Shown: positions 1-64,000 of the stretch, piece by piece
Layout: every line of letters starts with the position of its first letter
Numbering within the stretch: position 1 is the stretch's first letter
Source: Amphiscolops sp. MND2022
Lineage: Eukaryota
Assembly (NCBI GenBank): GCA_964187785.1
Contig: OZ076409.1
Span: forward strand, 25,608,001-25,672,000
Direction of reading: 5' to 3'
Length of the DNA stretch: 64,000 nt
Program-made: the position numbers and the translations under genes
Notes under the pieces: model-generated
What the model saw: the letters and a program-made list of their open reading frames with translations, nothing else
Database searches by the model: none
Told to the model about the DNA's origin: nothing

Positions 1-1230
1 GGACATTTTGCGAGCACCTTCACGGTGCGGTACAGCCCCAGGCTCTACCTCTATCGTGTGTTTAGCAATGGTACAGCGGCCGATGTCAGCCTTACGCTTC
101 ATGAATAGGTCGTCGAACTCGTTAAGAATGTTGTCCAAGGACTCGCAGGCGCTAGCGCCCCAGAGCTTCTTAACCTCTTGCAATTGAGAATCTGGCCCAG
201 GGATCGGGGCCAATAGGTCCGGGTCAGTGCGCTTACGAATCTCGCGCTCCGAAAGCCCCGCTTCACTTGGATCCGTCGAAGACAAAAACTCAAATTCAGA
301 CGAAGAAGTCAACACAGAAACAGTAAATAGAATCATTTCACTGTACATTTTATAAACAAAATTTGCTCGACCGTTGTCGGCTTCAGTTTCATGGTCAGTT
401 TTTGCAGTAGCGTCCAGATTTTGGGGCACAGCCTGATATACTAAGGACACAGGCACTACCGTGCCCAGGTGGGCACCACATCGTACACGCTGCTGGTTGC
501 TGGTGAGGTTTATCAGACTCACGTACAATGTTCCTGTCTCACTGACAGTGGCCACGCTGTCCTCTAAAAAGATGGTATTTTGCAACAGGGGGTCAGACAA
601 CGAGGCGTTAAGCGCCACAGTCTGAAAAATTAGTGGTTCAAGCGCGTCAGTGACGAGCTTAGCCTTTGCCACTGTACGCTCGAAAGGCTGTAGGACCAAA
701 TCACTGTCCAGAGCAACGGGAGTAGTTAGCGAAGCGTCCCCTACCTGGGTGTGTGCATGATGCCAGACTGGTTTCACTGGCGCTCGCACCACTATCTTCA
801 TGGAAGTTAGCTCCACCAGGTCTTGATAGGAACGGAGGAAGTTTCGACCCAACAGGAAGTCCTCCACACCCATTGCGTCATCTACCACGACAAAGTTGGT
901 TTCGAGTTCATACCCTCCCAATTGGAAGCGAACTTGCTCAGCTAACCCGGAGGTCTTTATCGTCTTCCCATTGGCGGCGTACAAGTCAATTTGATAGGGT
1001 TTCAGGACCGCACCTGTCCGTGCAGCTATCCGATTAAAGGCGGAGAAGGTCAATATCGACACGCCTGAACCAGTATCTACCAAACCTCGCAGTGGGATAG
1101 GCGCCGCATGGGGCACCACAAAGGAGACAACAAGCGACGCACGCTCGTCTATTCGCGCTTCTCCAGTGGGTTCTTGGTGATTGATATTGTAGCACTTCAG
1201 CTCTTGAGGTCCCAAGCACAGGCGGGGGGG
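1..1230 (-). pseudogene. pol: pol 5' part: retropepsin protease and start of reverse transcriptase (partial, open to the window edge)
   Basis: Hand translation of the frame after the G-run at ~1221-1233 gives ...LRGLVDTGSGVSILT...LYAANGKTI...DFLLGRNFL... and ...FDDLFMKRKADIGRCTIAKHTIEVEPGAVPHREGARKMS. No stop before position 1, so it is missing from the ORF track. DTG codons at 1069-1077. Confidence 0.8.
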
Positions 1231-4171
1231 GGGAATACATCAACCACCACGCAGGCTTCGAACTTCACGTCTACGCCGTCCATCGTTGCACAGACTGGTA
1301 CTGGAGAGTACGTAGTCAAGGTTTCTGACTCTCCAGGGACGTACCACTGTTTTGGGCGGGGTAACTCCATCCGTTTGTAGAGGATTGATAGCTCAACCCA
1401 GAGTTTCGCCAAAAATAGCGTTGGTCTACGCACTTGCTCGGCGGCCAACATCAGATGAATCGAGATCAACGTTCGCCCCTGTGGATCGAACGTGGTAGGC
1501 TCCAGGCACGTTTGGACTTGTTTTGCTCCGCACGTAACTATCAGTGGGGTATGAAACGCTGGGGGTTCTGCCGGGTGCAACATTAACACACGGTCATCCT
1601 CTAGGGGTACGGTGTGGGCGGCAACACCAGCGGATTCCACCTCAGCCCATCGATTGTAGGCCAATTCATCACTAGGCCTTGGGGCATGAGAATGTTCGCC
1701 GCATGGGACATCCACGTGATCAAAGACTCCACAGTGCGTACACTGATGAATGCCTGGACAACTCTCCAACACGCCATCGGTCACGTCTTCAGCAGTGACC
1801 TTCACACCTTCTGGCTCGGGGGCTGCCGCTGGTTTGCGAACCTGGTCGCGGGTGGGACAGTCCCGAGCAAAATGCCCAGTTTGACCACAATTGAAGCATG
1901 CGCCAACAGGTAAGCGTGCTGCGGGCTGCGCTGATGCCTGATTTGGTGGGGCATTGCTCGCACGTGGGGGAGGCATTACTCCTTGAGGCAGCACCATTTT
2001 GTTGGGGGATAGTGGTGCAAAAGGATGAGGTCTAGACCTCATCGCTAATCTGGGGTCATAGGGTTGAGGGAATTGGTTGGGTTTGGGACGATTGCGCTGC
2101 AATTGGCGGGTGGTGAAGCGAAGAGATTCCACCGTGGGTGGTTCGGTCAGGAAGACCTCTGAGGCGTACACTATAGCAAGCTCCCGCCTCAACGCTGGGT
2201 CTCGCACGCCTTCCATAAAGCGCTGCAGGATTTCGAAGCGCTTGGTAGTGATTGTCTCTTGCGGGAATCCTTGACTTCAAAGACCCTCTAGAGCGTCTAG
2301 ATACTGCATCCAGTCCTCTTTCTCATGTTGAATGCGGCTTTGGAAGGCTTGTCGTACTTGCATACGATTTCCTCCAGCACCAAAGCGGCTAGATAGCAAT
2401 TCAAACACCTTCTCGGGGTATCACGTTCGGATTCTGCTTTGTTAATGATGTAATTGCGAGCTTCACCTTCGAGGTGACCAATGATGCTCCAGGCCTGGTC
2501 CTCGGCTGAGACCATGGTTTGCGTTCTCTTCAAATACCTCTGCATAATCAGGATCCACCCATCAATGGATCCGTCTTTAGAGCCGCGATACACATTGGGT
2601 CTCGCCTGAGCCAAGTCTCTACCCACGAGCAAAGGCGCTAACTCTTTTGACATCGCCTTTGATATGGCAGCCGTGAATCTCAGCTGTTCGGGGGATATGG
2701 CTTCTCCCTCTTCGACCTTGACCTCCACCTCACGCGTCCTGTCCTGGCTGCCAAGAGTGGCTTGTATTGACAGGTCAGCGATCTCATCCTTCTTGCGGGT
2801 GCTGCTCGCACAGGGAGTGCCCGAGGGCAGTCCGTGATCGGCTGACAAGTCTGCTGTCAAGTATAAGGAGTCTGGTCCCGACATCGAAATAGGGGCTGTT
2901 GCGAACGTTTCTCCCTCGGTTTGAGAACCTAGGGTTGCCTTGGTGTTGGATAAGTCGACTTCAACCGAAGAATCAAGGTACATTGTCGACATCGGATCCA
3001 CGCCTTGATCACGGGTGGTGCCCTGGGCTGCGGAGGGCATTGATGATTCTGCCGAGTCGTGGTGTCCTCTCATCTGCACTCGTGCGGGCTTGCGCTCCGC
3101 ATCGGGCGTGGCTAGCACCAAATTTCTGGCTGCTCCTCCATCTTTTCGGGTAGCGGGCACCGCCGGCCTGGAAGTGCTAGGCTTCAACGCACTTGGCAGT
3201 TCCGGTTTCACTACCCGGCTCGGGTATGTCGGTTCCGAGACACGGACTGGGCCTCCATTCCGCACACCTTCACTTACACTGGGCTGCCGCGGGAGTGACC
3301 TCTCGCGCCTCATGACGTCAATAGCATTGAGTACCGTATGCATCTGGTTGCTCAGATCATTGATCTGCGTCTCCACGCGCAACTCGCGAGCCATCAACAT
3401 GTCATTCATCTCGCCCATTCGGTGACCTAATGTATCCACTCGAGCATTTTGCACGTTCTGCGCGGTACGCAATTGATCACTGACTTGTAGGCCCTCACGC
3501 ATCGTCGTCTGCATCACTTTGATATTTTCCACGATGGCGAGGTGTTGCTCATTGCATTCAGCACGAGTGCTGGACAGACCTGCTAAAGCCCGTTGAGTTT
3601 CGGCTTGGGCATCCAAAAACGCTGCCTTGTACACTGAAGACCGTTGCGACGAGGCCAATGAACCCGTCATGCTCCTAACACGGGACGCATCTTGAGGACG
3701 CTCGCCTGCATTCAGCATGGGTGGTCGCACCTTCTTATGCTTTCCGTAGGCACAGATCCGAATAGGTCCTCGAGTTGTCCCGAGTCCTCGCGGTTTCGCA
3801 TAACTCATACCTCCCACATAAGTGAGGTCCTGCTCCATGTCGGTCTGTGAGCCGGGTTGTGCCTCTTCAGTTGGGGGTGCGCGCGAGCACCCTTCCTCAG
3901 CCACAAATTCATTGGTTACATTCGAATTGGGCCAGCCCTCCTCCACTTCATTGGTTCTATCGCGGCAGGTTTCGTCAACCCACTGCTCGGTTCGACGCGA
4001 ATTTTCGGAAATACTCGAATTCTCGGAGGGAGAAACCATAGCGGCCAACTCCTCCTTTCGTTGTTGTTCAATGGTGACCTCATCAGACATGTCGTCTGAA
4101 AAACGCGAACTATCCACCGTGACCCATGATCGCGAACATGTATGGGACACCGCCATTAGTTTAGTGGCCAA
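1197..4171 (-). pseudogene. gag: gag (coiled-coil, capsid-like region, CCHC zinc knuckle), disrupted
   Basis: ORFs 2297-4171 and 1197-2216 join through a 1-nt frameshift at ~2415 (ERDTP/EKVFELLSSRFG) and an in-frame TGA at ~2277 (LEGL*SQG). Capsid-like YRGSKDGSIDGWILIMQRYL; knuckle CFNCGQTGHFARDC. Confidence 0.8.
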
Positions 4172-6520
4172 TACGCTTATTACTAGCGATCGAGAAACCG
4201 CTCGCGATTGCTCGGAGGACTCAAATTAGGTTGCCGAAAGCACCAGGGTCTTCAATTCGAGACTCACCCCTTTGGTCGTCTCGGTGAACACTTAAGGAAA
4301 GTAATGTTCTTTAACGTCCGGGATTTTTCGAAATGCGTTCTAGGGCTCGTAGGCTGTTCAAATTTGCACAGCGCCTTCCCACAAGCACACTGGGCCGGAA
4401 AATCAACCTGGTTTGGGGCAAAAAGTCTCCAGTCACTCACAGGAAGAATTTCAAAGAATTTTTGGATTTTCCAAAATTCGCGCTGCAACACTCCAGAGAC
4501 TCGTGCGTGCGCTGGAAGCGCTGTATCAAGCCCAAAACTGACCAGCAAATCTTTGGTACGCGTAGGTTTACGAAAATGAGCACAGTTTTGAGCTGCGCCC
4601 CTTCTACACAGTTTCACCTGGGTACAGACGTGCGGTACCACTATGTACTGAGATGCACTGTTTTTCACGTCTTTTTCAAGATTGCGGTCCACTGGAAAGA
4701 GCTAGCAAGCTCAAATTCTCTGCAGCAACGTAAGAACTAGCACAAATTACAATGGTGGTCTGCAATATAGCCCCACCCGTCGGCTGAGGTACCCGGGTTA
4801 CTTGGAAAAATTAAGAAAAAACTGCCTTTTTGGACACCTTTTTGGGTGCCGCGTTTTTCCTATTTTCTCGACAAGTATCACACAGATCGTCACCAAACAT
4901 GGTAGTCTATGCCAGTGGGCACCTAAAATGCCACTGATATGGTCGAATTGAAGCGCGAGCGCTTATTTGAGGTTTCGACTTCTTATGGACGTTACACGCG
5001 AAAAAACACTGTTTTTGACGACTTTTTTCACAAATTGACCAAGAGGATCACCTCAGAAAGTGATACGGCGGGCAAAATGGGACCAACGTGTTGCCCCACT
5101 ATCCGTAGCACTGGGATAAACCCTCAATCGGTTGTGCCCGTTAAGTATAAGGCACTGACAGTCCTGCAGTTTTGGATTTTTTCGGTCCTTTTACGCTTCT
5201 CTGAAGTCGAAACGTCAGAGAGCTTTTCTCGACTTTGGTGACCGATACGCTCACCAAATTTTCGGCACTAACGTTAATTTTGGTGGTGATTACGAAAACA
5301 CAACCACTTTTTGGCTAGGGTTCAGGGATCTATGACCCGACCCTAACTCAGAGACAGTCCGGTTTTGTGGAAAATTGATCAAATCCAGTGCGTTTTTCCA
5401 CTTAAATACTGCTCGAAAATGCCAAAAATCACAAGTTTTTCGCACTGTATCAGCCCCAGGCTGCCTGAGTCCGCTACAAAAGTTGCAATTAGTATCCTGA
5501 GGGTCAACTACACTTGGGGCAATGCCGTACACTGCCGTTTGGCACTTCCATACTCGTGTACGTTCACATTTTAGGTGCCTTTTTGGCCAAATTTCCACTT
5601 TTTCCACATTTTTTGGCATCAAATTGGCACTTTTATCACAACAAAGGCAACAATTCCGCCTTCCGTGCCTTGCGCCGGCTTTCTCGAGCCTTGCAGCTGC
5701 TTTTTCAAAACTTTTCACCAAGTTTTCCTGGCTTCTTTGAGCACTAGTGCTCGAAACCAAGAAAAACACCAAAAAAAACGCAAAAATGAGGTTTTTTCTC
5801 CAAGTGCTATCTTTTTCACAGAAAAGCACTTCATAGGGTGTCGTTACATTTATGGTAGAACGTTACTGACCTGCACCAACGATTCCCCGTCGACAAAGGT
5901 GTATTTTCAAAATTTTTGCCAACGATACTCCATCTGAGCGACACATCTGTTCATAGGGGGTGCATCTTCGCCACGTTATTTCTCCACATCCAGACCAGAT
6001 AGAAACATGCGGGTAGGATCAATAGCACCGTCTGTCGTTGCACTTGCTGTCCACCAAAAACCATGCCTCTAGGACGTCTCCACGAGAAATGGGAATAGGA
6101 AGTAGGCAACACAAGATTTGTCCCCTCCTTCGCCTCGCTGGACTATGTTCAACCATCCATCCGCTACCCTCTTGCATGGCATAAAATGGCTGAAAATAGC
6201 TCAAAAAACCTGTTAGACACCCGTAGCCACGTGCTACGGTCCTCTGCACCTGCAAAAAGGTACCCGGTGATGGGTATACAACACATCACACAAAAAGAGC
6301 GATTTCCTTCTAAAATGCCCAAAAATACCATTTTCGCACCTGAAAACACAATTTCTTCGGCATTTTCTCTGGTTCAACGCCTCTCCCAGTTCCAGTAAGA
6401 CGTAATACGACTTAAAAAAGTAAAACTCGGCTTCTCTCCTTTCCAGAGTCGAAACGGGCTTGGCGCTGATCACCAGGGGGCCAGATCTTTTAAAAACAGC
6501 TAGGGAAAGTTTCCCTAGAC

Positions 6521-6539
6521 GATCCCTCTGTGGTCGCCA
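6521..6539 (-). other. Primer-binding site, probably tRNA-Arg
   Basis: Minus strand TGGCGACCACAGAGGGATC is complementary to a tRNA 3' end ...GAUCCCUCUGUGGUCGCCA, which resembles animal tRNA-Arg(UCG). tRNA identity is from recall. Confidence 0.6.
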
Positions 6540-6544
6540 AAAAA

Positions 6545-7536
6545 TGAGGTTCTATGTAACGATAAGCGCTGGCGCTTGAACCGTAACCTAGAGTGGAGGA
6601 ACTAGAACAGCGAATATAATCTGGGACCTAGATCTCCGCGGCCCTAGCTCATTTTCCCTCCGAAGGAGCCAGTCCCAAGTTGGGGGAACCGTCTTGTTGG
6701 ATACTCTCTGGCCTGGTCCTAGTCTGTAACTGCTAAAAGTAACAGGCATCTTGCATGACTCAAGACCACTGCTCAACTAGCCTTTAAAAATTGGGCTGAA
6801 AATCGGTGAAGGTTGAACCGTAATATTGGAGAATCTGATAAAATCGCCAAGTTGGATAAACAGATGTTAAATAACAGCTCTCGAGCATATTAATTTATCA
6901 CATTGAAGAATACAACAAGAAATCAAGAGTTCAGAGTCATTTGATGGAAATTGACCTCAGCTTCCCAGCGCTAGCGCTAGTTGCCACACAGGATACCGCA
7001 GGAACACTCAGGCGAACATCTGGAACACTGGTTTTCTCTACTGTAGTAACGGTAATCTCCTAGAGATGGACACTATACCGTGTTCTGTATACGCTGGGGA
7101 CGTCTCTCTAGTCGTCTCCGGTGCTTGTTCGTCGCGAGCGGCGATTTCTGATTTTTTGGGGTGCTTTTTCTGACAGGTACTTCGTCTTGAGCATGTTTGA
7201 GTGCCACGTCAAATTTAAACGAATTTTTGACAAAATTTCTGAACATGTCGGTTGATATTGCTGTACCAGAGCTTGCCGTTACAACAAGCTGCTCACGGAA
7301 CACCGGAGAAAACACTACCAGACAATGGACGGATAACCGGACGCAACGACACAATGGACAGCAACGGACAAGAATACCCATTGGATGATTCTCATCCAAT
7401 CAAAGAAGGAGGAATGAAGTAGACTGTTGATAAACAACTTTATATCAATCACCGTTGCTATTTTTAGTTTGAACTTATTATCATTATTGTTTACTAACAA
7501 CTACATAACCCTTAATCAAAAGGTGATATCATTACA
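6545..7536 (-). repeat. Putative 5' LTR of the left retrotransposon
   Basis: Adjoins the PBS and is bounded by TG (6545) and a candidate ...ATTACA (7536) near where composition returns to AT-rich. The partner LTR is outside the window, so the ends are unverified. Confidence 0.35.
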
Positions 7537-10500
7537 GTAAACTTTCAGCTAGAGTAAACATTGATCTTACCTTCTTTTCTCGAGCCTATCTTAGAATTAC
7601 TTCAGTCATGGTAATCTAATGACAGAAAGCACTGGGTGTGCCAAGAAAAAAATAGTTTGGAACATTCGGATCTCCATTTTTTTTGCCATCGATGGAGCTT
7701 TGGCAGTTTGTTAATCATTCAAAATAGCATCTGCGTTAGAATTTTTTCGATTTGAAACATCTATACAAAATAGCATCATAACGGCATGAACGTTTCTGGT
7801 TTCGGTTATGCAATTATAGGTTCATTTTGAATGATTGACAGCAAAGTTTGACCAGCGTTAAGTTGTTTGTTGACACACAATGCAATTTTGAGGCACAGAA
7901 GTTTTTTGGAATCCGTTTTATTGGGTCATCTAGTGTACTCGCCCGCAAAAAAAAACCGTAAAGGTATTTTCCAGTTTTTTTGGTATAATTTTCAATTTCA
8001 TGCCGAAAAGGAATCAAGTGAAATTTTTAATTACTTCAAAAAATTCAGATTGAAAGTCTTCTTAGAATTTGTGATTAAAATTCTCTTTTTTTAATTGCGT
8101 TGTGACATCAACATCACCTGAAAAGCGTTTAGATGAAACTCAGTGTTCTATCGGGGTATAACGAAAATTCCAATAACTGTAACAAAGAAAATTGTTTGAC
8201 AAAGACCATACTCATTGAAATAGTCTAAAAGTGGTTCTCTTGACCCTAACTGAAATAGAAAATTTCCGCATCTAAACAAAAAATTGGTGCTTGAACCGCA
8301 ACATCTCCTAAACTATTCAAGTCCAACAAACGATTAATAGCGCGTTCGATAGACGAGATCAAAGGCTTCCAAATCAATTTTGAACAGCTGGGCTGGGGGC
8401 CCGCTAGGTGCTCCGGACTTCGCGCCAAAACTTTGCACGCCTGGTGTTTCTGACTGCATTTCAGCATATTTCAAAACATACTACAGCCACTTCGACACAA
8501 TCTTGATACCAGTGGGATAAAGTGGCCATAAATGAAAACTGGAAAAACGGAAAATCTGCGCTCCTTTTAAAAATTTTTTGGTCCCGTTTTCTTGATTTCG
8601 GAGACATCATGTCAATATTCCGTGAAAAGACGTGCAATCCTATGTAAATTCGTCTGAAAATCTTATTCACGAGTTTTCTCTATCATACTGTCAGTTGGTA
8701 TGTTTAGAAGTTTGTAAAACCTACTTGGTTTGATTTCGTACCATGGTTAGTTTATGGTTAACGCTTCAACTAAAGTCATTAATGAACTTGCGCTTGGAAT
8801 CTTTTGATATTCTCTGGGTTGATGCAGTTTTAGTCTTGGAGAAAAGTATATCAAAGATGATATCGACAAATAGCGTGCTAGTGTAAAAAAATTCCTCAAA
8901 TTCCAATCTCGTAACCACCCTAGTCGAAACTACTTGAACGTTTTTTTATCCTGTTTGGAACATAGACTGAAACTTTTTAAATAAAAGACAGAAACCCAGG
9001 CGGTATTCAACAAAAAATTCCTGAACTTCTCCTTCTCGGCAGCTTTAAAAAACCCGGCAATATTCTACTGTGCTTTGAAAACAAGTCCATGCGCCATTAA
9101 GTTTTAAGAAAAGTAACAAGCAATGCAATGAAAAAAAGGAAGAGAAGCATTCATTCGAACAGAATTCCCTGCGAAACTTCTCCACCAGCTGAAACTTCAA
9201 ATAAAGCAGAGAAAACTCCAAACAAAAAAAAACATAGGCGCAACGGAGCTTTGCGCTCGCGGTAAAAGCGGGGCCACATCAACCGGCACGGAAAACCTAT
9301 GAAAAGCTTAACAGATACACCTAACGGCGACGCGATTTGCGAACTGATAGAAATCGCGGCATTACAGTGCACAGGCAAGCTATTTTGCTGCTTGTCGTGG
9401 AATCCGGGACAAAAAACATTTTTGAGCGAATAGAATTTCGCCAGTAAGCTTTTCAAAAATACTTTCTGAAAATAAACAAACTTTCGAAAATTAACGGCTA
9501 GTTTCCCTGTAAGAGAAAGAAAACACATGATATCCGCAGCTCTTTTCGTAACATTGATTCCCATAATTTTCGAGACGATTACGTTTTGAAGGATTTATGT
9601 TGCTCCCTGTCCTTTTATAAAAATTTTGAAAAAGTCTTCCATGAATTAACAGTCATTTTATCAGTGCCAGAGATGTTATTGGAGACACACATTACATGAA
9701 CACTTGCAGGGCCTCTTGGTGCCTTGTTTCCCGTAACCGAGCCAAAAACTTCCTCATTGGAGCATTTATTTTGCAGAGAAAACTTTTATCAGAAACGTTG
9801 TAGGTTTTTTTTCGAAACTCAACAGCCGATTTTTCCGTTACGGAAACTTTTCCCAATACACAAGTTACATGAAACTTCGCAGGGGTTCTGGTTACTTCAA
9901 GTCATACAATTTTCACGCTAATTGGTAAAGTCTAGACGTCGAAATTCCACTAAATGCAAACAATGTCCTCTAATCCAAAATTTTCTGACGACAATTAAAA
10001 CTTACACTGTGGCCAAGTGCGACCTTGCGGAGTTTTTTTTCAAAACAGAACGTTCGTAATACTGTGCTTTGAGAGGTCACTTTTAAACGGAAGAATAAAC
10101 AACATGTCGAAAATAGCTTCGAGACAAAAATTCAATGGTCTGCAGAAGGTGCTACAGTTTGTGTTGTTTGTGTATAATCAAATGCCTTAGAACCATTTGA
10201 ACTGGAAACAAGACGCCCGCTGAGCAGCGAGATATTTTCCGCCTCGAACTGTTCTGAAACAACATAAATTTGAGGTTCAAGAATAGCAAATGCTCTGTAA
10301 AAATGCTGAGAGGTTCGAAGAAAAAAGCTGTGATCCATCTTTGCCCATTTTTGAAGGAAGCTCCTACTTTATTACTTCTGCGATAGCTGGCAAGTTTTCG
10401 TTTTTTCGGCACTATGCAACTTACCGAGTAAAAGAAATTTTTCGTTTTTCCGGAAAGATTCTTCGAAAAACATTTTTCGAAATTTCTAGTTTTTGAGGTT

Positions 10501-12299
10501 TTCTGTGAAGGAAATAAGTTTCCCGAGTTTTGAGGGTGACCTCTTTGTTACTTTTGATCAGGTGGAACTGATGAGGTTTTCATTGATTGTGGAAAATACC
10601 TCATTTCGATTTTTTTTCAGCTCTGTGCATCTTTCCGATATTTTCAATTGGTCGAAGGGTACCTCCTTGTTTTCATAGCTGATTTCAGCAAGAGAAAGGT
10701 AGTTTGTGAGCTGAAATTTGTATCGCCATCAAAGGTCTTTACCGAAAACAAAATTGAAAAAATTGGCTTTTTGAGATTCCTGTTGGGGAAAGAATGGACT
10801 CCGAGACTCAGGCGTATTTCTTGGCGCAATTTTTTGCACTGAGAAAATGGTAAAATCTTGAAACTAGGTCATTTGCAAGTTTAGAAAACTTGAGCGGTCC
10901 AAGGTTGTTGTATTATTGCACATAGTTATACCAGAAGTGTCAAAAAATGGAAATTTTTTCGAAAACTGTGGGATCAATTTGAGGAACTTTTCTTACATGA
11001 ATCAACACATGTCTCTTCACAAATAAGCCTACTGGACACCGATTTTAGTTGTTGTTGAATGCTCAGACCATTCTAACCCACTCTACTAGCTCGAAACTTT
11101 TTCCTTTGGAAGGTATATTCGGTATCTAGTGATTTTGCTTGGAGCTTAATTTATATTGAATGTTTGACAAATAAGGTCAAAATTTACAATTTCAACTAAA
11201 GTTTATGTTGTGCCAATGACCTTGTCTGATATCTTTTCGAAACACTACTTGTAGCTACACGTTTCAACCTTGAGCCTATGGGTTTTCTGATTGAAGTAAT
11301 GTTTCGGAAAGTGTCGAAAAGTGGGACTATATTGTCGGAAATTGAGTAAAATCAGAACTTTTGACACCTTTGTTGTAAACTCGACGACTATCTGCTTACT
11401 TTTTTCCCAACTTGCGTTTTGAATGCCCTATTGTTTCAACGCTCGGGTCAATGGAAGTTCTCTATTCTACGAGCAATTTTGTAGTTTGAACAAGTATTGG
11501 GAATAATTTGTCGAAAAACGTGCCTTTTTGTTCAATCAATATTGGGTGCTCTGAGGCCAATTCCAACAAAAATTTTCAATGATATCTTTCAAAATAGCCT
11601 ACTGGATAACAAGAGTAGTCCTTGTTGAGCCTTTAAAACTTTCTATGCAAGGTAGTAGCTCAAAAATTGTACAAAAAACTGCCCAAAAAAATTTTAAAAA
11701 ACTTGAAATTCTCAATGTTTGCCATTTTGGACCTTCCTGAAGAAACTCTCTGCCAAAAAATGTAAATTTTTCATTTAAAAACATGCTGTGGACGTAATTC
11801 AATCTTTTGGAGCTCTTTGAAGCTTTTATCTTACCAAAAGCTTCCAATCTCAAATTAAAATTAACTGAAAATGCCAGGAATCGTCAAAAATTTTGACATT
11901 TTTAGCTTTTCGCGGTCAATTTTGATACTTTTTCTCGACCGAAGTCTGCAAAGACTTCTTTAAGGGCCGACAGAAGTATGAGTTGAATCTTTGTTGAACG
12001 TTTACTATCATTCTGATTCCAAAACGTTTCAAAAAGTAGACATAGGTTGTACACAAACGAAGATGTTGAATGTTTTTTGGACTATTTGGAGTCATTCTGA
12101 AGTGTTTTTGAAGCAAAACGCTGAAACGTTCTCTTCAAAAAATGTAATCCATAGCTCGTTCTTTCGTTGTTGATTGTGTTGGAACCTTTGACGAAAAATC
12201 TCGGAAATTCAACAGAAATTGCATCAAAAACGACAAAATCTTCGAATTTTTCGACAATTTCAGGATCAATTTGGAGAAATTGAAATTATCTCTTGGCGA

Positions 12300-13530
12300 A
12301 AGTTCACAAAAACAATAATTTCCCCATTGTTTAGGGGTTTTACCATTGTAGTCTACGAATTCTATCGACAGTTTGACAAAAAATGAACAAAAATAGTAAA
12401 AATAGGAAAGTTTTTGAACTTTTGTCTTTTTCGATGTCAATTCCAGACACTTTTTATTTACAAAACTGCATTTATCTCTCCACTAAGCTAACTGGATATT
12501 TAATTCACTCCTTGTGGATTCGATCCAACATTCCAATTTCCGAAGTTTGTCGAAAATTCGAAAAAAAACTTCATAAAATCTTTGAAACTTAAAAATTTTG
12601 GGGTTTTTGTCAATTTCGGTGTCAAATTCAGACTCTCTTCAAATAAAAAACTGACTTTATCTCATCTTGAAAGACTACTGGACAACGTGTTGCTACCTTG
12701 GTGAACGTTTTCAACATTTCAATTCTCGAAGACTGTCGAAATTGTGAGAGAAAATTCATAAAAACTTGAAAAATTGGTAAACTTTGAATATTTTTGTCAT
12801 TTTTGTTGCTATTTTGAGAAATTTTTTGATTAGAAAACTGCAATAAACTCTTCAAAAAGGCCTACTGGACTAAAATTTTTTCCTTGCTGACGTTTCTCAA
12901 CATTCCAATCCACGAATTTGGTCAAAAATTTTACAAAAAGTGCGTAAAAACTGTGAAAAACGAAAAGTTTTGAGTTTTTGTCATTTTCGGTGTCAATTTG
13001 AGACTTTTTTCAATTGATAAACAGCAGTTATCTTTCCGGAAAAGCCTAGTAGACAACCAATTTGTCCCAGGTTGTGCGTTTTCAAGATTCTAATCCTCGA
13101 ACTCTGTCGAACATTTGACAAAAGTTGCGTTAAAATTATGAAAATTGTAAAATTTTTGGTTTTTTGTAACATTCGGTGACAATTTTAGATATTTTTCATT
13201 TAGAAAATAGCCATTATCTCTTCACAAAAATTTACTGGACAATGAATTTGTGCCATTTTCAGCGTTTTCAACATTTTAATCCACGAAGTCTATCACAAAT
13301 TCGACAAAAATTGCATAAAAATAAATTGTTGAAAAGCGGAAATTTTTTTGGTTTTTTGTCATTTTTGTTTTCTATTCGAGATCTTTTTCATTTGCAAAAC
13401 AGCGATTATCTCACTAAAGGAGACTACTGGACAACGATTTCGTGTTTTGTTGAACGTTTTCAAAATTCTAATTCACGATATCTATCAGAAAACTGCATTG
13501 ATACCTCAAAAACTGACATTTTTTGCAATC
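12300..13530. repeat. Degenerate tandem repeat, unit about 185 bp
   Basis: CTACTGGACAAC-like motif recurs at ~12490, 12674, 12861, 13044, 13233 and 13424, each followed by GTTTTCAACATT- and TTTTTGTCATTTT-like blocks. Older copies at ~11030 and ~11600. Confidence 0.65.
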
Positions 13531-14371
13531 TTTCTTTTTTTGGGGTCATTCTGGGGTTCTTGGGGTCAACTAAAAAGTCCAGAATTCTCCACAATATATA
13601 TCGCACCAAGCTAAATTTTTGTGAGTTGGATTCTATGAGTAACACCCATAAAGGCAAATTCAGTTTCGGTGAAATTAATTGTTGGAAAAATTTGTAAAAA
13701 AAACCGTTTGATTTAAATATTTTCCTTTCCCATATGAAGTATGGGCGGAAAATAAAAAGGTTCTTTTAGGCAGTAACACGCAGTCGTCATACTTCATTAC
13801 AAAAACTTTAGATGATGTGATGATAAAAGAACAAGGCCAATCCTCGTCATACATTCTGAGGAAGAACGGTTTCCATATCTATTTTCAGGTCCGAGAAAAA
13901 GCTACACTCTCAGAAAAAAAGCTACATATTTTCCATCCACTTTTTTGCCCAAAACACTAGACTAGAACGAAAAAAACTTTAACATCATTTTTAGGCTCGC
14001 ATGTGGCCTACAGAATCTTTATACAGTTTACGAAATATATGGACACCGTGTTTGGTCTCCGTCCCGAGGTATGAGAGCTAAACGTTAAAAGAACTGAGAG
14101 AAAAAATCACTTTTGGCAGAAAAACGAAGACGTATACTTGATGACGGAAACTTTGTTGGTACAAAAACTAGACAACATTTTTGCTGTACTTTGCGAGGGA
14201 GAGTCGTTTCCATATTATTTCCAGATTTGAGAAATATGAGCTACAAAAGGGACAAAATTCAGACCATTTTTCATCCCCTTTTCAATAAATTGTCAAAAAT
14301 TGCGTTTTTTCAAAACTTCGCAAAGAAGCCGAACTTTTTTTGAACTTCTTTCCGAGGAGAATGTATCCTTA

Positions 14372-15580
14372 CCCTAGTCGAACTCCCATACATTTCTTGC
14401 AAGAATCTTGCAGAAGTGGTACATATCAGACACTATCTGCAAGAATCTTTCAAGAATCTTGGATTTCAGACAAACTTGTCAGATTCTTGCAGATCAGACA
14501 TTTCTTGAAGATTCAGACGTTTCTTGCAAGATTCTTGCAGGTCAAGGCATTTCTTGCAAGATTCTTGGACGGATCTTGCAAGACAATGTCTGAAACTTGA
14601 AAGATATTCTGCAAGAAAATGTCTGTAATGTACGGGAAACGTCAAGGCTACTTTTTAAAACCAAGAATATGTTCAAATTGAATCTAAATGTCTCGTATAT
14701 GTAGTCGCGCGGACTTGAATGTGACCAAGAATTATAAACCATGCAAGATTTTTGAACCAAGAACCAAGCCATCGCGGAAAAAGTTATGCGACGCGTGCCG
14801 TCACCTACCCTCAAGTGCGCTGTTAATTACCCTCTTGAGTCGAGTCAACTTGTTGACAACAGCTCGAGAGCCTTTCACACTTCTCTTGGAGTGAGTGATG
14901 ATGAAGAATAAACAAGCCATTTAGAAAGAAAGCCGACGACTATTGGAATTCCATTCAGGAAAGTTTACGCCGACCTAGGACAATGAAACCGACTTGTACG
15001 AACACTTCGAGTCGGACGCTGAGCCGCCTGAGATTGGTACAGTTTGTCGGGGCGAAGACGAAAGCAGCAGACTACCTCCAGAGTGATTCGTCGAAGTTTG
15101 GACATTCGGTCCACTTGACAGCAACAACAAACTTGAATCATATATGTCGAACGAACTCTTAATCTTTGAATACGTAAACATATTTGTGTTTATCTTCATC
15201 TATATTTGTTCTGCTGATGCTGTAAAAATCTTTCATTTGTAAATTTTCAGACTCGTTTTTTTATTTGTTTTCAAGATTCAAGCATTTTCTTCCAAGTTAC
15301 TCTCAAGGTTCAGGCATTTTCTTCCAAGTTACTTCCAAGATCAGGCATTTTCTTCCAAGATACTTCCAAGACCAGACATTTTATTCCAAGTTACTTCCAA
15401 GATCAGATATTTTTTGCAAGATCTTGCAAGAGCAGACATTTTCTAACAAGATCTTGCAAGACCAGTCCTTTTCTTGCTAGATCTTCCAAGATACCTGCAA
15501 AAATAATGAATTGTCTTCCAAGATCTTGGAAGTGAAATCTGACAGATTCTTGCAGAAAATGTATGAAAGTTCGACTGGGG
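14372..15580. mobile_element. Non-autonomous TIR DNA transposon (about 1.2 kb, EnSpm/CACTA-like architecture)
   Basis: Imperfect ~37-bp TIRs: CCCTAGTCGAACTCCCATACATTTCTTGCAAGAATCT versus reverse-complemented right end CCCCAGTCGAACTTTCATACATTTTCTGCAAGAATCT. TA on both sides (14370-71, 15581-82). Dense subterminal TCTTGCAAGA/TCTTCCAAGA repeats at both ends. Confidence 0.8.
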
Positions 15581-18170
15581 TAGACAACATGGTGAAAACA
15601 AGGTATCCATAACTTCCTCGATAATGAGAAATTTACTTCTCAACAATGAAAATTTTGCAAATGTCACGAACTGTGCGAAAACAAGACGCACCGGGACATT
15701 TTTCGCTAATAACTAAAATAGTCAAGTAACTATATAAAATTGACAAGTAGTGGATGAACTATAAGTGTTCATCCACTTATGGTGGGATGAAGGAGAAACT
15801 GGTTAGATGAAGAAACCAGGAGGAGATTTGGTAAAATTTGGAGAAAAACGCAACACATGATTATATGTGGGAAGAAAATAAAAATACGTTACCATATGGG
15901 CATCTCGCGAAGCTCGAAGCCCCAAATATAGGCGCGGCGGCATGTCACCCTTGGCTTCAAGAAGAAACTTTCAATGGTGTGATGACGGAAACTTTGATTG
16001 TAAAAACGTAGCCTACATTCCTGCCTACTTTCTGAGGGAGAATGGTTTCTGTAACTATTTTCAGTTGTAAGAATAGAGCTAAAAAGTGGAAGAAGTTCGT
16101 AAAATTTTCATTTTTTTGCCGAAAAAATTGTGATGTCAAAAATTTAAGACGTCAGTTTCACGCTTGTACAATTTACAAAACTATGGACTCTGTATTTGGT
16201 ATCGGGTCTGAGATATAGGGGATCAGAGATGAGAAACAGTCAAAAATTGTGTTTTGTTTCAAAACTTCTCAAACAAACCAAGAGGTCGAGTTTTTGAAGG
16301 TTTTTCGACGAATATGTAGCCCATATGGGCATCTCGCGAATCTCGAAGCCCCAAAACCCATCAGCTGTTTTAAGTTTCAGTGCAAATCATCGCAAAAGGC
16401 TTTGCTCCGCTTACGCTGCGCTCGCCTAAACATCATTTCAATTTTATTAGATACCGTCTCATTTAGAAAAGATCATCTGAATGAATGCATTAAAAAGTAT
16501 TAAAAACATGATATAGCATGAACAAAACGAGATTATCAGGTACTTTTGGCACCGTAAAGTTGATGAAATTTCAACAATACTGTCTTTTTACAATTTTCAT
16601 ATTCTATTTATTTTTTTTTACTGTTTTGAATCTTGAGCGGGGCGCCGGCTTTGGCTTGTTCTATACAAATTGTTACTACTTTATATATAAGTTCCGGCCC
16701 AAGTTCTAAAGGGAACCCAAGGCAGCTGAAGGGTACTCCTTTTGAATTTTGCCTTGCTTTGACCGTATATTTTAGCCTTTCTAAATACGTCATTTTGTTT
16801 TTCAATAGTTTGGATCCGACAGAAAAAGAGAGTTTTTTCCAGTAAAGGTTTGTGTAACCAGAATGCAGTTAATGTGACCTAATCTAAATCCACTGGTCTT
16901 CAGACAGAAAAAGGGTGAATTTCATATATTTGTAGAAACCATCAAAAAACTTTGCAAGCGAACAAGATTTCCTTCGATGTGGTCTTTCGAAGTCATATCT
17001 CAAATCAGCGACAATCTCTAGTTTTTTTGACCTCAGCTTTCAAAAACACCCACTTGTCCTATGGTTCCGGAAATGTGTCCCAAAAACCTGTTTAGAAAAC
17101 ACATTTTTTTCTAAAATTTTTTGAAGAACTTGGTTTAGGTAATTTTGAATGTCAAACATATCAGTGTGTTTATCCTTTGAACCAGTTTTTAGCCCTGAAA
17201 AATTTTTAAGGCAGGTAACAAAATGACAGGTAATAAAGTTTTATCGGCAAAGCGAGATTTATAGTTCGATTTTTAAAAACATTACCGCGTTAGCGGTGTT
17301 GCGCTACCCCTACAAAATTGTTTAAAATGAAGCTTTAAAAACTTAAAAACCGACCAGTTAACTGACAGTTTCTCTAATTTCAATTTCTCTAAGCATTAGG
17401 CTATCGAAGCGACGAGCTATTTTCAAAACATTTTACCTCACTTTTTTCTAGTTTTAAATATTCTTTATCAGATATCTCAAAGGTAGTACTCTGTACTCTG
17501 TATAACGTATTTATTGGGGGTTACTTAATACTGTCTGTGTCCAAAACAATGGACCCACAGCTGATAATGACGCGACTTTGTTGAAAACGAAACCTATCCA
17601 AATTGTCAAATTCCGAACCAAGTTCAAAAAATTGGTATAAATCAAGAAAAATACACGATCAGCATTCCAGTATGGAAAACTAATTTCAATGTGTGAGGTT
17701 GACAGTATTTATTGTGCTTCAGTTCCATTTTTAAAAATCACTTCTTATTTAAATCCCCCAATTGAGCTGAAAGTTACCGATGAACCTCAGATAACTTAGA
17801 AATAGTTTTTTAAGGTAATTACAATAATTTAAGGAATCACTAAGATACCTTACGTTCAAAATGTTCGGCAGTCCTTTTGCAACATGTCTCTCGTGTCAAA
17901 TTTTGGCTGTAAAGCTGCAGAATAACAGAAAACTTGCATCAAATATTTCAAAATGACCCTAAAACTATTTATGAAGCAATATATAAAAATACAAATTGCG
18001 AAATATATACAAATTTACACAATCGCTCCAGAGCTAGTTGAAGGAAACCAAATTTACAGACAACAACAAGTAGTTTGACAAGTTTCAGACTCGGATGAGA
18101 AGTAATCTTGACACAACCAGATACGATTAGTGGGTGAAGAAGTAAGGTGAGATAAGGACGAGTTTTCAGT

Positions 18171-19945
18171 CTATCGGTTGGCTGCGAATTTGAGCCTCTT
18201 TTGCTTCTGGCGCTGGTTACAAAACCACACTCGAACCACGTTTTTCTTCAGGTCCAGTTTCTCGGCGATTGCTGAAATCTTCTCGCCACTCGGTCGAGGC
18301 TGAACTGTGAAGTAGGCTTCCAGTGATCGTTTCTCAGGAGCTGCAATTGACGTTCTTTTTCGCTTTTTATCGACAACTGACAGGCAACTTGCTTCCTTCT
18401 CGGACAGTCGCCCTTTAGCGGCCGCTTCTGCTTCTTCCAACCAGGCCTGTAAGACGGGTTTTAAGGCCACCATGTTGTTATGGCTCAGAGTCAAGGATTC
18501 AAACCGGCAAATTGTGCTCTGGCTAAGACTTCCCACTCCTGGGATTTTCAGGTGGGATAAAGATTTTCCCACATCTGCTTGTGTCACACCCAATTTTATC
18601 CTTCGCTGTTTGAACTTTTCAGCAAAAGCCTCCAACTCGCGAGGATCGGCTTCAATCTCGTTGGGCTGGTGGTGCGAAATTGGCGGGAAATTTGGGGGAC
18701 CTGTTAGGCCCGCAGCTGCCGCAGCCATATTGCTGTGACCGAAGTTAGGGGGAAACCCAATGTGTGTCGCATGGTGAAAGGTCGCTGCCTGGTGGTCAAC
18801 AGCCGCGTTTGACATGGAGGTCGAGAACTGGACCGAAGGGGTGATTTGATCCAGAATATCCAGTTGGGTACATCTGGCAGCGTTATTCTGCATGTCTGCC
18901 ATCATGGTGGAAAAGTACTCGTGCGGCTTGTATTCCATCGGCTTGTGACTCATATGGTTTGCTGCCATGTGATTGGCTGCGAGAGTTTCAGCTCGGAAAA
19001 ACGAGTCGTCGAAAGGGTTGCCGAAGAAGTTGCTCTGAAAAAAAAACAAAAATGAATAAAGACAATTTTAAAATAAGCAAAAATGATATGGACGAATTCC
19101 ATTATAACAAGAAAAGCAATTTGAACCTTGAGACAGCTATAAAAACATACTTCAATTTACAAATTAGTGGAAGAATTTAAGCTGTTCCAAGTAATTTCCG
19201 CCAATTCAACTAAAAATGAAAACAATTTTGGAGAAAAATAGCGTCACATTTTTCTTTTCTTCTCTAATTGTGAAAACATAGGAAGCACGCAGCGTTCACC
19301 CATTCTTACTGTAATTAGATTCAATTTCCACAAAAAGGAGTCCTTGATTTTTTTAAAAGAAAGAAATCACACAATCTTCAACTTTTAAGATATCACGATT
19401 GTCATTTTTCTTCAAAAAAATCTAATTTTTCCGAATTTTCAATATTCAATGAATTGAATCGAAAGTCCAAATCGATTGAAAGGGTACTTTTCTTTTGTTT
19501 AAATACTTGTTTACAAAAAAAGTAATTTTCGAAAGAATTAACAAAATTGACCGTCCATATATTTCAGATCTTGAATACTTTTTTTTTCACGAAATGAAGA
19601 AGTTTCATTCCACAGACTAAATTAAACAAAAAGTCAAAAATAAATTTTAGTTCATCTTTTGAGAATAGTTAAAATAACAAAAAATAGACTTACGGTGGGT
19701 GGAGGCGGGAACGCCCTTTGTCGGTTTTGAAAGGGTGAGGGTGAATATTTGAAGGCAGAGGAGTGTCCCTGAGAAATGGAGGAGCCGGAGGAGACACTGG
19801 GGTGAAGATTGCCCCCATTTGACCCGGGGTGGGGTCCATGAAGCCCCGCGGCTGCCACCAGGGGGTCCGAACTGACTGAAGGCTGCATCTCTGTTTTGCA
19901 ATCTGTTTGAGAGCTGAACGGGTTTTTATTGGGAGCCAGAAACAT
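18171..19945 (-). CDS. pou4: POU class IV homeodomain transcription factor; exons 19945-19694 and 19034-18171, 371 aa
   Basis: POU-specific domain DPRELEAFAEKFKQRRIKLGVTQADVG...IPGVGSLSQSTICRFESLTLSHNNM. Homeodomain KKRKRTSIAAPEKRSLEAYF...VRVWFCNQRQKQKR. POU-IV-box-like QRAFPPPPT|SNFFG...RAETLAA is split by a phase-0 GTAAGT...TTTCAG intron (19693-19035). Confidence 0.97.
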
Positions 19946-20116
19946 CCAAAAAGTTCACTAGTTTGTTTGCTGACTAGCTTTCTTCGAATCGATTCAGTTC
20001 AGGCTAATTCTTTTTCCTAATTCTATTATTAGGATTCAAGCAGTGCTGCTTTAGGGTTGTTTTGATTCGGTTATTTTTTTAGTCAGCCGGTTGCTTTTTA
20101 TTTGTTATATCACGAA

Positions 20117-20300
20117 ATAATTAATCGCATACAATCAATTATTTGTAGATTGAAAATTCCAATTTCTATCGTTGTTGCTCAAGTTTCAAATTAAATTTTT
20201 ATCGGACTGATAGCAAGGACGAGTTTTAAAATAATAATGTATGAATAATTTTTTGATGAAGCACGCTGCGAGCAAGCTGGATAAGCTCCAATATGATTGG
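20117..20300 (-). promoter_or_regulatory. Candidate pou4 proximal promoter elements
   Basis: ATAATTAAT (20117-20125) and ATGAATAATT (20241-20250) resemble POU4 binding consensus. Inverted CCAAT pair CCAAT-ATG-ATTGG (20288-20300). Located 170-355 bp upstream of the ATG. Confidence 0.35.
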
Positions 20301-21378
20301 CTAATCGGCGTGCCTATGGGAAGTGTTTTATTCCCTGTCAAAATAGAGCTGCTGCTTCAAGCTTCTTTAAATTTTTCCAGATAATCTACGGGATAAAATT
20401 TGTAAGCATTTGTTTTTATTGGCATAATTGTCAATTTTTATGGATGATTGAACTTGTTTGAACAAGTTCACTTTTCAAAACTTAGAAAAAAGTTCACCTA
20501 CAGAAGCATCCGTAATTATACCCTATTTTTTCCTAGTTTTTTGAATATTGAACAAAATTTACTCTAATTTGCGATGCATTTAAAAGTCTATATCGCGTCT
20601 CTTTGAAGTCAAAAATTGTCTAAAATTATACTTGAAAATGGTCAGAAAAACCGGAAATGAGAAAAAAATTAATACAGCTACTTTTCCCTATCATGCATCA
20701 TAATGTTCGAACAAAGCAATGAATCATCAGAAAAGCATCGGAGTATTATGAAGGTTCCCTAATTCGTCTAAATCATTCAAGAAGGATAAGAAGTTTAATG
20801 TGAGCAATAGAGACAGCAAACCTTTTGTTGAACAGAAACAAAATTTTGTGGCCACATTCAGAGCTGTTATGCATGGTATTCTAGTTAAAAAGTGATTGTG
20901 AAATATACTAAAATGAACAATTTGAAATAGCAATTTTAAAAAGTTTTATATCTTTTATCATTTAATTGAGTTACATTAGAAATGCCGCGTTTTAGAACTT
21001 TTCCTTTTTCCCACCACAGGCGTAAAATTATGCAAAAACGATGAAAGGTTGTCATCAGTAAATTGTATGAGTTTATGTGGCGTCATCCAAGTAGTCTAAA
21101 TTAGGGTGTAAAAAAAGAATGAAACTTTTATAACGTCAAGGGAAAGGAAAAAAGCCTGCGTTTCTTCTATTTTAAACTATTCCGGTAACGGAATTTTTTT
21201 TCGTTATTTTATAAAAAACATGAGCTCTGAAGACAAGTGAATATCATCTAATGATTGCCAATGAAACTGCTAACGAAAATCGAAAAAATTATTTTCACTT
21301 GGAAAAAGTTAGGAGGGCATCCATGTTCATTAGAAGTATTTAAGCACATAGGGCAAATTGAAAGTCATGACTTGTGAT

Positions 21379-21860
21379 AAACAAGACGAGAACGTCTAAA
21401 GTCGGCGCTCAAAAAGCTCATCTGAGGCTCAAAAAGCGCAAAACATTTTTTTGGAAAAAACTTGAAATTTTTGAATTATTTTCTTTCGAAAAATGTCGCA
21501 TAGTGCTGAAATATGTAAACATACATTCTGTTGCAAAATGACAAAAAAACTCAAAGAGGGACCCTTTGGGGACATTAAAAACATTTCGAAAAAAGTAGCA
21601 CAGTGCCGAAAAAAAATCGAAAGGGGGGACTCTTTAGTCCCGTCCGGTTTTGTAGGTTACCTTGAAAAAGTTTAAAAAATGAAAGGGGGACCCTTTGCAC
21701 TAAGTGCACTAAGTTTGCCTTGGCCGGACTTGGCCTTAGGTGGTTTCAGCGATGTTCCTAAAAAGTGGACCGATCAGTGTGAGTGATGTGGTCTGAAGAA
21801 AAAAAAGGTCACTGCTATAGTCGGGCATTTTTCCTTAAAAGGAAAACGCGCCGACTAAAA
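21379..21860 (+). mobile_element. Interspersed repeat, DINE-1/HINE (Helentron-associated)-like
   Basis: Starts AAACAAGACGAGAACGTCTAAAGTCGGCGC and ends CTATAGTCGGGCA...GCGCCGACTAAAA (subterminal inverted repeat AGTCGGCGC/GCGCCGACT). Related copies at ~51990-52742 and ~61304. Confidence 0.5.
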
Positions 21861-24358
21861 ACACTTCGATATTGAATTTGAGTTTAGCGAGCATTTATTT
21901 TCCACCCATGTAAAAAATATTTCTTTCAGCCGGCTCTTTCTATTAAAATTTGCCATAGTTCTTTGAAGGCGTCTAACTTGATGATAATTGATTCCGTATC
22001 ATACTTATGATACAACAGGTACCTGTGGAAGTTCATGACCTAAAAACTGATAACCACGAATAATTCTTCGAAGAAAAGCTTAGAAAGGACCATTTAACTA
22101 CGTATCGCAATGAATTTTATCTATGAATTTTAGTTTCGATTGCCCAGTCTTTCAAATCGGTTTGTATCATGCGATTTATAAATATTTATTTTCTTTTCAA
22201 AAGAATTCTTAGTTTCATTAGGGCTTCTTTGCAATATATTATATGAGAAAAATAAATTACTGAACTCTCAAATACTTAACCATTCAGTGGCCTAAGTCTC
22301 GCCACTTGTCGTGGGGTCGAATTCCCCTCAGAATCAAATTTTGTTGTTTCCGATGTGATTTCTACTAAAAGCCTTTCCTGATATAACGTATGAAGCCAAA
22401 AAACCCGCTAAATCTGTTTGTTTGATGTCATATCTGGGAAGAAGGTCTCACCAGTGTCGAAATGTTTACATTTTCAAATTGAACTATGCTATACGAATAC
22501 CACTTTCTGATTAACGGTAAAAAAATACCTTCTGTACAAAATTTTGACGTATTATGCTGACTCTTGCCTAAGAAAAATGTGGGATTGGAATCCAACAAAT
22601 GTCGAGACTTTTTATCATTTCTCACTAATCTTCACCAATGCTGTTCCATTTTAAAACGTTTTATAGTGATCAAAAAAGTGCTTCCTAGGTTAAAATCCAA
22701 TAAGTCAACTGAATGTCACCTATGGTTCCACCGGTAGAAAATCAGTATCAAGCCAGCATCCAATCATTGTCCAATTTTGGTCTTGTACCACCAAAATACT
22801 GTGATTTTGGATCTTATTCTATCAAAAGAACGATTTTAAGCCTTAATTCACCAAACGACAGTTTGGATCTTAACCCAAAATCCATAACATCCTACCTATC
22901 AAGTGACTCCAGGAAACGCGATGCCAAAAAGCGTCCTTATTGCTACCCGGGTCAATGAAGTCACCATCTGAAACATCTAATAGATGTTCGGAACCAAAGA
23001 AAACGTGTATTTTGAATGAAAAACAATGAGGAGCAAAATTTACTCTACCAAGCATGTCCGAGCACGTGATTTCAACACTCAAAAAAAAACTTTTTAGAAG
23101 TTTTGAATAAGTTTCCACCGGTGTTCTCCGGTGGATCATCCGTGGTAGCCCGTGGAAACGAAACTGGCAGCCCGAAAGAGTCTCTACTGGTAGTTTGCGG
23201 TGGGGTGGCGTGCGAGAACGGGTTTGCTCAAATTATTGTTGTAAAATCCGAATTGTGATGCATTATGCGAGGATGAAGATTGGCGAGGTTGGGGTATTCG
23301 AACCTTCAAGGTTCAGAACTCTTTAATTGTTCAACTCGAACTTTACCGAAAACTTCCTGCATAAACGAACACCAAATTTAAAACCATTTTCTTTTCAAAC
23401 CATAAGGAGATTTTGTAAATTACGACTTCGAAACGATCCATCGACATCTGTTCAAAACGTCCAATAGGTTTTTCGAAAAACAATCATAGAAATATGCATC
23501 AATTTCACCTCAAAGGTCGAAAACCCAAATCTTTCCTGTTTGTCGTTTTTCATGAAATTTCTGTACAATTTTTGAAAGAGTTTGTGGCTAAGAAGGTTCA
23601 AACACTCTGAAACGAACAAAGTAGCTGTGAAGTATGCTTTTTGAAGATCGAGTTGCAGTGTTTTGCATCAAACACACTTCAAAACCACCCCGATAAGTCG
23701 GAAAGGCAAAAACCAAATTCAACGTTTTTTATGCAATGTTTCTGAATTGTTTGAGCATTCTGCCTCATTGGAGAAATGAAAACGTTCAACAGTGATCAAA
23801 TGCATTATCCAGTAGGCTTTTTACAGGTCAATTGCAGAAATGTGCCTCAAAATGAAAAAAGATAGTGGAAAAACTGTCAAAATTTTCTAATTTAGAGTTT
23901 TAAGAAACTCTAAACCTCTTCTTCAGGCATGCAGAATGTTTAATAAAGAAATTTCCCTTTTTTAATTTAAAAAATTGTCAGGACGATTTAAACTATTCAA
24001 AAAGTCTGAAATTTTTTGTTTTTGAATTTTTTAAATGCTTTGTGTAAACCTTACGTGCTATTTCTTAAATCAACAACGACTGAACCCAGTAACCTATAGG
24101 CGTATTTGAAAGACGTCTGCAGTTTTTTAGAAACGTGCCTCAAATGACCGCAAAGTTGTCGAAAAATCCAAACTTTCCAAATTTTGACGTTCTCGGTGAC
24201 TTTTCGTGCAAAGTTATAAAGGTTTTTTGGTTAGGTTTTGATATCCACACAGACAAAACAAAACAACTAGGTGTTTAGTTTGTGCTTGAAGCGTTTCCTT
24301 CTGAAATTGGATGGCATTAATCAAAATGTGTCAAACCTATTTTTTTCATCGAACTAAT

Positions 24359-24500
24359 TGTTATAGTTTAAGTAGTAATACGTAATTCTACTGAAAGTTC
24401 TGATACTGCTACTGTTTCAGGAATAAAGGGAAGCGAGACAAGAATCTATTTCTATGAAGACCATGTGGCAAAGTGGATGGGCCATCACTACGATGGTCTA
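24359..24500 (-). repeat. Gypsy 3' LTR, distal half
   Basis: Identical to 48404-48545; ends at the TA where the DNA transposon starts. Confidence 0.96.
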
Positions 24501-26007
24501 CATTACAGTGGGGTAACCGGCAACGAAAATGCAGATTTTACTCGTTGTGCGGCTCGGAAAATGATGGACATGAATGAATGTATGGGCCAAAAATGCCCAT
24601 TCGTTTCGCAGCCAAAACTGTTGCCTATTGATTTCCGAGGAAGCACAAGCTACGTATTGAGTTTCTTTGCAGGAGCGATGGCTTTAATTGCCCATGCATA
24701 CTCGTTGATGAGAGTAAATTGGGCAAGTAATTCCATCGCTTGCTCAAAGAATTTCAAGATTTAGATAGATCTGCCACTCGCTTCGGCCAATTCAATACAC
24801 TGCTTTGACATGGAAGTGTCTCAATATTTATCTACACATGCAGATTTTCAGTGTTCAGTTTTTGGTTTATCAAATTAATTCAGTTAAAATTAATTTAGTT
24901 ATCAAATTAAATTCTTAATTTTTTTTGACTAAGAAATATCAGCTCAACTATTATTTTCCCAGTATTTTAGGCGGGACAAATAAAATTGGCAATGACGAAA
25001 ATCTTCGTTCCGAAGCCGATATCTGCAGGAATATAACCCTAATAATTTTTTCGTTCCGGCCAATCACTGCAAGATTATTATCGTGATAAATTTTAGTTTA
25101 CTTTATTTTAATACTGTTTAATACTTAACTATTCTTTTCTTTTGTATATAATGGCAATTATGGTCGGGCAATTATGATAATTACAAATATTTTGATGTAT
25201 TATGATGTGTAGGTATATTATGATGTGTTAGTATGTAATTTTGATGTATTTCATTTTTTTGGAACTTATTAAATCAGTATTCTGTGAATCGTTTTTGTTT
25301 TGGGGCAAAAGAACAGTATAGTTGATATATAATACGAGTTTAAGTTTTTTCAATCATAACAAAAAATTGTTTGATAGTTGTACACTTACTACAGAAACAA
25401 CTTTATTCAACTATTCACCTTGATTGATATATATGGTTGTTTGATATTTATTAATTTAATTGGTATCCTGTGAATCGTCATTGATTTATTTATTGACAAT
25501 TAATCTAATCATCAAAAATCAGGATTCTTTGTTTTGGGCAAAAGAACAGTATAGTTGATATATAAAATGAGTTTAGGTTTTTTCAATCATAACAAAACAA
25601 TTGATTTTTTCATATTTATTAATTGAGTTGGTATCCTGTGAAACGTCATTGATTTATTTATTGAGAATTGATCAAATGATTGTTCTGATATTCACCATTT
25701 TTTCAAAGTGTGAACGTTCTTATCAGTTGTTAAAGTCAACGCTCCAAGAAGTGGAATGTTACTAAATGTTCAAAGTAATTTCACTTCCATTTTAGTGATT
25801 TAAGTGCACAAGTAAATCAGTAAGATTGTTGTAATACGGGAGCAAAAGTTTATTTGTTTTTCTGTTGATCAAACTACATGTAATCTTGATGAACGAAACC
25901 GAATACTCGCTTCTGATTGGACGAAATTCTTTCGTCGCATATTCCGATGAGGTCATATTGATACTGTGCGTGTAAAAGTTAGTCATTTGTTTTCAATTGT
26001 CATTGCC

Positions 26008-27098
26008 ATGTTAAAAACGTTACTTTTACGGATCCGGAAGCTGGACATTGAACTAGACGACTTACCGGACCATTTGAAACAGGTTAGAGTTAATCAGTTG
26101 ATTTATTAACTTTCAGGGTTGGCTTTTTAATACTTTGGTTTTAATAATTGCTTTCAAAATTTTTTCTTGATAAACGTTGGTGATTTCCTAAATAACATAA
26201 GAACAAACAACAAAAAAAAATTAGTTTCAAAACACAAAATTGAAATGAGTTTCACTAAACATACAAACGAATGCAAATAACATAAAAACAAAATTAGTGT
26301 CAAAGAACATAAAAATAAAACCGAATACCCGGTAAAACGATCGAACTCAGAAAATTTTATCTGTAATTTCCACACTTTTTTCAGTGAATCTTTTGAATTG
26401 TGTATGCTTTTGACCACTGATATTTTCTCATTAACAATTTTATTTTTATGTTTAGTGAAACCCATTTCATTTTAATGTTATTTGAAACTAATTTTGTTTT
26501 TATGTTATTTGCTCTTATGTTATTTGGGAATTCACCGATATTTCTTAGTCAAAAAAAATTAAATATAATGCTTATATAGAAATACACTGTTATTCTAATC
26601 TCAAAAGTTTTGCTCATTTGGTTGCCAGAAATTCGGTTACGGATATCAAAACGTGCCCATGGATTCCCGAGTTTTGGAAGGCCTTGTCGGTTACCCCACT
26701 TTAATGTAAATTTGGCAAATTTGTTGTTTTTTTTCAGCCCAAATTTAGGCCAAGCCTTCATCATGATAGAGAAGCCAGTACCGAAGCAGTTCTTCAAGAA
26801 CACCGCGGCGTTTCGACTGACAGAGATGAGCCAACCGTCTGTCAGAGTTAGTTTTTAACATGAACTTTTTGAAATCTTACATGTGTCTATGTTTTGACTA
26901 ATGCCCGCAGTTCATCAACCACTATTTGAACACATGAATAATAGGAAAACTAAATCCGAATGTTTCACGTTTGACTACGTTGCTGCAGGAAACGAGGAAG
27001 TTGAGACCGATGATGAACAAGTCACTCTCCAGGAGCACATTTTGACTGATAGGGATCAAATCAGCCTCCTCAACGATCCGACCGTCTGCCCCAGTTAG
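26008..27098 (+). CDS. Possible small three-exon gene (26008-26082, 26738-26846, 26989-27098), about 97 aa, unknown function
   Basis: GCCATG start; GT-AG introns with compatible phases (0, 1); exons 2 and 3 encode related peptides (VLQEH..TDRDEPTVCQ / TLQEH..TDRD..DPTVCP). No recognisable domain. Confidence 0.35.
26179..26536. repeat. Foldback/MITE-like element with ~90-bp imperfect inverted arms
   Basis: GGTGATTTCCTAAATAACATAAGA...TTAGTTTCAAA...TTTCACTAAACATA pairs with TATGTTTAGTGAAA...TTTGAAACTAA...TCTTATGTTATTTGGGAATTCACC. Confidence 0.65.
26684..26706. repeat. Internal copy of the large transposon's right TIR
   Basis: TTGTCGGTTACCCCACTTTAATG matches 43426-43448 at 21/23 nt, is preceded by the same CCGAGTTTTGGAAGGCC and is followed by TA. 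Confidence 0.9.
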
Positions 27099-27209
27099 TT
27101 CTTTTATATGATTCCTTGAGAGTGTTAATCGATATCTGCTTTTTGGAATATCCATTGGCATATTTTGAATTCAAAATTGACAAAGAAAACAAAACCCGAA
27201 GATAATATA

Positions 27210-27446
27210 CAGTAGTGATATTATTGAGAGCATCAAAAGGCAAATCTCAAAATCGAATATCTCTAAAACGGCAGTGGTTTATGAAAACTTATAAAAATAA
27301 ACGTATTCTAGATTTTTATCTAGTTTACAAATATGTTTGTTTGAAGATTTTTTCGAAAATACATGTTTTGGGATGACTTTGAAGTTTTTTTTTCACCTGC
27401 CGCAGACTTTGAAGCGGCTTTGTTGCTTTTAAAAATATCACCACTG
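27210..27446. mobile_element. MITE, Tc1/mariner-type ends (copy 1)
   Basis: TA|CAGTAGTGATATT...AATATCACCACTG|TA; same family as 37299-37478. Confidence 0.75.
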
Positions 27447-27535
27447 TATTTGACTAGATGACAATGACTAATATTCCAACAAAAATTATATAAAAACTGA
27501 TAAGTTAAAAACAAAGTTCGAGTTTATCAATGGTT

Positions 27536-29951
27536 TTACTCGGCATTACCGCCGAAAATTCTATTGGCTTCGGGGTCCATGTAATCAAACATCAGCTGCT
27601 CCAGGGGTTCAATTTTCCGCTTTGCAATAAGTAGCACGTAACGCGGATTATTTTTCAAGTATGTACATTTCAATTCGACCAGTTTCATGTTACAAGCTGG
27701 GTTGGTCTTTCCACCATCAAAGGTACTTGAGTAATTGCACAATCGAGCAAGGCACCTTCTGCCATCGTTGTGGATGGGGCATATTTCCGAGGTTGCATCA
27801 ATAATTCTTCCCGGCCTTGTTTTAACCTCGATGCAGTATTCTGGCTTGCGGTTCTCTGGGTCCAGACTGCAGTAGTAGTCGACGTTGTTCGTGTTTTCTT
27901 CTACATGTCCGTGGTAGTCAAAAATAACGTCATCCTTGTTAAATGGTTTGGTCGCGATTATTCCTCGACCCATTGTAGGATAGACAACATCGCAGACGCC
28001 TGGCCAGAATTGGTTTTCGCATCTATCTTTCAAGTCATCTTGGAAGTAAGGGGTATTGCAAAGTCTCCATTCTAGATTTGGATTGAATGCTTTTTTGCGC
28101 GAACTTTGTCGAGATCTTGATACCCCAGACATTCTAGAAGAAGCATCCATGACTCTCTTTACATCTGTGAAGTGGGGCCAGTTGACCAAGTTTGCAAAAT
28201 CGATTATTCTCTCTCTTTCTTTCGCAGGGTCAGCTAGTGATGTAGGGTAGTGGCTCTTGTATTCGGCCGCCCTAATATCTGCTCTTTGATGCCTAAGTGC
28301 TTGAATTCTTTTTTCGACTACTTTCATGACCGTTCTGTCATCGTAATGTCCGCTGGGCCTCAAATGTTTTTTGACTTCCATCATCAGGTAAGATTCAGAC
28401 CAAAATTCTTCTTCTGCTGAACATTTTGAAAGTGTCATCAGTTTGACAGTTCTTTCCAATCTGTCCATTTCACGTTCGGCTGGGTTTCTTGTCAAGTCGG
28501 AAAACTAGAACACGCAGATAGTTATTGAAATAAGCGAAAACTGCAAAAGGAAGATGTTTTTGATATTCCAACTTGTGATTATGTCTTATGGTTACTATCG
28601 ACTAATACAAATCAAACTGAGTCAAGTAATTCTTATCAAACAGTATTTGATTAGTTACCTGTTCAATCCGATTTCTTATGTTCCGCACTTTGAATTGTGT
28701 TTTTCCCCAGCTGTTGACAAAGAATGGCTCCGTCATGACGTAATATGGTGGTATCCCTTGACTGGGTGACTGCATGAACCTTTTTTTCTGGTCGATACCT
28801 TCAGGTTTTATGAAGTACGGTCGTACAGCTTCAAAATATATTAACATTGCTTCTCCAACAATGTGAGGAATTCTGAAGCTGTCCAAGTACCCAGCTTCAT
28901 CTTCAATTTGCAAGACTAACAAGTCACTTGAGTTAGAACTTCTATTGTGCTGAATTTGAGGGACCATTTGTAAAACGGCATGAGTTGTAATGCTCAAAAT
29001 TTTGCGATCTCTACACTTTGGAATAGAAAATTCCAGCAAATAAGCAATGAGGTCCCCAAACAAATTGGTTTTGTCAATGCTGGTTAGAGATTTTGCGAAT
29101 TTGAGTTGCTTCATTATGTCATAAAGGTCTGACAAGAGTCGCGCTTCAACAGTTGTGCATAATGTTAGGTGCACTGGGGTAATTTCTCGCAAATTTTTCT
29201 CATAGTTTTTGGGAACACATCGTTTACTTTTTGGGCCATGGTTTTCCTCATCATAATGGTTAAGTTTCCGCTTGTTCGCTATCTCCTGTTGGCATCTTTC
29301 CATGTTTGCCAAGGTGTCGTTGCAAGAACGGCTCAGCTGACTTGCCATGATATCACTCGGAGTTTGGCTCAGCTGACTTGCCGCGATATCACTTGAAGAA
29401 CGGCTCAGTTGGCTTGCCATGATGTCACTCGGAGTGTGGCTCGTACTGTCACTTGGGGTGTGGCTCCGTTGATTCGTCGTACTGTCACTCGGTGTGTGGC
29501 TCAGTTGATTCGTCGTACTGTCACTTGGAGTGTGGCTCAGTTGATTCGTCGTACTGTCATTCGGAGTGTGGTTCAGTTGATTTGCAGTGTTGATTAACAG
29601 AGGTGTCATTTGATTTGCAGCAAGTTGAGCTTGTACCATTATCGAGACGTCCGAAGGGCTATCTTCATAATTCACACCTTCTATATTAGAGATTTGTGAA
29701 AATATCCTTTGTTCAACTTGGGTGAAACTTGGCCAGCTTTTAGATGACACACTGGGTGATCCATACAACTGTTGTGTCGAACTAGATTGATCCAAGGGAG
29801 TACTCATGTAGTATGCAAAGTTGCTTTCATTCGGTTTAAATGGAGTCGAAAATCTTTCAAATGTTTCGTTTGGAGCAACAGAATTTGTCACAGCCGGGCT
29901 AGTCCCCAAGACAGTGTAAGAGAGAGATTTCTCATGTTGAGGAGGGTTCAT
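27536..29951 (-). CDS. SET-domain protein (SETD8/PR-Set7-like C-terminus); predicted exons 29951-28659 and 28504-27536, about 753 aa
   Basis: SET motifs GRGIIATKPFNKDDVIFDYHG, IIDAT, LARLCNYS, LLIAKRKIEPLEQLMFDY. A phase-0 intron (CAG|GTAACT ... TTCTAG|TTT) joins the two ORFs in frame. The N-terminal part has 12-aa Ser/Thr-rich repeats. Confidence 0.8.
29325..29585 (-). repeat. Coding 36-bp minisatellite (NQLSHTPSDSTT-like, about 7 units)
   Basis: GTGTGGCTCAGTTGATTCGTCGTACTGTCACT repeats in frame within ORF 28602-29951. Confidence 0.85.
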
Positions 29952-30566
29952 CGTTATGTAAAAGAGACTGTTTTCTAGCTACTGTTTGGATTGAATGGTG
30001 AGTGCTCAATCCTTTCCTTGAGCGATCCAAATTCGAACTAATTCAAAGACGCTTCGTCAATCAACTGTGGTATATTATAATTAAAGAAAAATGGTGATCT
30101 TCGTATTAAATAGTACATATATGATAATTATTCATTTCTGATAATGAATTATTTAATTATTGAAAAAAGTAGTACATACCGTTGGTAATAGCTTTGCGGA
30201 TGTGCTATTTAGATTTGCATGAAGATGAGCTCATTTAAGGACGCTTTTCAAATCAACTGTGGTGATAATTACCTGATGACGTGCGAACCTTCAATTATCG
30301 TTTCAAAATAGGGGATAAAAACCGAAGTATGAAATAACGTAAGCTAATTGGCATAAAATGAATTGAACTTTCGCCCATCCGTTTCCGAGTGATGAAAAGC
30401 AATGAAAAAGCCATGTATTTCTGCGTTTCAAATTGCCCATGCGTTTCCAAGTCTTAAATGGCATTATCATTTTGATGATTTGTTCGGATATCTGAAATAG
30501 AATTTAAAATGTCGAATTTTTTTCAAACATGTTTTTCACCAATACTAATCGGAATATGTGTTTCAG

Positions 30567-33500
30567 AATGCCGGAGAAAATTCAGCGAAAAAGTTGCGTG
30601 CCAGAGGCACATGTACAAAGACTGGGCACCAAGGAAGAGACCTGTTGAAGAACACCAGCTGGAGTTCACCTGCATTGCACAAAAAATTTACAGTCGGGCA
30701 AATTTTATTTGTCGCTTTTGTGGATGCGGCGAGAAAGACGGAGGACCGTTCTTTAGCTATCACAGGACCGCTCAACACTCCCTCGGAAGAACTTGCACCC
30801 TGAAAGTGTTTGAGTTGCAAAGGGAGGAATGGTACCCAGGAAATTTGTTGGAACCAACACCAGAAAACATCGAGGAATTGTGCAAGGAAAGTTCTGCTTA
30901 CGATTGCCTGAAGCAAAAATACAAATCGTTTTATCTTAAAGGGGAATCAGCTGTTCTTAAAAAAAAGCCCAAAGGCAATGTGCCAGGAGAGTACAGCTGG
31001 TCGGAAAAAAGACGGCGGGAGGGGAAAGGTTATTCCCATCGAATCAAAGACCTGATTAAAATCAAAGGGACCCCAAAGAAGAAGATCGAACACCCACGAT
31101 GGCAAGCGAGGATGGATTCGAGAAGAAGAAGAGAACAGAGAAGGACGTCACGTCGGTACCGTCGAGTTCACATCGAACCAGATTCTGACAGCGATGAAGA
31201 AGCCCTCCAGGAAAAGACCTGTGAGGAAGACGAAAGTGAAGAAGAAGTAGCCACACACGTTCGCCAAGGTACAATAAAATCCTATCGTTTTACTTATATC
31301 AATTTTTCGACATACCAGTTTGACTACTTGCCAAACGATTCCACTGATACTTATCGAAAATATTCGAAAAACATCCACAAATCTTCTCAATAACTTTATG
31401 ATGATTTTGACGATTTTTGTTTCAGATTCCGACAGCAATGAAGCCCTCCAGGAGGAGACCTATGAGGAAGACGAAAGTGAAGAAGAAGTAGTCACACACT
31501 TTCCCCAAGAAGAGAACCGTCAAGAAGACGAAAGTGAAGAAGAAGTAGCCACACACGTTCGCCAAGGTACAATAAAATCCTATCGTTTTACTCATATCAA
31601 TTTTTCGACATACCAGTTTGACTACTTGCCAAACGATTCCACTGATACTTATCGAAAATATTCGAAAAACATCCACAAATCTTCTCAATAACTTTTTAAT
31701 GATTTTGACGATTTTTGTTTCAGATTCCGACAGCAATGAAGCCCTCCAGGAGGAGACCTATGAGGAAGACGAAAGTGAAGAAGAATCAGTCACACACTTT
31801 CCCCAAGAAGAGAACCGTCAAGAAGACGAAAGTGAAGAAGAAGTAGCCACACACGTTCGCCAAGGTACAATAAAATCCTATCGTTTTACTCATATCAATT
31901 TTTCGACATACCAGTTTGACTACTTGCCAAACGATTCCACTGATACTTATCGAAAATATTCGAAAAACATCCACAAATCTTCTCAATAACTTTATGATGA
32001 TTTTGACGATTTTTGTTTCAGATTCCGACAGCAATGAAGCCCTCCAGGAGGAGACCTATGAGGAAGACGAAAGTGAAGAAGAAGTAGTCACACACTTTCC
32101 CCAAGAAGAGAACCGTCAAGAAGACGAAAGTGAAGAAGAAGTAGCCACACACGTTCGCCAAGGTACAATAAAATCCTATCGTTTTACTTATATCAATTTT
32201 TCGACATACCAGTTTGACTACTTGCCAAACGATTTCACTGATACTTATCGAAAATATTCGAAAAACATCCACAAATCTTCTCAATAACTTTATAATGATT
32301 TTGACGATTTTTGTTTCAGATTCCGACAGCAATGGAGAAGCCCTCCAAGAAGAGAACCGTCAAGAAGATGCAAGTGAAAACGTAGCCACACACGTTCGCC
32401 AAGGTATAATAAAATCCTATTGTTTTTCCTATATCAATTTTTCTACACCAATTTGTGAACTACTTGTCAAACGATTCCACTGATACTTATCGAAAATATC
32501 CGAAAAACATCCAATCTTCTCTAACATTATAATGATTTTGACGATTTTTGTTTCAGATTCCGACAGCAATGAAGCTCTCCAAGAAGAGAACCGTCAAGAA
32601 GATGAAAGTGAAAAAGTAGCCACACACGTTCGCCAAGGTACAATAAAATCCTATTGTTTTTCCTATATCAATTTTTCTACACCAATTTGTGAACTACTTG
32701 TCAAACGATTCCACTGATACTTATCGAAAATATCCGAAAAACATCCAATCTTCTCAATAACTTTATAATGATTTTGACGATTTTTGTTTCAGATTCTGAC
32801 AGCAATGGAGAAGCCCTCCAAGAAGAGAACCGTCAAGAAGATGCAAGTGAAAAAGTAGCCACACACGTTCGCCAAGGTATAATAAAATCCTATTGTTTTT
32901 CCTATATCAATTTTTCTACACCAATTTGTGAACTACTTGTCAAACGATTCCACTGATACTTATCGAAAATATCCGAAAAACATCCAATCTTCTCTAACAT
33001 TATAATGATTTTGACGATTTTTGTTTCAGATTCCGACAGCAACGAAGCTCTCCAAGAAGAGAACCGTCAAGAAGATGAAAGTGAAAAAGTAGCCACACAC
33101 GTTCGCCAAGGTACAATAAAATCCTATTGTTTTACCTATATCAATTTTTCTACACCAATTTGACTACTTGTCAAACGATTCCACTGATACTTATCGAAAA
33201 TATCCGAAAAACATCCAATCTTCTCTAACTTTATTATGATTTTGACGATTTTTGTTTCAGATTCCGACAGCAATGAAGCCCTCCAAGAAGAGAACCGTCA
33301 AGAAGATGAAAGTGAAAAAGTAGCCACACACGTTCGCCAAGGTACAATAAAATCCTATTGTTTTACCTATATCATTTTTTCTACACCAATTTGACTACTT
33401 GTCAAACGATTCCACTGATACTTATCGAAAATATCCGAAAAACATCCAATCTTCTCTAACTTTATTATGATTTTGAGGACTTTTGTTTCAGATTCTGACA

Positions 33501-36120
33501 ACGATGAAGAAGCCCTCCAGGAAGAGATCTGTGAGGAAGACGAAAGTGAAAAAGAAGTAGCCACACACGTTCGCCAAGGTACAATAAATTCCTATTGTTT
33601 TACCTATATCATTTTTTCTACACCAATTTGACTACTTGTCAAACGATTCCACTGATACTTATCGAAAATATCCGAAAAACATCCAATCTTCTCTAACTTT
33701 ATTATGATTTTGACGATTTTTGTTTCAGATTCTGACAACGATGAAGAAGCCCTCCAGGAAGAGACCTGTGAGGAAGACGAAAGTGAAGAAGAAGTAGCCA
33801 CACACGTTCGCCAAGGTACAATAAAATCCTATCGTTTTACTTATATCAATTTTTCTACACCAATTTGCCTACTTGTCAAACGATTCCACTGATACTTATC
33901 GAGAATATTCGAAAAACATCCACAAATCTCAATAATTTTATAATGATTTTGACGATTTTTGTTTCAGATTCCGACAGCAATGAAGCCCTTCAGGAAGAGA
34001 CCTGTGAGGAAGACGAAAGTGAAGAAGAAGTAGCTACACACGTTCGCCAAGGTACAATAAAATTCAGTTTTCATAAAATATTGTTTCTCAGTTATTTGTT
34101 AAAAGAGATGAAAGGTAAAAAGCAAAAAAAATCAAAAAATCTTTACTTTTAAAATTAAAATCGGATTGAGTTAATTTTTAAAAAAATCGGATTTTGTTCC
34201 ATCCATGTGTTCAAGGCAGTTTTACTAATACTTGTGCATATGTGTTTTTAGACACGACTTCGACTTGTTTACCTATATCAATATTACGTATCGAAAATAT
34301 TCGACAAACAACCAATCATCTCAATAACGTTAAATTGATTTTGACGATGTTTGTTTCAGATTCTGACAGCAATGAAGAATCCCTCCGGGAAGAGAACCGT
34401 GAGGAAGACGAAAGTGAAGAAGTAGCCACACACAATCCCCAAGGTACAATAAAATCCTATTGTTTTACCTATATCAAAATTTCTACATACCAATTTTACT
34501 ACTTGCCAAACGAATCCACTGATACTCATCAAAAGTATTCGAAAAACATCTACCAATCATTTAAAAAACTTTATTATGATATTGACAATTTTCGTTTCAG
34601 ATTCCAACAGCTACGAACAGGTTCAAGCAGAAGACGAAGAAGTTTCTCTGGTTGCATTTGTGGATGAAGCAGAGCATCATGAGCTGCTGGATGTAATCAG
34701 AGAATCTTCCGGGTCCGAGATGCGAGTTTGCTGCACCAATGTTACCAGCAGCGAAATAGAGGAGGAGCTGCAGCGGAAAAGAGCCTGTATTGTTCGAGGA
34801 CATATGGATGGTATGAAATTGCCCAACATCAACTTTGGAGCGCGAAGAAACATCTTCGAAGACTGTCTACACGCAGAAGATGTACAATTATCTGTCCGAA
34901 TGTACAAACCTGTCAGTGTTCGTTTTTGGCTTCGTCTTTTTAACTTCACCAATGAAAACCGAACATTTAAAAAATATTAGGGTTTTTATATTTTAAAACC
35001 AAAATTGTAGATCTTCGAAGTGTATTCTTTTTTCATATACAACACATGTCTATTTCAGCTGCAAAAACTCCTGTGTTTGACACTCTCAGGAAAAGATTTT
35101 GTAAAAGCCATTGAGTTTGGAGCTATGAGCGGCCCAATGAATGTCCTTGATCTTAGCTCCAGTCTCACAAAGAACTTGCATTTCGATGTACCAACGGCAG
35201 TTAAAGAACTTTCAGTGTCTCATTTATTCAATTTTGAGCTGGAGCAAAATTGCTATATTCTTCTCAGTCAAAAAGGTTCCATTACACCTTGGCATGTTGA
35301 CTACACGAATACCAGCGTCTTTTACCATCTTCTTCACGGTAAAAAAGAGTTTTTCATGATTCCTGGAACAGTTCGAAACCAAGAAATTCTCGAGAATTGG
35401 TGCATTGAGGCAACAAAACAAAATGTTTTCCTACCAAGTGACACCCACCTCCAAAGTCAAGTGTTTAAAGTGACGATAACAGGCGGCGAGTCAATGATCA
35501 TGCCAGCAGGCATGATACATATGGTCAGAACCTGTGCGGACAGCGTGGCCGTGGGATTCAATTTTCTCACCATCTGTGATCTAGGTAATTTTGAAATTCA
35601 GTTTTCATATAATTGTTTCTCAGTTGTTTGTTAGAAGAGATAAAAGGTAAAAAGCAAAAAAATCGAAAAAATCTTCATTTTTAAAATTAAAATCGGATTA
35701 AGTTAATTTCTCAAAAAAATTCGGGTTTTACTTCTTCTATGGGTTCGAGGCAGTTTTACTAATGCTTGTGCATATATGTTTTTAGACACGACTTTGACTG
35801 TTTACCAGAGGGAACGGGACAATGATGAACCTCTTGAGAAATGTTTCCCACATTTCTTATCGTTAATGACGAAAGTTATTCTAGAGAGTGCCATTGGGAA
35901 CTGTAGGCTAATGAAATGGGAGCTTCTGGCCAAAGCACTACATGTCCTCAGCTTCAATTCCAAAAATGACAGCCGATCCAAGAGCAATCGACGAAAATTT
36001 GTGCAAACTATCAACCGGTACATGTCTCTCAATTTCCCAAACAGGAACATATCATTAACTCACCTATTTCAAATTGTTGACAAAAAACTCGGTCGAAACA
36101 CTTTTTGGTCTCTTGATTGA
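30567..36120 (+). CDS. JmjC histone demethylase-like protein (KDM2/KDM7 type) with Cys/His-rich N-terminus and long acidic linker; at least 16 exons, about 1000 aa; start unresolved (ATG 30509 or an upstream exon)
   Basis: JmjC core YILLSQKGSITPWHVDYTNTSVFYHLLHGKKEFFMIP...MPAGMIHMVRT..DSVAVGFNFL with intact HxD...H triad. Exons 30567-31268, twelve repeat exons, 34601-34911, 35059-35584 and 35786-36120 join in frame at GT-AG sites. Confidence 0.85.
31180..34600 (+). repeat. Tandem array of exon+intron units (298 bp x3, then mostly ~231-241 bp)
   Basis: Unit: TTTGTTTCAG|ATTCCGACAGC...CACGTTCGCCAAG|GTACAATAAAATCC. Exons 31426-31566, 31724-31864, 32022-32162, 32320-32403, 32557-32637, 32793-32876, 33030-33110, 33261-33341, 33492-33578, 33729-33815, 33968-34051, 34360-34443. 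Confidence 0.92.
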
Positions 36121-36521
36121 TTAGTTCGTTGAAAACCATTTTCGAGATAAAATTTTTTGTTTTACATATTCTTAACCTTTATTATTTTATTTCATTGTAT
36201 TGATATGTATTATTATTAAATCTCGAAACTTGTTTTCAGCGAAGTAATTCAGCACTTGATGCAATTTCGCAGTTTACTGTAGTAATACTTTAGAATTTTG
36301 AATTCCAGTTCTTGGTCTTTGAAAGATTTGGTTTTATTCTTTCTTTTCGGTTCTTACTTAGTATTTTGCGCTGCTACTTTTTGGTACGTTTCTATTTTGA
36401 ATTTGTTTAAAACAATTCGAATGATTCAATTAAATTTTGACAATAAAAACAGGTAAAAATAATTTATTATTGTTCGAATCAAAGTTTTCACGATTTATCA
36501 ATTATGATTATCAAATGATTC

Positions 36522-39500
36522 TCAGTCTGATGAGTCTGAGGATGATTCATCGTGTTCTTTCTGAGCGTCATTCATTTTTTCTTGTTCGCGCTTCTTCAGC
36601 ATTTCTCGTCGTTTACGAAGTACCGATGTTATAGCTGAAGTTGTGTTTTGTAGTTCGGGATTCCTCTGAAGAAGGAAAATTTTGCGATGATCACGAACAG
36701 AAGTTGATGGGATGTCTGGCCCTGGTTTGAACGCAAAAGACTCCACATCCAAAATTGTTGAAGTTTCGATACTTTTCAAAATATAGTCAACGGATAGAAA
36801 CGTAAGTCCACGACTGGCCAAGTGTCGTAAAACGTAACTGGTTCGACTTGGTTCATTTAGTTTCCTTTTTTTGCATTTTCCTTTGGCCATAACTTCTGTC
36901 ACTTGTGGCAAAGAATCACACGACGTTGTTGCACTAATAAGATCTGTGTCATTTTGGAGAACCACGTAAATGTGTGGCAACTTGGAGTGTCTGGAGAGGA
37001 GAGTATTCAATGCTGCTCGTTCTAGAACTTTCCCTCCCGCTTTTTTGATAACTTTTTTGAGACACTCAGCGGGTCCAAGAGTTTTTCCATCTTGGTTTTC
37101 ATGTTGAATTCGTTGCTCTTTATTGAATTTCCCGTGCAGAAAGAATCTCGATCCTGGAGCAAACGGAATATTGTTTAGTTCTGTGAAAACAATTGGTTAT
37201 ATACCGAACTTCGAATATGTAACAACAGGTTTCTAAGGTGGTCCTTCCATTGCCGAACGTGCTTATTGCCGTATAATTCTAAGACGGTTTTGCATGTACA
37301 GTAGTGAGATTATTAAAAACTTAGTATTTTCGAAAACGCCTATTTTTACAGCGTGGTTTCATTGAGACTTTAATATAATTTCTCAATCAAAACATATCAA
37401 GTCCTTCAGTCAAATGCTTTTTGATAGATATTTGATTCTAAAATTTGCCTTTTGTTGCTTTTAATAATATCACTACTGTATTCTATTTTCTTTGCTACGA
37501 TCGTTCTGAACAGGTATGTAATTGCATCATTCAAAACTCACTGTTAAGCGAAGAACTAATTGCAAATAATAAGTTGAAAACATAAAAATAAGTAGATTGA
37601 GATTGGATTTCTCTCTCCGCCAGAGAGAATTCCAATCTCAATCTACTCACTAATTGCCACAGTTGTTGAATGCGCGGTCGTCACCGGCAATCGACATCTA
37701 TGGCAAGTAATACCAGCCAATGGCTACCACACACAATACCAGACACAATACCAGCCACTGGTTACCGAAGGCTGCACCAACAGCGGCGCAGAGAAGCGAA
37801 CCTGTATACCAAGAGCGAACGAGCGGCGGAACGACGGAACGTCGCACGAAGTAACCACTACGCCAGTGGTACTTGGAATCTGTTGCTGTTTTGAGGAAGT
37901 ATTTCATCCGAGTAACTTAGGACTAATATTTGTCAACGTGTTGCGGTGCAATACAAATATTCAGCAAAACTCAAGTCAAACATTTGTTCAACGATCCACT
38001 ACATTTATTTCGGAGTCGCAAGAAAAGCAAAATTCACACTATATTGTTGGTTTATCCAACTAAATTTCGCTAAATTTATACCACTTAGGTTTCATAACCA
38101 AAAAAGTTGGACGTGGGCATATAGGTACAAAAAAAATCCTTACCCAAGAAAAGGCGGGACTTCTCTCGAACTTTTCCAACGGGAATGATGGCTTTCTCAG
38201 TTGGTCCCAGGGAGTCTAAAAAAGATAGGTTCACCTCTATGGGTTCATTGAAAAGCCGTTGATGGCAAAGTGAGAGCTGTTCGTCGATTGTGCCTTCCAA
38301 AGTCGAAAACCGGAGACCAGAACAGAAAGTGAAAAACATTTCGAGAAACATGGGGTCGGCGTGTCGAACTGTCCCTCCCCCTCGCATGGTCTTTTGCTGA
38401 AAGTCTCTATGGACATGATGATTTGATTTTTCGGGGCCTTCGCACAGGTGGTTAAAGGGTGATTCAATGTAGCCTCCTTCTAACAGCTGGGGAATCAGGC
38501 ACAGTTTCAGTCTGTACGGTGTCAAACCTAGTTTTACATCGAACAGTACAATCGAAATGTGATAGTGGATTTCTGACCAGTATTTATAGTCGGAAAAGTC
38601 CTGTTCTTCGAATTTCTTCCTCGTCCTCATCAGCACGGTAAGCTGATTTAGTGACTTTCTCCAGAGTTCAGCTGCAACCAAAAGTTTCATTTGACATGGG
38701 CTTTCGATATTTTCGAATGAATTGGGATGAAGATTTTTCAACACATTCATGCTTGCACTTTTTGTACCCGACAAGGCTCCAACAGTCTTGTTCTCGGAAA
38801 AAACTCCTTCGAACAGTTCATGCTGAACACCAGCCTCAGCAAGTTCGTACATATCAGCAATGCCAGTGATAGCTTCTCTGCCACTAAGGGAAATGGGAGC
38901 ACATTTTTTGTTGCGTTTGTCAATGTCAAATTCGAAGCCAGGCTCTTTCCAACCTCTCTCGGTCAAATTGCGCTGAAAATTTTCCCTAATATAATCAACT
39001 GTAGCTGAGTCATCTTCAGATTGGAGAATTTTCAACTCCATGAACTTTCTAATGTCTCCCTCGACACACCTTGTTATTGCATGAGTGCCGTCGGGACAAA
39101 CGCATCTGATGTCTGGCAAAAACGTCAAACTTTCATGAGGAATGGTGGTTCGAAATGGTAGGCGAACATCACCTCGATGTCCACTTTTTTCGTGCACGGT
39201 TTCTGGTTTAACTGAATCGTCATTCCCTAGATACATCTGCAATTTTGATGGATTTTCTTCACTCTCCATGTGATCAACAGAGGTTCCAATGAGAAGGCGA
39301 TTTAGGAATGGTTGATCTCCACTGTATGTTAAAAGGACTCCGGCGTCATGGAGTTGTTTCGTCTGCTGGTAAAGCCAAGAGGAATCTTGCTCACCTAGTT
39401 CCAGGTACCCGACATTTTGCTCTAGCAACCAACGACCGTCGTGACCTGTAAACACGTATTGTAAAGTGTGCGAAGCTAACCTAGAGCTAAATTATATTTA

Positions 39501-40489
39501 AAGATTCAGCAGGACAAAATAGCAGAACATACCTTGGAAAACAGCAAAAGAGAAGAGTGCATCTGATGACTGATTGCTGATAGATGTTCCTTCGAGAAAA
39601 CGGAAGGCCATTCGAGTTTGATCCTTTTTCCCTATTTGAACACCATCTCCCCAAATATCAACTTTCAGACCTTGCAAATCAGTTCTTCCTTTGAACAGAA
39701 TGAATGTCATGACTTTGATAGCACGTACAAGATCAATTCTGAATCCCGAGAAAGTGTTTTTTGGTTTGAATAGGGATATAAACTTTGAAATCATCGGTTT
39801 TGACATCTCTTTGATCGCCGTATAACCAGGAATTAGTTGTTTTTGACCCAGTCCATCGACATGGAAAGTTTTTTTCAGCGTGTTGATCATATTTATCCAA
39901 CTACCAGTTTTAGTACAGATAAATATGTCTGACTTCAGCTTTTCGTACGATAAATAGTTTGAAAAAACACCCTTAACCAGAGCCTTGGCTTCAAACTGAT
40001 GCAGAGAGGTCTTCTGGGCCTTAGTATGAATCCGCTTTTGTTCTGTAGCTGCTAATGTTGCGAGAATTGTATGCATCTTCTGACTGAAACCTGATTCAGG
40101 TTTAGAAAACTGCTCCACTGGGATTGTTGGCATTGGAAGTGGATTGACAAAAGGTTGTGAGTCGGGAATTAGCTGCGGCGTATTTGGGAAAAAATAGGAC
40201 ACGTATCTTCTTCGTAATTGTGTCCATGGAAACCCACTTTGTAAACCACGAACAATTATTATTTGCAATATTCCAATTGCAACAAAGCAAGTTTTTTTTT
40301 GTTTATTACACAATCTTCGAGTTTTAATTCAGTTCCTTCAATTACTATTTCGATCGCGCTTTTCAGTTTTCGAGATTTTTCTCTTATAATATGCCCAGCA
40401 AAAACATCCAAAATTTTAGCATCCACAAAACTTTTTCCATCAATTGTTTCAGTGTAATCGTGCAGAAGCTTCTCGGGGTGTATTGTCAT
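36522..40489 (-). CDS. RAG1/Transib-like DDE transposase with probable C-terminal BRCT exon; predicted exons 40489-39533 (1-nt shift at the T9 run 40292-40300), 39445-38144, 37180-36522; about 970 aa
   Basis: Ordered motifs VDIWGDGVQIG (D1), YSGDQPFLNRL (D2), CPDGTH (DxxH), LTPYRLKL and CEGPEKSNHHVHR (E) parallel RAG1 CDGM, GYDEKLVR, IDALH, ITNYFHK and SEGNESGNKLFR. Both introns are phase 1 with GT-AG ends. The last exon has BRCT-like RFFLHGKF...LKKVIKKAGGKV...FLSVDYILKSI. Confidence 0.72.
37299..37478. mobile_element. MITE, Tc1/mariner-type ends (copy 2), in the predicted transposase intron
   Basis: TA|CAGTAGTGAGATTATTAAAA...TTTTAATAATATCACTACTG|TA; 19/20 TIR match. Confidence 0.8.
37591..37647. 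other. Near-perfect hairpin, 26-bp stem and 5-nt loop
   Basis: AGTAGATTGAGATTGGATTTCTCTCT-CCGCC-AGAGAGAATTCCAATCTCAATCTACT; one mismatch. Confidence 0.9.
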
Positions 40490-40594
40490 CCTGATTGTCG
40501 TACGTCGAAAGTTATATTGGAAGTTATTCTAGTAGTTGTTGTTTTTTCAAAAGCGTATTGACACTTTATCGTTTCCACACTAGCGTTTCCACTC

Positions 40595-40930
40595 TTGAAA
40601 TGCGTCTGCTGGTTCGCAAAGCGTTTGACAAAAAATTATAAAATTATCGTATTACGTTATTGATGTTATTGATTATATCGGAAATAAATCGAGTAATTGT
40701 AGTTTTAGCGTGTTCACACTCACGTGGATTTTGAAATGCGTCTGCTTGATCGAAAAGCGTTTGACAAAATATTATAAAATTATCGTATTACGTTATTGAT
40801 GTTATTGATTATATCGGAAATAAATCGAGTAATTGTAGTTTTAGCGTGCTCACACTCACGTGGATTTTGAAATGCGTCTGCTTGATCGAAAAGCGTTTGA
40901 CAAAAAATTATAAATTTATCGTGCTACGTT
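40595..40930. repeat. 136-bp tandem repeat (about 2.4 copies) between divergent transposase and Tudor-like genes
   Basis: TTGAAATGCGTCTGCT starts at 40595, 40731 and 40867, with near-identical units. Confidence 0.9.
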
Positions 40931-41198
40931 TTGGATGTTCCGTGCAAAAGTGTCTGGGGGTTTATTGTCATTTAAAATGCGTCTGACAATTAATTAATAT
41001 GCGTCTGACATTTAAAATTCATCTTATGCGTATGTAACGATTTGAGTCGATCAAACTCACTTGATAATCATTTGTCCCGATAACGATTTTATTTGCTCAA
41101 ACTTGCTTGATAAACATTAGTGGCAAATGCAATACTGAAAATACTCGTTTACGAAATTAAATTTCTTGAAAAATAAAGCACTAATTTCATTAATTGAA

Positions 41199-42767
41199 AT
41201 GGATTTCATCAGTGTTTTTGATATGAAAGAGCAAGTTCAAGTTTTGTATCCTGCAACAAAAATTTGGGAAGATGCTCGCATCATTGGGTTTGAAGGATCA
41301 TTTGGAATCCGAGTGAAATACCTCAATTGGCCCGATAAACTTGTGAAGCGATTCGGATCAGACAGAATTGAAGTGTCCCCCAACACACCCCAAAATTGCT
41401 GGCCGGTTAGAAAATGTATAGTATTACAAGATGTCCGCGGTCGCCGGAAATCCAAGAAGCCAGCAGAAACCGTTTTTGACATCCCCGACCCAAGAAAGCG
41501 CCAACTAGGGGACAGAATCTTTTTCACTGGGACATCACGGAAATCACCAGCGGACATTCCTAGTTTGGAAGAGGTTAGAAAAGATGCCGAGGAGTCGAAG
41601 CTGCTGAACTCGGGTTATGTTGTCATGAATGACCCATTCCAGCAAAATATGGCTGTTTCCTTCGACGGGCGCACAAAGGACATCCAGTTCATCGACTATG
41701 AACAAATTCGTCCGAAGAACTGGACTCATCCTGACACGAGGCAGCCTTCAGAGTTTGATTCGGAGCCCGAAGATGTCCAACCATCGCGGCAAAAAAAGAG
41801 AGTAGTAGAAACAGATGCAGAACCAGAACCCACTATAACCACTCCCAGACAGAAAATTGATATTGCCGCATATATTGCGAGTCTTGCCGAGAAAGACGAA
41901 CTTCTGGACATTGTACCCTGCGAAAATGGTATTGCATCAGCAGGTAAATGATCAATTTGATTATTACTAGTCTAACTTCTACGGTACTAAAAAAAATCAA
42001 ACAAAAAAACTGAAACCAAGTTTTTTGCCACGAGCGTCCTCTCGAAAAATTTACATGCTTATAGAAACTTTGTCGCATAAATCTTTCTCAAGTGGTTAAT
42101 AAATTATTATTACTAAATGAAACTGAATATTCGCATTCTGTTATCAGGTGACCACGTTACGATAAACATTAGGAGCACGGTCTTCACGATGAAATTGGAG
42201 AAGATATGGTTCGACGTGGAGATGAAGAAGGCCATGGCGAAACTGGTCGATGAAGAAGACAGATGCTACTCCATCACTTACCCAGCTGTAAAGCTAGTGT
42301 TGACAGAAGCAAACTACATGAAGCAGAAAGCTCTGGACTTGTCCGCAGCTTGTTCACCTGTGAATAGAGCTTTTCATTACCTGTCAGCTCTGAAACGTTT
42401 GGTCGGGATATCCCAGTCCAAACGCACAATGATGAATCAGGACATTTGCTTGGTTGACGAAATTTCCAAGAATATCTTTTTAATGGGTTCTGGACACCAA
42501 GTCAAATTTCATATAGATCCTGACTCAGAAAAGTTCCACAAAAATGCAGAATGGGACAGTACCCTAGGCCGACAATGGGATATGCTCCCACCAATCTTCC
42601 CTAAAACTTTCTGCCACATTATCAAAAGCCTAAAATTTTCAATTAACAACGATTTTCTGCTGAAAACTGTGCGAGTATCTATCGATTGTTTCCAGGACAA
42701 TTTAAATGGCGATGACGAATATCGTCGTTCCGCAGCCAATAATTGCAGAAGTCAGTTTAGTTTTTAA
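41199..42767 (+). CDS. Protein with N-terminal Tudor/chromo-barrel-like domain; exons 41199-41943 and 42148-42767, 454 aa
   Basis: FDMKEQVQVLYPATKIWEDARII...IRVKYLNWP matches the F..G..V....W..A.I....V.Y.GW Royal-family pattern. A phase-1 intron (CAG|GTAAAT...TATCAG|GT) joins two long ORFs. Confidence 0.6.
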
Positions 42768-43448
42768 ATTTATTCATTTTTTGTATCCATTGCCATAACA
42801 ATTGTGATATCTTTTCCATTATGTTTCTTAATTGAATCAGTCTCTTGTGAATCATTTTGTTTTCGATTTGGGGCAAAAGAACAGTAGTGGAGCGACATTG
42901 TAATAATTGACAACAATAACATTAAACAATTGAGTCAAACAAAAAGTAATGAGGATTAAATTGTTCAAAAAGACAAGCCCCCGGAAAGATCTTATGATAC
43001 CAATCTAGTCTTCTTGTAATCTCCTAATCTTCCTATTGATTGATATATAGTATGAGTTTAAGCTTATTCAATTATATTAAATGAGAGTTGTTCGATTTAA
43101 GGTGGAATGATGAGAAGCATGGAAGCTTGATAATCATTATTCAAATTTATTTCGAAAAAAAGTACCTGGGAAGGGTTTACTAAAATTCTGATAATCGGCA
43201 AATCCTTATCTTTAGTTGATTAGGTATATCTCGGACATTTTTTGATATGTATTCAAAGTTTCTATCAAATTGAAAGGCCACACTTGGTGGGAAACGAATG
43301 GACAGATTATGTTCAACAATTAGTTGACTTCGCCCATGCGTTTCCGAGATTTTCAGTTATGAACAACAAAACTCGCCCATGCATTCCCGAGTTTTTGCCC
43401 AACATTTTCCGAGTTTTGGAAGGCCTTGCCGGTTACCCCACTGTAATG

Positions 43449-43620
43449 TATAATGTTGCTGGTATCTAATGTACAAATATATATATCAACAACTACAAAC
43501 ATAAGACTGCCATTAATTGGTCACTTTAATTAATTAGATTGCAGTCACTTCAGTTTTAATAGATTGTTTTGTATTGCTCTTTTCTATTGTTTTGTTATGA
43601 CAGTTTGTAGCCCCGTTACA
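43449..43620 (-). repeat. Gypsy 3' LTR, proximal half
   Basis: Matches 48544-48715 except for one substitution (TTTTGTTATG vs TTTTGGTATG). Confidence 0.96.
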
Positions 43621-43629
43621 TTCCCCTCT
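43621..43629 (-). other. Polypurine tract
   Basis: Minus-strand AGAGGGGAA directly before the TGTAAC start of the 3' LTR. Confidence 0.8.
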
Positions 43630-43705
43630 GTTCGATTCTTGACGAGCTCTGTGATTTGGGTTCAACATAAATATCTTTGGGCTTTGACTAGTGCAATTTA
43701 CTTGT

Positions 43706-46700
43706 TTAGTTTTCGTCACTCGAGATTGTGATTACCTCTCTTTCTCCTTCTTCGTTTGTGTTTTCTATTCCACATATCATGACCGGGTTTCCATAGTAGT
43801 CCGGTGTGGTGCGGTTTCTTTTTGGTCGTTCATTGCTTGTATCTGTTTCGTTTTCACTTCCTGGTTCTTCTTTTGTCGGTTGTGGTTTTTCCCAGTTGAC
43901 TGTTGCTTTTATTGGTGTTTTTGGTGGGTTTGTTTGTTTTCTTTCATTTCTTCGTTGATCGTTTTCTTCTTCGTCTTCTGACTCTAATAGTTCTCTCCAA
44001 TTTGCGAGACGTTTGAATTCTGTTGGGATTTTCTTCTCTCTTCTTTTCTTTGTGTTTTGTTGTTCGTTGGTTTTGGTTTGTTTTATGTCCTTCTTGTGTT
44101 GTGGTGAATTCGTGTGTTTTGATTGGTTGCTTTGTTGGACCAATTGTAGTGGCTTCGCTATTTCACGTTTGCTGAATGTTTGCGCTGTTGATTTTCCACT
44201 TTCTTTCATTGTCAGCGTATGCTGTATTTCGCCTGTGATTCGTCCTTTCTTTCGCTTGTAGACTTCTTCTAGTTTTGAGCCCCGTGCTCTTTCTCTGACC
44301 ATTATTTCTGAATCTTGTTCTTGGGGAAAATCACTCATCTCCAGTTCGAAGTCTTTGTCGTTATCTGAAACAGAATTGTAGTTTGTAGTTGGTTTTGTAG
44401 TTATGATTTCTTTGATTCTAGTTAATTTTCTCCCTAGTTGTAGTTCCGCTGGAGATACGTTATTACTTTTTGGTGCATTTCGTATTGAGTATAATATTTC
44501 TGATAGTCCGGTATTTTCTTTATCCAGTATTATTCTTTTGTTGGTTCTCAGTCTTTCGTTTATTGTGCGTATAAGTCTTTCTACTTTACCATTACCGCGG
44601 TGATCATATATGGGGCATTTTATGTGTTGTATAAAGTATTTTTGACAGAATTGTTTAAATTTGTTACTTGTAAATGCTGTTCGCGGATCTGTTCGAATTT
44701 TTCTTGGGATGCCATTATCTGCAATATATCTTTCGAGGAATTCTATTACTTTATTAGTAGTTGGGGCTCGCATAAATTTTGCGTCCGGCCAGCCTGTTTT
44801 ACTGTCGATTGATACTATTAAGTATTTCTTTGAACTTTTTGCTATTTTGAATGGGCCAGCGAAGTCTATTGCAATTTCTTCATCTACTTCTTTTGGTGCT
44901 GGTAGTTTGCCAAATTGTTTTTGATTTAACATTGGTTTTATTGACTTACCTGCTGCTCTGCATTCTGGACATGTTTTGGTAAGTAGCTTAATGTCTCTGT
45001 GTATCTTTGGCCACCAAATATCGATAATTTGCCTTAACATTTGGTCACGTCCGGGGTGGCCCCAATGTAGCGAATTTTTGATGGGAGTCTGTAAGTTTTT
45101 CGGTATTATAAGACGATCATCCATGTAGAGTAAGTTATTTTCATCAATGGAGATTGAATTAAATCTCTCTCTCCACGGGCTTTCCAGAGCTTTGATTTTT
45201 GCTTTTGTAGGACTTTTTACTAATTTGATTAGTTTTTGTAGGTTTTCGTCATCGTTATAATTTGCGATAAGCATGTTTTCACCAATTTTGTTGGCTATTT
45301 CAACTTTCGATTCAAATTGCTTTGAGATTCGTTTACCTGCTAATGCGTTTGTTGAGTTGTTCTGTCCCATTTTGGTCAGTTGCGTTGTTTGCTTGCTCGC
45401 GTGTGTTTGTTCACTCTTGCTGCGTCTATCTTCGCGGTTGAGTTTCAACCATTGTCGTCCTCTGATTGGTCGAGTGAATTCTTCAGCTAAAATACTATTT
45501 ACATTATTTACATGGTTCACTGTGAACCAGTTGTTCCATAATTCTTTAGCTTTTACGCTTTCTCCTTCTATTTGTGATGGATGGCGTGAAAGGTAGTCAG
45601 CTATGCCAATTGTTCTTCCAGGTGCGTGGAATATGTCAAAGTCAAACAATAGTAGTCGATCTACCCATCGAGTGAGTCTACTCGAGTAGGTTTTATTGCC
45701 TTTATTTCCTTTCAGCACTGTTGCTAGTGCCTTGTGGTCTGATACCACTTGGAATTTTATTCCGTATAAGTAGTTTTTAAAATGCTCAATCGCCCATACA
45801 ACGGCGAGTAGTTCCAATTCGTTTATGGAATAGTTTTCTTCTAGTGGCGTTAAAAATCTGGATGCGAAATGTATTGGTCTCCATCCAATCTCGTCTTGTT
45901 GTTGTAGTACAGCGCCTAATCCGGCTTTACTTGCGTCGCATATTATTCGGATATTTTCGCTTTTCTTGAAGTGTCCCACTTCTGTTACTCTTTTTACCTG
46001 TTCGTTTATTTCTTTAAAAGCTTTTTCGTGTTTCTCCTCCCAGTTCCATGTTTTATCCTTTTTTAGTAAAGGTCTTAGTGGAAAGCAAAGTTGGGCTAAA
46101 TTCGGTATAAATCTGTTCATCTGGTTTACAGCTCCCAGATAAGAACGTAGTTCCTTTAGATTTTTCGGTCTAAGTTTTTCAGTTATTGCTTGTATTTTGG
46201 TGTTTATTGGGCTTATTCCATTTTGGGTTAATTTATATCCCAACCATTCAATTTCTTTTTGTGCTAAATTACATTTTTCCCATTTTAGTCTAACGTTAGC
46301 TTTATTTAGCTTTGTTAATACTGTTTTTACCACTTTGTAGTGATTTTCTTTTGATCCTTTTGTTACTACAAGGGATATCATCTAGGAATACGTACGTGTT
46401 GGGGATGTTTGCTAATTCGGTGTCCATGGCTTTTTGGAACTCGGTTGGCATTACTGTTAAACCGTAAAAACCTGTTACAAATTTGTATGTTCCAGTAGCT
46501 TTCCCTCCTATTATTTGGAAATTACAGTGTTTTGCTGTTTCTTTATTTAGTGGCTCTTGTCCGTACGCGTATTGCATGTCAAGAGAAGTATACCATGCTA
46601 TTCCTTCGTTTTCTGTATCTAATTGTTCTGCTACCATATCGACAAGGTGCTCTAGATTCGGCATTTGGTATTTATCTTTTACGAGTTCTTTGTTTAATGC

Positions 46701-48404
46701 GCGTGCGTCGAGTGCTATTTTCACACTCTTATCTCTTTTCACCGTGATTACTATTGGCTGAATGAATTGTTTGTCCGTTACTTCTCTTACTCTTTCAATG
46801 TGTCCTTCATGCAACAACCTTTCTATTTCCTTTTGTACTGCATCTTGCAGTTGAATAGGTACTCTTCTACCCTTTTGTTGTGTTATTTTTGCATGTGGTT
46901 TGAATTCTATTTTGACTTCATGGCCTATTAATTTCCCTTGTCTTGTAAATAGTTCGTTAAATTGTTCCTTTATTTTTGTTTGTTCATTCACTTCATTGTG
47001 AATGCTCTTTTCGTTCTCTTTTTCTATTTTACTGTTTTTGCTCGAATTACTACTAATTTTATAAATGGCTTGTTTACCTTCACTTTGATTGGGTGATACA
47101 AATTTGTAGTTGAAAGCATTCAGCCAATCTCGTCCAATTAGCGATTTTGCTCCCTTCTGTGCGATTAATATTCTTGCTTTGTGGAGTTTACTTTCCCCAA
47201 CTTCCAGATGGCAGAATATGTAGCCCAACAATTCTAGTTTCTTCCGATTGAAATCCACGTATTCCTCATCGCTGGGTAATTCCCTGATGAATAGTGTTTT
47301 TCGTTTCATTAATTTCTTCAATTCATCTATTTCGAAGATGGTTACTGGCGATCCTGAATCTACCATTGTCTGGAATTCATTGCCGTTGATTTTGCCCTTC
47401 ATCGTGAAGTGTCCATTTTCGTCACCTTCTATGGTTAGTACCACTTTTTCTTCGTCTACTATTGACCCTTCATTCTCACTGTCGCTCCATTCGTCAATTC
47501 GTTGAATTCTTTGTGGTGGTTTTGCAACCTTTCTGCTTTTTGCAAAATTTCCAGCTCCTTTTGTTTGGCAGCATTTTGCGAAGTGCCCCTTTTTTCCGCA
47601 TTTCATGCAAGTTATTCCTATTGCCTTGCACTCTTTTAAGTGTTGTGGGGTGAAGATTCCTTCACAGCGAAAGCATTTCTTTTGGGGTCCCCATCTTTTT
47701 GCACTTTGATTTATGTTATTTATTTCGGACGGTTCTGCTTTTATTTTGGGTTTCTCCAATGTTTCAAACGATTGTTGTCTTATCGTTCCCTCTTCGTAGG
47801 CAATTGCAAATTGTATGTTGTCATTTACGTTTGTTTTGGGTTCAGTGCACAGCTTTTGTTGTACTTCTTTGTTGTTCATATTCACTATGAATACATCTTT
47901 CACTAAGCTTTCGGTTATTGCTCCAAAGTTGCATTTTGATGCTAATCCGTTCAATTCGTTCCAGAATTGTTTGAGTGATTCTCCTTCTTTCTGTTTTCTG
48001 GATAGGAATTTGAATCTATCCAATGTTTCGTTCTTTGGTTTCTCGAAACATTCTTTGCAGTTCTTTAGTAAATCCGTTAGATTTACTGTTGCTATATTTG
48101 TCGTCGGAAACTTGTCTGCAATTGTTTTTCTCCCTGCAGCTCCCAATGCCAGATATAGAACGCTTATTGCCTTCTTCGTTGCGGGTATTTCGTCTAAATC
48201 TCCCATTAGACTTTTTTCTTTTGCTCCTGTCGTCTTCGTCAGCTCAGATACTGAGATATTGTTTTTCGCCATTAACGCTACCTCAAAGAGGTCTATCCAC
48301 TTTTCCCATTCTAATGTGGGTGTTTTTGATGCGTCAGTCCAGTAAGTTGGTAGACCTGCAATTGCTTGCGGTCCTCCTGAGTATTCAGGTGCTCGCAGCG
48401 CCAT
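43706..48404 (-). CDS. gag-pol: Gypsy gag-pol polyprotein, one ORF broken by a single extra base at ~46372
   Basis: Two zinc knuckles (CFRC...HLKEC, CMKCGKKGHFAKCC), protease VDSGS, RT (SLDMQYAY, FYGL, VFLDDI), RNase H (CDAS, ELELLAV, SDHKAL), integrase (HWGHPG...CPEC, DFAGP, RTDP, GKVER). Confidence 0.93.
48390..48403 (-). other. Primer-binding site, probably tRNA-Ser
   Basis: TGGCGCTGCGAGCA directly follows the LTR CA and is complementary to ...UGCUCGCAGCGCCA, a tRNA-Ser-type 3' end (recall). Confidence 0.7.
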
Positions 48405-48715
48405 GTTATAGTTTAAGTAGTAATACGTAATTCTACTGAAAGTTCTGATACTGCTACTGTTTCAGGAATAAAGGGAAGCGAGACAAGAATCTATTTCTAT
48501 GAAGACCATGTGGCAAAGTGGATGGGCCATCACTACGATGGTCTATAATGTTGCTGGTATCTAATGTACAAATATATATATCAACAACTACAAACATAAG
48601 ACTGCCATTAATTGGTCACTTTAATTAATTAGATTGCAGTCACTTCAGTTTTAATAGATTGTTTTGTATTGCTCTTTTCTATTGTTTTGGTATGACAGTT
48701 TGTAGCCCCGTTACA
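48404..48715 (-). repeat. Gypsy 5' LTR, 312 bp, intact
   Basis: TG...CA ends, followed by the CTAAT TSD; equals the two 3' LTR halves joined at a single TA. Confidence 0.96.
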
Positions 48716-50147
48716 CTAATATTCGTTCTTGTAGTACAATGGGTACTCTTGAGCCTCAAAATATGTTGTTTCTAGAACATTTTGCACTGGTCAGCGGGCG
48801 TCTTGTTTTTGCTTGTTTTGTTCTGTTTTGTTTTCATAGAAAATCACCATAGTTCAAATACAAAAGTTAAAGTCTGGGCATACCTTTTTGTAAAAATATA
48901 TAAATGTTTCTTTCTCAAATTAAAAGAATCAAAGGAACAAAAAAGTCTCTCTATATTCAGAAATTCGGAACTTTTTGCAACTTTTGTAGTTTACTGGCTT
49001 TATTCCAGCCTGTAGAATAAGTAGTTGCTAAAATAGTTCGGTGCATTTTCCGAAGTAACAAAAGTTTCGAAAGTCTTACTTTTGAACTCAAATTTCTTCG
49101 TCCAAGAAATTAGCGATTTTTTTAGTCTTTCAATTATGTTATATAATAAAATATTCAAGTAAACTCCCAACGTGTCTCCAAACTCAGACAGATGTTTTTA
49201 AATAAAATGTTCAGCTATCATAGGAAGACTTCCGGAAGAAAAAGCAGAATGTAGTATAGTTTTTTTAGGAAAAGACGAAGGAAAATTATATTATATTTAC
49301 AGGAAGTATGTCATAAAGGGGGATGGTTTTTCAATCACCATTAACGATCTGCTTTTCAAAAAGTTTATAATATACGCTGCATAAAATTCCAGAAGTTAAT
49401 TATCTTCCTCGACTTTTTTGTTCATCAAAAAAGAGCGTTGAGCACTTTGAAGTTATATTATCACATGGAAGCAATAAAAACACAATGATTTATTTGGTTG
49501 AAAAGTTGCTTGAAAAATTAGTTGAAATTTTCGCTAGAAGAGTTTCATTTTAAAGCTGATTTGAAATATTTCTCTTCGTTAGGTTTGCTACAATCCCAGA
49601 CGGCTCAGCAATATTCTTTTCAAAGTATTTCTAAATCTAAGATATAATTTATTAGATTGAAATTTCTTGCTTCCAGGCTTCGAAGTAGGTTACAAGTTTC
49701 CTTGGTTTTCAGCTGCCCAATTAAACACAAGGATCATTAGGACACGATTGACCGAAAATCGAACTGAAGAGCAACAATTTTGTAATATCACACAAACATT
49801 CGCAGGTGAAAATTGATTAACCAATTTTTTTCAACTATTTACTCAACTTATTCACTTCATTTAATTTTCGTGTACTTCATATCTGTCATTTTCTTCGTGA
49901 TTATAAACTGTTGTCGAAACACCAAAAATTTGACAAGCTAACTAGTTAATTTTTTTATGATAGCAGTACAAATTTTTATAACCTTTTTGTCGCTTTTTAC
50001 AGCAGCAGTATAGTGAAAAATAATCCAGGCATGATCAAGTTTTGGCGCTGTTTTTGCTGCGTCTCTTTAAAAATATCACCTGTCTCAGGTCCAAAAATTT
50101 GGACAATAGAAGTTGGAGGTTTGTTTGTACTTGCTCTTCTATTTTGA

Positions 50148-50210
50148 TGTCTCTCTCTCTCTCGCTCTCTCACTCTTTTTCTCTCTGTGTCTCCCTGTCT
50201 CTCTTTCTTC
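50148..50210. repeat. Imperfect (CT)n tract
   Basis: GTCTCTCTCTCTCTCGCTCTCTCACTC...; CT/GA-rich. Confidence 0.7.
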
Positions 50211-51989
50211 CCCCACCGCCAGCTTCAAGAGGTAAGAGGGGAAAAGAACAAGAACTCTCTTGTCTCTTCTCTTCATCTGTCTTCACTACCGCTGAACAGA
50301 CACAAAAAGTCCACGTACACACTTCACATCATATACCCCCCTCCCCGACCCTGCTGTATCAACATCATTCCCGGAGTGTGCGTACTCACAGACTACAAGC
50401 AGTAGTACTATCCCCCTTTCCCAGTTTGCGTATCCCAGTTAAAAAGAAGAGGCCTCAAGTATCTATCTGAGTATCTGCAGTTGAGTTGTCTGTGCAAGCA
50501 TTCGCCTGGCGTAATGTGTGTCCATGGATGTTCGGCCGCTTTTCAAATCCAGGAAGCTTTTACCTGTAAACAACACTAGATGAAAGTGACGATACAAGTC
50601 TAGTTAATTATAATATAACTTGTAACTTGTAACAAACTAAACTTCAACTTCAAACGACTGACATTCCAGATTAAAGGATACCGGTTTCCTCCAAAATTAT
50701 CCACACCTTAAAACCGGCTTGTATTTCAGATTTTAAATTATCAATAATATCACTTCGGTATTGTATTTCCTTCTTCAGTTTTTTTGCAAATATGTACAAC
50801 TTGCTGTTTTGTAAGTACTTTCTTACAAACAACTATGCGGATAAATAGATATACTAGTAGTGATTTTATTGATGAACACTACTATATGTACTATGCGCGT
50901 ATGTGTTCTATAGAACTCTGTGGAAACAAATTAGCAAAATAGATTTGTTCAAGTGGCGATCAATCGATGCGGGTTTTATTTTCTCTGGGAGAAAGTTAGT
51001 GAAGGGGAAAGATTGATTTTAGAGCATCGCGTTTATTTGGCGACCAAACGTGTTGAAAGATAAACAAAGGGAGTTCACGTGGAGAAGGGTGAAAATTGGA
51101 GGAAAAACAATTTTATCAGGCACAGCAGTTCTGCACGACATTCCCTCCGACTGAGAAGATCATTGTTGAACAATTTTCATTTCACGCTCGATGAAAAAAT
51201 ACCATGCAACTTTTAGCCGTAATTGCTAAATTGCTGAATCCATTTCGACATTCAATTGTTGCGTCATATTGCTGTGATTTAATGCAGCGATTATATGGCA
51301 ATGTACGGTTAGGTGCTTTACCGTTCCCGGGTCATTAAAAAATATGGGATTTTTGATGGGAAATTGATAATTGTGGTTGAAAGAAACAAGAAAACTGAAA
51401 GTTGATACAATTGAATTTATTAAAAGTTGGTTTATCCACGGAAGAAGTCGAAGTTTTAAAAAGATATGGCTGTGGTTCCATAACCGCAAGAACATTGTGT
51501 TTCTTGTTTCAAGAGAGGGCGGAGAGTGGGCGAAAGTCCTTCGTTGAAGATTTTAAAAATCTACATATACGCTCTGGTAATATTGTAAAAAAAAGAATTC
51601 TTCCATTTGTTTCGAGGGTCTTTCATGCGTTCATTGGTCTCTTTTTGAAATCTCTATGTACCTATGAATGTAGCGTTCTAACGCTCAAAAAGTGCAAATT
51701 TTTCAAAATATGCTCATGACGTTTTTTTATAAAAACCTCAGAAAAAAGTTTCACCCAAAGGAAGCCTTCCGTGCTGGGAAAACGCTTCAGAAGTTCGGAT
51801 ATAGCGGCTGGGACAAATGCGAGCACTTGTTTTCGAACCCCCGCCTCCTCCTCAGTGAAACGGAATATACTTCGGAAATAACGTCAAAAATTCGGATATA
51901 GCGCATTACTCCGGATATTACGTTCAAATTTCGGATAGTATTCAAAAAAATATATATTGGTGGATATGTATTGAGAAAACCTAATGTCA

Positions 51990-52742
51990 GATGAAAAATG
52001 ACAATTTTGAACAGTCTCATAGTGCAAAAAAATCTGAAAGGGTGACCCTTTGGGATTTTCAAACATCTATTATGTTCCAAAATATCAAAAAAATTGAAGG
52101 GGACCCTTTGGTACAATCAAAAAATTTTCGAAAAAAAAGTCTCATAGAGCCGAAAAAAATCGAAGTTAAAAACACCCATATAGCCAAAGTGGGGATCCTT
52201 GGTTGTTTTCAAGGTTCTGGACGTCGTATATAATTTTGGATGAGGTTCTAAGGTTTGCGGTATGTTTTGGTCAAACTGAACAAATGAACAAAAAAGTGGA
52301 CCTTACCCGAAAAAAAACTACCCACTGTAAGAGTCGGGCATATTTTCTACTAAAATGCGCCGACTAAAAAACGATTCCAAAGCAGAAAGGTCCCCCTTTC
52401 CACTTTTTTTCGACATTATGAGGCTTCCCCCTCTTTTCGGCTTTATGAGACTTTTTGAAAATTTTTCGATGTCTCAAAAGGGTTCCCCTTGAATTTTCAG
52501 ATAATTTGCTACAAAATGGATGTTAAAAAACCCCAAAGGGTACTTCCTTTCAAGTTTTTCGGCACTATGAGTCCGTTCCAATTTCTCAATTTTTATTTTA
52601 TTCGAAAATTTTTTAATGCTCCTAAGAGTCCCGCCTTCAGTTTTTCATTTTTCCAACAGAATGGCAAATTTTACAATTTCAAAAACTTTGCGCTTTTTGA
52701 GCTTTACATATAGCGCCGACTTCGGTCGTTCCCGGCTTGTTA
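51990..52742. mobile_element. Two pieces of the same DINE/HINE-like family as 21379-21860
   Basis: GTCGGGCA...GCGCCGACTAAAA at ~52333-52370 (+). AGCGCCGACTT...CTTGTT at ~52712-52741 is the reverse complement of the family's 5' end. Shared GGGACCCTTTG and AAAAAGTGGACC blocks. Confidence 0.55.
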
Positions 52743-55700
52743 TTCAATGAAACATCAACGTTGCCTGAATTTTGAAACGAGATAAACTTTAAATTTAAAC
52801 GATATCTTTTGACACCATTATGATATTGTTTATGGGTTTGCATTCCTGAGTATAAACACAGTAGCTCAATCAAAATTGCGACCTTAGCTTGCAAACGTCA
52901 GCGTGTCGACGCTTTTTTTCAGTACTATTTTTTTTCATTTTCATGCATTTTTGCAGTCAAGCTCAAAACCTCAATGCTGAGTTTGAATAGCTCGGAGTAT
53001 ACTCCAGATGAATTCTAAGTGACGTTTTTGCCAAAATTTAACCCCTAGAGAGTTTCAACAGAAGATTAAGGTATAGCTGGAAATTTCATCCGAGATTAAA
53101 ATTTTATCTGTGAGTTGGTTTGCGACAAAAATATCATTTAAAAATTAAATAATTCGAAATTTACTTACGAAAGGTTTTTTTTATTTTTGAGACATTTTGC
53201 TGAGTCTTTTTTGACTTTGTATTTATCTTTGAAACAAAAACCTCTAATAAGGTTACATGCCGAAATCTAAGTTAAAATCTAGAGGGAAATCTTCTAGACA
53301 AAAACATCCTAACCAATTGAAGTCGAAACAATATTTGCATGACTCGGCCTTCCTCATTCTGGGACGCTTCACGCACCTCCAGGTCGGCCTTCGTCAAAGC
53401 TAGTACGGGGACTAGTAGTAGCACGTTGCTCCGCTTCGCTTTGCTTATGCATTTAGGCACTACCAGTAAAGAAACGGAGCTAATCACGATTCCCTAACTT
53501 AGATTTTTAGATGGAATTTCGACAAGGATGTCTTTAACTTCGGCGGTTTCAATCTAGATTTTTAATAAAGAGATTTTAAATTAAAAGATTTTGATCTGAT
53601 GCCCTTAATGTGACATCGAGGCTTCCTTTTGCTGGCAAGTAAATTAGTTGACCCGCAAAGAACGGTACGCATATTACTTTTTCGTGAAATCCAGAAGCAA
53701 ACGTGAAAAAAAAACATCAAAATGCATCTCAAAACGGAGTGTGAGTGTGAACTGAGTCGTCAATCAAAGAGTGCAAAACGCTCGAAACGCACTGCTTGTG
53801 ATTAAAAAAGTGGGTCTTAGATGGCGATTTCTTTGTTTAAGTTCAAAGTACCTGTCAAATCGGTCTTCTGTTGTTTCCAAAACCGATGCTATTCTGAATG
53901 ATTCATCAGCGAGAAATGAAATTTTGAAACCTTGCTGATAAATGTTTACGTTTTCAAATTTGGGCAATTTTCACCTGTACCGGTTTTTCTGGTCACCTAT
54001 TACGTTTCCGAGAACTCAAAGTTTCAAGTATCAAGGTGTCAATATCAAGCATCCAATCTGGAAACTTTTTTCGAAGCAAAAGAATTTTCACTCATCAAAA
54101 GCCATCAAAACTTTTTTTGATGGTTCGAACCAACCTAGCCTTCCAAATGACTGACAGAAAAATTGATAGACTTTCAATGCTTTGTTAAAAAAGATTACAA
54201 TTCTAAAAGGCAAAATTTTGGTTCACTTGGTACTAGGTTCGGGAACTCCAAGTTTCAAATATTTGTCAACAAACGTTTCAAAGCAGCTGTCAATTACTCA
54301 ATATGGTTCAAAATTTGTGACATTCACTAATCAAACATTGAAACGAAGTGAGTGGTAAAAACGTCCAGACTTTTTCTGAAGGCTCGAACCATTCTTAGTC
54401 GACAGAAAAATGAATAATTTTAAGTGCCTTGTTTACAAATATTATGATTTTGAAAAGCAAAATTTTGTCCGTTCCATTTTTTGTTCAACTAGTAGTAGAA
54501 GCTGTAGGACTAATATTCGTAAATTCATACTCTCAGCAGAACTGCCAACGAGTCATTTAGTCTTTCACACTTCAGAGGGGCAATTTTGGAATATTTTTCT
54601 GTCTGCGTCAAAAATGGGCATGACGCTGCTAGCGTGGAATTGCAACTGCGTCGAGAATGATTCAGTTCTCGACTCGATTCAGTCGGTTAGCTCTTAAATT
54701 GGTATTGTGGCCACGAGGCAATGCGAATTTATTAAAAATTTAAAAACCAACTCATCCGGTTAGTACAGACCTTTGTTTCTGTTATAATGATTATTACCTC
54801 TAACCAACATATAAATAGTTGCCAACAATTCACACACTCCAATGTCAGCAATCAAGGCTCCAATTTCATATAGAAATTTTCGGAAAAGACCAATGTAGTT
54901 ATTTAAAATATCTCCAAAGAGAAACTCAGCGTGCAATGCAGCATAATTTGTCTTCATCTTTCAAAATTTGTTTATCATGGCAGGTTATGAAATGTAGAAT
55001 TAACAACCGACACATATGTTAATGGAAAAAGTAATCGAAAATTGTTAACTTTGCAGTAGGCTATTAAATATTTAAATATTACAACAAAAATAACTCACTT
55101 TGATCAAAGTGAATCTTATTTGATGTCCAAAATATATATTTTTCCGAAATATTGTTAATTTGGTTTTCCACACTCTTGGAAAAGTAAAATAACTTGAGTG
55201 TCCCTCAGAACAACCTCACAGTTTACAAAACATTTGACAGCTTTAAAAAAAATTTCTGCCTGTTTTGACTGTTGCATCATTTTTTTTCTGAAAACCAAGC
55301 ATAACTGAAATGATTGGATTTTCTCAATACACTAAGAAATTTGAGCAAAGCAGGTTTCATTCAAGTTTATCATTAATGAACGTATTTCGTTTCATTGGTA
55401 CCGCATTGGTTACATTTCTACAAACTGACATGTCATCATCATATGATGTCTAAGACTTCGCTGAAACTTTGAAATCTGTTATAAAATTTTGCATGAAATT
55501 TCAAATATTTTCAATCAAAACGTCTTGCTTTTTATCTTGGGAGTCGTTCTCCAACATTCCGCTAGTGCATCAAGGGAGTTATAATTAGTTTTCAAAGCGA
55601 TTAAATATTAAACAGCTCTTTATACTAATTATAGTCTGATAGGTGGAGACATTTCTGCAGGTGCTTCCGTCAGTTGAATGACCCGAAGATCATACGTCAC

Positions 55701-56767
55701 CGTTGAAGGGAAAAATTCCACCAAGTTATCACGCCCGGGATGTTCTCCTAGGTCAAACTATCACAGACTTCGAAGTTTGCATGAAAACTGATTAAATTTT
55801 CCATAGTTTATGCCAGACTATGCCGTGATCAACCTATGCCGGACTATCAACTTCAACAAGGACTTCATATTTGACGAACATCAATGCTCAACAAAAATTC
55901 ATTTGACAATTGTGAGAACGGAGGTGGTAGTTAACAAATGAAGTGCAAAAACAATTAGTTTTTTCAAGTTTTTGCTCTGATGGCTTTGTTCAGATTTTCT
56001 ATAATTTTTTCGTCTTAAATTTTATTTAGAAAGACTTGATGACGGAGTTTCTTCTCTAATTAGTTAAAGCATTCCGGAATCTTTTTGGACGAGTAAAACA
56101 AAATCTAAAATCATTCAAATTGATTTTGAATTGGTTTAAAGTGTTTACATTGATCAAAAGGAAGTTCTAAAAGAAATTTAGATGACCGTTTTTTTCTCTG
56201 AAAAAGTATTACAATGCCAAATTTTGTATGTAGCTACAAACACCGAAAAAAATGATATAACGACGACTTTGTAAAAATTTCATATAAAAAACTTTTAGGT
56301 TTGAAGAATAACTGAAGTTTTTATGGATCATTTTATGGATCAGTTTTTATGATCCTTAATTTGTGTTCTCACTATAATTATCTTGCTAACACGTTGAAAA
56401 TATGTGAAAAAACTTGGTTTAAACAGATTCGATCCTGAATAGTTGTTAATTAGCAGCATTAACTAAAAGAGGCGAAAAAACTGTTCATATAATTAACTAA
56501 TTTAGACGCTTACCTTGAAGTCAAATGCTAGCAATTCGGTAATTTACAAGATGTATAAGGATAAAGGAAAGGACTAGTGATTGCCAATTCTAACGAGATA
56601 GAAGCTGTAGAATAGAACTGTATTTTACAATGCTACATATAAACATCCAGGCTTACCATCTAAAACTTATTAAAAATTTAGAGAACTAATTAAAAATTTA
56701 AACTATCATATAAACGGAGAGACAAACTGAAGTTAGTCTTGTTCACACGTTGCCATCTCTCCATCCC

Positions 56768-56815
56768 TATACCTGCTACCTACCTACCTACCTGCCTACC
56801 TATCTACCTGCCAGC
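56768..56815. repeat. Imperfect (TACC)n microsatellite
   Basis: TACCTGCTACCTACCTACCTACCTGCCTACCTATCTACC. Confidence 0.75.
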
Positions 56816-59800
56816 CTCCCACATTCCCGCCATTTCTCTCCTCTGCCATGCAACCCTCTTTTCCTTTTCAGGGATTATAATGCTAATCATTTTATCCCTT
56901 CCTCGTTTCTCAATCCACATCTTCTGTTTTTGAGCGCAGTTTTTCCACTTTTTGTTTGGACAGTTAATGAAAACTAGTCTCCGTGAACAATAGGACCTAT
57001 TCCATAGAGACTATGTATTAGCATTTTGCAGAATATATAACAAATTATCACCATTTTTGCCTTTTTATTATTTGTATATCAAAAATGACCGCAAATGCTT
57101 AAAGCATCTTATAACTCACCAACATAAAGCTTTAAATTCTCTTATTTTGCACGCTTTCCAGTCTTTTACATGGAAAATAAGGTAGAAACGTATCGCAAAT
57201 GTTCAATGCAGTAATTAGCATATTGCTATAACTGCAGTTATCATGATGATTTCAATTTGCAATTTTTAAAACATTGACAAGTTGCTTTTCCATGCAACCT
57301 GCCAGGCTGGTCCATTCCGGGGGGATTTGAATTAATTCACACCATTTCATCTCCCCGCGTGACAACCAAGGAGACTGCCGCTTGATTGGACCTCACCCAT
57401 AGCCTCCCAAGTGTCACCTACGCGGAGGCTTTAGTCTACTGGCTACAGAGGGATCTATAAGTATATGTAGAGGATAGATGATTGAGGTGAACTATTATAC
57501 ACAGAGCCACGGGTGGGGTATGCGTATACTACAGTGATTGGATAGAGTATTCCCTCTCAAAAGATGGATAAATTGTTTATTTCGCTTGTTACAGACATTG
57601 TTCAGTTCAAGATATTTTTGCGTGATCAGACAATGATGCATAATTCAATGTGGTTTAAAACAACAATTTCAAGTATCGTTCAAGAAGCCGATATTTTTGG
57701 CTTTTCCTCTGTTTTGTTTGTTTTTAAAACAACTTTCCATCCGTCTTTTTTTGGGCCAAGCTGAATAAATAATTAACACTTTCAAAACCTTATTATTAGA
57801 AAGGCTGGTTAATTTTTATAACCAGAATGTTAATATTGTCCAAGAATACAGATATTTCTTCAGTAACTGCAGCAAAAACAGCCTCAGTTATTATAAATGT
57901 TCAGTTCTCACGCAACTGTCTTTCTTCCAAGGGTTTCATCTCGAACAGCTCAAATGTACTAACTTGATGCCTTCGGTTCATGAATCATTGACATCAAAGA
58001 AATACGTTTAGATCTATAATTGAATGAGCTGAACACTTCCAATTTACGAAAAAAAAGTCCCGCCAACCAGATAATGAAAACTACAAAACACGAAGTTCTT
58101 ACTGAGATCAAGGTTGTTGCCTTTTTTATGAGTGACTTCTCGTGTACCTGATGTTCTTCAAAAAATATCATAAACAATCTGTTCGTCTGAAATGAAAACT
58201 AAACTGAAAATATAGTTACTTATTTCGACGACTTAATTTATTTTTGCTTTGTCCCTACGAAAAAAGTCAAATGAACCAAAAATTTTGAGGTACAAATTTT
58301 CTTAGAATTTTCAACTTTAGTAAAGTAGTAACATGAATTTTTGACTATTTTCGCGAATTCTTCATATGGGAAAGTAAAGTAAATCTATCAGCTGCGTTTT
58401 TCCCTAATGAAGCCATATTCCATTATTATACTCAACAGATAGAGGTCCTTCCACAAAAGTCAACCACTAAAAATCAGCTTCCATACCAATTGTATTTGCG
58501 CAGATAAACTTTCTGTTTAAAACAAAGTGCCCAAAATGGAAAAATGTTTTTTTCTAAAAGATTAAAATGGTTCTTTTCACTTCAATTTCATTCTATGCAC
58601 TTTTTGTACGTATGTGAAAAATCGAAGTTTCTAATTGTTCGAAAATTTTGTGCATAGTTAGTGAGGTTTTGGCTGTATTAGCCATGAAAAATGTTTTTGC
58701 TAAATAAATTTAGGGCGAAAATTAATACTTTGTTCAACGATCTTCCTTTATTAGTGTCTTTGCTTAAGCAATTATTTTCCCCAGAAACGTGTTTCTTCAC
58801 TTAGTCATTGAGAACTTCAGAACCTGTTTGACCTATTTTCGGGGAGATGTAAAAATAATTAGGATTTTTTGATTCTCCAAGCATCTTCCATGATATGGCA
58901 AAAAAATCTGTCAGTATCAGTTGGTCCTTTTCTCTTCCAGTTCTGTCATAGACTAGTTTTAAGCTCCAAAGATGACTTTTCTCCCTCAGAATTCAATTAT
59001 GAGAAAACTAGGATCAACGCAATTGAATCATTACGATACATGTCCCGCAAAAGTGGAAAGTGATCACTTGGTGTAAATAGTATTTTGGGTAAAATAGTCA
59101 ATTACTGTAAATTTGTCAAAGACTGTAGTGATCAGTTAGTGTAGTGGTGCAGCAAAGTGTAATATGAAGGCAGTGAATTCCAGTCAAAATGCGTAGTTAG
59201 TAAATGGTGTAAAACAGTCAAAGTTTACAAGCTAATTTAGTAAGGTGTAAGTTAGTCAAAGTTTGATTAAATTTCACTTTTATTGAGTATTCATTTATAA
59301 AACTACCAAAAAGTGTAAATTCGTCAAAGTTTGACTAGTTTACGGCAATTTAGTAATTACTTCATTCACATCAATTTACATTGAATAGTTGCATAGTTGA
59401 ATAGTTGAATAGTTGATAATCGAGGGAATAATACAAAAAAGCCAAAACACCCCCGGACCTAATGAAAACGCGGAAACTGTTGGAACATTGATCTTTTTTC
59501 AAGTTTCTTTTCAAGTTTAGTAGAACAAGGTTCAAAAGCAAAACAACTAACTGACTAACTCAGTATTAAGAGTAAAAATCAGAAATGAATAGTTTTTGGA
59601 AGTAAAAACGGAAATTTTAAAGGAAAAGCCGAAAAATTGAACTTTTGAATATTTGGAACATCTATTTGGTATAGTTCAAACAAAAATGTCGAAGGCAGAA
59701 TGAGAAAGAAACAATTATATTTAATTGGAATAGAAAACAAAAACTTCAATTCTGGACGGGAACAGAGTTGTCAAAACTCGTCGGGACGCCTCCGGAAGAG

Positions 59801-60229
59801 AAAATATGGATAATGAAAACAAATAGTCTAATATTTGGGATTCGTCAGCGAAAATTTTTCATTATAATGGTGTGGAACTTTGATATTATTTCGATACAAA
59901 AGTTTAAAATTTTTAAAACACAGCGAAAACCTTAATGAAATTTTTCTTTAAAAATCTACCAGAAGATTGTTGCTGGAGAGATGTTCTACTATACGCAGTT
60001 GCGAAGAGACTTTGTGCCACCGGGTACAGTGAGTGTTTTGAGAAGGCATATCAAAGTCAGTTTTTCTTTTAATTGACCTTTTTGCCGTAGTTGACGAGAA
60101 AGCTGTTTTACGTTCTTTACAATGAAGAGTTCAAGGACAGTTTTTTCTTACGTTGCAAAATCTTTAGTGGACAGTCAAATTTGTTCTCCAGAAAGATTGC
60201 TCGATTATTTCTCCGTTGAGGAGATTCGA

Positions 60230-60900
60230 TTTTTTTCCAAGTTTGATTTAGTTGCGGATTCCTAAATCAAAAGAGCGTAACATATTGTATTCCCTTTGCA
60301 ATTTAGTTATTAAATTTCAGTAAACACTTTAGCAAATACATATACCAAATTCTAAAATCAGACCACAAATTATTTTGCGTTGCATGACTACATAGTTGAT
60401 ATTTTCACCGAATCTTAGGTAACAGTCAACGTAAACACCTTGATATGGCTTGCATTTTTATAGTTCAAGGTTTTGTCCAATATGCTGAGTTTTCGAGGGT
60501 GCCCTTCCAAAGGATAATCATCCACACTTGTCTTTTCTAATACTCAGCTTATTCGCATGAAATCATTCAGATATTCGATGGATTTTTTGTTGAAGTTATC
60601 TTCACGGTCCGAATGTGGTATCATCAGCGAAGATGGCTAGTTTGCAATTCTTCTCTTCTAATTTGATGCATTTATGTAGAGTTAAAACGGAAATTGATCT
60701 AAGACGGAACCCTGAGTGAGGTACACCTGTTTCAACGTTCAGACAGGCATATCTGTTCCATTGTGGGAAGCACATTGTTTTCAATCTGAGAGATTGCTAC
60801 CACTTATATCGAAGACTTTCCCCTAAAGCCGCAACTGTCAAGCTTGGATATCAGTTTTTCAAGATCATAGACTCTCATTGAAAGAGAAGCAAAGCTTTAA
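60230..60900 (-). pseudogene. Degenerate non-LTR (LINE, L2/CR1/Jockey-type) reverse transcriptase fragment
   Basis: NVETGVPH (GVPQG-like) and CKLAIFADD in ORF 60602-60784; upstream LISKLDSCGFRGK in another frame; stops and frameshifts. Boundaries approximate. Confidence 0.7.
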
Positions 60901-63654
60901 GTTGTCAAAACGTTCTCGAAAAAGATTTGCTGTGGCTTGTTTTTTCTTCAGCTTCAGACTCCAGAAGACTTTTTGTGTCATGTCCAAAGAACCCCGCTAT
61001 TTTGAGGAGCCTGGACTTGGGACGTTCTTGATTTGTTTCCCAAAAGTTTGCTGTTCTTTGTTTTGTATTTTGTCAGAAGGCACGTTTTGCTGAACACGAC
61101 GCTGACCCGAGATTAAAATAGTTTTGTTAGCTTCAAAGCCACAAAAAACATACGCTGTCGATATAAAATAAAAGTAAAACAAACTGGAACATTACTAAAA
61201 AAACTGACCAAAATATCATTTGTTTTACTGTTCCAAAATGTTTTCAGCATTGTTCAGACAAAAAATTGAACCCTAAAGTAATTTCTGTAATTCAGCATTC
61301 CAAAAACAAGCCTGGAGTGGCATATGTCGGCGCCCTGCTCGAGACTCACAAAGTGCAAATTTTTTCAAATCGTTGAGGAACTGCTTTTATTGAAGAAAGT
61401 TTCATAGTGCTGTGCTAAAAAAACGCAACTGGAGTTGAAAAAAATTACAGCGGGACAGTTTTGTGAAACAAACACTTTTCTGAAAATGTCCCGCAGTGCC
61501 GAAAATTTATTGCTCTGAATATGGAAAAAAATTGTTGAAAAATGAAAAAGACCTTTTTCATAGTCCTTTCCCCCGGAAGAAAAAATCTGGCAAAAAGTCA
61601 CTTCAGTAGCCTCGTTTTGTTTCATAAGGCGCTGGTAAAATGGTTCCAAAAAGAACAATTATGAAGAAGAGGCAATAAATAAAGTATAGCTGTTTTCTTT
61701 TTTTTTCTGAAATCCTCATATCAGAAATGGTAATTTTTGAGACACTGTCGGAGTAACAAAAACCCCACCTTCATGAAAAAATTTGGAAAAAAAAATTGTT
61801 TAAGCTGAGATTATACAATGTCTCGAGAAAACAAGAAAAGAAATATAGGTAGCTGCTCAGAATATATAGTTTCCTCAAAATGAAAAAAAAAAACATTTCG
61901 CTGAATTGTCTACTGCATGAAAGGTTGGATGCTTAAACATGAACTCATAGAAACTTCAAATTCAAATTTCAAAGTCTTCCACCTTGAGAATTTCGACTTT
62001 TTCCGGCAGCTTTTAATTTCACAAGCTTCTAAGAAAAAAAACTGATGATATTTTTTTAAAAAAACGTACATGCCGTTATTACAAGCAATGAATTGTTTTG
62101 GCTAGTGATAATTTTGCAGCAAAACATTACCCCGTCGTATTCAAAAAGAACTTTTTATAGGTTTTGCAATATTCTGCAACTGTAGGCCCATTTTTGGCCG
62201 AGATTTTCTATGTGTGAAAATCAGAAAGTCATGTTTAAAAAGTCAACAGCTGCTCTTAATGCTTACTATGATAGGTTTCAAGACATTCGGACTCATAGAG
62301 CTACATAGAATACCCTAATTGTCGACCTAGATCATGGCTCAGGTCATTGACCTTTTACCTTATTTCATCTTTTGCTGTTTGAAAACTAAAAATTCGTTTA
62401 ATTTCGGGTTGGTCTTTCAGCTGCTTTCAGTTGCTTCAACTTGTGGCCATTCATTATTAATATCAAATATGTTTCTGAAACGAAAACATAGTTCACGTTT
62501 GAAAAGTGTAGAACAAAGGGACTTTAAAAAAGACTACAAAGTACGTTTGCCCTTTCACCTGGATGAGCTGGGTACAAAAAACATTGTTTCTATTCTTGTT
62601 TTGCCATTCAACATGATCTGAGATGAAAGTTGTTACCGCAAAAATCAATGATTTTTTGATCTTTGCTGAAGCGAATAATGAAATTCAAAAGGAAAAAATG
62701 AAGCTTTAGAAATTCAACAAATTTGTTTCTAAAATCAGGAAGAACATTAACTTTAGTAAAATTCATTTTTCGAGGGCTCTAAGAATACACTTGTTTGTTA
62801 TTGAGCACGAAAAATTCTTGGTTTGAGCATCAAAATTTCAAAATCAAGTGAATCATTATATGGATACAGATAAAAATAATACACGAAACAACTTTTGTAC
62901 TTGCAAAAAAATCTTACACCAATGAAAACATTTGATAAGGGTACAAAAATTTAAAAGATAGTCACTGGAGCTAGTTTGGTAATTCCAACAAAAAATGACA
63001 CTCTGTTTTTGATAAAAAATTTAAAAATAGAATCACGGTCCAAAAAATCTCATTTCAGAAGAAGGAAGTTCGAAAGAAAGGAACAAGAGGCGCAGGGCCA
63101 CTACGATATTTTACGTACACTGTAACATCAAACCATTTCATGGGCAAGTTTTCTTTTGGGATTAAAAATGTTCTTTAACATGAAACATGAAAGTTTCAGT
63201 GAGAGTTTTAGAAAAGCATAATAAAAGTTGCTGGTAACATCAAAGTACATGCAAAAAGTTCCAGCAGTTTCAACAAGAGTTTTAGAATACAAAAACTAGA
63301 ATGACGTTCCGTATGTTTTCTTCGAAGTTTTCAGAAAACACCGCGAACGTTTTATCGGGAATCATTCGTTTTCAATCTGCGTGGCTCCATTCAAATCGGG
63401 GAATCTGATTTTTGAAAGATCTCAATATGAACAACCAGTTATTCCCAAATATCTCCTGATGACTATTTCCATTGATACAAAAACTTTTTGTAACGACACC
63501 CTTCAAGGCATTAACAGTGCTCAGATGAAGACTTCGAAACCAATTGTGGACATTGCAATTGAGAAAATTAGATGTCCCTTTAATGTTCCGCAATATTGAC
63601 AAAAGTCATATCAGAAAGCAAGTATCGCAAGGCGTCAATGAGCAAATAGAGCGA

Positions 63655-63753
63655 TATAGACGTTACACAGATTACCAGAAATTTCGTCGTCGGAAATTTT
63701 GTTGTCAGAAATTTCGTCGTCAGAATTTTCGTCGTCGGTGATTACGTTCTATA
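63655..63753. repeat. Short repeat cassette: four (A)AATTTCGTCGTC-like units between weak inverted ends
   Basis: GAAATTTCGTCGTC variants x4, flanked by TATAGACGTTACAC and GTGATTACGTTCTATA. Confidence 0.5.
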
Positions 63754-64000
63754 CAACGTCGCATTTTCTCTAATCTCTAATTATCGATAATTGTGCAATT
63801 ATTACTATCATTGACTACTTTTAGTTATGGTTTTAAGAAAAAAAGTTTCGGGCCATGTTCCTTACTCACCACCCCCTCCAAAGATACACCTTGTTTCTTA
63901 TCATCCCAACACGAAGTTGTTTCGACACTGAAAGCAAAAATTACCAGGAATGTTCGATAATTTTCTGACAAAAAAGCAAAAATTTCCCCTGGAACAAGCT

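Follow-up and report, generated by a model that had tools for sequence, protein, structure and literature searches.

A tandem array of exon-like units lies at 31269..34600 of the window (the whole 64,000-nucleotide stretch of contig OZ076409.1 from Amphiscolops sp. MND2022 analysed here), between a region encoding a Cys/His-rich domain and one encoding a JmjC domain. The locus raises the question of whether these units are real exons and, if so, whether the cell chooses among them by splicing. Our preferred reading, to which we assign a probability of about 0.6, is that they are genuine exons, constitutively spliced for the most part, of a KDM2/7-type JmjC gene carried by a young, multi-copy DNA transposon of the RAG1 fold; splicing was inferred from the DNA. 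The array consists of the following parts:

31269..34600, + strand: array of 12 symmetric exons and 13 homologous phase-1 introns (Tandem Repeats Finder, exon sizes, spliced frame)
31426..32162, + strand: three 141-nt exons, 31426-31566, 31724-31864 and 32022-32162
32320..33341, + strand: exons 32320-32403 (84 nt), 32557-32637 (81 nt), 32793-32876 (84 nt), 33030-33110 (81 nt) and 33261-33341 (81 nt)
33492..34051, + strand: exons 33492-33578 (87 nt), 33729-33815 (87 nt) and 33968-34051 (84 nt)
34060..34273, + strand: copy of a downstream JmjC intron including its acceptor, within array intron 11 (87% identical to 35594-35806)
34360..34443, + strand: last array exon, 84 nt, the most diverged

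The exon sizes, in order 141 (three times), 84, 81, 84, 81, 81, 87, 87, 84 and 84 nt, agree with the initial annotation, which had described twelve exons of 81, 84, 87 or 141 nt with intact AG/GT borders and no stops. All 12 are multiples of three and open in a common frame, with 1-4 stops each in the other two frames, and all 12 share a TTTCAG acceptor and an AAG/GTA(C/T)AA donor; homologous neighbours, equal phase and GT/AG borders thus characterize 12/12 exons and 13/13 introns. The Tandem Repeats Finder scores (2163 at period 298; 3061-3154 at periods 237/473) indicate that the array did not arise by chance. Each 141-nt exon is an 84-nt unit with an internal 57-nt duplication, and the exons at 33492..34051 are of the type of a thirteenth unit ("unit 0"), which forms the 3' end of the large exon 30567-31268 (at 31182-31268) and begins at an internal CAG/ATTC. 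Introns I9 and I10, following the two 87-nt exons, are of the middle-block type, and hence this block is mosaic. Exon 34601 opens with a unit remnant. The introns are 150-157 nt long, similar to the other introns of the element (mostly 148-201 nt), except one of 308 nt, which owes its length to the JmjC-intron copy; this copy also supplies a cryptic in-frame acceptor 114 nt upstream of exon 34360. The array donors lack a G at +5, which is present in 3/6 other donors of the element.

Together the array exons amount to 1176 nt, or 392 codons, with 39% D+E, matching the roughly 390 aa of acidic repeats annotated before. Some of these features say less than they appear to. On its own, an open frame in one exon says little (P 0.19-0.43 in dinucleotide shuffles of the four exons tested), and the uniform 1-1 phase, although correctly noted in the initial annotation, adds nothing independent, given that all the introns derive by copying from a single phase-1 intron. 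We rejected two further candidates. Structured RNA in the repeat unit was discarded, as Rfam gave no match within the array and folding of two introns and two exons gave no stable structure (z -0.4 to -1.3). Introns coding through TGA read-through were discarded as well: five introns are multiples of three with only TGA stops in frame and the other eight shift the frame, an open frame in introns is not rare among shuffles (P 0.07-0.16), and P0292, an intron read-through ORF, is a product of the gene caller's table 4.

The rest of the JmjC gene comprises these features:

29995..30261, + strand: putative 5' exons, ATG at 29995 followed by GT, and exon 30213-30261 (predicted from the sequence, uncertain)
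30567..31268, + strand: large exon with the Cys/His-rich domain, basic segment and unit 0
34601..34911, + strand: exon running from the unit remnant into the JmjC region (identical ORF on 27 contigs)
35059..35584, + strand: JmjC core of the KDM2/KDM7 type (Pfam JmjC, E 1.1e-9)
35786..36120, + strand: final JmjC exon, stop at 36118-36120, ATTAAA at about 36215

Predicted splicing of 16 exons yields an open frame of 1015 aa from the Cys/His domain to JmjC, in which a predicted acidic spacer of 421 aa (net charge -139, with 24 CK2-type S/T-x-x-D/E sites) separates the two domains; the basic segment of the large exon carries net +20 over 84 aa. That the array is probably coding, as originally proposed, rests on a conserved N-terminal exon whose frame runs open to its donor, and on the JmjC exons, among which no separate start is evident. 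The JmjC core matched KDM2A (E 5e-18) and PHF8 (E 7e-18) in the PDB, and all 14 matches (5e-18 to 1e-9) were KDM2A, PHF8, KDM7 or PHF2. In alignment to KDM2A, the Fe(II) ligands H-x-D...H and the 2-oxoglutarate Lys are intact, and among the 15 of 43 cluster members listed, H-x-D is present in 14/14 and the distal His in 12/12 of those covering it. By sequence, the product is thus a KDM2/7-type histone-demethylase-like protein. It shares this core with KDM2A/KDM2B (JHDM1), PHF8, KDM7A and PHF2, but differs from them in its Cys/His domain, basic segment and 420-aa acidic spacer, in lacking any PHD, CXXC, F-box or LRR above the Pfam threshold, and in being encoded by a mobile, multi-copy gene. 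Taken by itself, exon 34601..34911 matched no KDM protein in the databases, and its only matches, to designed repeat proteins, were judged spurious. Searches for longer relatives of the JmjC exon (0/180 candidates), for JmjC in viral contigs (0/5) and for the exon-1 alignment in metagenome contigs (0/8) were negative. The AlphaFold model of the Cys/His domain was unusable (pLDDT 40.5), and an Atlas search with the exon-1 domain gave 0.87 at best, which serves as a lead only.

The initial annotation missed that this gene lies within a transposon, delimited as follows:

24501..43448: whole DNA transposon, 18.9 kb, defined by TIRs, TA on either side and a matching empty site
24501..24523, + strand: left TIR, 23 nt, starting CATTACAG, with the adjoining TA at 24499-24500
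43426..43448, - strand: right TIR, 23 nt, equal to the left TIR, with the adjoining TA at 43449-43450
26664..26706: inner copy of the element's right end, 93% identical (sequence comparison)
27210..27446: small MITE, TA-flanked with CAGT termini, inserted into the transposon
37299..37478: related MITE, TA-flanked, in a transposase intron

The element has the TIRs, target-site duplication and empty site of a cut-and-paste TIR transposon: its termini are CATTACAG...CTGTAATG, of the 5'-CA..TG-3' type with a TA duplication, and the joined left and right flanks recur as uninterrupted sequence at 48535-48560. It is nested in an element of the Gypsy type, with one difference in 172 nt between the two LTRs. 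Exact cargo ORFs were found on up to 30 contigs, a count that may take in several assemblies or haplotypes. The JmjC gene is thus carried as cargo in a young and apparently multi-copy DNA transposon with a RAG1-fold transposase. Region 24501-26706 looks, from its sequence, like an older deletion derivative of the element. A 76-nt inverted repeat at 27198/37490 was rejected as the element's ends, since it represents the two separate MITEs.

The transposase is encoded on the opposite strand to the JmjC gene:

36522..40483, - strand: transposase with RAG1-fold DDE core and C-terminal BRCT (tblastn with P0001, 47%)

Its introns lie near 39525-39445 and 38142-37155, one frameshift occurs in an A-run near 40300, and the BRCT domain was detected by Pfam (E 3e-6). 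The structural model of the homologue P0001 matched RAG1 by Foldseek (E 1e-7) and superposed on RAG1 (VIA) with Z 16.7 and rmsd 4.7 over 426 aligned residues, compared with Z 16.0 for BbRAGL, 10.8 for Transib and 10.6 for the P element; as modelled, the transposase has a RAG1/Transib-like DDE fold. The CMCT clade is described as comprising Transib/RAG1, Chapaev, EnSpm, Plavaka, ESTA and Lanisha, with C(2)C and H(3-4)H motifs reported as common to all groups (Kojima 2025, PMC12730594). The present element resembles this clade, as characterized in PMC12730594 and PMC4411706, in its RAG1-like fold, DDE-like motifs, 5'-CA..TG-3' termini and short TSD, the 2-bp TA falling within the 2-5 bp range. 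Unlike the clade described in PMC12730594, its transposase lacks C(2)C and H(3-4)H and carries a C-terminal BRCT. Among 21 homologues spanning the interval, CxxC was found in one, H(3-4)H in one and both in none, and alignments A1 and A5 showed no conserved CMCT zinc-motif columns. Transib/RAGL elements are described with a 5-bp TSD and RSS-like termini (PMC4411706), which the TA of this element does not match. ESTA, compared by its description, shares TA TSDs and chromatin-enzyme (TET/JBP) cargo, but has been reported from rust fungi, whereas the present element resides in an animal and carries JmjC and SET (PMC12730594). Transposase searches of viral contigs (0/54) and prokaryote genomes (0/31) were negative, and 11 metagenome loci had neither a SET or JmjC match nor such a TIR, although at 1.1-7.4 kb these loci are short enough for such features to lie beyond their ends.

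Two further genes lie in the element:

27536..28504, - strand: exon 2 of a YR-like/SET gene, SET closest to SETD8/KMT5A, acceptor at 28504
28659..29951, - strand: exon 1 of this gene, in-frame 36-nt repeats followed by a tyrosine-recombinase-like region (ORF)
41199..42767, + strand: unnamed companion gene, oriented head-to-head to the transposase, its two ORFs probably joined by splicing

The SET domain was recognized by Pfam (E 2.5e-8), and all 13 of its PDB matches were to SETD8, at weak scores (E 6e-5 to 6e-4); the NHS motif of SETD8 reads NYS here. The tyrosine-recombinase-like region is a lead only (Atlas 0.93; Phage_integrase in 13% of members; DUF3504, NDC10_II), and the number of 36-nt repeats varies in frame between copies. 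The head-to-head layout of companion gene and transposase recurs in the relative L001. The companion gene had no Pfam, NCBIfam or PDB match and no viral counterpart (0/7 candidates); a Tudor/chromo-barrel identity, presumed from resemblance, was dropped as unsupported by Pfam or PDB. Profiles from A3, A4 and A6 had no significant match in the PDB.

Anti-silencing cargo is listed in the introduction of PMC12730594 for VANDAL, for the SET-bearing HarbingerS and MuDR of Phytophthora, and for fungal TET/JBP elements. These are likewise DNA transposons with a chromatin-modifying enzyme gene, but here a SETD8-like writer and a KDM2/7-like eraser occur together, in an animal genome. JmjC does not occur in the main text of that paper, and the titles and abstract openings screened in the literature described neither a JmjC-bearing animal TIR transposon nor a RAG1-like transposase with BRCT, although a Repbase entry may exist.

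Other copies bear on how the array formed. Exact unit ORFs recur on many contigs (P0280 on 30, P0209 on 28, P0293 on 27, P0312 and P0313 on 26 each, P0281 and P0321 on 25 each, P0278 on 23). Stepwise unequal crossover, as put forward in the initial annotation, was supported by the dimer periods, by mosaic units (incompatible site pairs 57/255 between exon and intron versus 2/105 between introns) and by the recombinant in-frame units P0201, P0214 and P0292 in other copies, of which single ones could be assembly errors. P0289 and P0294 were dropped as recombinants because one base change explains each, and a cluster with unrelated Planctomycete proteins was a clustering artefact from which only P0298 and P0312 were retained. 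A sister subfamily, with about 91-94% identity in the N-terminal domain, shares the intron and carries a homogenised unit type of its own. In a more distant subfamily, 42-47% conserved in the large-exon region, the corresponding position ahead of a phase-1-like donor is occupied by a different repeat, of Thr/Asp, whose length varies in frame. Across copies, variation in array length was seen at the DNA level.

The comparison of exon with intron divergence proposed earlier showed the exon units to be the more divergent (11.4% versus 7.7%), and between subfamilies a unit is identical at 22/29 aa, against 30-35/38 for the intron read-through. Exon indels were multiples of three in 3/3 events and intron indels in 3/6 (p = 0.24), the synonymous excess was 7/28 events (p = 0.25), and stops numbered 0/28 among variant codons and none among about 30 exon substitutions (P = 0.20); these selection tests are individually non-significant (p 0.20-0.25). 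The pN/pS among units was 0.45.

The higher exon divergence could also reflect a minisatellite without a useful product, either skipped as one long intron or mis-spliced with a dead, hitch-hiking cargo gene, and broken copies do exist, with the exon-1 donor deleted in P0195 and P0202 and frameshifts in P0196, P0200, P0233 and P0261. We consider this unlikely, since the frame is intact in every array exon and in unit types common to 23-30 contigs, the JmjC ligands are retained in both subfamilies, the distant subfamily independently gained its in-frame low-complexity tail at the same position, and the spliceosome would have to ignore 12 donor/acceptor pairs nearly identical to the outer pair.

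A little less probable still is that the length and charge of the linker are themselves selected, with the polyanion acting in an arms race against host silencing, either as a histone chaperone or by mimicking DNA, and recombination among copies sampling lengths. The strongly negative spacer beside a basic segment, the independent repeat expansion in three subfamilies and the faster change of exons than introns would fit this scenario, but the in-frame repeat variation of the YR-like/SET gene suggests that the element as a whole is prone to such mutation, pN/pS does not exceed 1, and the tail in the distant subfamily is rich in Thr and much less acidic.

Lowest in our estimate is regulated alternative splicing that skips subsets of exons to tune linker length, which the initial annotation had suggested: the symmetric 3n exons, sub-consensus donors and cryptic acceptor would permit it, but symmetry is a by-product of copying one intron, the near-identical splice signals leave little for regulation to use, no stable RNA fold was found in the two introns and two exons folded, and introns of about 150 nt with neighbouring GT-AG pairs are usually spliced in order. 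With exons diverging more than introns and symmetry automatic, tuning by skipping finds no support.

We therefore return to constitutive splicing, under which the linker is best read as polyanionic, loosely constrained and grown by unequal crossover in transposon cargo. The junction CAG/ATTC(C/T)(G/A)ACAGC is found at two places, within the large exon and at the intron acceptor. Misalignment at these sites during recombination would have duplicated the exon tail together with its intron, and such a duplication automatically makes a symmetric exon. Further unequal crossover and gene conversion, aided by dozens of near-identical copies, would then have built and homogenised the array. The product would be a disordered polyanion of about 420 aa between the basic segment and the demethylase domain, most likely acting by charge, either by restraining the basic segment in its binding to DNA or nucleosomes or by keeping histones loosely bound. 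What appears to count in the linker is frame and composition alone, and its exact sequence and unit number would therefore drift. The putative JmjC and SET cargo would most likely benefit the element by altering the histone methylation of the element's copies.

The exon array alone reflects an ordinary mechanism; it is the transposon setting that is unusual. Tandem exon duplications, as reviewed in PMC9013439, likewise comprise adjacent homologous exons and introns from genomic tandem duplication and are tied there to mutually exclusive choice in host genes, whereas the present array lies in transposon cargo on 23-30 contigs and shows no sign of mutually exclusive use. More speculatively, and with considerable doubt, the element may belong to an as yet unclassified lineage of giant DNA transposons in animals, whose transposase has the RAG1 fold and a BRCT domain but no zinc motifs. 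Its cargo would be a working chromatin kit, in which an eraser of the KDM2/7 type is paired with a SETD8-like writer that is joined to a recombinase-like domain. Recombination among copies would add or remove exon-intron units, giving erasers of varied linker charge selectable for escape from silencing. The locus presents exon-intron architecture evolving within a mobile element, whose dozens of young copies are natural replicates for measuring unequal crossover and conversion and how far linker length is tolerated. Its carrier is a structural relative of RAG1 without the zinc motifs used to delimit its clade. It also offers an example from an animal, open to testing, of histone-modifying enzymes carried by a transposon; in the accounts cited here such enzymes come so far mainly from plants, oomycetes and fungi.

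The layout that the initial annotation had described, an acidic linker built by tandem amplification of whole exon-intron units, was borne out by motif scan and translation: between 31269 and 34600 of the window, in the JmjC cargo gene of a DNA transposon, we found 12 internal exons with intact splice signals and homologous introns. The exons measure, in order, 141, 141, 141, 84, 81, 84, 81, 81, 87, 87, 84 and 84 nt, each with a TTTCAG acceptor and an AAG/GTA(C/T)AA donor, and the 13 homologous introns are 150-157 nt long, except one of 308 nt. A thirteenth unit (unit 0) forms the 3' tail of the large exon 30567-31268, beginning at an internal CAG/ATTC, and a unit remnant stands at the start of exon 34601. 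Predicted splicing that joins the large exon to the 12 array exons, and these to exons 34601, 35059 and 35786, gives a single open frame of 1015 aa, whose acidic part (421 aa, 40% D+E, net -139) lies downstream of an 84-aa segment with a net charge of +20.

The 308-nt intron, array intron 11, the start of which is common to 25 contigs, contains an 87%-identical copy of the last intron of the JmjC gene, acceptor included, together with some 20 nt of the exon that follows (34060-34273 versus 35594-35806). Each joint shows a short stretch of shared sequence, as a template switch would leave; use of the copied acceptor would add 114 nt to exon 34360 and keep the frame. Five of the array introns, at 32404-33728, have 3n lengths and their exon-frame stops are all TGA, so that a gene caller taking TGA as Trp reads through (P0292, an ORF from another copy).

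Repeat periods of 298, 237 and 473 nt indicate that the array grew in single-unit and dimer steps. Units 0-10 are mosaic: of the informative-site pairs that combine an exon with an intron, 57 of 255 violate the four-gamete test (exon-exon 13/136, intron-intron 2/105), and divergence is greatest in the units at the array edges. Judged from the sequence, these dimer periods, mosaic units and diverged edges are the pattern of unequal crossover plus conversion, in agreement with the stepwise unequal crossover proposed initially.

The array is probably coding, a case that rests on the continuity of the gene. The domain in the large exon is 42-47% conserved in a distant subfamily, with no stop ahead of the exon's donor; a JmjC domain of KDM2/7 type, its ligands intact, is encoded by downstream exons that lack any evident start themselves; and the outer donor and acceptor of the array are near-copies of the inner ones. 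Direct tests of selection are weak. Among units, p-distance is higher in exons than in introns (11.4% vs 7.7%) and pN/pS is 0.45; the other tests concerned indels of 3n length (exons 3/3 vs introns 3/6, p 0.24), an excess of synonymous changes in exons (p 0.25) and stops among about 30 exon substitutions (none, P 0.20), suggesting that the frame is kept while the amino-acid sequence is loosely constrained. We favour a constitutive, loosely constrained linker, with a probability of roughly 0.6. A non-productive satellite is improbable.

Exact look-ups placed each unit type tested, as a gene-caller ORF, on 23-30 contigs; for exon 34601 the ORF was on 27. These contigs may span several assemblies, and the look-ups gave no exact match to the ORF of the last array exon. 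The 12-exon layout thus appears largely shared by a young family. Among the members listed, at least three proteins have multi-site recombinant junctions that preserve the frame in every case: the exon-1 tail has a 141-type extension in P0201, a 141 exon precedes a late-type intron in P0214, and an 81-type exon occupies the place of the window's second 84-type exon in P0292. Broken among the members listed are P0195, P0202, P0196, P0200, P0233 and P0261. A second subfamily of 20 members, identical in its N-terminal part at 186-193 of 205 aa, has its own unit type, repeated in tandem at least two or three times (P0269, P0349), matching the window at 22/29 aa in the unit and 30-35/38 in the intron read-through. 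In the distant subfamily, the same exon terminates in a Thr/Asp repeat of another kind, whose length varies in frame. That linker length itself is under selection seems slightly less probable than a satellite. Regulated skipping, which the initial annotation derived from in-frame skippable exons, is the least likely reading, and a duplicated segment containing one whole intron would always yield an equal-phase exon, making the 1-1 symmetry no separate evidence of design. As a constitutive linker, the array would encode a polyanionic, disordered spacer whose charge acts on the adjoining basic segment or on histones; the general principle is treated in PMC10250230.

The transposon (24501-43448) has identical 23-nt inverted repeats at both ends, each flanked by TA. 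Its left flank (142 nt) matches the end of the internal region of a Gypsy-type retrotransposon at 100% identity, and its right flank is the LTR of that retrotransposon; joined, they give the sequence uninterrupted at 48535-48560. The repeats, TA and empty junction thus indicate that the whole 18.9 kb inserted as one unit. It did so later than the retrotransposon, whose LTRs show 1 mismatch in 172 nt. This target (24359-24500 and 43449-48715) is a young Gypsy-type element with LTRs 99.4% identical, in tandem units sharing an LTR, the left one truncated at the start of gag, with 142 nt left. The transposon's left part (24501-26706), in which there is a second right end, resembles a non-autonomous derivative of greater age and includes a long imperfect palindrome (26158-26560). 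Two related MITEs with CAGT ends, TA-flanked, also lie inside the element (27210-27446 and 37299-37478), the latter in the same transposase intron as a 26-nt near-perfect hairpin (37591-37647).

The transposase is encoded at:
40483-36522, minus strand: transposase gene

The window copy has one frameshift near 40300. A search of representatives at 50% identity gave 201 relatives with E values up to 0.001; in a Pfam scan of 18, BRCT matched in five and a transposase family in none, nor did a PDB profile search turn up a transposase. The full-length relative closest to the window's protein, P0001 (47% identical; AlphaFold pLDDT 85), has a model that matches RAG1 (Foldseek E 1e-7; VIA Z 16.7, rmsd 4.7, 426 aligned), BbRAGL (Z 16.0), Transib (10.8) and the P element (10.6), with BRCT at its C-terminus. 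Conserved acidic positions in GDxPF and ExxEKSNH, together with a GDG motif, are compatible with a DDE triad; we take these positions to correspond to RAG1's residues. In Kojima 2025 (PMC12730594) the defining features of the CMCT clade are C(2)C and H(3-4)H motifs, CA..TG ends and TSDs of 2-5 bp; fungal members with TA TSDs are named ESTA there. The window element shares the RAG1-like fold (in the P0001 model) and the termini, but both zinc motifs occur together in 0 of 21 transposase homologues; we therefore class it as RAG1-like and adjacent to the CMCT clade rather than as one of its members.

Head-to-head with the transposase gene is an unnamed companion gene (41199-42767, plus strand), in the same position in a relative at metagenome locus L001. 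It is conserved, being present in L006 and L008 as well; a Tudor/chromo-barrel reading of its N-terminus, based on resemblance, had no support from searches. Between the two divergent genes lie 2.5 tandem copies of a 136-nt unit (40595-40939). The convergent neighbour of the L001 transposase is a PLAC8 gene, so cargo probably varies; this PLAC8-family gene (L001 5886-6887, minus) has a Gln/His repeat and occupies the place that the JmjC gene has in the window. At 27536-29951 (minus), one predicted spliced gene combines low-complexity 36-nt repeats, a tyrosine-recombinase-like region, presumably without catalytic His/Tyr, and a SETD8-like SET domain with NYS in place of NHS; the 36-nt repeat also varies in frame among copies. 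Elsewhere in the window, roughly 5 kb away from the left end of the element, is a host POU/homeodomain gene (18171-19067, minus), which we take to be class POU4 and by which the host is judged to be an animal. A different retrotransposon accounts for gag-like ORFs that include a zinc knuckle (1197-4225, minus), and there are diverged tandem repeats of 186 nt and 31 nt (12341-13491 and 15283-15492).

Tandem exon duplication is well known (PMC9013439), SET and TET/JBP cargo of DNA transposons is already in print (PMC12730594), and enlarged EnSpm elements of 16-20 kb are cited in PMC6431247. In the literature covered, Repbase Reports lying outside it, we found no account of this transposase or of an animal TIR element with a JmjC gene as cargo. 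The interest lies in the element rather more than in the exon array, and the element's cargo genes may have an anti-silencing role.

Follow-up and report, generated by a model that had tools for sequence, protein, structure and literature searches.

We found that the window analysed here, a 64,000-nucleotide stretch of contig OZ076409.1 in the Amphiscolops sp. MND2022 assembly GCA_964187785.1, contains a 19-kb element that has multiplied recently in its host genome. The explanation that we regard as best overall, and as probably correct, is that of a recent cut-and-paste transposon with CATTAC ends, a transposase of predicted RAG1/Transib-type fold that lacks the zinc motifs, and a cargo that likely manages chromatin, with a place beside the CMCT group. 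Features of the copy in the window are listed in Table 1.

Table 1. Features of the transposon copy and its insertion site (positions in the window)
Feature	Position	Strand	Remarks
Whole copy of the family A DNA transposon, 18,948 bp	24501..43448	.	TIR pair and alignment of other copies
Host Gypsy LTR, left piece, interrupted by the element	24359..24500	-	resumes at 43449-43620
Left target-site duplication (TSD), 2 bp, TA	24499..24500	+	sister LTR with one TA at the empty site
Left TIR, 23 bp, CATTACAGTGGGGTAACCGGCAA	24501..24523	+	begins CATTAC
Degenerate internal copy of right end	26664..26708	+	93% over 45 nt
Cargo gene 1, 3' exon: helical region plus SET domain resembling SETD8/KMT5A	27539..28504	-	Pfam SET E 2.5e-08
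Cargo gene 1, 5' exon: N-terminal half of tyrosine-recombinase-type fold, after a low-complexity stretch	28605..29978	-	
Cargo gene 2: JmjC, KDM2/KDM7(PHF8)-like, HxD...H intact	35011..35631	+	Pfam JmjC E 1.1e-09
Transposase exon 3: C-terminal BRCT domain	36522..37153	-	Pfam BRCT_2 E 3.3e-06
Transposase exon 2: second Asp, DxxH, helical insertion domain, catalytic-position Glu	38144..39445	-	
Transposase exon 1: N-terminal region, first catalytic-position Asp	39533..40489	-	ATG at 40489; Asp codon (WGDG) 39645-39647
Cargo gene 3, exon 1: domain weakly assigned as Tudor-like	41139..41948	+	transcribed away from transposase
Cargo gene 3, exon 2: conserved ~200-aa domain	42117..42764	+	present in all five families
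Right TIR, 23 bp, matches left TIR perfectly	43426..43448	-	
Right TSD, 2 bp, TA	43449..43450	+	

The sequence-only reading of this DNA had described a RAG1/Transib-like transposase with CATTAC ends at 38144..40489. The ends are real, and are the tips of the two 23-bp TIRs, which lie well beyond that span. The element interrupts an LTR of a Gypsy retrotransposon; the left piece of this LTR is 100% identical to positions 48404-48545, and a 5-bp duplication, CTAAT, bounds the Gypsy itself. The same Gypsy has an intact sister LTR, which serves as the empty site and carries a single TA, while the filled site is TA/TA. The 18-nt core of the TIR matched the genome at 166 places, and its reversed control at none. 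Of 50 family A ends, 46 had CATTA as their terminus, CATTAC was the usual terminus in families B-E, and the termini of the families examined were of the CA..TG type. Elements are 17-20 kb long, carry four genes and have ends of 22-23 bp (22 bp in family B). Three of four other whole copies of family A aligned with the window copy end to end at 99.7-99.8% identity, and the remaining one was interrupted in the tandem region by a gap of 375 bp; the internal copy of the right end was present in all four. In the transposase region, 19 other copies were 99.6-99.9% identical to the window copy. These near-identical copies are dispersed in the genome, and short non-autonomous copies share the same ends.

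Paired ends from the five families in the Amphiscolops genome were used to tabulate TSDs. A 2-bp duplication was observed in 37 of 40 pairs (a chance match is expected in ~7% of pairs), with mismatches in the other three. The matching duplications were TT (7), TA (5), AC (5), GT (4), AT (3), and others; the target can thus be any 2 bp. The TA duplication claimed earlier therefore stands for the window copy, where the empty site confirms it, but it is not the target of the family, and a TA-specific target was ruled out by the 5/37 count. A Tc1-like reading, with TA followed by an element starting from CAGTG, was also rejected, because CATTA lies inside the element in the family A ends counted above and because the empty LTR site sets the boundary. 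Every dated insertion shows a DDE-type duplication.

The transposase gene consists of three exons on the minus strand (40489-36522), with joins inferred from GT-AG sites and from intronless relatives. Position 38144, where the gene had been thought to end, is a splice donor, and the third exon encodes a BRCT domain that in intronless relatives runs on from the core without a break. The sequence-only account contained neither this exon nor the conserved chromatin cargo described below. The family B transposase is intronless and is encoded by an open frame of 1017 aa. As assembled, exon 1 of the window copy is out of frame at a run of nine A (40292-40300); the run was 8, 9 or 10 A long among 20 copies, and exon 1 was out of frame in 18 of these as assembled. 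Three observations speak against programmed frameshifting at the run: families B, E, and F have the region in a single frame, the 8-A copies have no other change in common, and a 9-T run elsewhere kept its length in 4/4 copies. The likelier cause may be undercalling of a run of ten A, although a 9-T run in family D was variable in length too.

Motifs said to follow the order of the RAG1 core (GDG, SGDQ, DGTH, TPY, and EGPE-x-x-N) were found in that order on the minus strand. WGDG is in exon 1, and exon 2 contains SGDQ (D codon 39315-39317), PDGTH (D 39090-39092, H 39081-39083), TPY (38520-38522), and EGPEKSN (second E 38430-38432). In an alignment of 113 homologs, the D, D, DxxH, and E positions were near-invariant (in family B model numbering and among rows covering each position, D108 47/48, D188 74/75, H261 78/79, and E483 61/64). 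A conserved CxxC (C(2)C) motif after the second Asp was not found (2/64 rows covering the stretch, no conserved column), and neither was a conserved H(3-4)H motif (5/63 rows, no conserved column), which bears out the earlier remark that the RAG1 zinc ligands could not be seen. Transposase_21/EnSpm-type proteins of the same genome, used as a positive control, showed both CxxC and HxxxH.

Transposases of the five families (A-E) are 37-61% identical to each other. Homologs form 455 clusters at 50% identity, with cluster names that say nothing beyond “hypothetical protein”. Some were present on 13 metagenome contigs of 1.1-6.9 kb, which are too short to contain ends. The two top clusters for the core in the Atlas are unnamed, are commonest in Cnidaria, and are candidate relatives only. 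At E 0.001, nothing in the viral fold library matched, and one scan of viral contigs yielded no relative of the transposase. A family-only tree covers 47 of the 113 rows with no outgroup, and plays no part in the placement.

The protein modelled was an intronless family B relative that is 43% identical to exon 2 of the window copy, rather than the spliced protein of the window. The model (pLDDT 91.5, pTM 0.91) has D108 on the first strand of the RNase H fold, D188 directly behind a later strand of the core, and E483 within the helix that follows the insertion domain. Foldseek returned RAG1 as the best match of this model (E 4.7e-07). In VIA comparisons, the Z score for RAG1 was 18.2 (rmsd 3.9 over 410 residues) and reached 20.2, followed by RAG1L (17.6), HzTransib (13.7-17.8), P element (12.8), ISCth4 (9.4), and Hermes (8.2). 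The RAG1 match spans the whole core (RAG1 residues ~460-1008, rmsd ~4 over 410-420 residues); by this global fold match, the family B model contains an RNase H-fold DDE core with a RAG1-type insertion domain. The transposase is thus predicted to have a RAG1-like fold. EnSpm, Chapaev, Mirage, and Plavaka structures were not among the fold matches and, to our knowledge, none is present in the PDB; a top rank for RAG1 is therefore what any member of CMCT would likely give.

One could also take the element for a derived Transib (or a RAG1L-only element) that nests within Transib, having lost the zinc site, shortened its TSD to 2 bp, and gained the BRCT domain and cargo. The ranking of RAG1, RAG1L, and HzTransib as top structural matches fits this, as do RAG1_RNase_H-bearing clusters in the Atlas (0.91-0.94). 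Moreover, TSD length and termini are labile within Transib, whose canonical TSD is 5 bp, with 3-bp and TA duplications reported (bioRxiv 10.64898/2026.08.26.747230); ends alone therefore do not exclude Transib. Yet identity to the matched RAG1, RAG1L, and Transib structures is only 10-14%, compared with an average of 26% between RAG1L and Transib (PMC9435367). No RAG1 Pfam match was obtained in any protein scanned, with a Pfam copy that may be without the newer RAG1 subdomain models (PF26xxx), and the core had no RAG1 match among PDB sequences at E 10 with 13- or 113-sequence profiles. The core sequence matched no other entry of Pfam or the PDB either. Neither a 5-bp TSD, nor a CAC heptamer-like TIR start (the ends are CAT), nor conserved zinc ligands are found here. 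We consider a derived Transib unlikely.

A second possibility is that Repbase or Dfam already lists the family under an EnSpm/CMC name, either as an animal EnSpm with a 2-bp TSD or as a PlavakaB with CATCA ends. CATTA is one base away from both CACTA and CATCA, animal CACTA-related TRC elements make 2-bp duplications (PMC1636069), and PlavakaB has CATCA termini with 2-3 bp TSDs (PMC12730594). That paper, however, ascribes to these groups the C(2)C and H(3-4)H motifs, which are unconserved here. Further, the scanned proteins had no Transposase_21, Plavaka or DUF1258 Pfam match, and EnSpm-type proteins of the same genome showed no profile similarity to the transposase (negative HMM scores; hhalign probability 0.2% with a shallow, 6-sequence profile). 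No description of the element was found in the literature searched. Membership in an already named EnSpm/CMC family appears improbable.

The same set of cargo, SET, JmjC, and Tudor-like genes, is fixed in 5/5 families as long open frames that are ~24-60% identical between families and vary in order. The SET domain of cargo gene 1 matched SETD8 in 13 of 13 PDB matches, its motif being NY in family A and NH in families B-E, and an intronless relative of 680 aa has it fused to the 5' part; the pre-SET domain had no usable Atlas match. The 5' part is homologous to a family D protein, whose model matched XerH, XerA, and XerD (Z 8.7-9.4) over residues 1-168 only (XerH 174-300), a match that does not reach the C-terminal, catalytic portion of Xer. 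Only family A shows the conserved Arg of the first tyrosine-recombinase box. The JmjC domain matched KDM2A and PHF8 in the PDB (E 2e-18 to 7e-18), with iron ligands intact in 5/5 families; its gene probably has 5' exons from ~30479 through tandem acidic mini-exons (31207-34680), a link that we infer. The profile of cargo gene 3 exon 1 matched 2ldm best (E 0.023) and 3p8d second (E 0.13), which we take to be PHF20 Tudor chains, as well as Agenet (E 0.024). A divergent Tudor-like gene also adjoins transposase homologs on two metagenome contigs (L131 and L135). The ~200-aa domain of exon 2 had no Pfam or PDB match better than E 0.1, and no RAG2-like kelch match was obtained among the element ORFs. 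SET cargo is not unique to this element: EnSpm-type elements of the same genome also carry SET, and oomycete HarbingerS/MuDR elements with SET genes are reported (PMC12730594).

We propose that the SET, JmjC, Tudor-like, and BRCT parts likely manage chromatin around the element's own copies, most likely for escape from silencing or for access to chromatin. Judged by homology, methyl marks on histone lysines would be set by the SETD8-like domain, removed by the KDM7/KDM2-like JmjC, and recognised by the Tudor-like domain; the half recombinase fold, in which the match covers only the Xer part before the catalytic Tyr, would bind DNA instead of recombining it. Since these roles are assigned by homology, and family A SET shows the NH-to-NY change, the cargo could instead be mere passengers without a role, picked up a single time in an ancestral element, or the recombinase-fold protein, whose fold is real, could be a second mobility enzyme. 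The former is difficult to reconcile with retention of all cargo genes as long frames, and of the JmjC ligands, in every family. As to the latter, the match stops at residue 168, so that the complete tyrosine-recombinase catalytic domain of Crypton-like elements is not seen, and both the TIRs and the duplications at every dated insertion are of the DDE type. We hold either version to be improbable.

Movement of the element is likely by cut-and-paste. By analogy with RAG, Transib, and hAT, a transposase dimer would bring together the two 22-23-bp ends and excise the element via hairpins on flanking DNA; the 3' ends would then be joined to the target with a 2-base stagger, and host repair would fill in. 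The DxxH histidine (H261) would occupy the position of RAG1 H795. A bolder view, which we regard as possible but doubtful, is that of a new superfamily-level lineage of giant RAG1-fold transposons working without the zinc site, in which the SETD8-like writer, PHF8/KDM2-like eraser, and Tudor-like reader together with the BRCT fused to the transposase would form a self-encoded H4K20-methylation/DNA-damage module that steers excision-gap repair to sister-chromatid copying, raising copy number.

If the preferred reading of a zinc-less transposon with chromatin-managing cargo is true, a recently active branch would be added to the group that gave rise to the V(D)J recombinase; the purpose of the RAG1/Transib zinc module, and 2-bp versus 5-bp stagger in one fold, therefore become testable. 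It would also mean that, despite deep divergence, an animal DNA transposon has retained a writer, an eraser, and likely a reader of histone methylation, and the editing of host chromatin by a transposon could then be studied in a tractable system. The intronless relatives with open frames (family B, 1017 aa, 22-bp ends, natural size of 17-20 kb) lend themselves to direct assay.

Among known systems, RAG1 and RAG1L (ProtoRAG) provide the best fold match over the whole core and share the order of D, D, DxxH, and E. The element differs from them in having no conserved ZnC2/ZnH2-type ligands and no RAG2-like gene recognised among its assigned domains, a 2-bp instead of a 5-bp TSD, a CAT instead of a CAC end, and a C-terminal BRCT domain. 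With Transib (HzTransib), it shares a single DDE transposase and short TIRs; unlike Transib, it is 17-20 kb long and has four genes, no conserved zinc motifs, and a 2-bp TSD. EnSpm/CACTA elements resemble it in their CA..TG ends, one base off at CACTA, in being large and multi-gene, and in SET cargo within the same genome, but the transposase here has no Transposase_21 match, while EnSpm-type proteins of that genome keep CxxC and HxxxH. The CMCT clade as a whole is defined by 5'-CA..TG-3' termini and TSDs of 2-5 bp, and C(2)C and H(3-4)H zinc motifs are reported as common to all its lineages (PMC12730594); the element has such termini and a 2-bp TSD, but no conserved zinc motifs. Fold matches, ends, duplications, and the lack of conserved zinc motifs support the sequence-only proposal that the lineage is a divergent one, inside the Transib/RAG/CMC group or next to it. 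Given the RAG1-like predicted fold of the relative, this lack, and the constant cargo of histone enzymes and a reader, we consider it likely that the element represents an undescribed zinc-less lineage, provisionally placed beside CMCT. Among the named groups, PlavakaB and ESTA are reported from fungi and Lanisha from a moss; they are described as retaining C(2)C and H(3-4)H (PMC12730594), ESTA has a TA TSD and HHpred similarity to RAG1, and both PlavakaB and ESTA carry the epigenetic enzyme TET/JBP, whereas the cargo here is SET, JmjC, and Tudor-like. Oomycete HarbingerS/MuDR elements with SET and plant Vandal elements, also covered in that paper, are likewise DNA transposons with chromatin or anti-silencing genes, but belong to other transposase superfamilies and carry one cargo type, compared with the writer, eraser, and reader of the element described here.

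Comparison of the window with itself revealed a perfect 25-nt inverted match (24499-24523 versus 43426-43450) and a Gypsy LTR split in two (24359-24500 and 43449-43620), whose intact twin lies at 48404-48715. Set against the twin, the LTR halves overlap by a single TA. The inverted match and the split LTR with its one-TA overlap therefore define the transposon ends, and the CATTAC termini proposed in an earlier sequence-only reading were borne out as the ends of a 23-bp terminal inverted pair. The transposon is inserted into a young Gypsy element, which has LTR pieces that are 99-100% identical and a 5-bp CTAAT duplication. A nested mini-element might be delimited by the degenerate right-end copy inside the transposon.

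Features of the window, and sizes of related transposon families in the same genome
Feature	Position or size	Strand	Remarks
Second LTR-retrotransposon-like region	1-4225	minus	frames for protease and a gag zinc knuckle; about 0.53 GC
45-bp inverted pair	14370-15582		possible MITE
Host POU-homeodomain gene exon	18174-19067	minus	class IV-like on visual inspection; insertion 5 kb away
Young Gypsy LTR element	24359-48715	minus	one LTR split by transposon
Gypsy pol frame	43709-46381
Gypsy gag frame	46305-48461
Transposon copy, family A	24501-43448		23-bp ends beginning CATTAC; inverted match and split LTR
Subterminal inverted repeats	24915-26562		inside left end
Degenerate internal copy of right end	26664-26708		2.2 kb from left TIR; present in 4/4 other copies
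Tandem units, 231-298 bp	31207-34680		within putative JmjC gene; each seems to consist of a short acidic exon and an intron; unit number different in one other copy
Transposase exon 3	37153-36522	minus	BRCT domain, Pfam E 3.3e-06
26-bp hairpin	37591-37647		transposase intron 2
Transposase exon 2	39445-38144	minus	alignment to intronless relatives
Transposase exon 1	40489 (ATG) to 39533	minus	alignment to intronless relatives
136-bp tandem repeat	40595-40939		between divergent transposase and Tudor-like genes
Family B	17.8 kb		CATTAC start, 22-bp TIRs; 2-bp duplication in 9/9 pairs
Family C	19.9 kb		CATTAC start, 22-bp TIRs; 2-bp duplication in 7/9 pairs
Family D	17.2 kb		CATTAC start, 22-bp TIRs; 2-bp duplication in 1/1 pair
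Family E	18.8 kb		CATTAC start, 22-bp TIRs; 2-bp duplication in 1/1 pair

The stretch earlier assigned to a RAG1/Transib-like transposase (38144-40489) is covered by long minus-strand frames at 39501-40328 and 38088-39491, which contain the catalytic-type motifs in the order first described. Two intronless relatives, L071 (1017 aa) and L088 (1003 aa), align serially with three window frames, and we infer a three-exon gene whose introns (87 and 990 nt) have GT-AG borders. Of 32 scanned homologs from the database, many of them fragments, 12 also gave a BRCT match (E up to 0.05). In a distant sub-branch (homologs P0035, P0039, P0040, P0041, P0044, P0051, and P0054), BRCT is followed by a basic, Trp-containing C-terminal segment that resembles an HMG box by eye; no Pfam match to HMG was found in it at E 1. 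As assembled, the exon 1 frame is broken at an A-run in 18/20 copies. The run contains 9 A in 11 copies, 8 A in eight, and 10 A in one, and the frame is open in the 10-A copy and in one 8-A copy missing a further A. The break is most likely due to misassembly of a run of 10 A.

At E ≤0.001, a profile search with the transposase returned 455 clusters (50% identity), of which 151 had E ≤1e-30; no cluster member looked up had an informative name. Five positions are near-invariant in a 113-row alignment (numbered as in the L071 core, from family B): D108 (47/48), D188 (74/75), D258 (75/77), H261 (78/79), and E483 (61/64). The window transposase has equivalents of all five. In the AlphaFold2 model of the L071 core (pLDDT 91.5, pTM 0.91), D108 is in the first long strand, D188 is just past a later core strand, and E483 is in the helix following an all-helical insertion (259-467). 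Foldseek yielded 47 matches at E ≤0.001; among the matches listed, all were RAG1, RAG1L, or HzTransib. An independent VIA search placed RAG1 first (Z 18.2, rmsd 3.9, 410 aligned), followed by RAG1L (17.6), HzTransib (13.7), P element (12.8), ISCth4 (9.4), Hermes (8.2), and Tn5 (7.6), while a second structural look gave Z up to 20.2 for RAG1 and 17.8 for HzTransib. The RAG1-type fold suspected earlier is predicted for the core of the L071 relative, not for the window protein. E962 of RAG1 is named in titles of matched PDB entries, and the RAG1 residue numbers D600 and D708 are those given in the sequence-only reading. The numbering of RAG1 H795 follows PMC7204232.

In the genome (1929 contigs, 1.07 Gb), exon 2 has at least 92 matches, which came from 91 of the 1030 scored candidates, and the 18-nt TIR core has 166, versus 0 for a reversed control; positions were listed for 100 of the 166. 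Over about 4.4 kb, the 19 best other copies share 99.6-99.9% identity with the window. Four copies were retrieved in full; three match the window copy along its whole length at 99.7-99.8%, and the remaining one has a 375-bp gap within the tandem region. Ends on opposite strands, 0.3-28 kb apart, were paired, and an exact 2-bp duplication was seen in 17/18 family A pairs and in 2/2 new pairs. Both ends were also found for families B, C, D, and E, whose transposases are 37-42% identical to that of family A. For the five families together, the duplication is present in 37/40 pairs (chance about 7% per pair); the count leaves out one B copy whose right end was not found within the 40 kb retrieved and one D copy lacking an intact left end. 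Twelve different dinucleotides are duplicated, TA accounting for 5/37, so the 2-bp length of the duplication originally read as TA holds, but TA as the family target does not. Each of the two non-matching C copies (L097-L102) has a multi-kb AATC satellite along one flank, and rearrangement or misassembly is possible. The right flank of one of these copies fits the left flank of the other. Short copies with both ends (0.15-1.6 kb) also exist and fit the pattern of non-autonomous derivatives. Two more families were seen without their ends: a sixth (F), carrying the same genes, and a decayed seventh (G).

Three further genes are common to families A-E, in differing order. The first encodes a SET domain, for which all 13 PDB matches are SETD8/KMT5A. 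A model of the domain that precedes SET in family D (pLDDT 84.5, from a 16-row alignment) matches XerH, XerA, and XerD with Z 8.7-9.4, over residues 1-168 only; each of its 11 top-ranked structures is a tyrosine recombinase, a recombinase-fold protein, or a topoisomerase IB, and Foldseek gave no match at E 0.001. SET is also found on EnSpm-type (Transposase_21/DUF1258) elements of this genome (loci L190, L196, and L197; G000 C10, C1, and C11), in the same frame as the transposase or just upstream (Pfam E 2e-08 to 2e-06), apparently a separate case of SET cargo. The second gene encodes a JmjC domain nearest to KDM2A, PHF8, and KDM7A, with HxD...H intact in 5/5 families. Upstream of JmjC, a C2H2-like segment is present in families B, D, and E, and the region adjoining it also in C; no match was found in family A. 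The third gene encodes a Tudor-like protein (a weak assignment, E 0.023) with a second conserved domain that gave no Pfam or PDB match better than E 0.1. Two of 13 metagenome contigs also carry the Tudor-like gene in head-to-head orientation to the transposase, and a third gave a weak match.

SETD8 monomethylates H4K20, PHF8 is able to remove this mark, and H4K20 methylation guides repair choice. Judging from domain content, the cargo would most likely counter silencing or open chromatin; a bolder and rather unlikely reading is that it would steer gap repair. The ends, duplications, and modeled fold are consistent with cut-and-paste transposition, in which a RAG1-type transposase would excise the element and join it to the target with a 2-base stagger. 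By analogy with RAG and hAT, for which PMC1131882 describes hairpin formation, hairpins may form on the flanking DNA.

PMC12730594 reports C(2)C and H(3-4)H zinc motifs as common to all CMCT lineages. The RAG1-type zinc ligands, which the sequence-only reading had not seen, are indeed not conserved here: in the family alignment, CxxC occurs in 2/64 rows and H(3-4)H in 5/63, neither with a conserved column, and neither motif was found in the distant sub-branch. Because Transib relatives vary in target duplication (3-bp and TA duplications are reported in bioRxiv 10.64898/2026.08.26.747230), the case for a separate lineage was set on zinc-motif loss, lack of sequence similarity, BRCT, and cargo, and not on the duplication. 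No description of such an element was found in the open literature; Repbase Reports, subscription journals, the figures and Data S1-S4 of PMC12730594, and Table S2 of the preprint could name a relative. The CATTAC element is real and recently amplified, and probably represents an undescribed zinc-less lineage beside the CMCT transposase group. Unlike its transposases, the EnSpm-type (Transposase_21) proteins of the same genome, used as a control, keep CxxC, and HxxxH too where the frame reaches far enough. These proteins gave no match to the family profile. Transib, RAG1, and RAG1L provide the best fold matches to the modeled transposase; identity at the structural matches is 10-14%.
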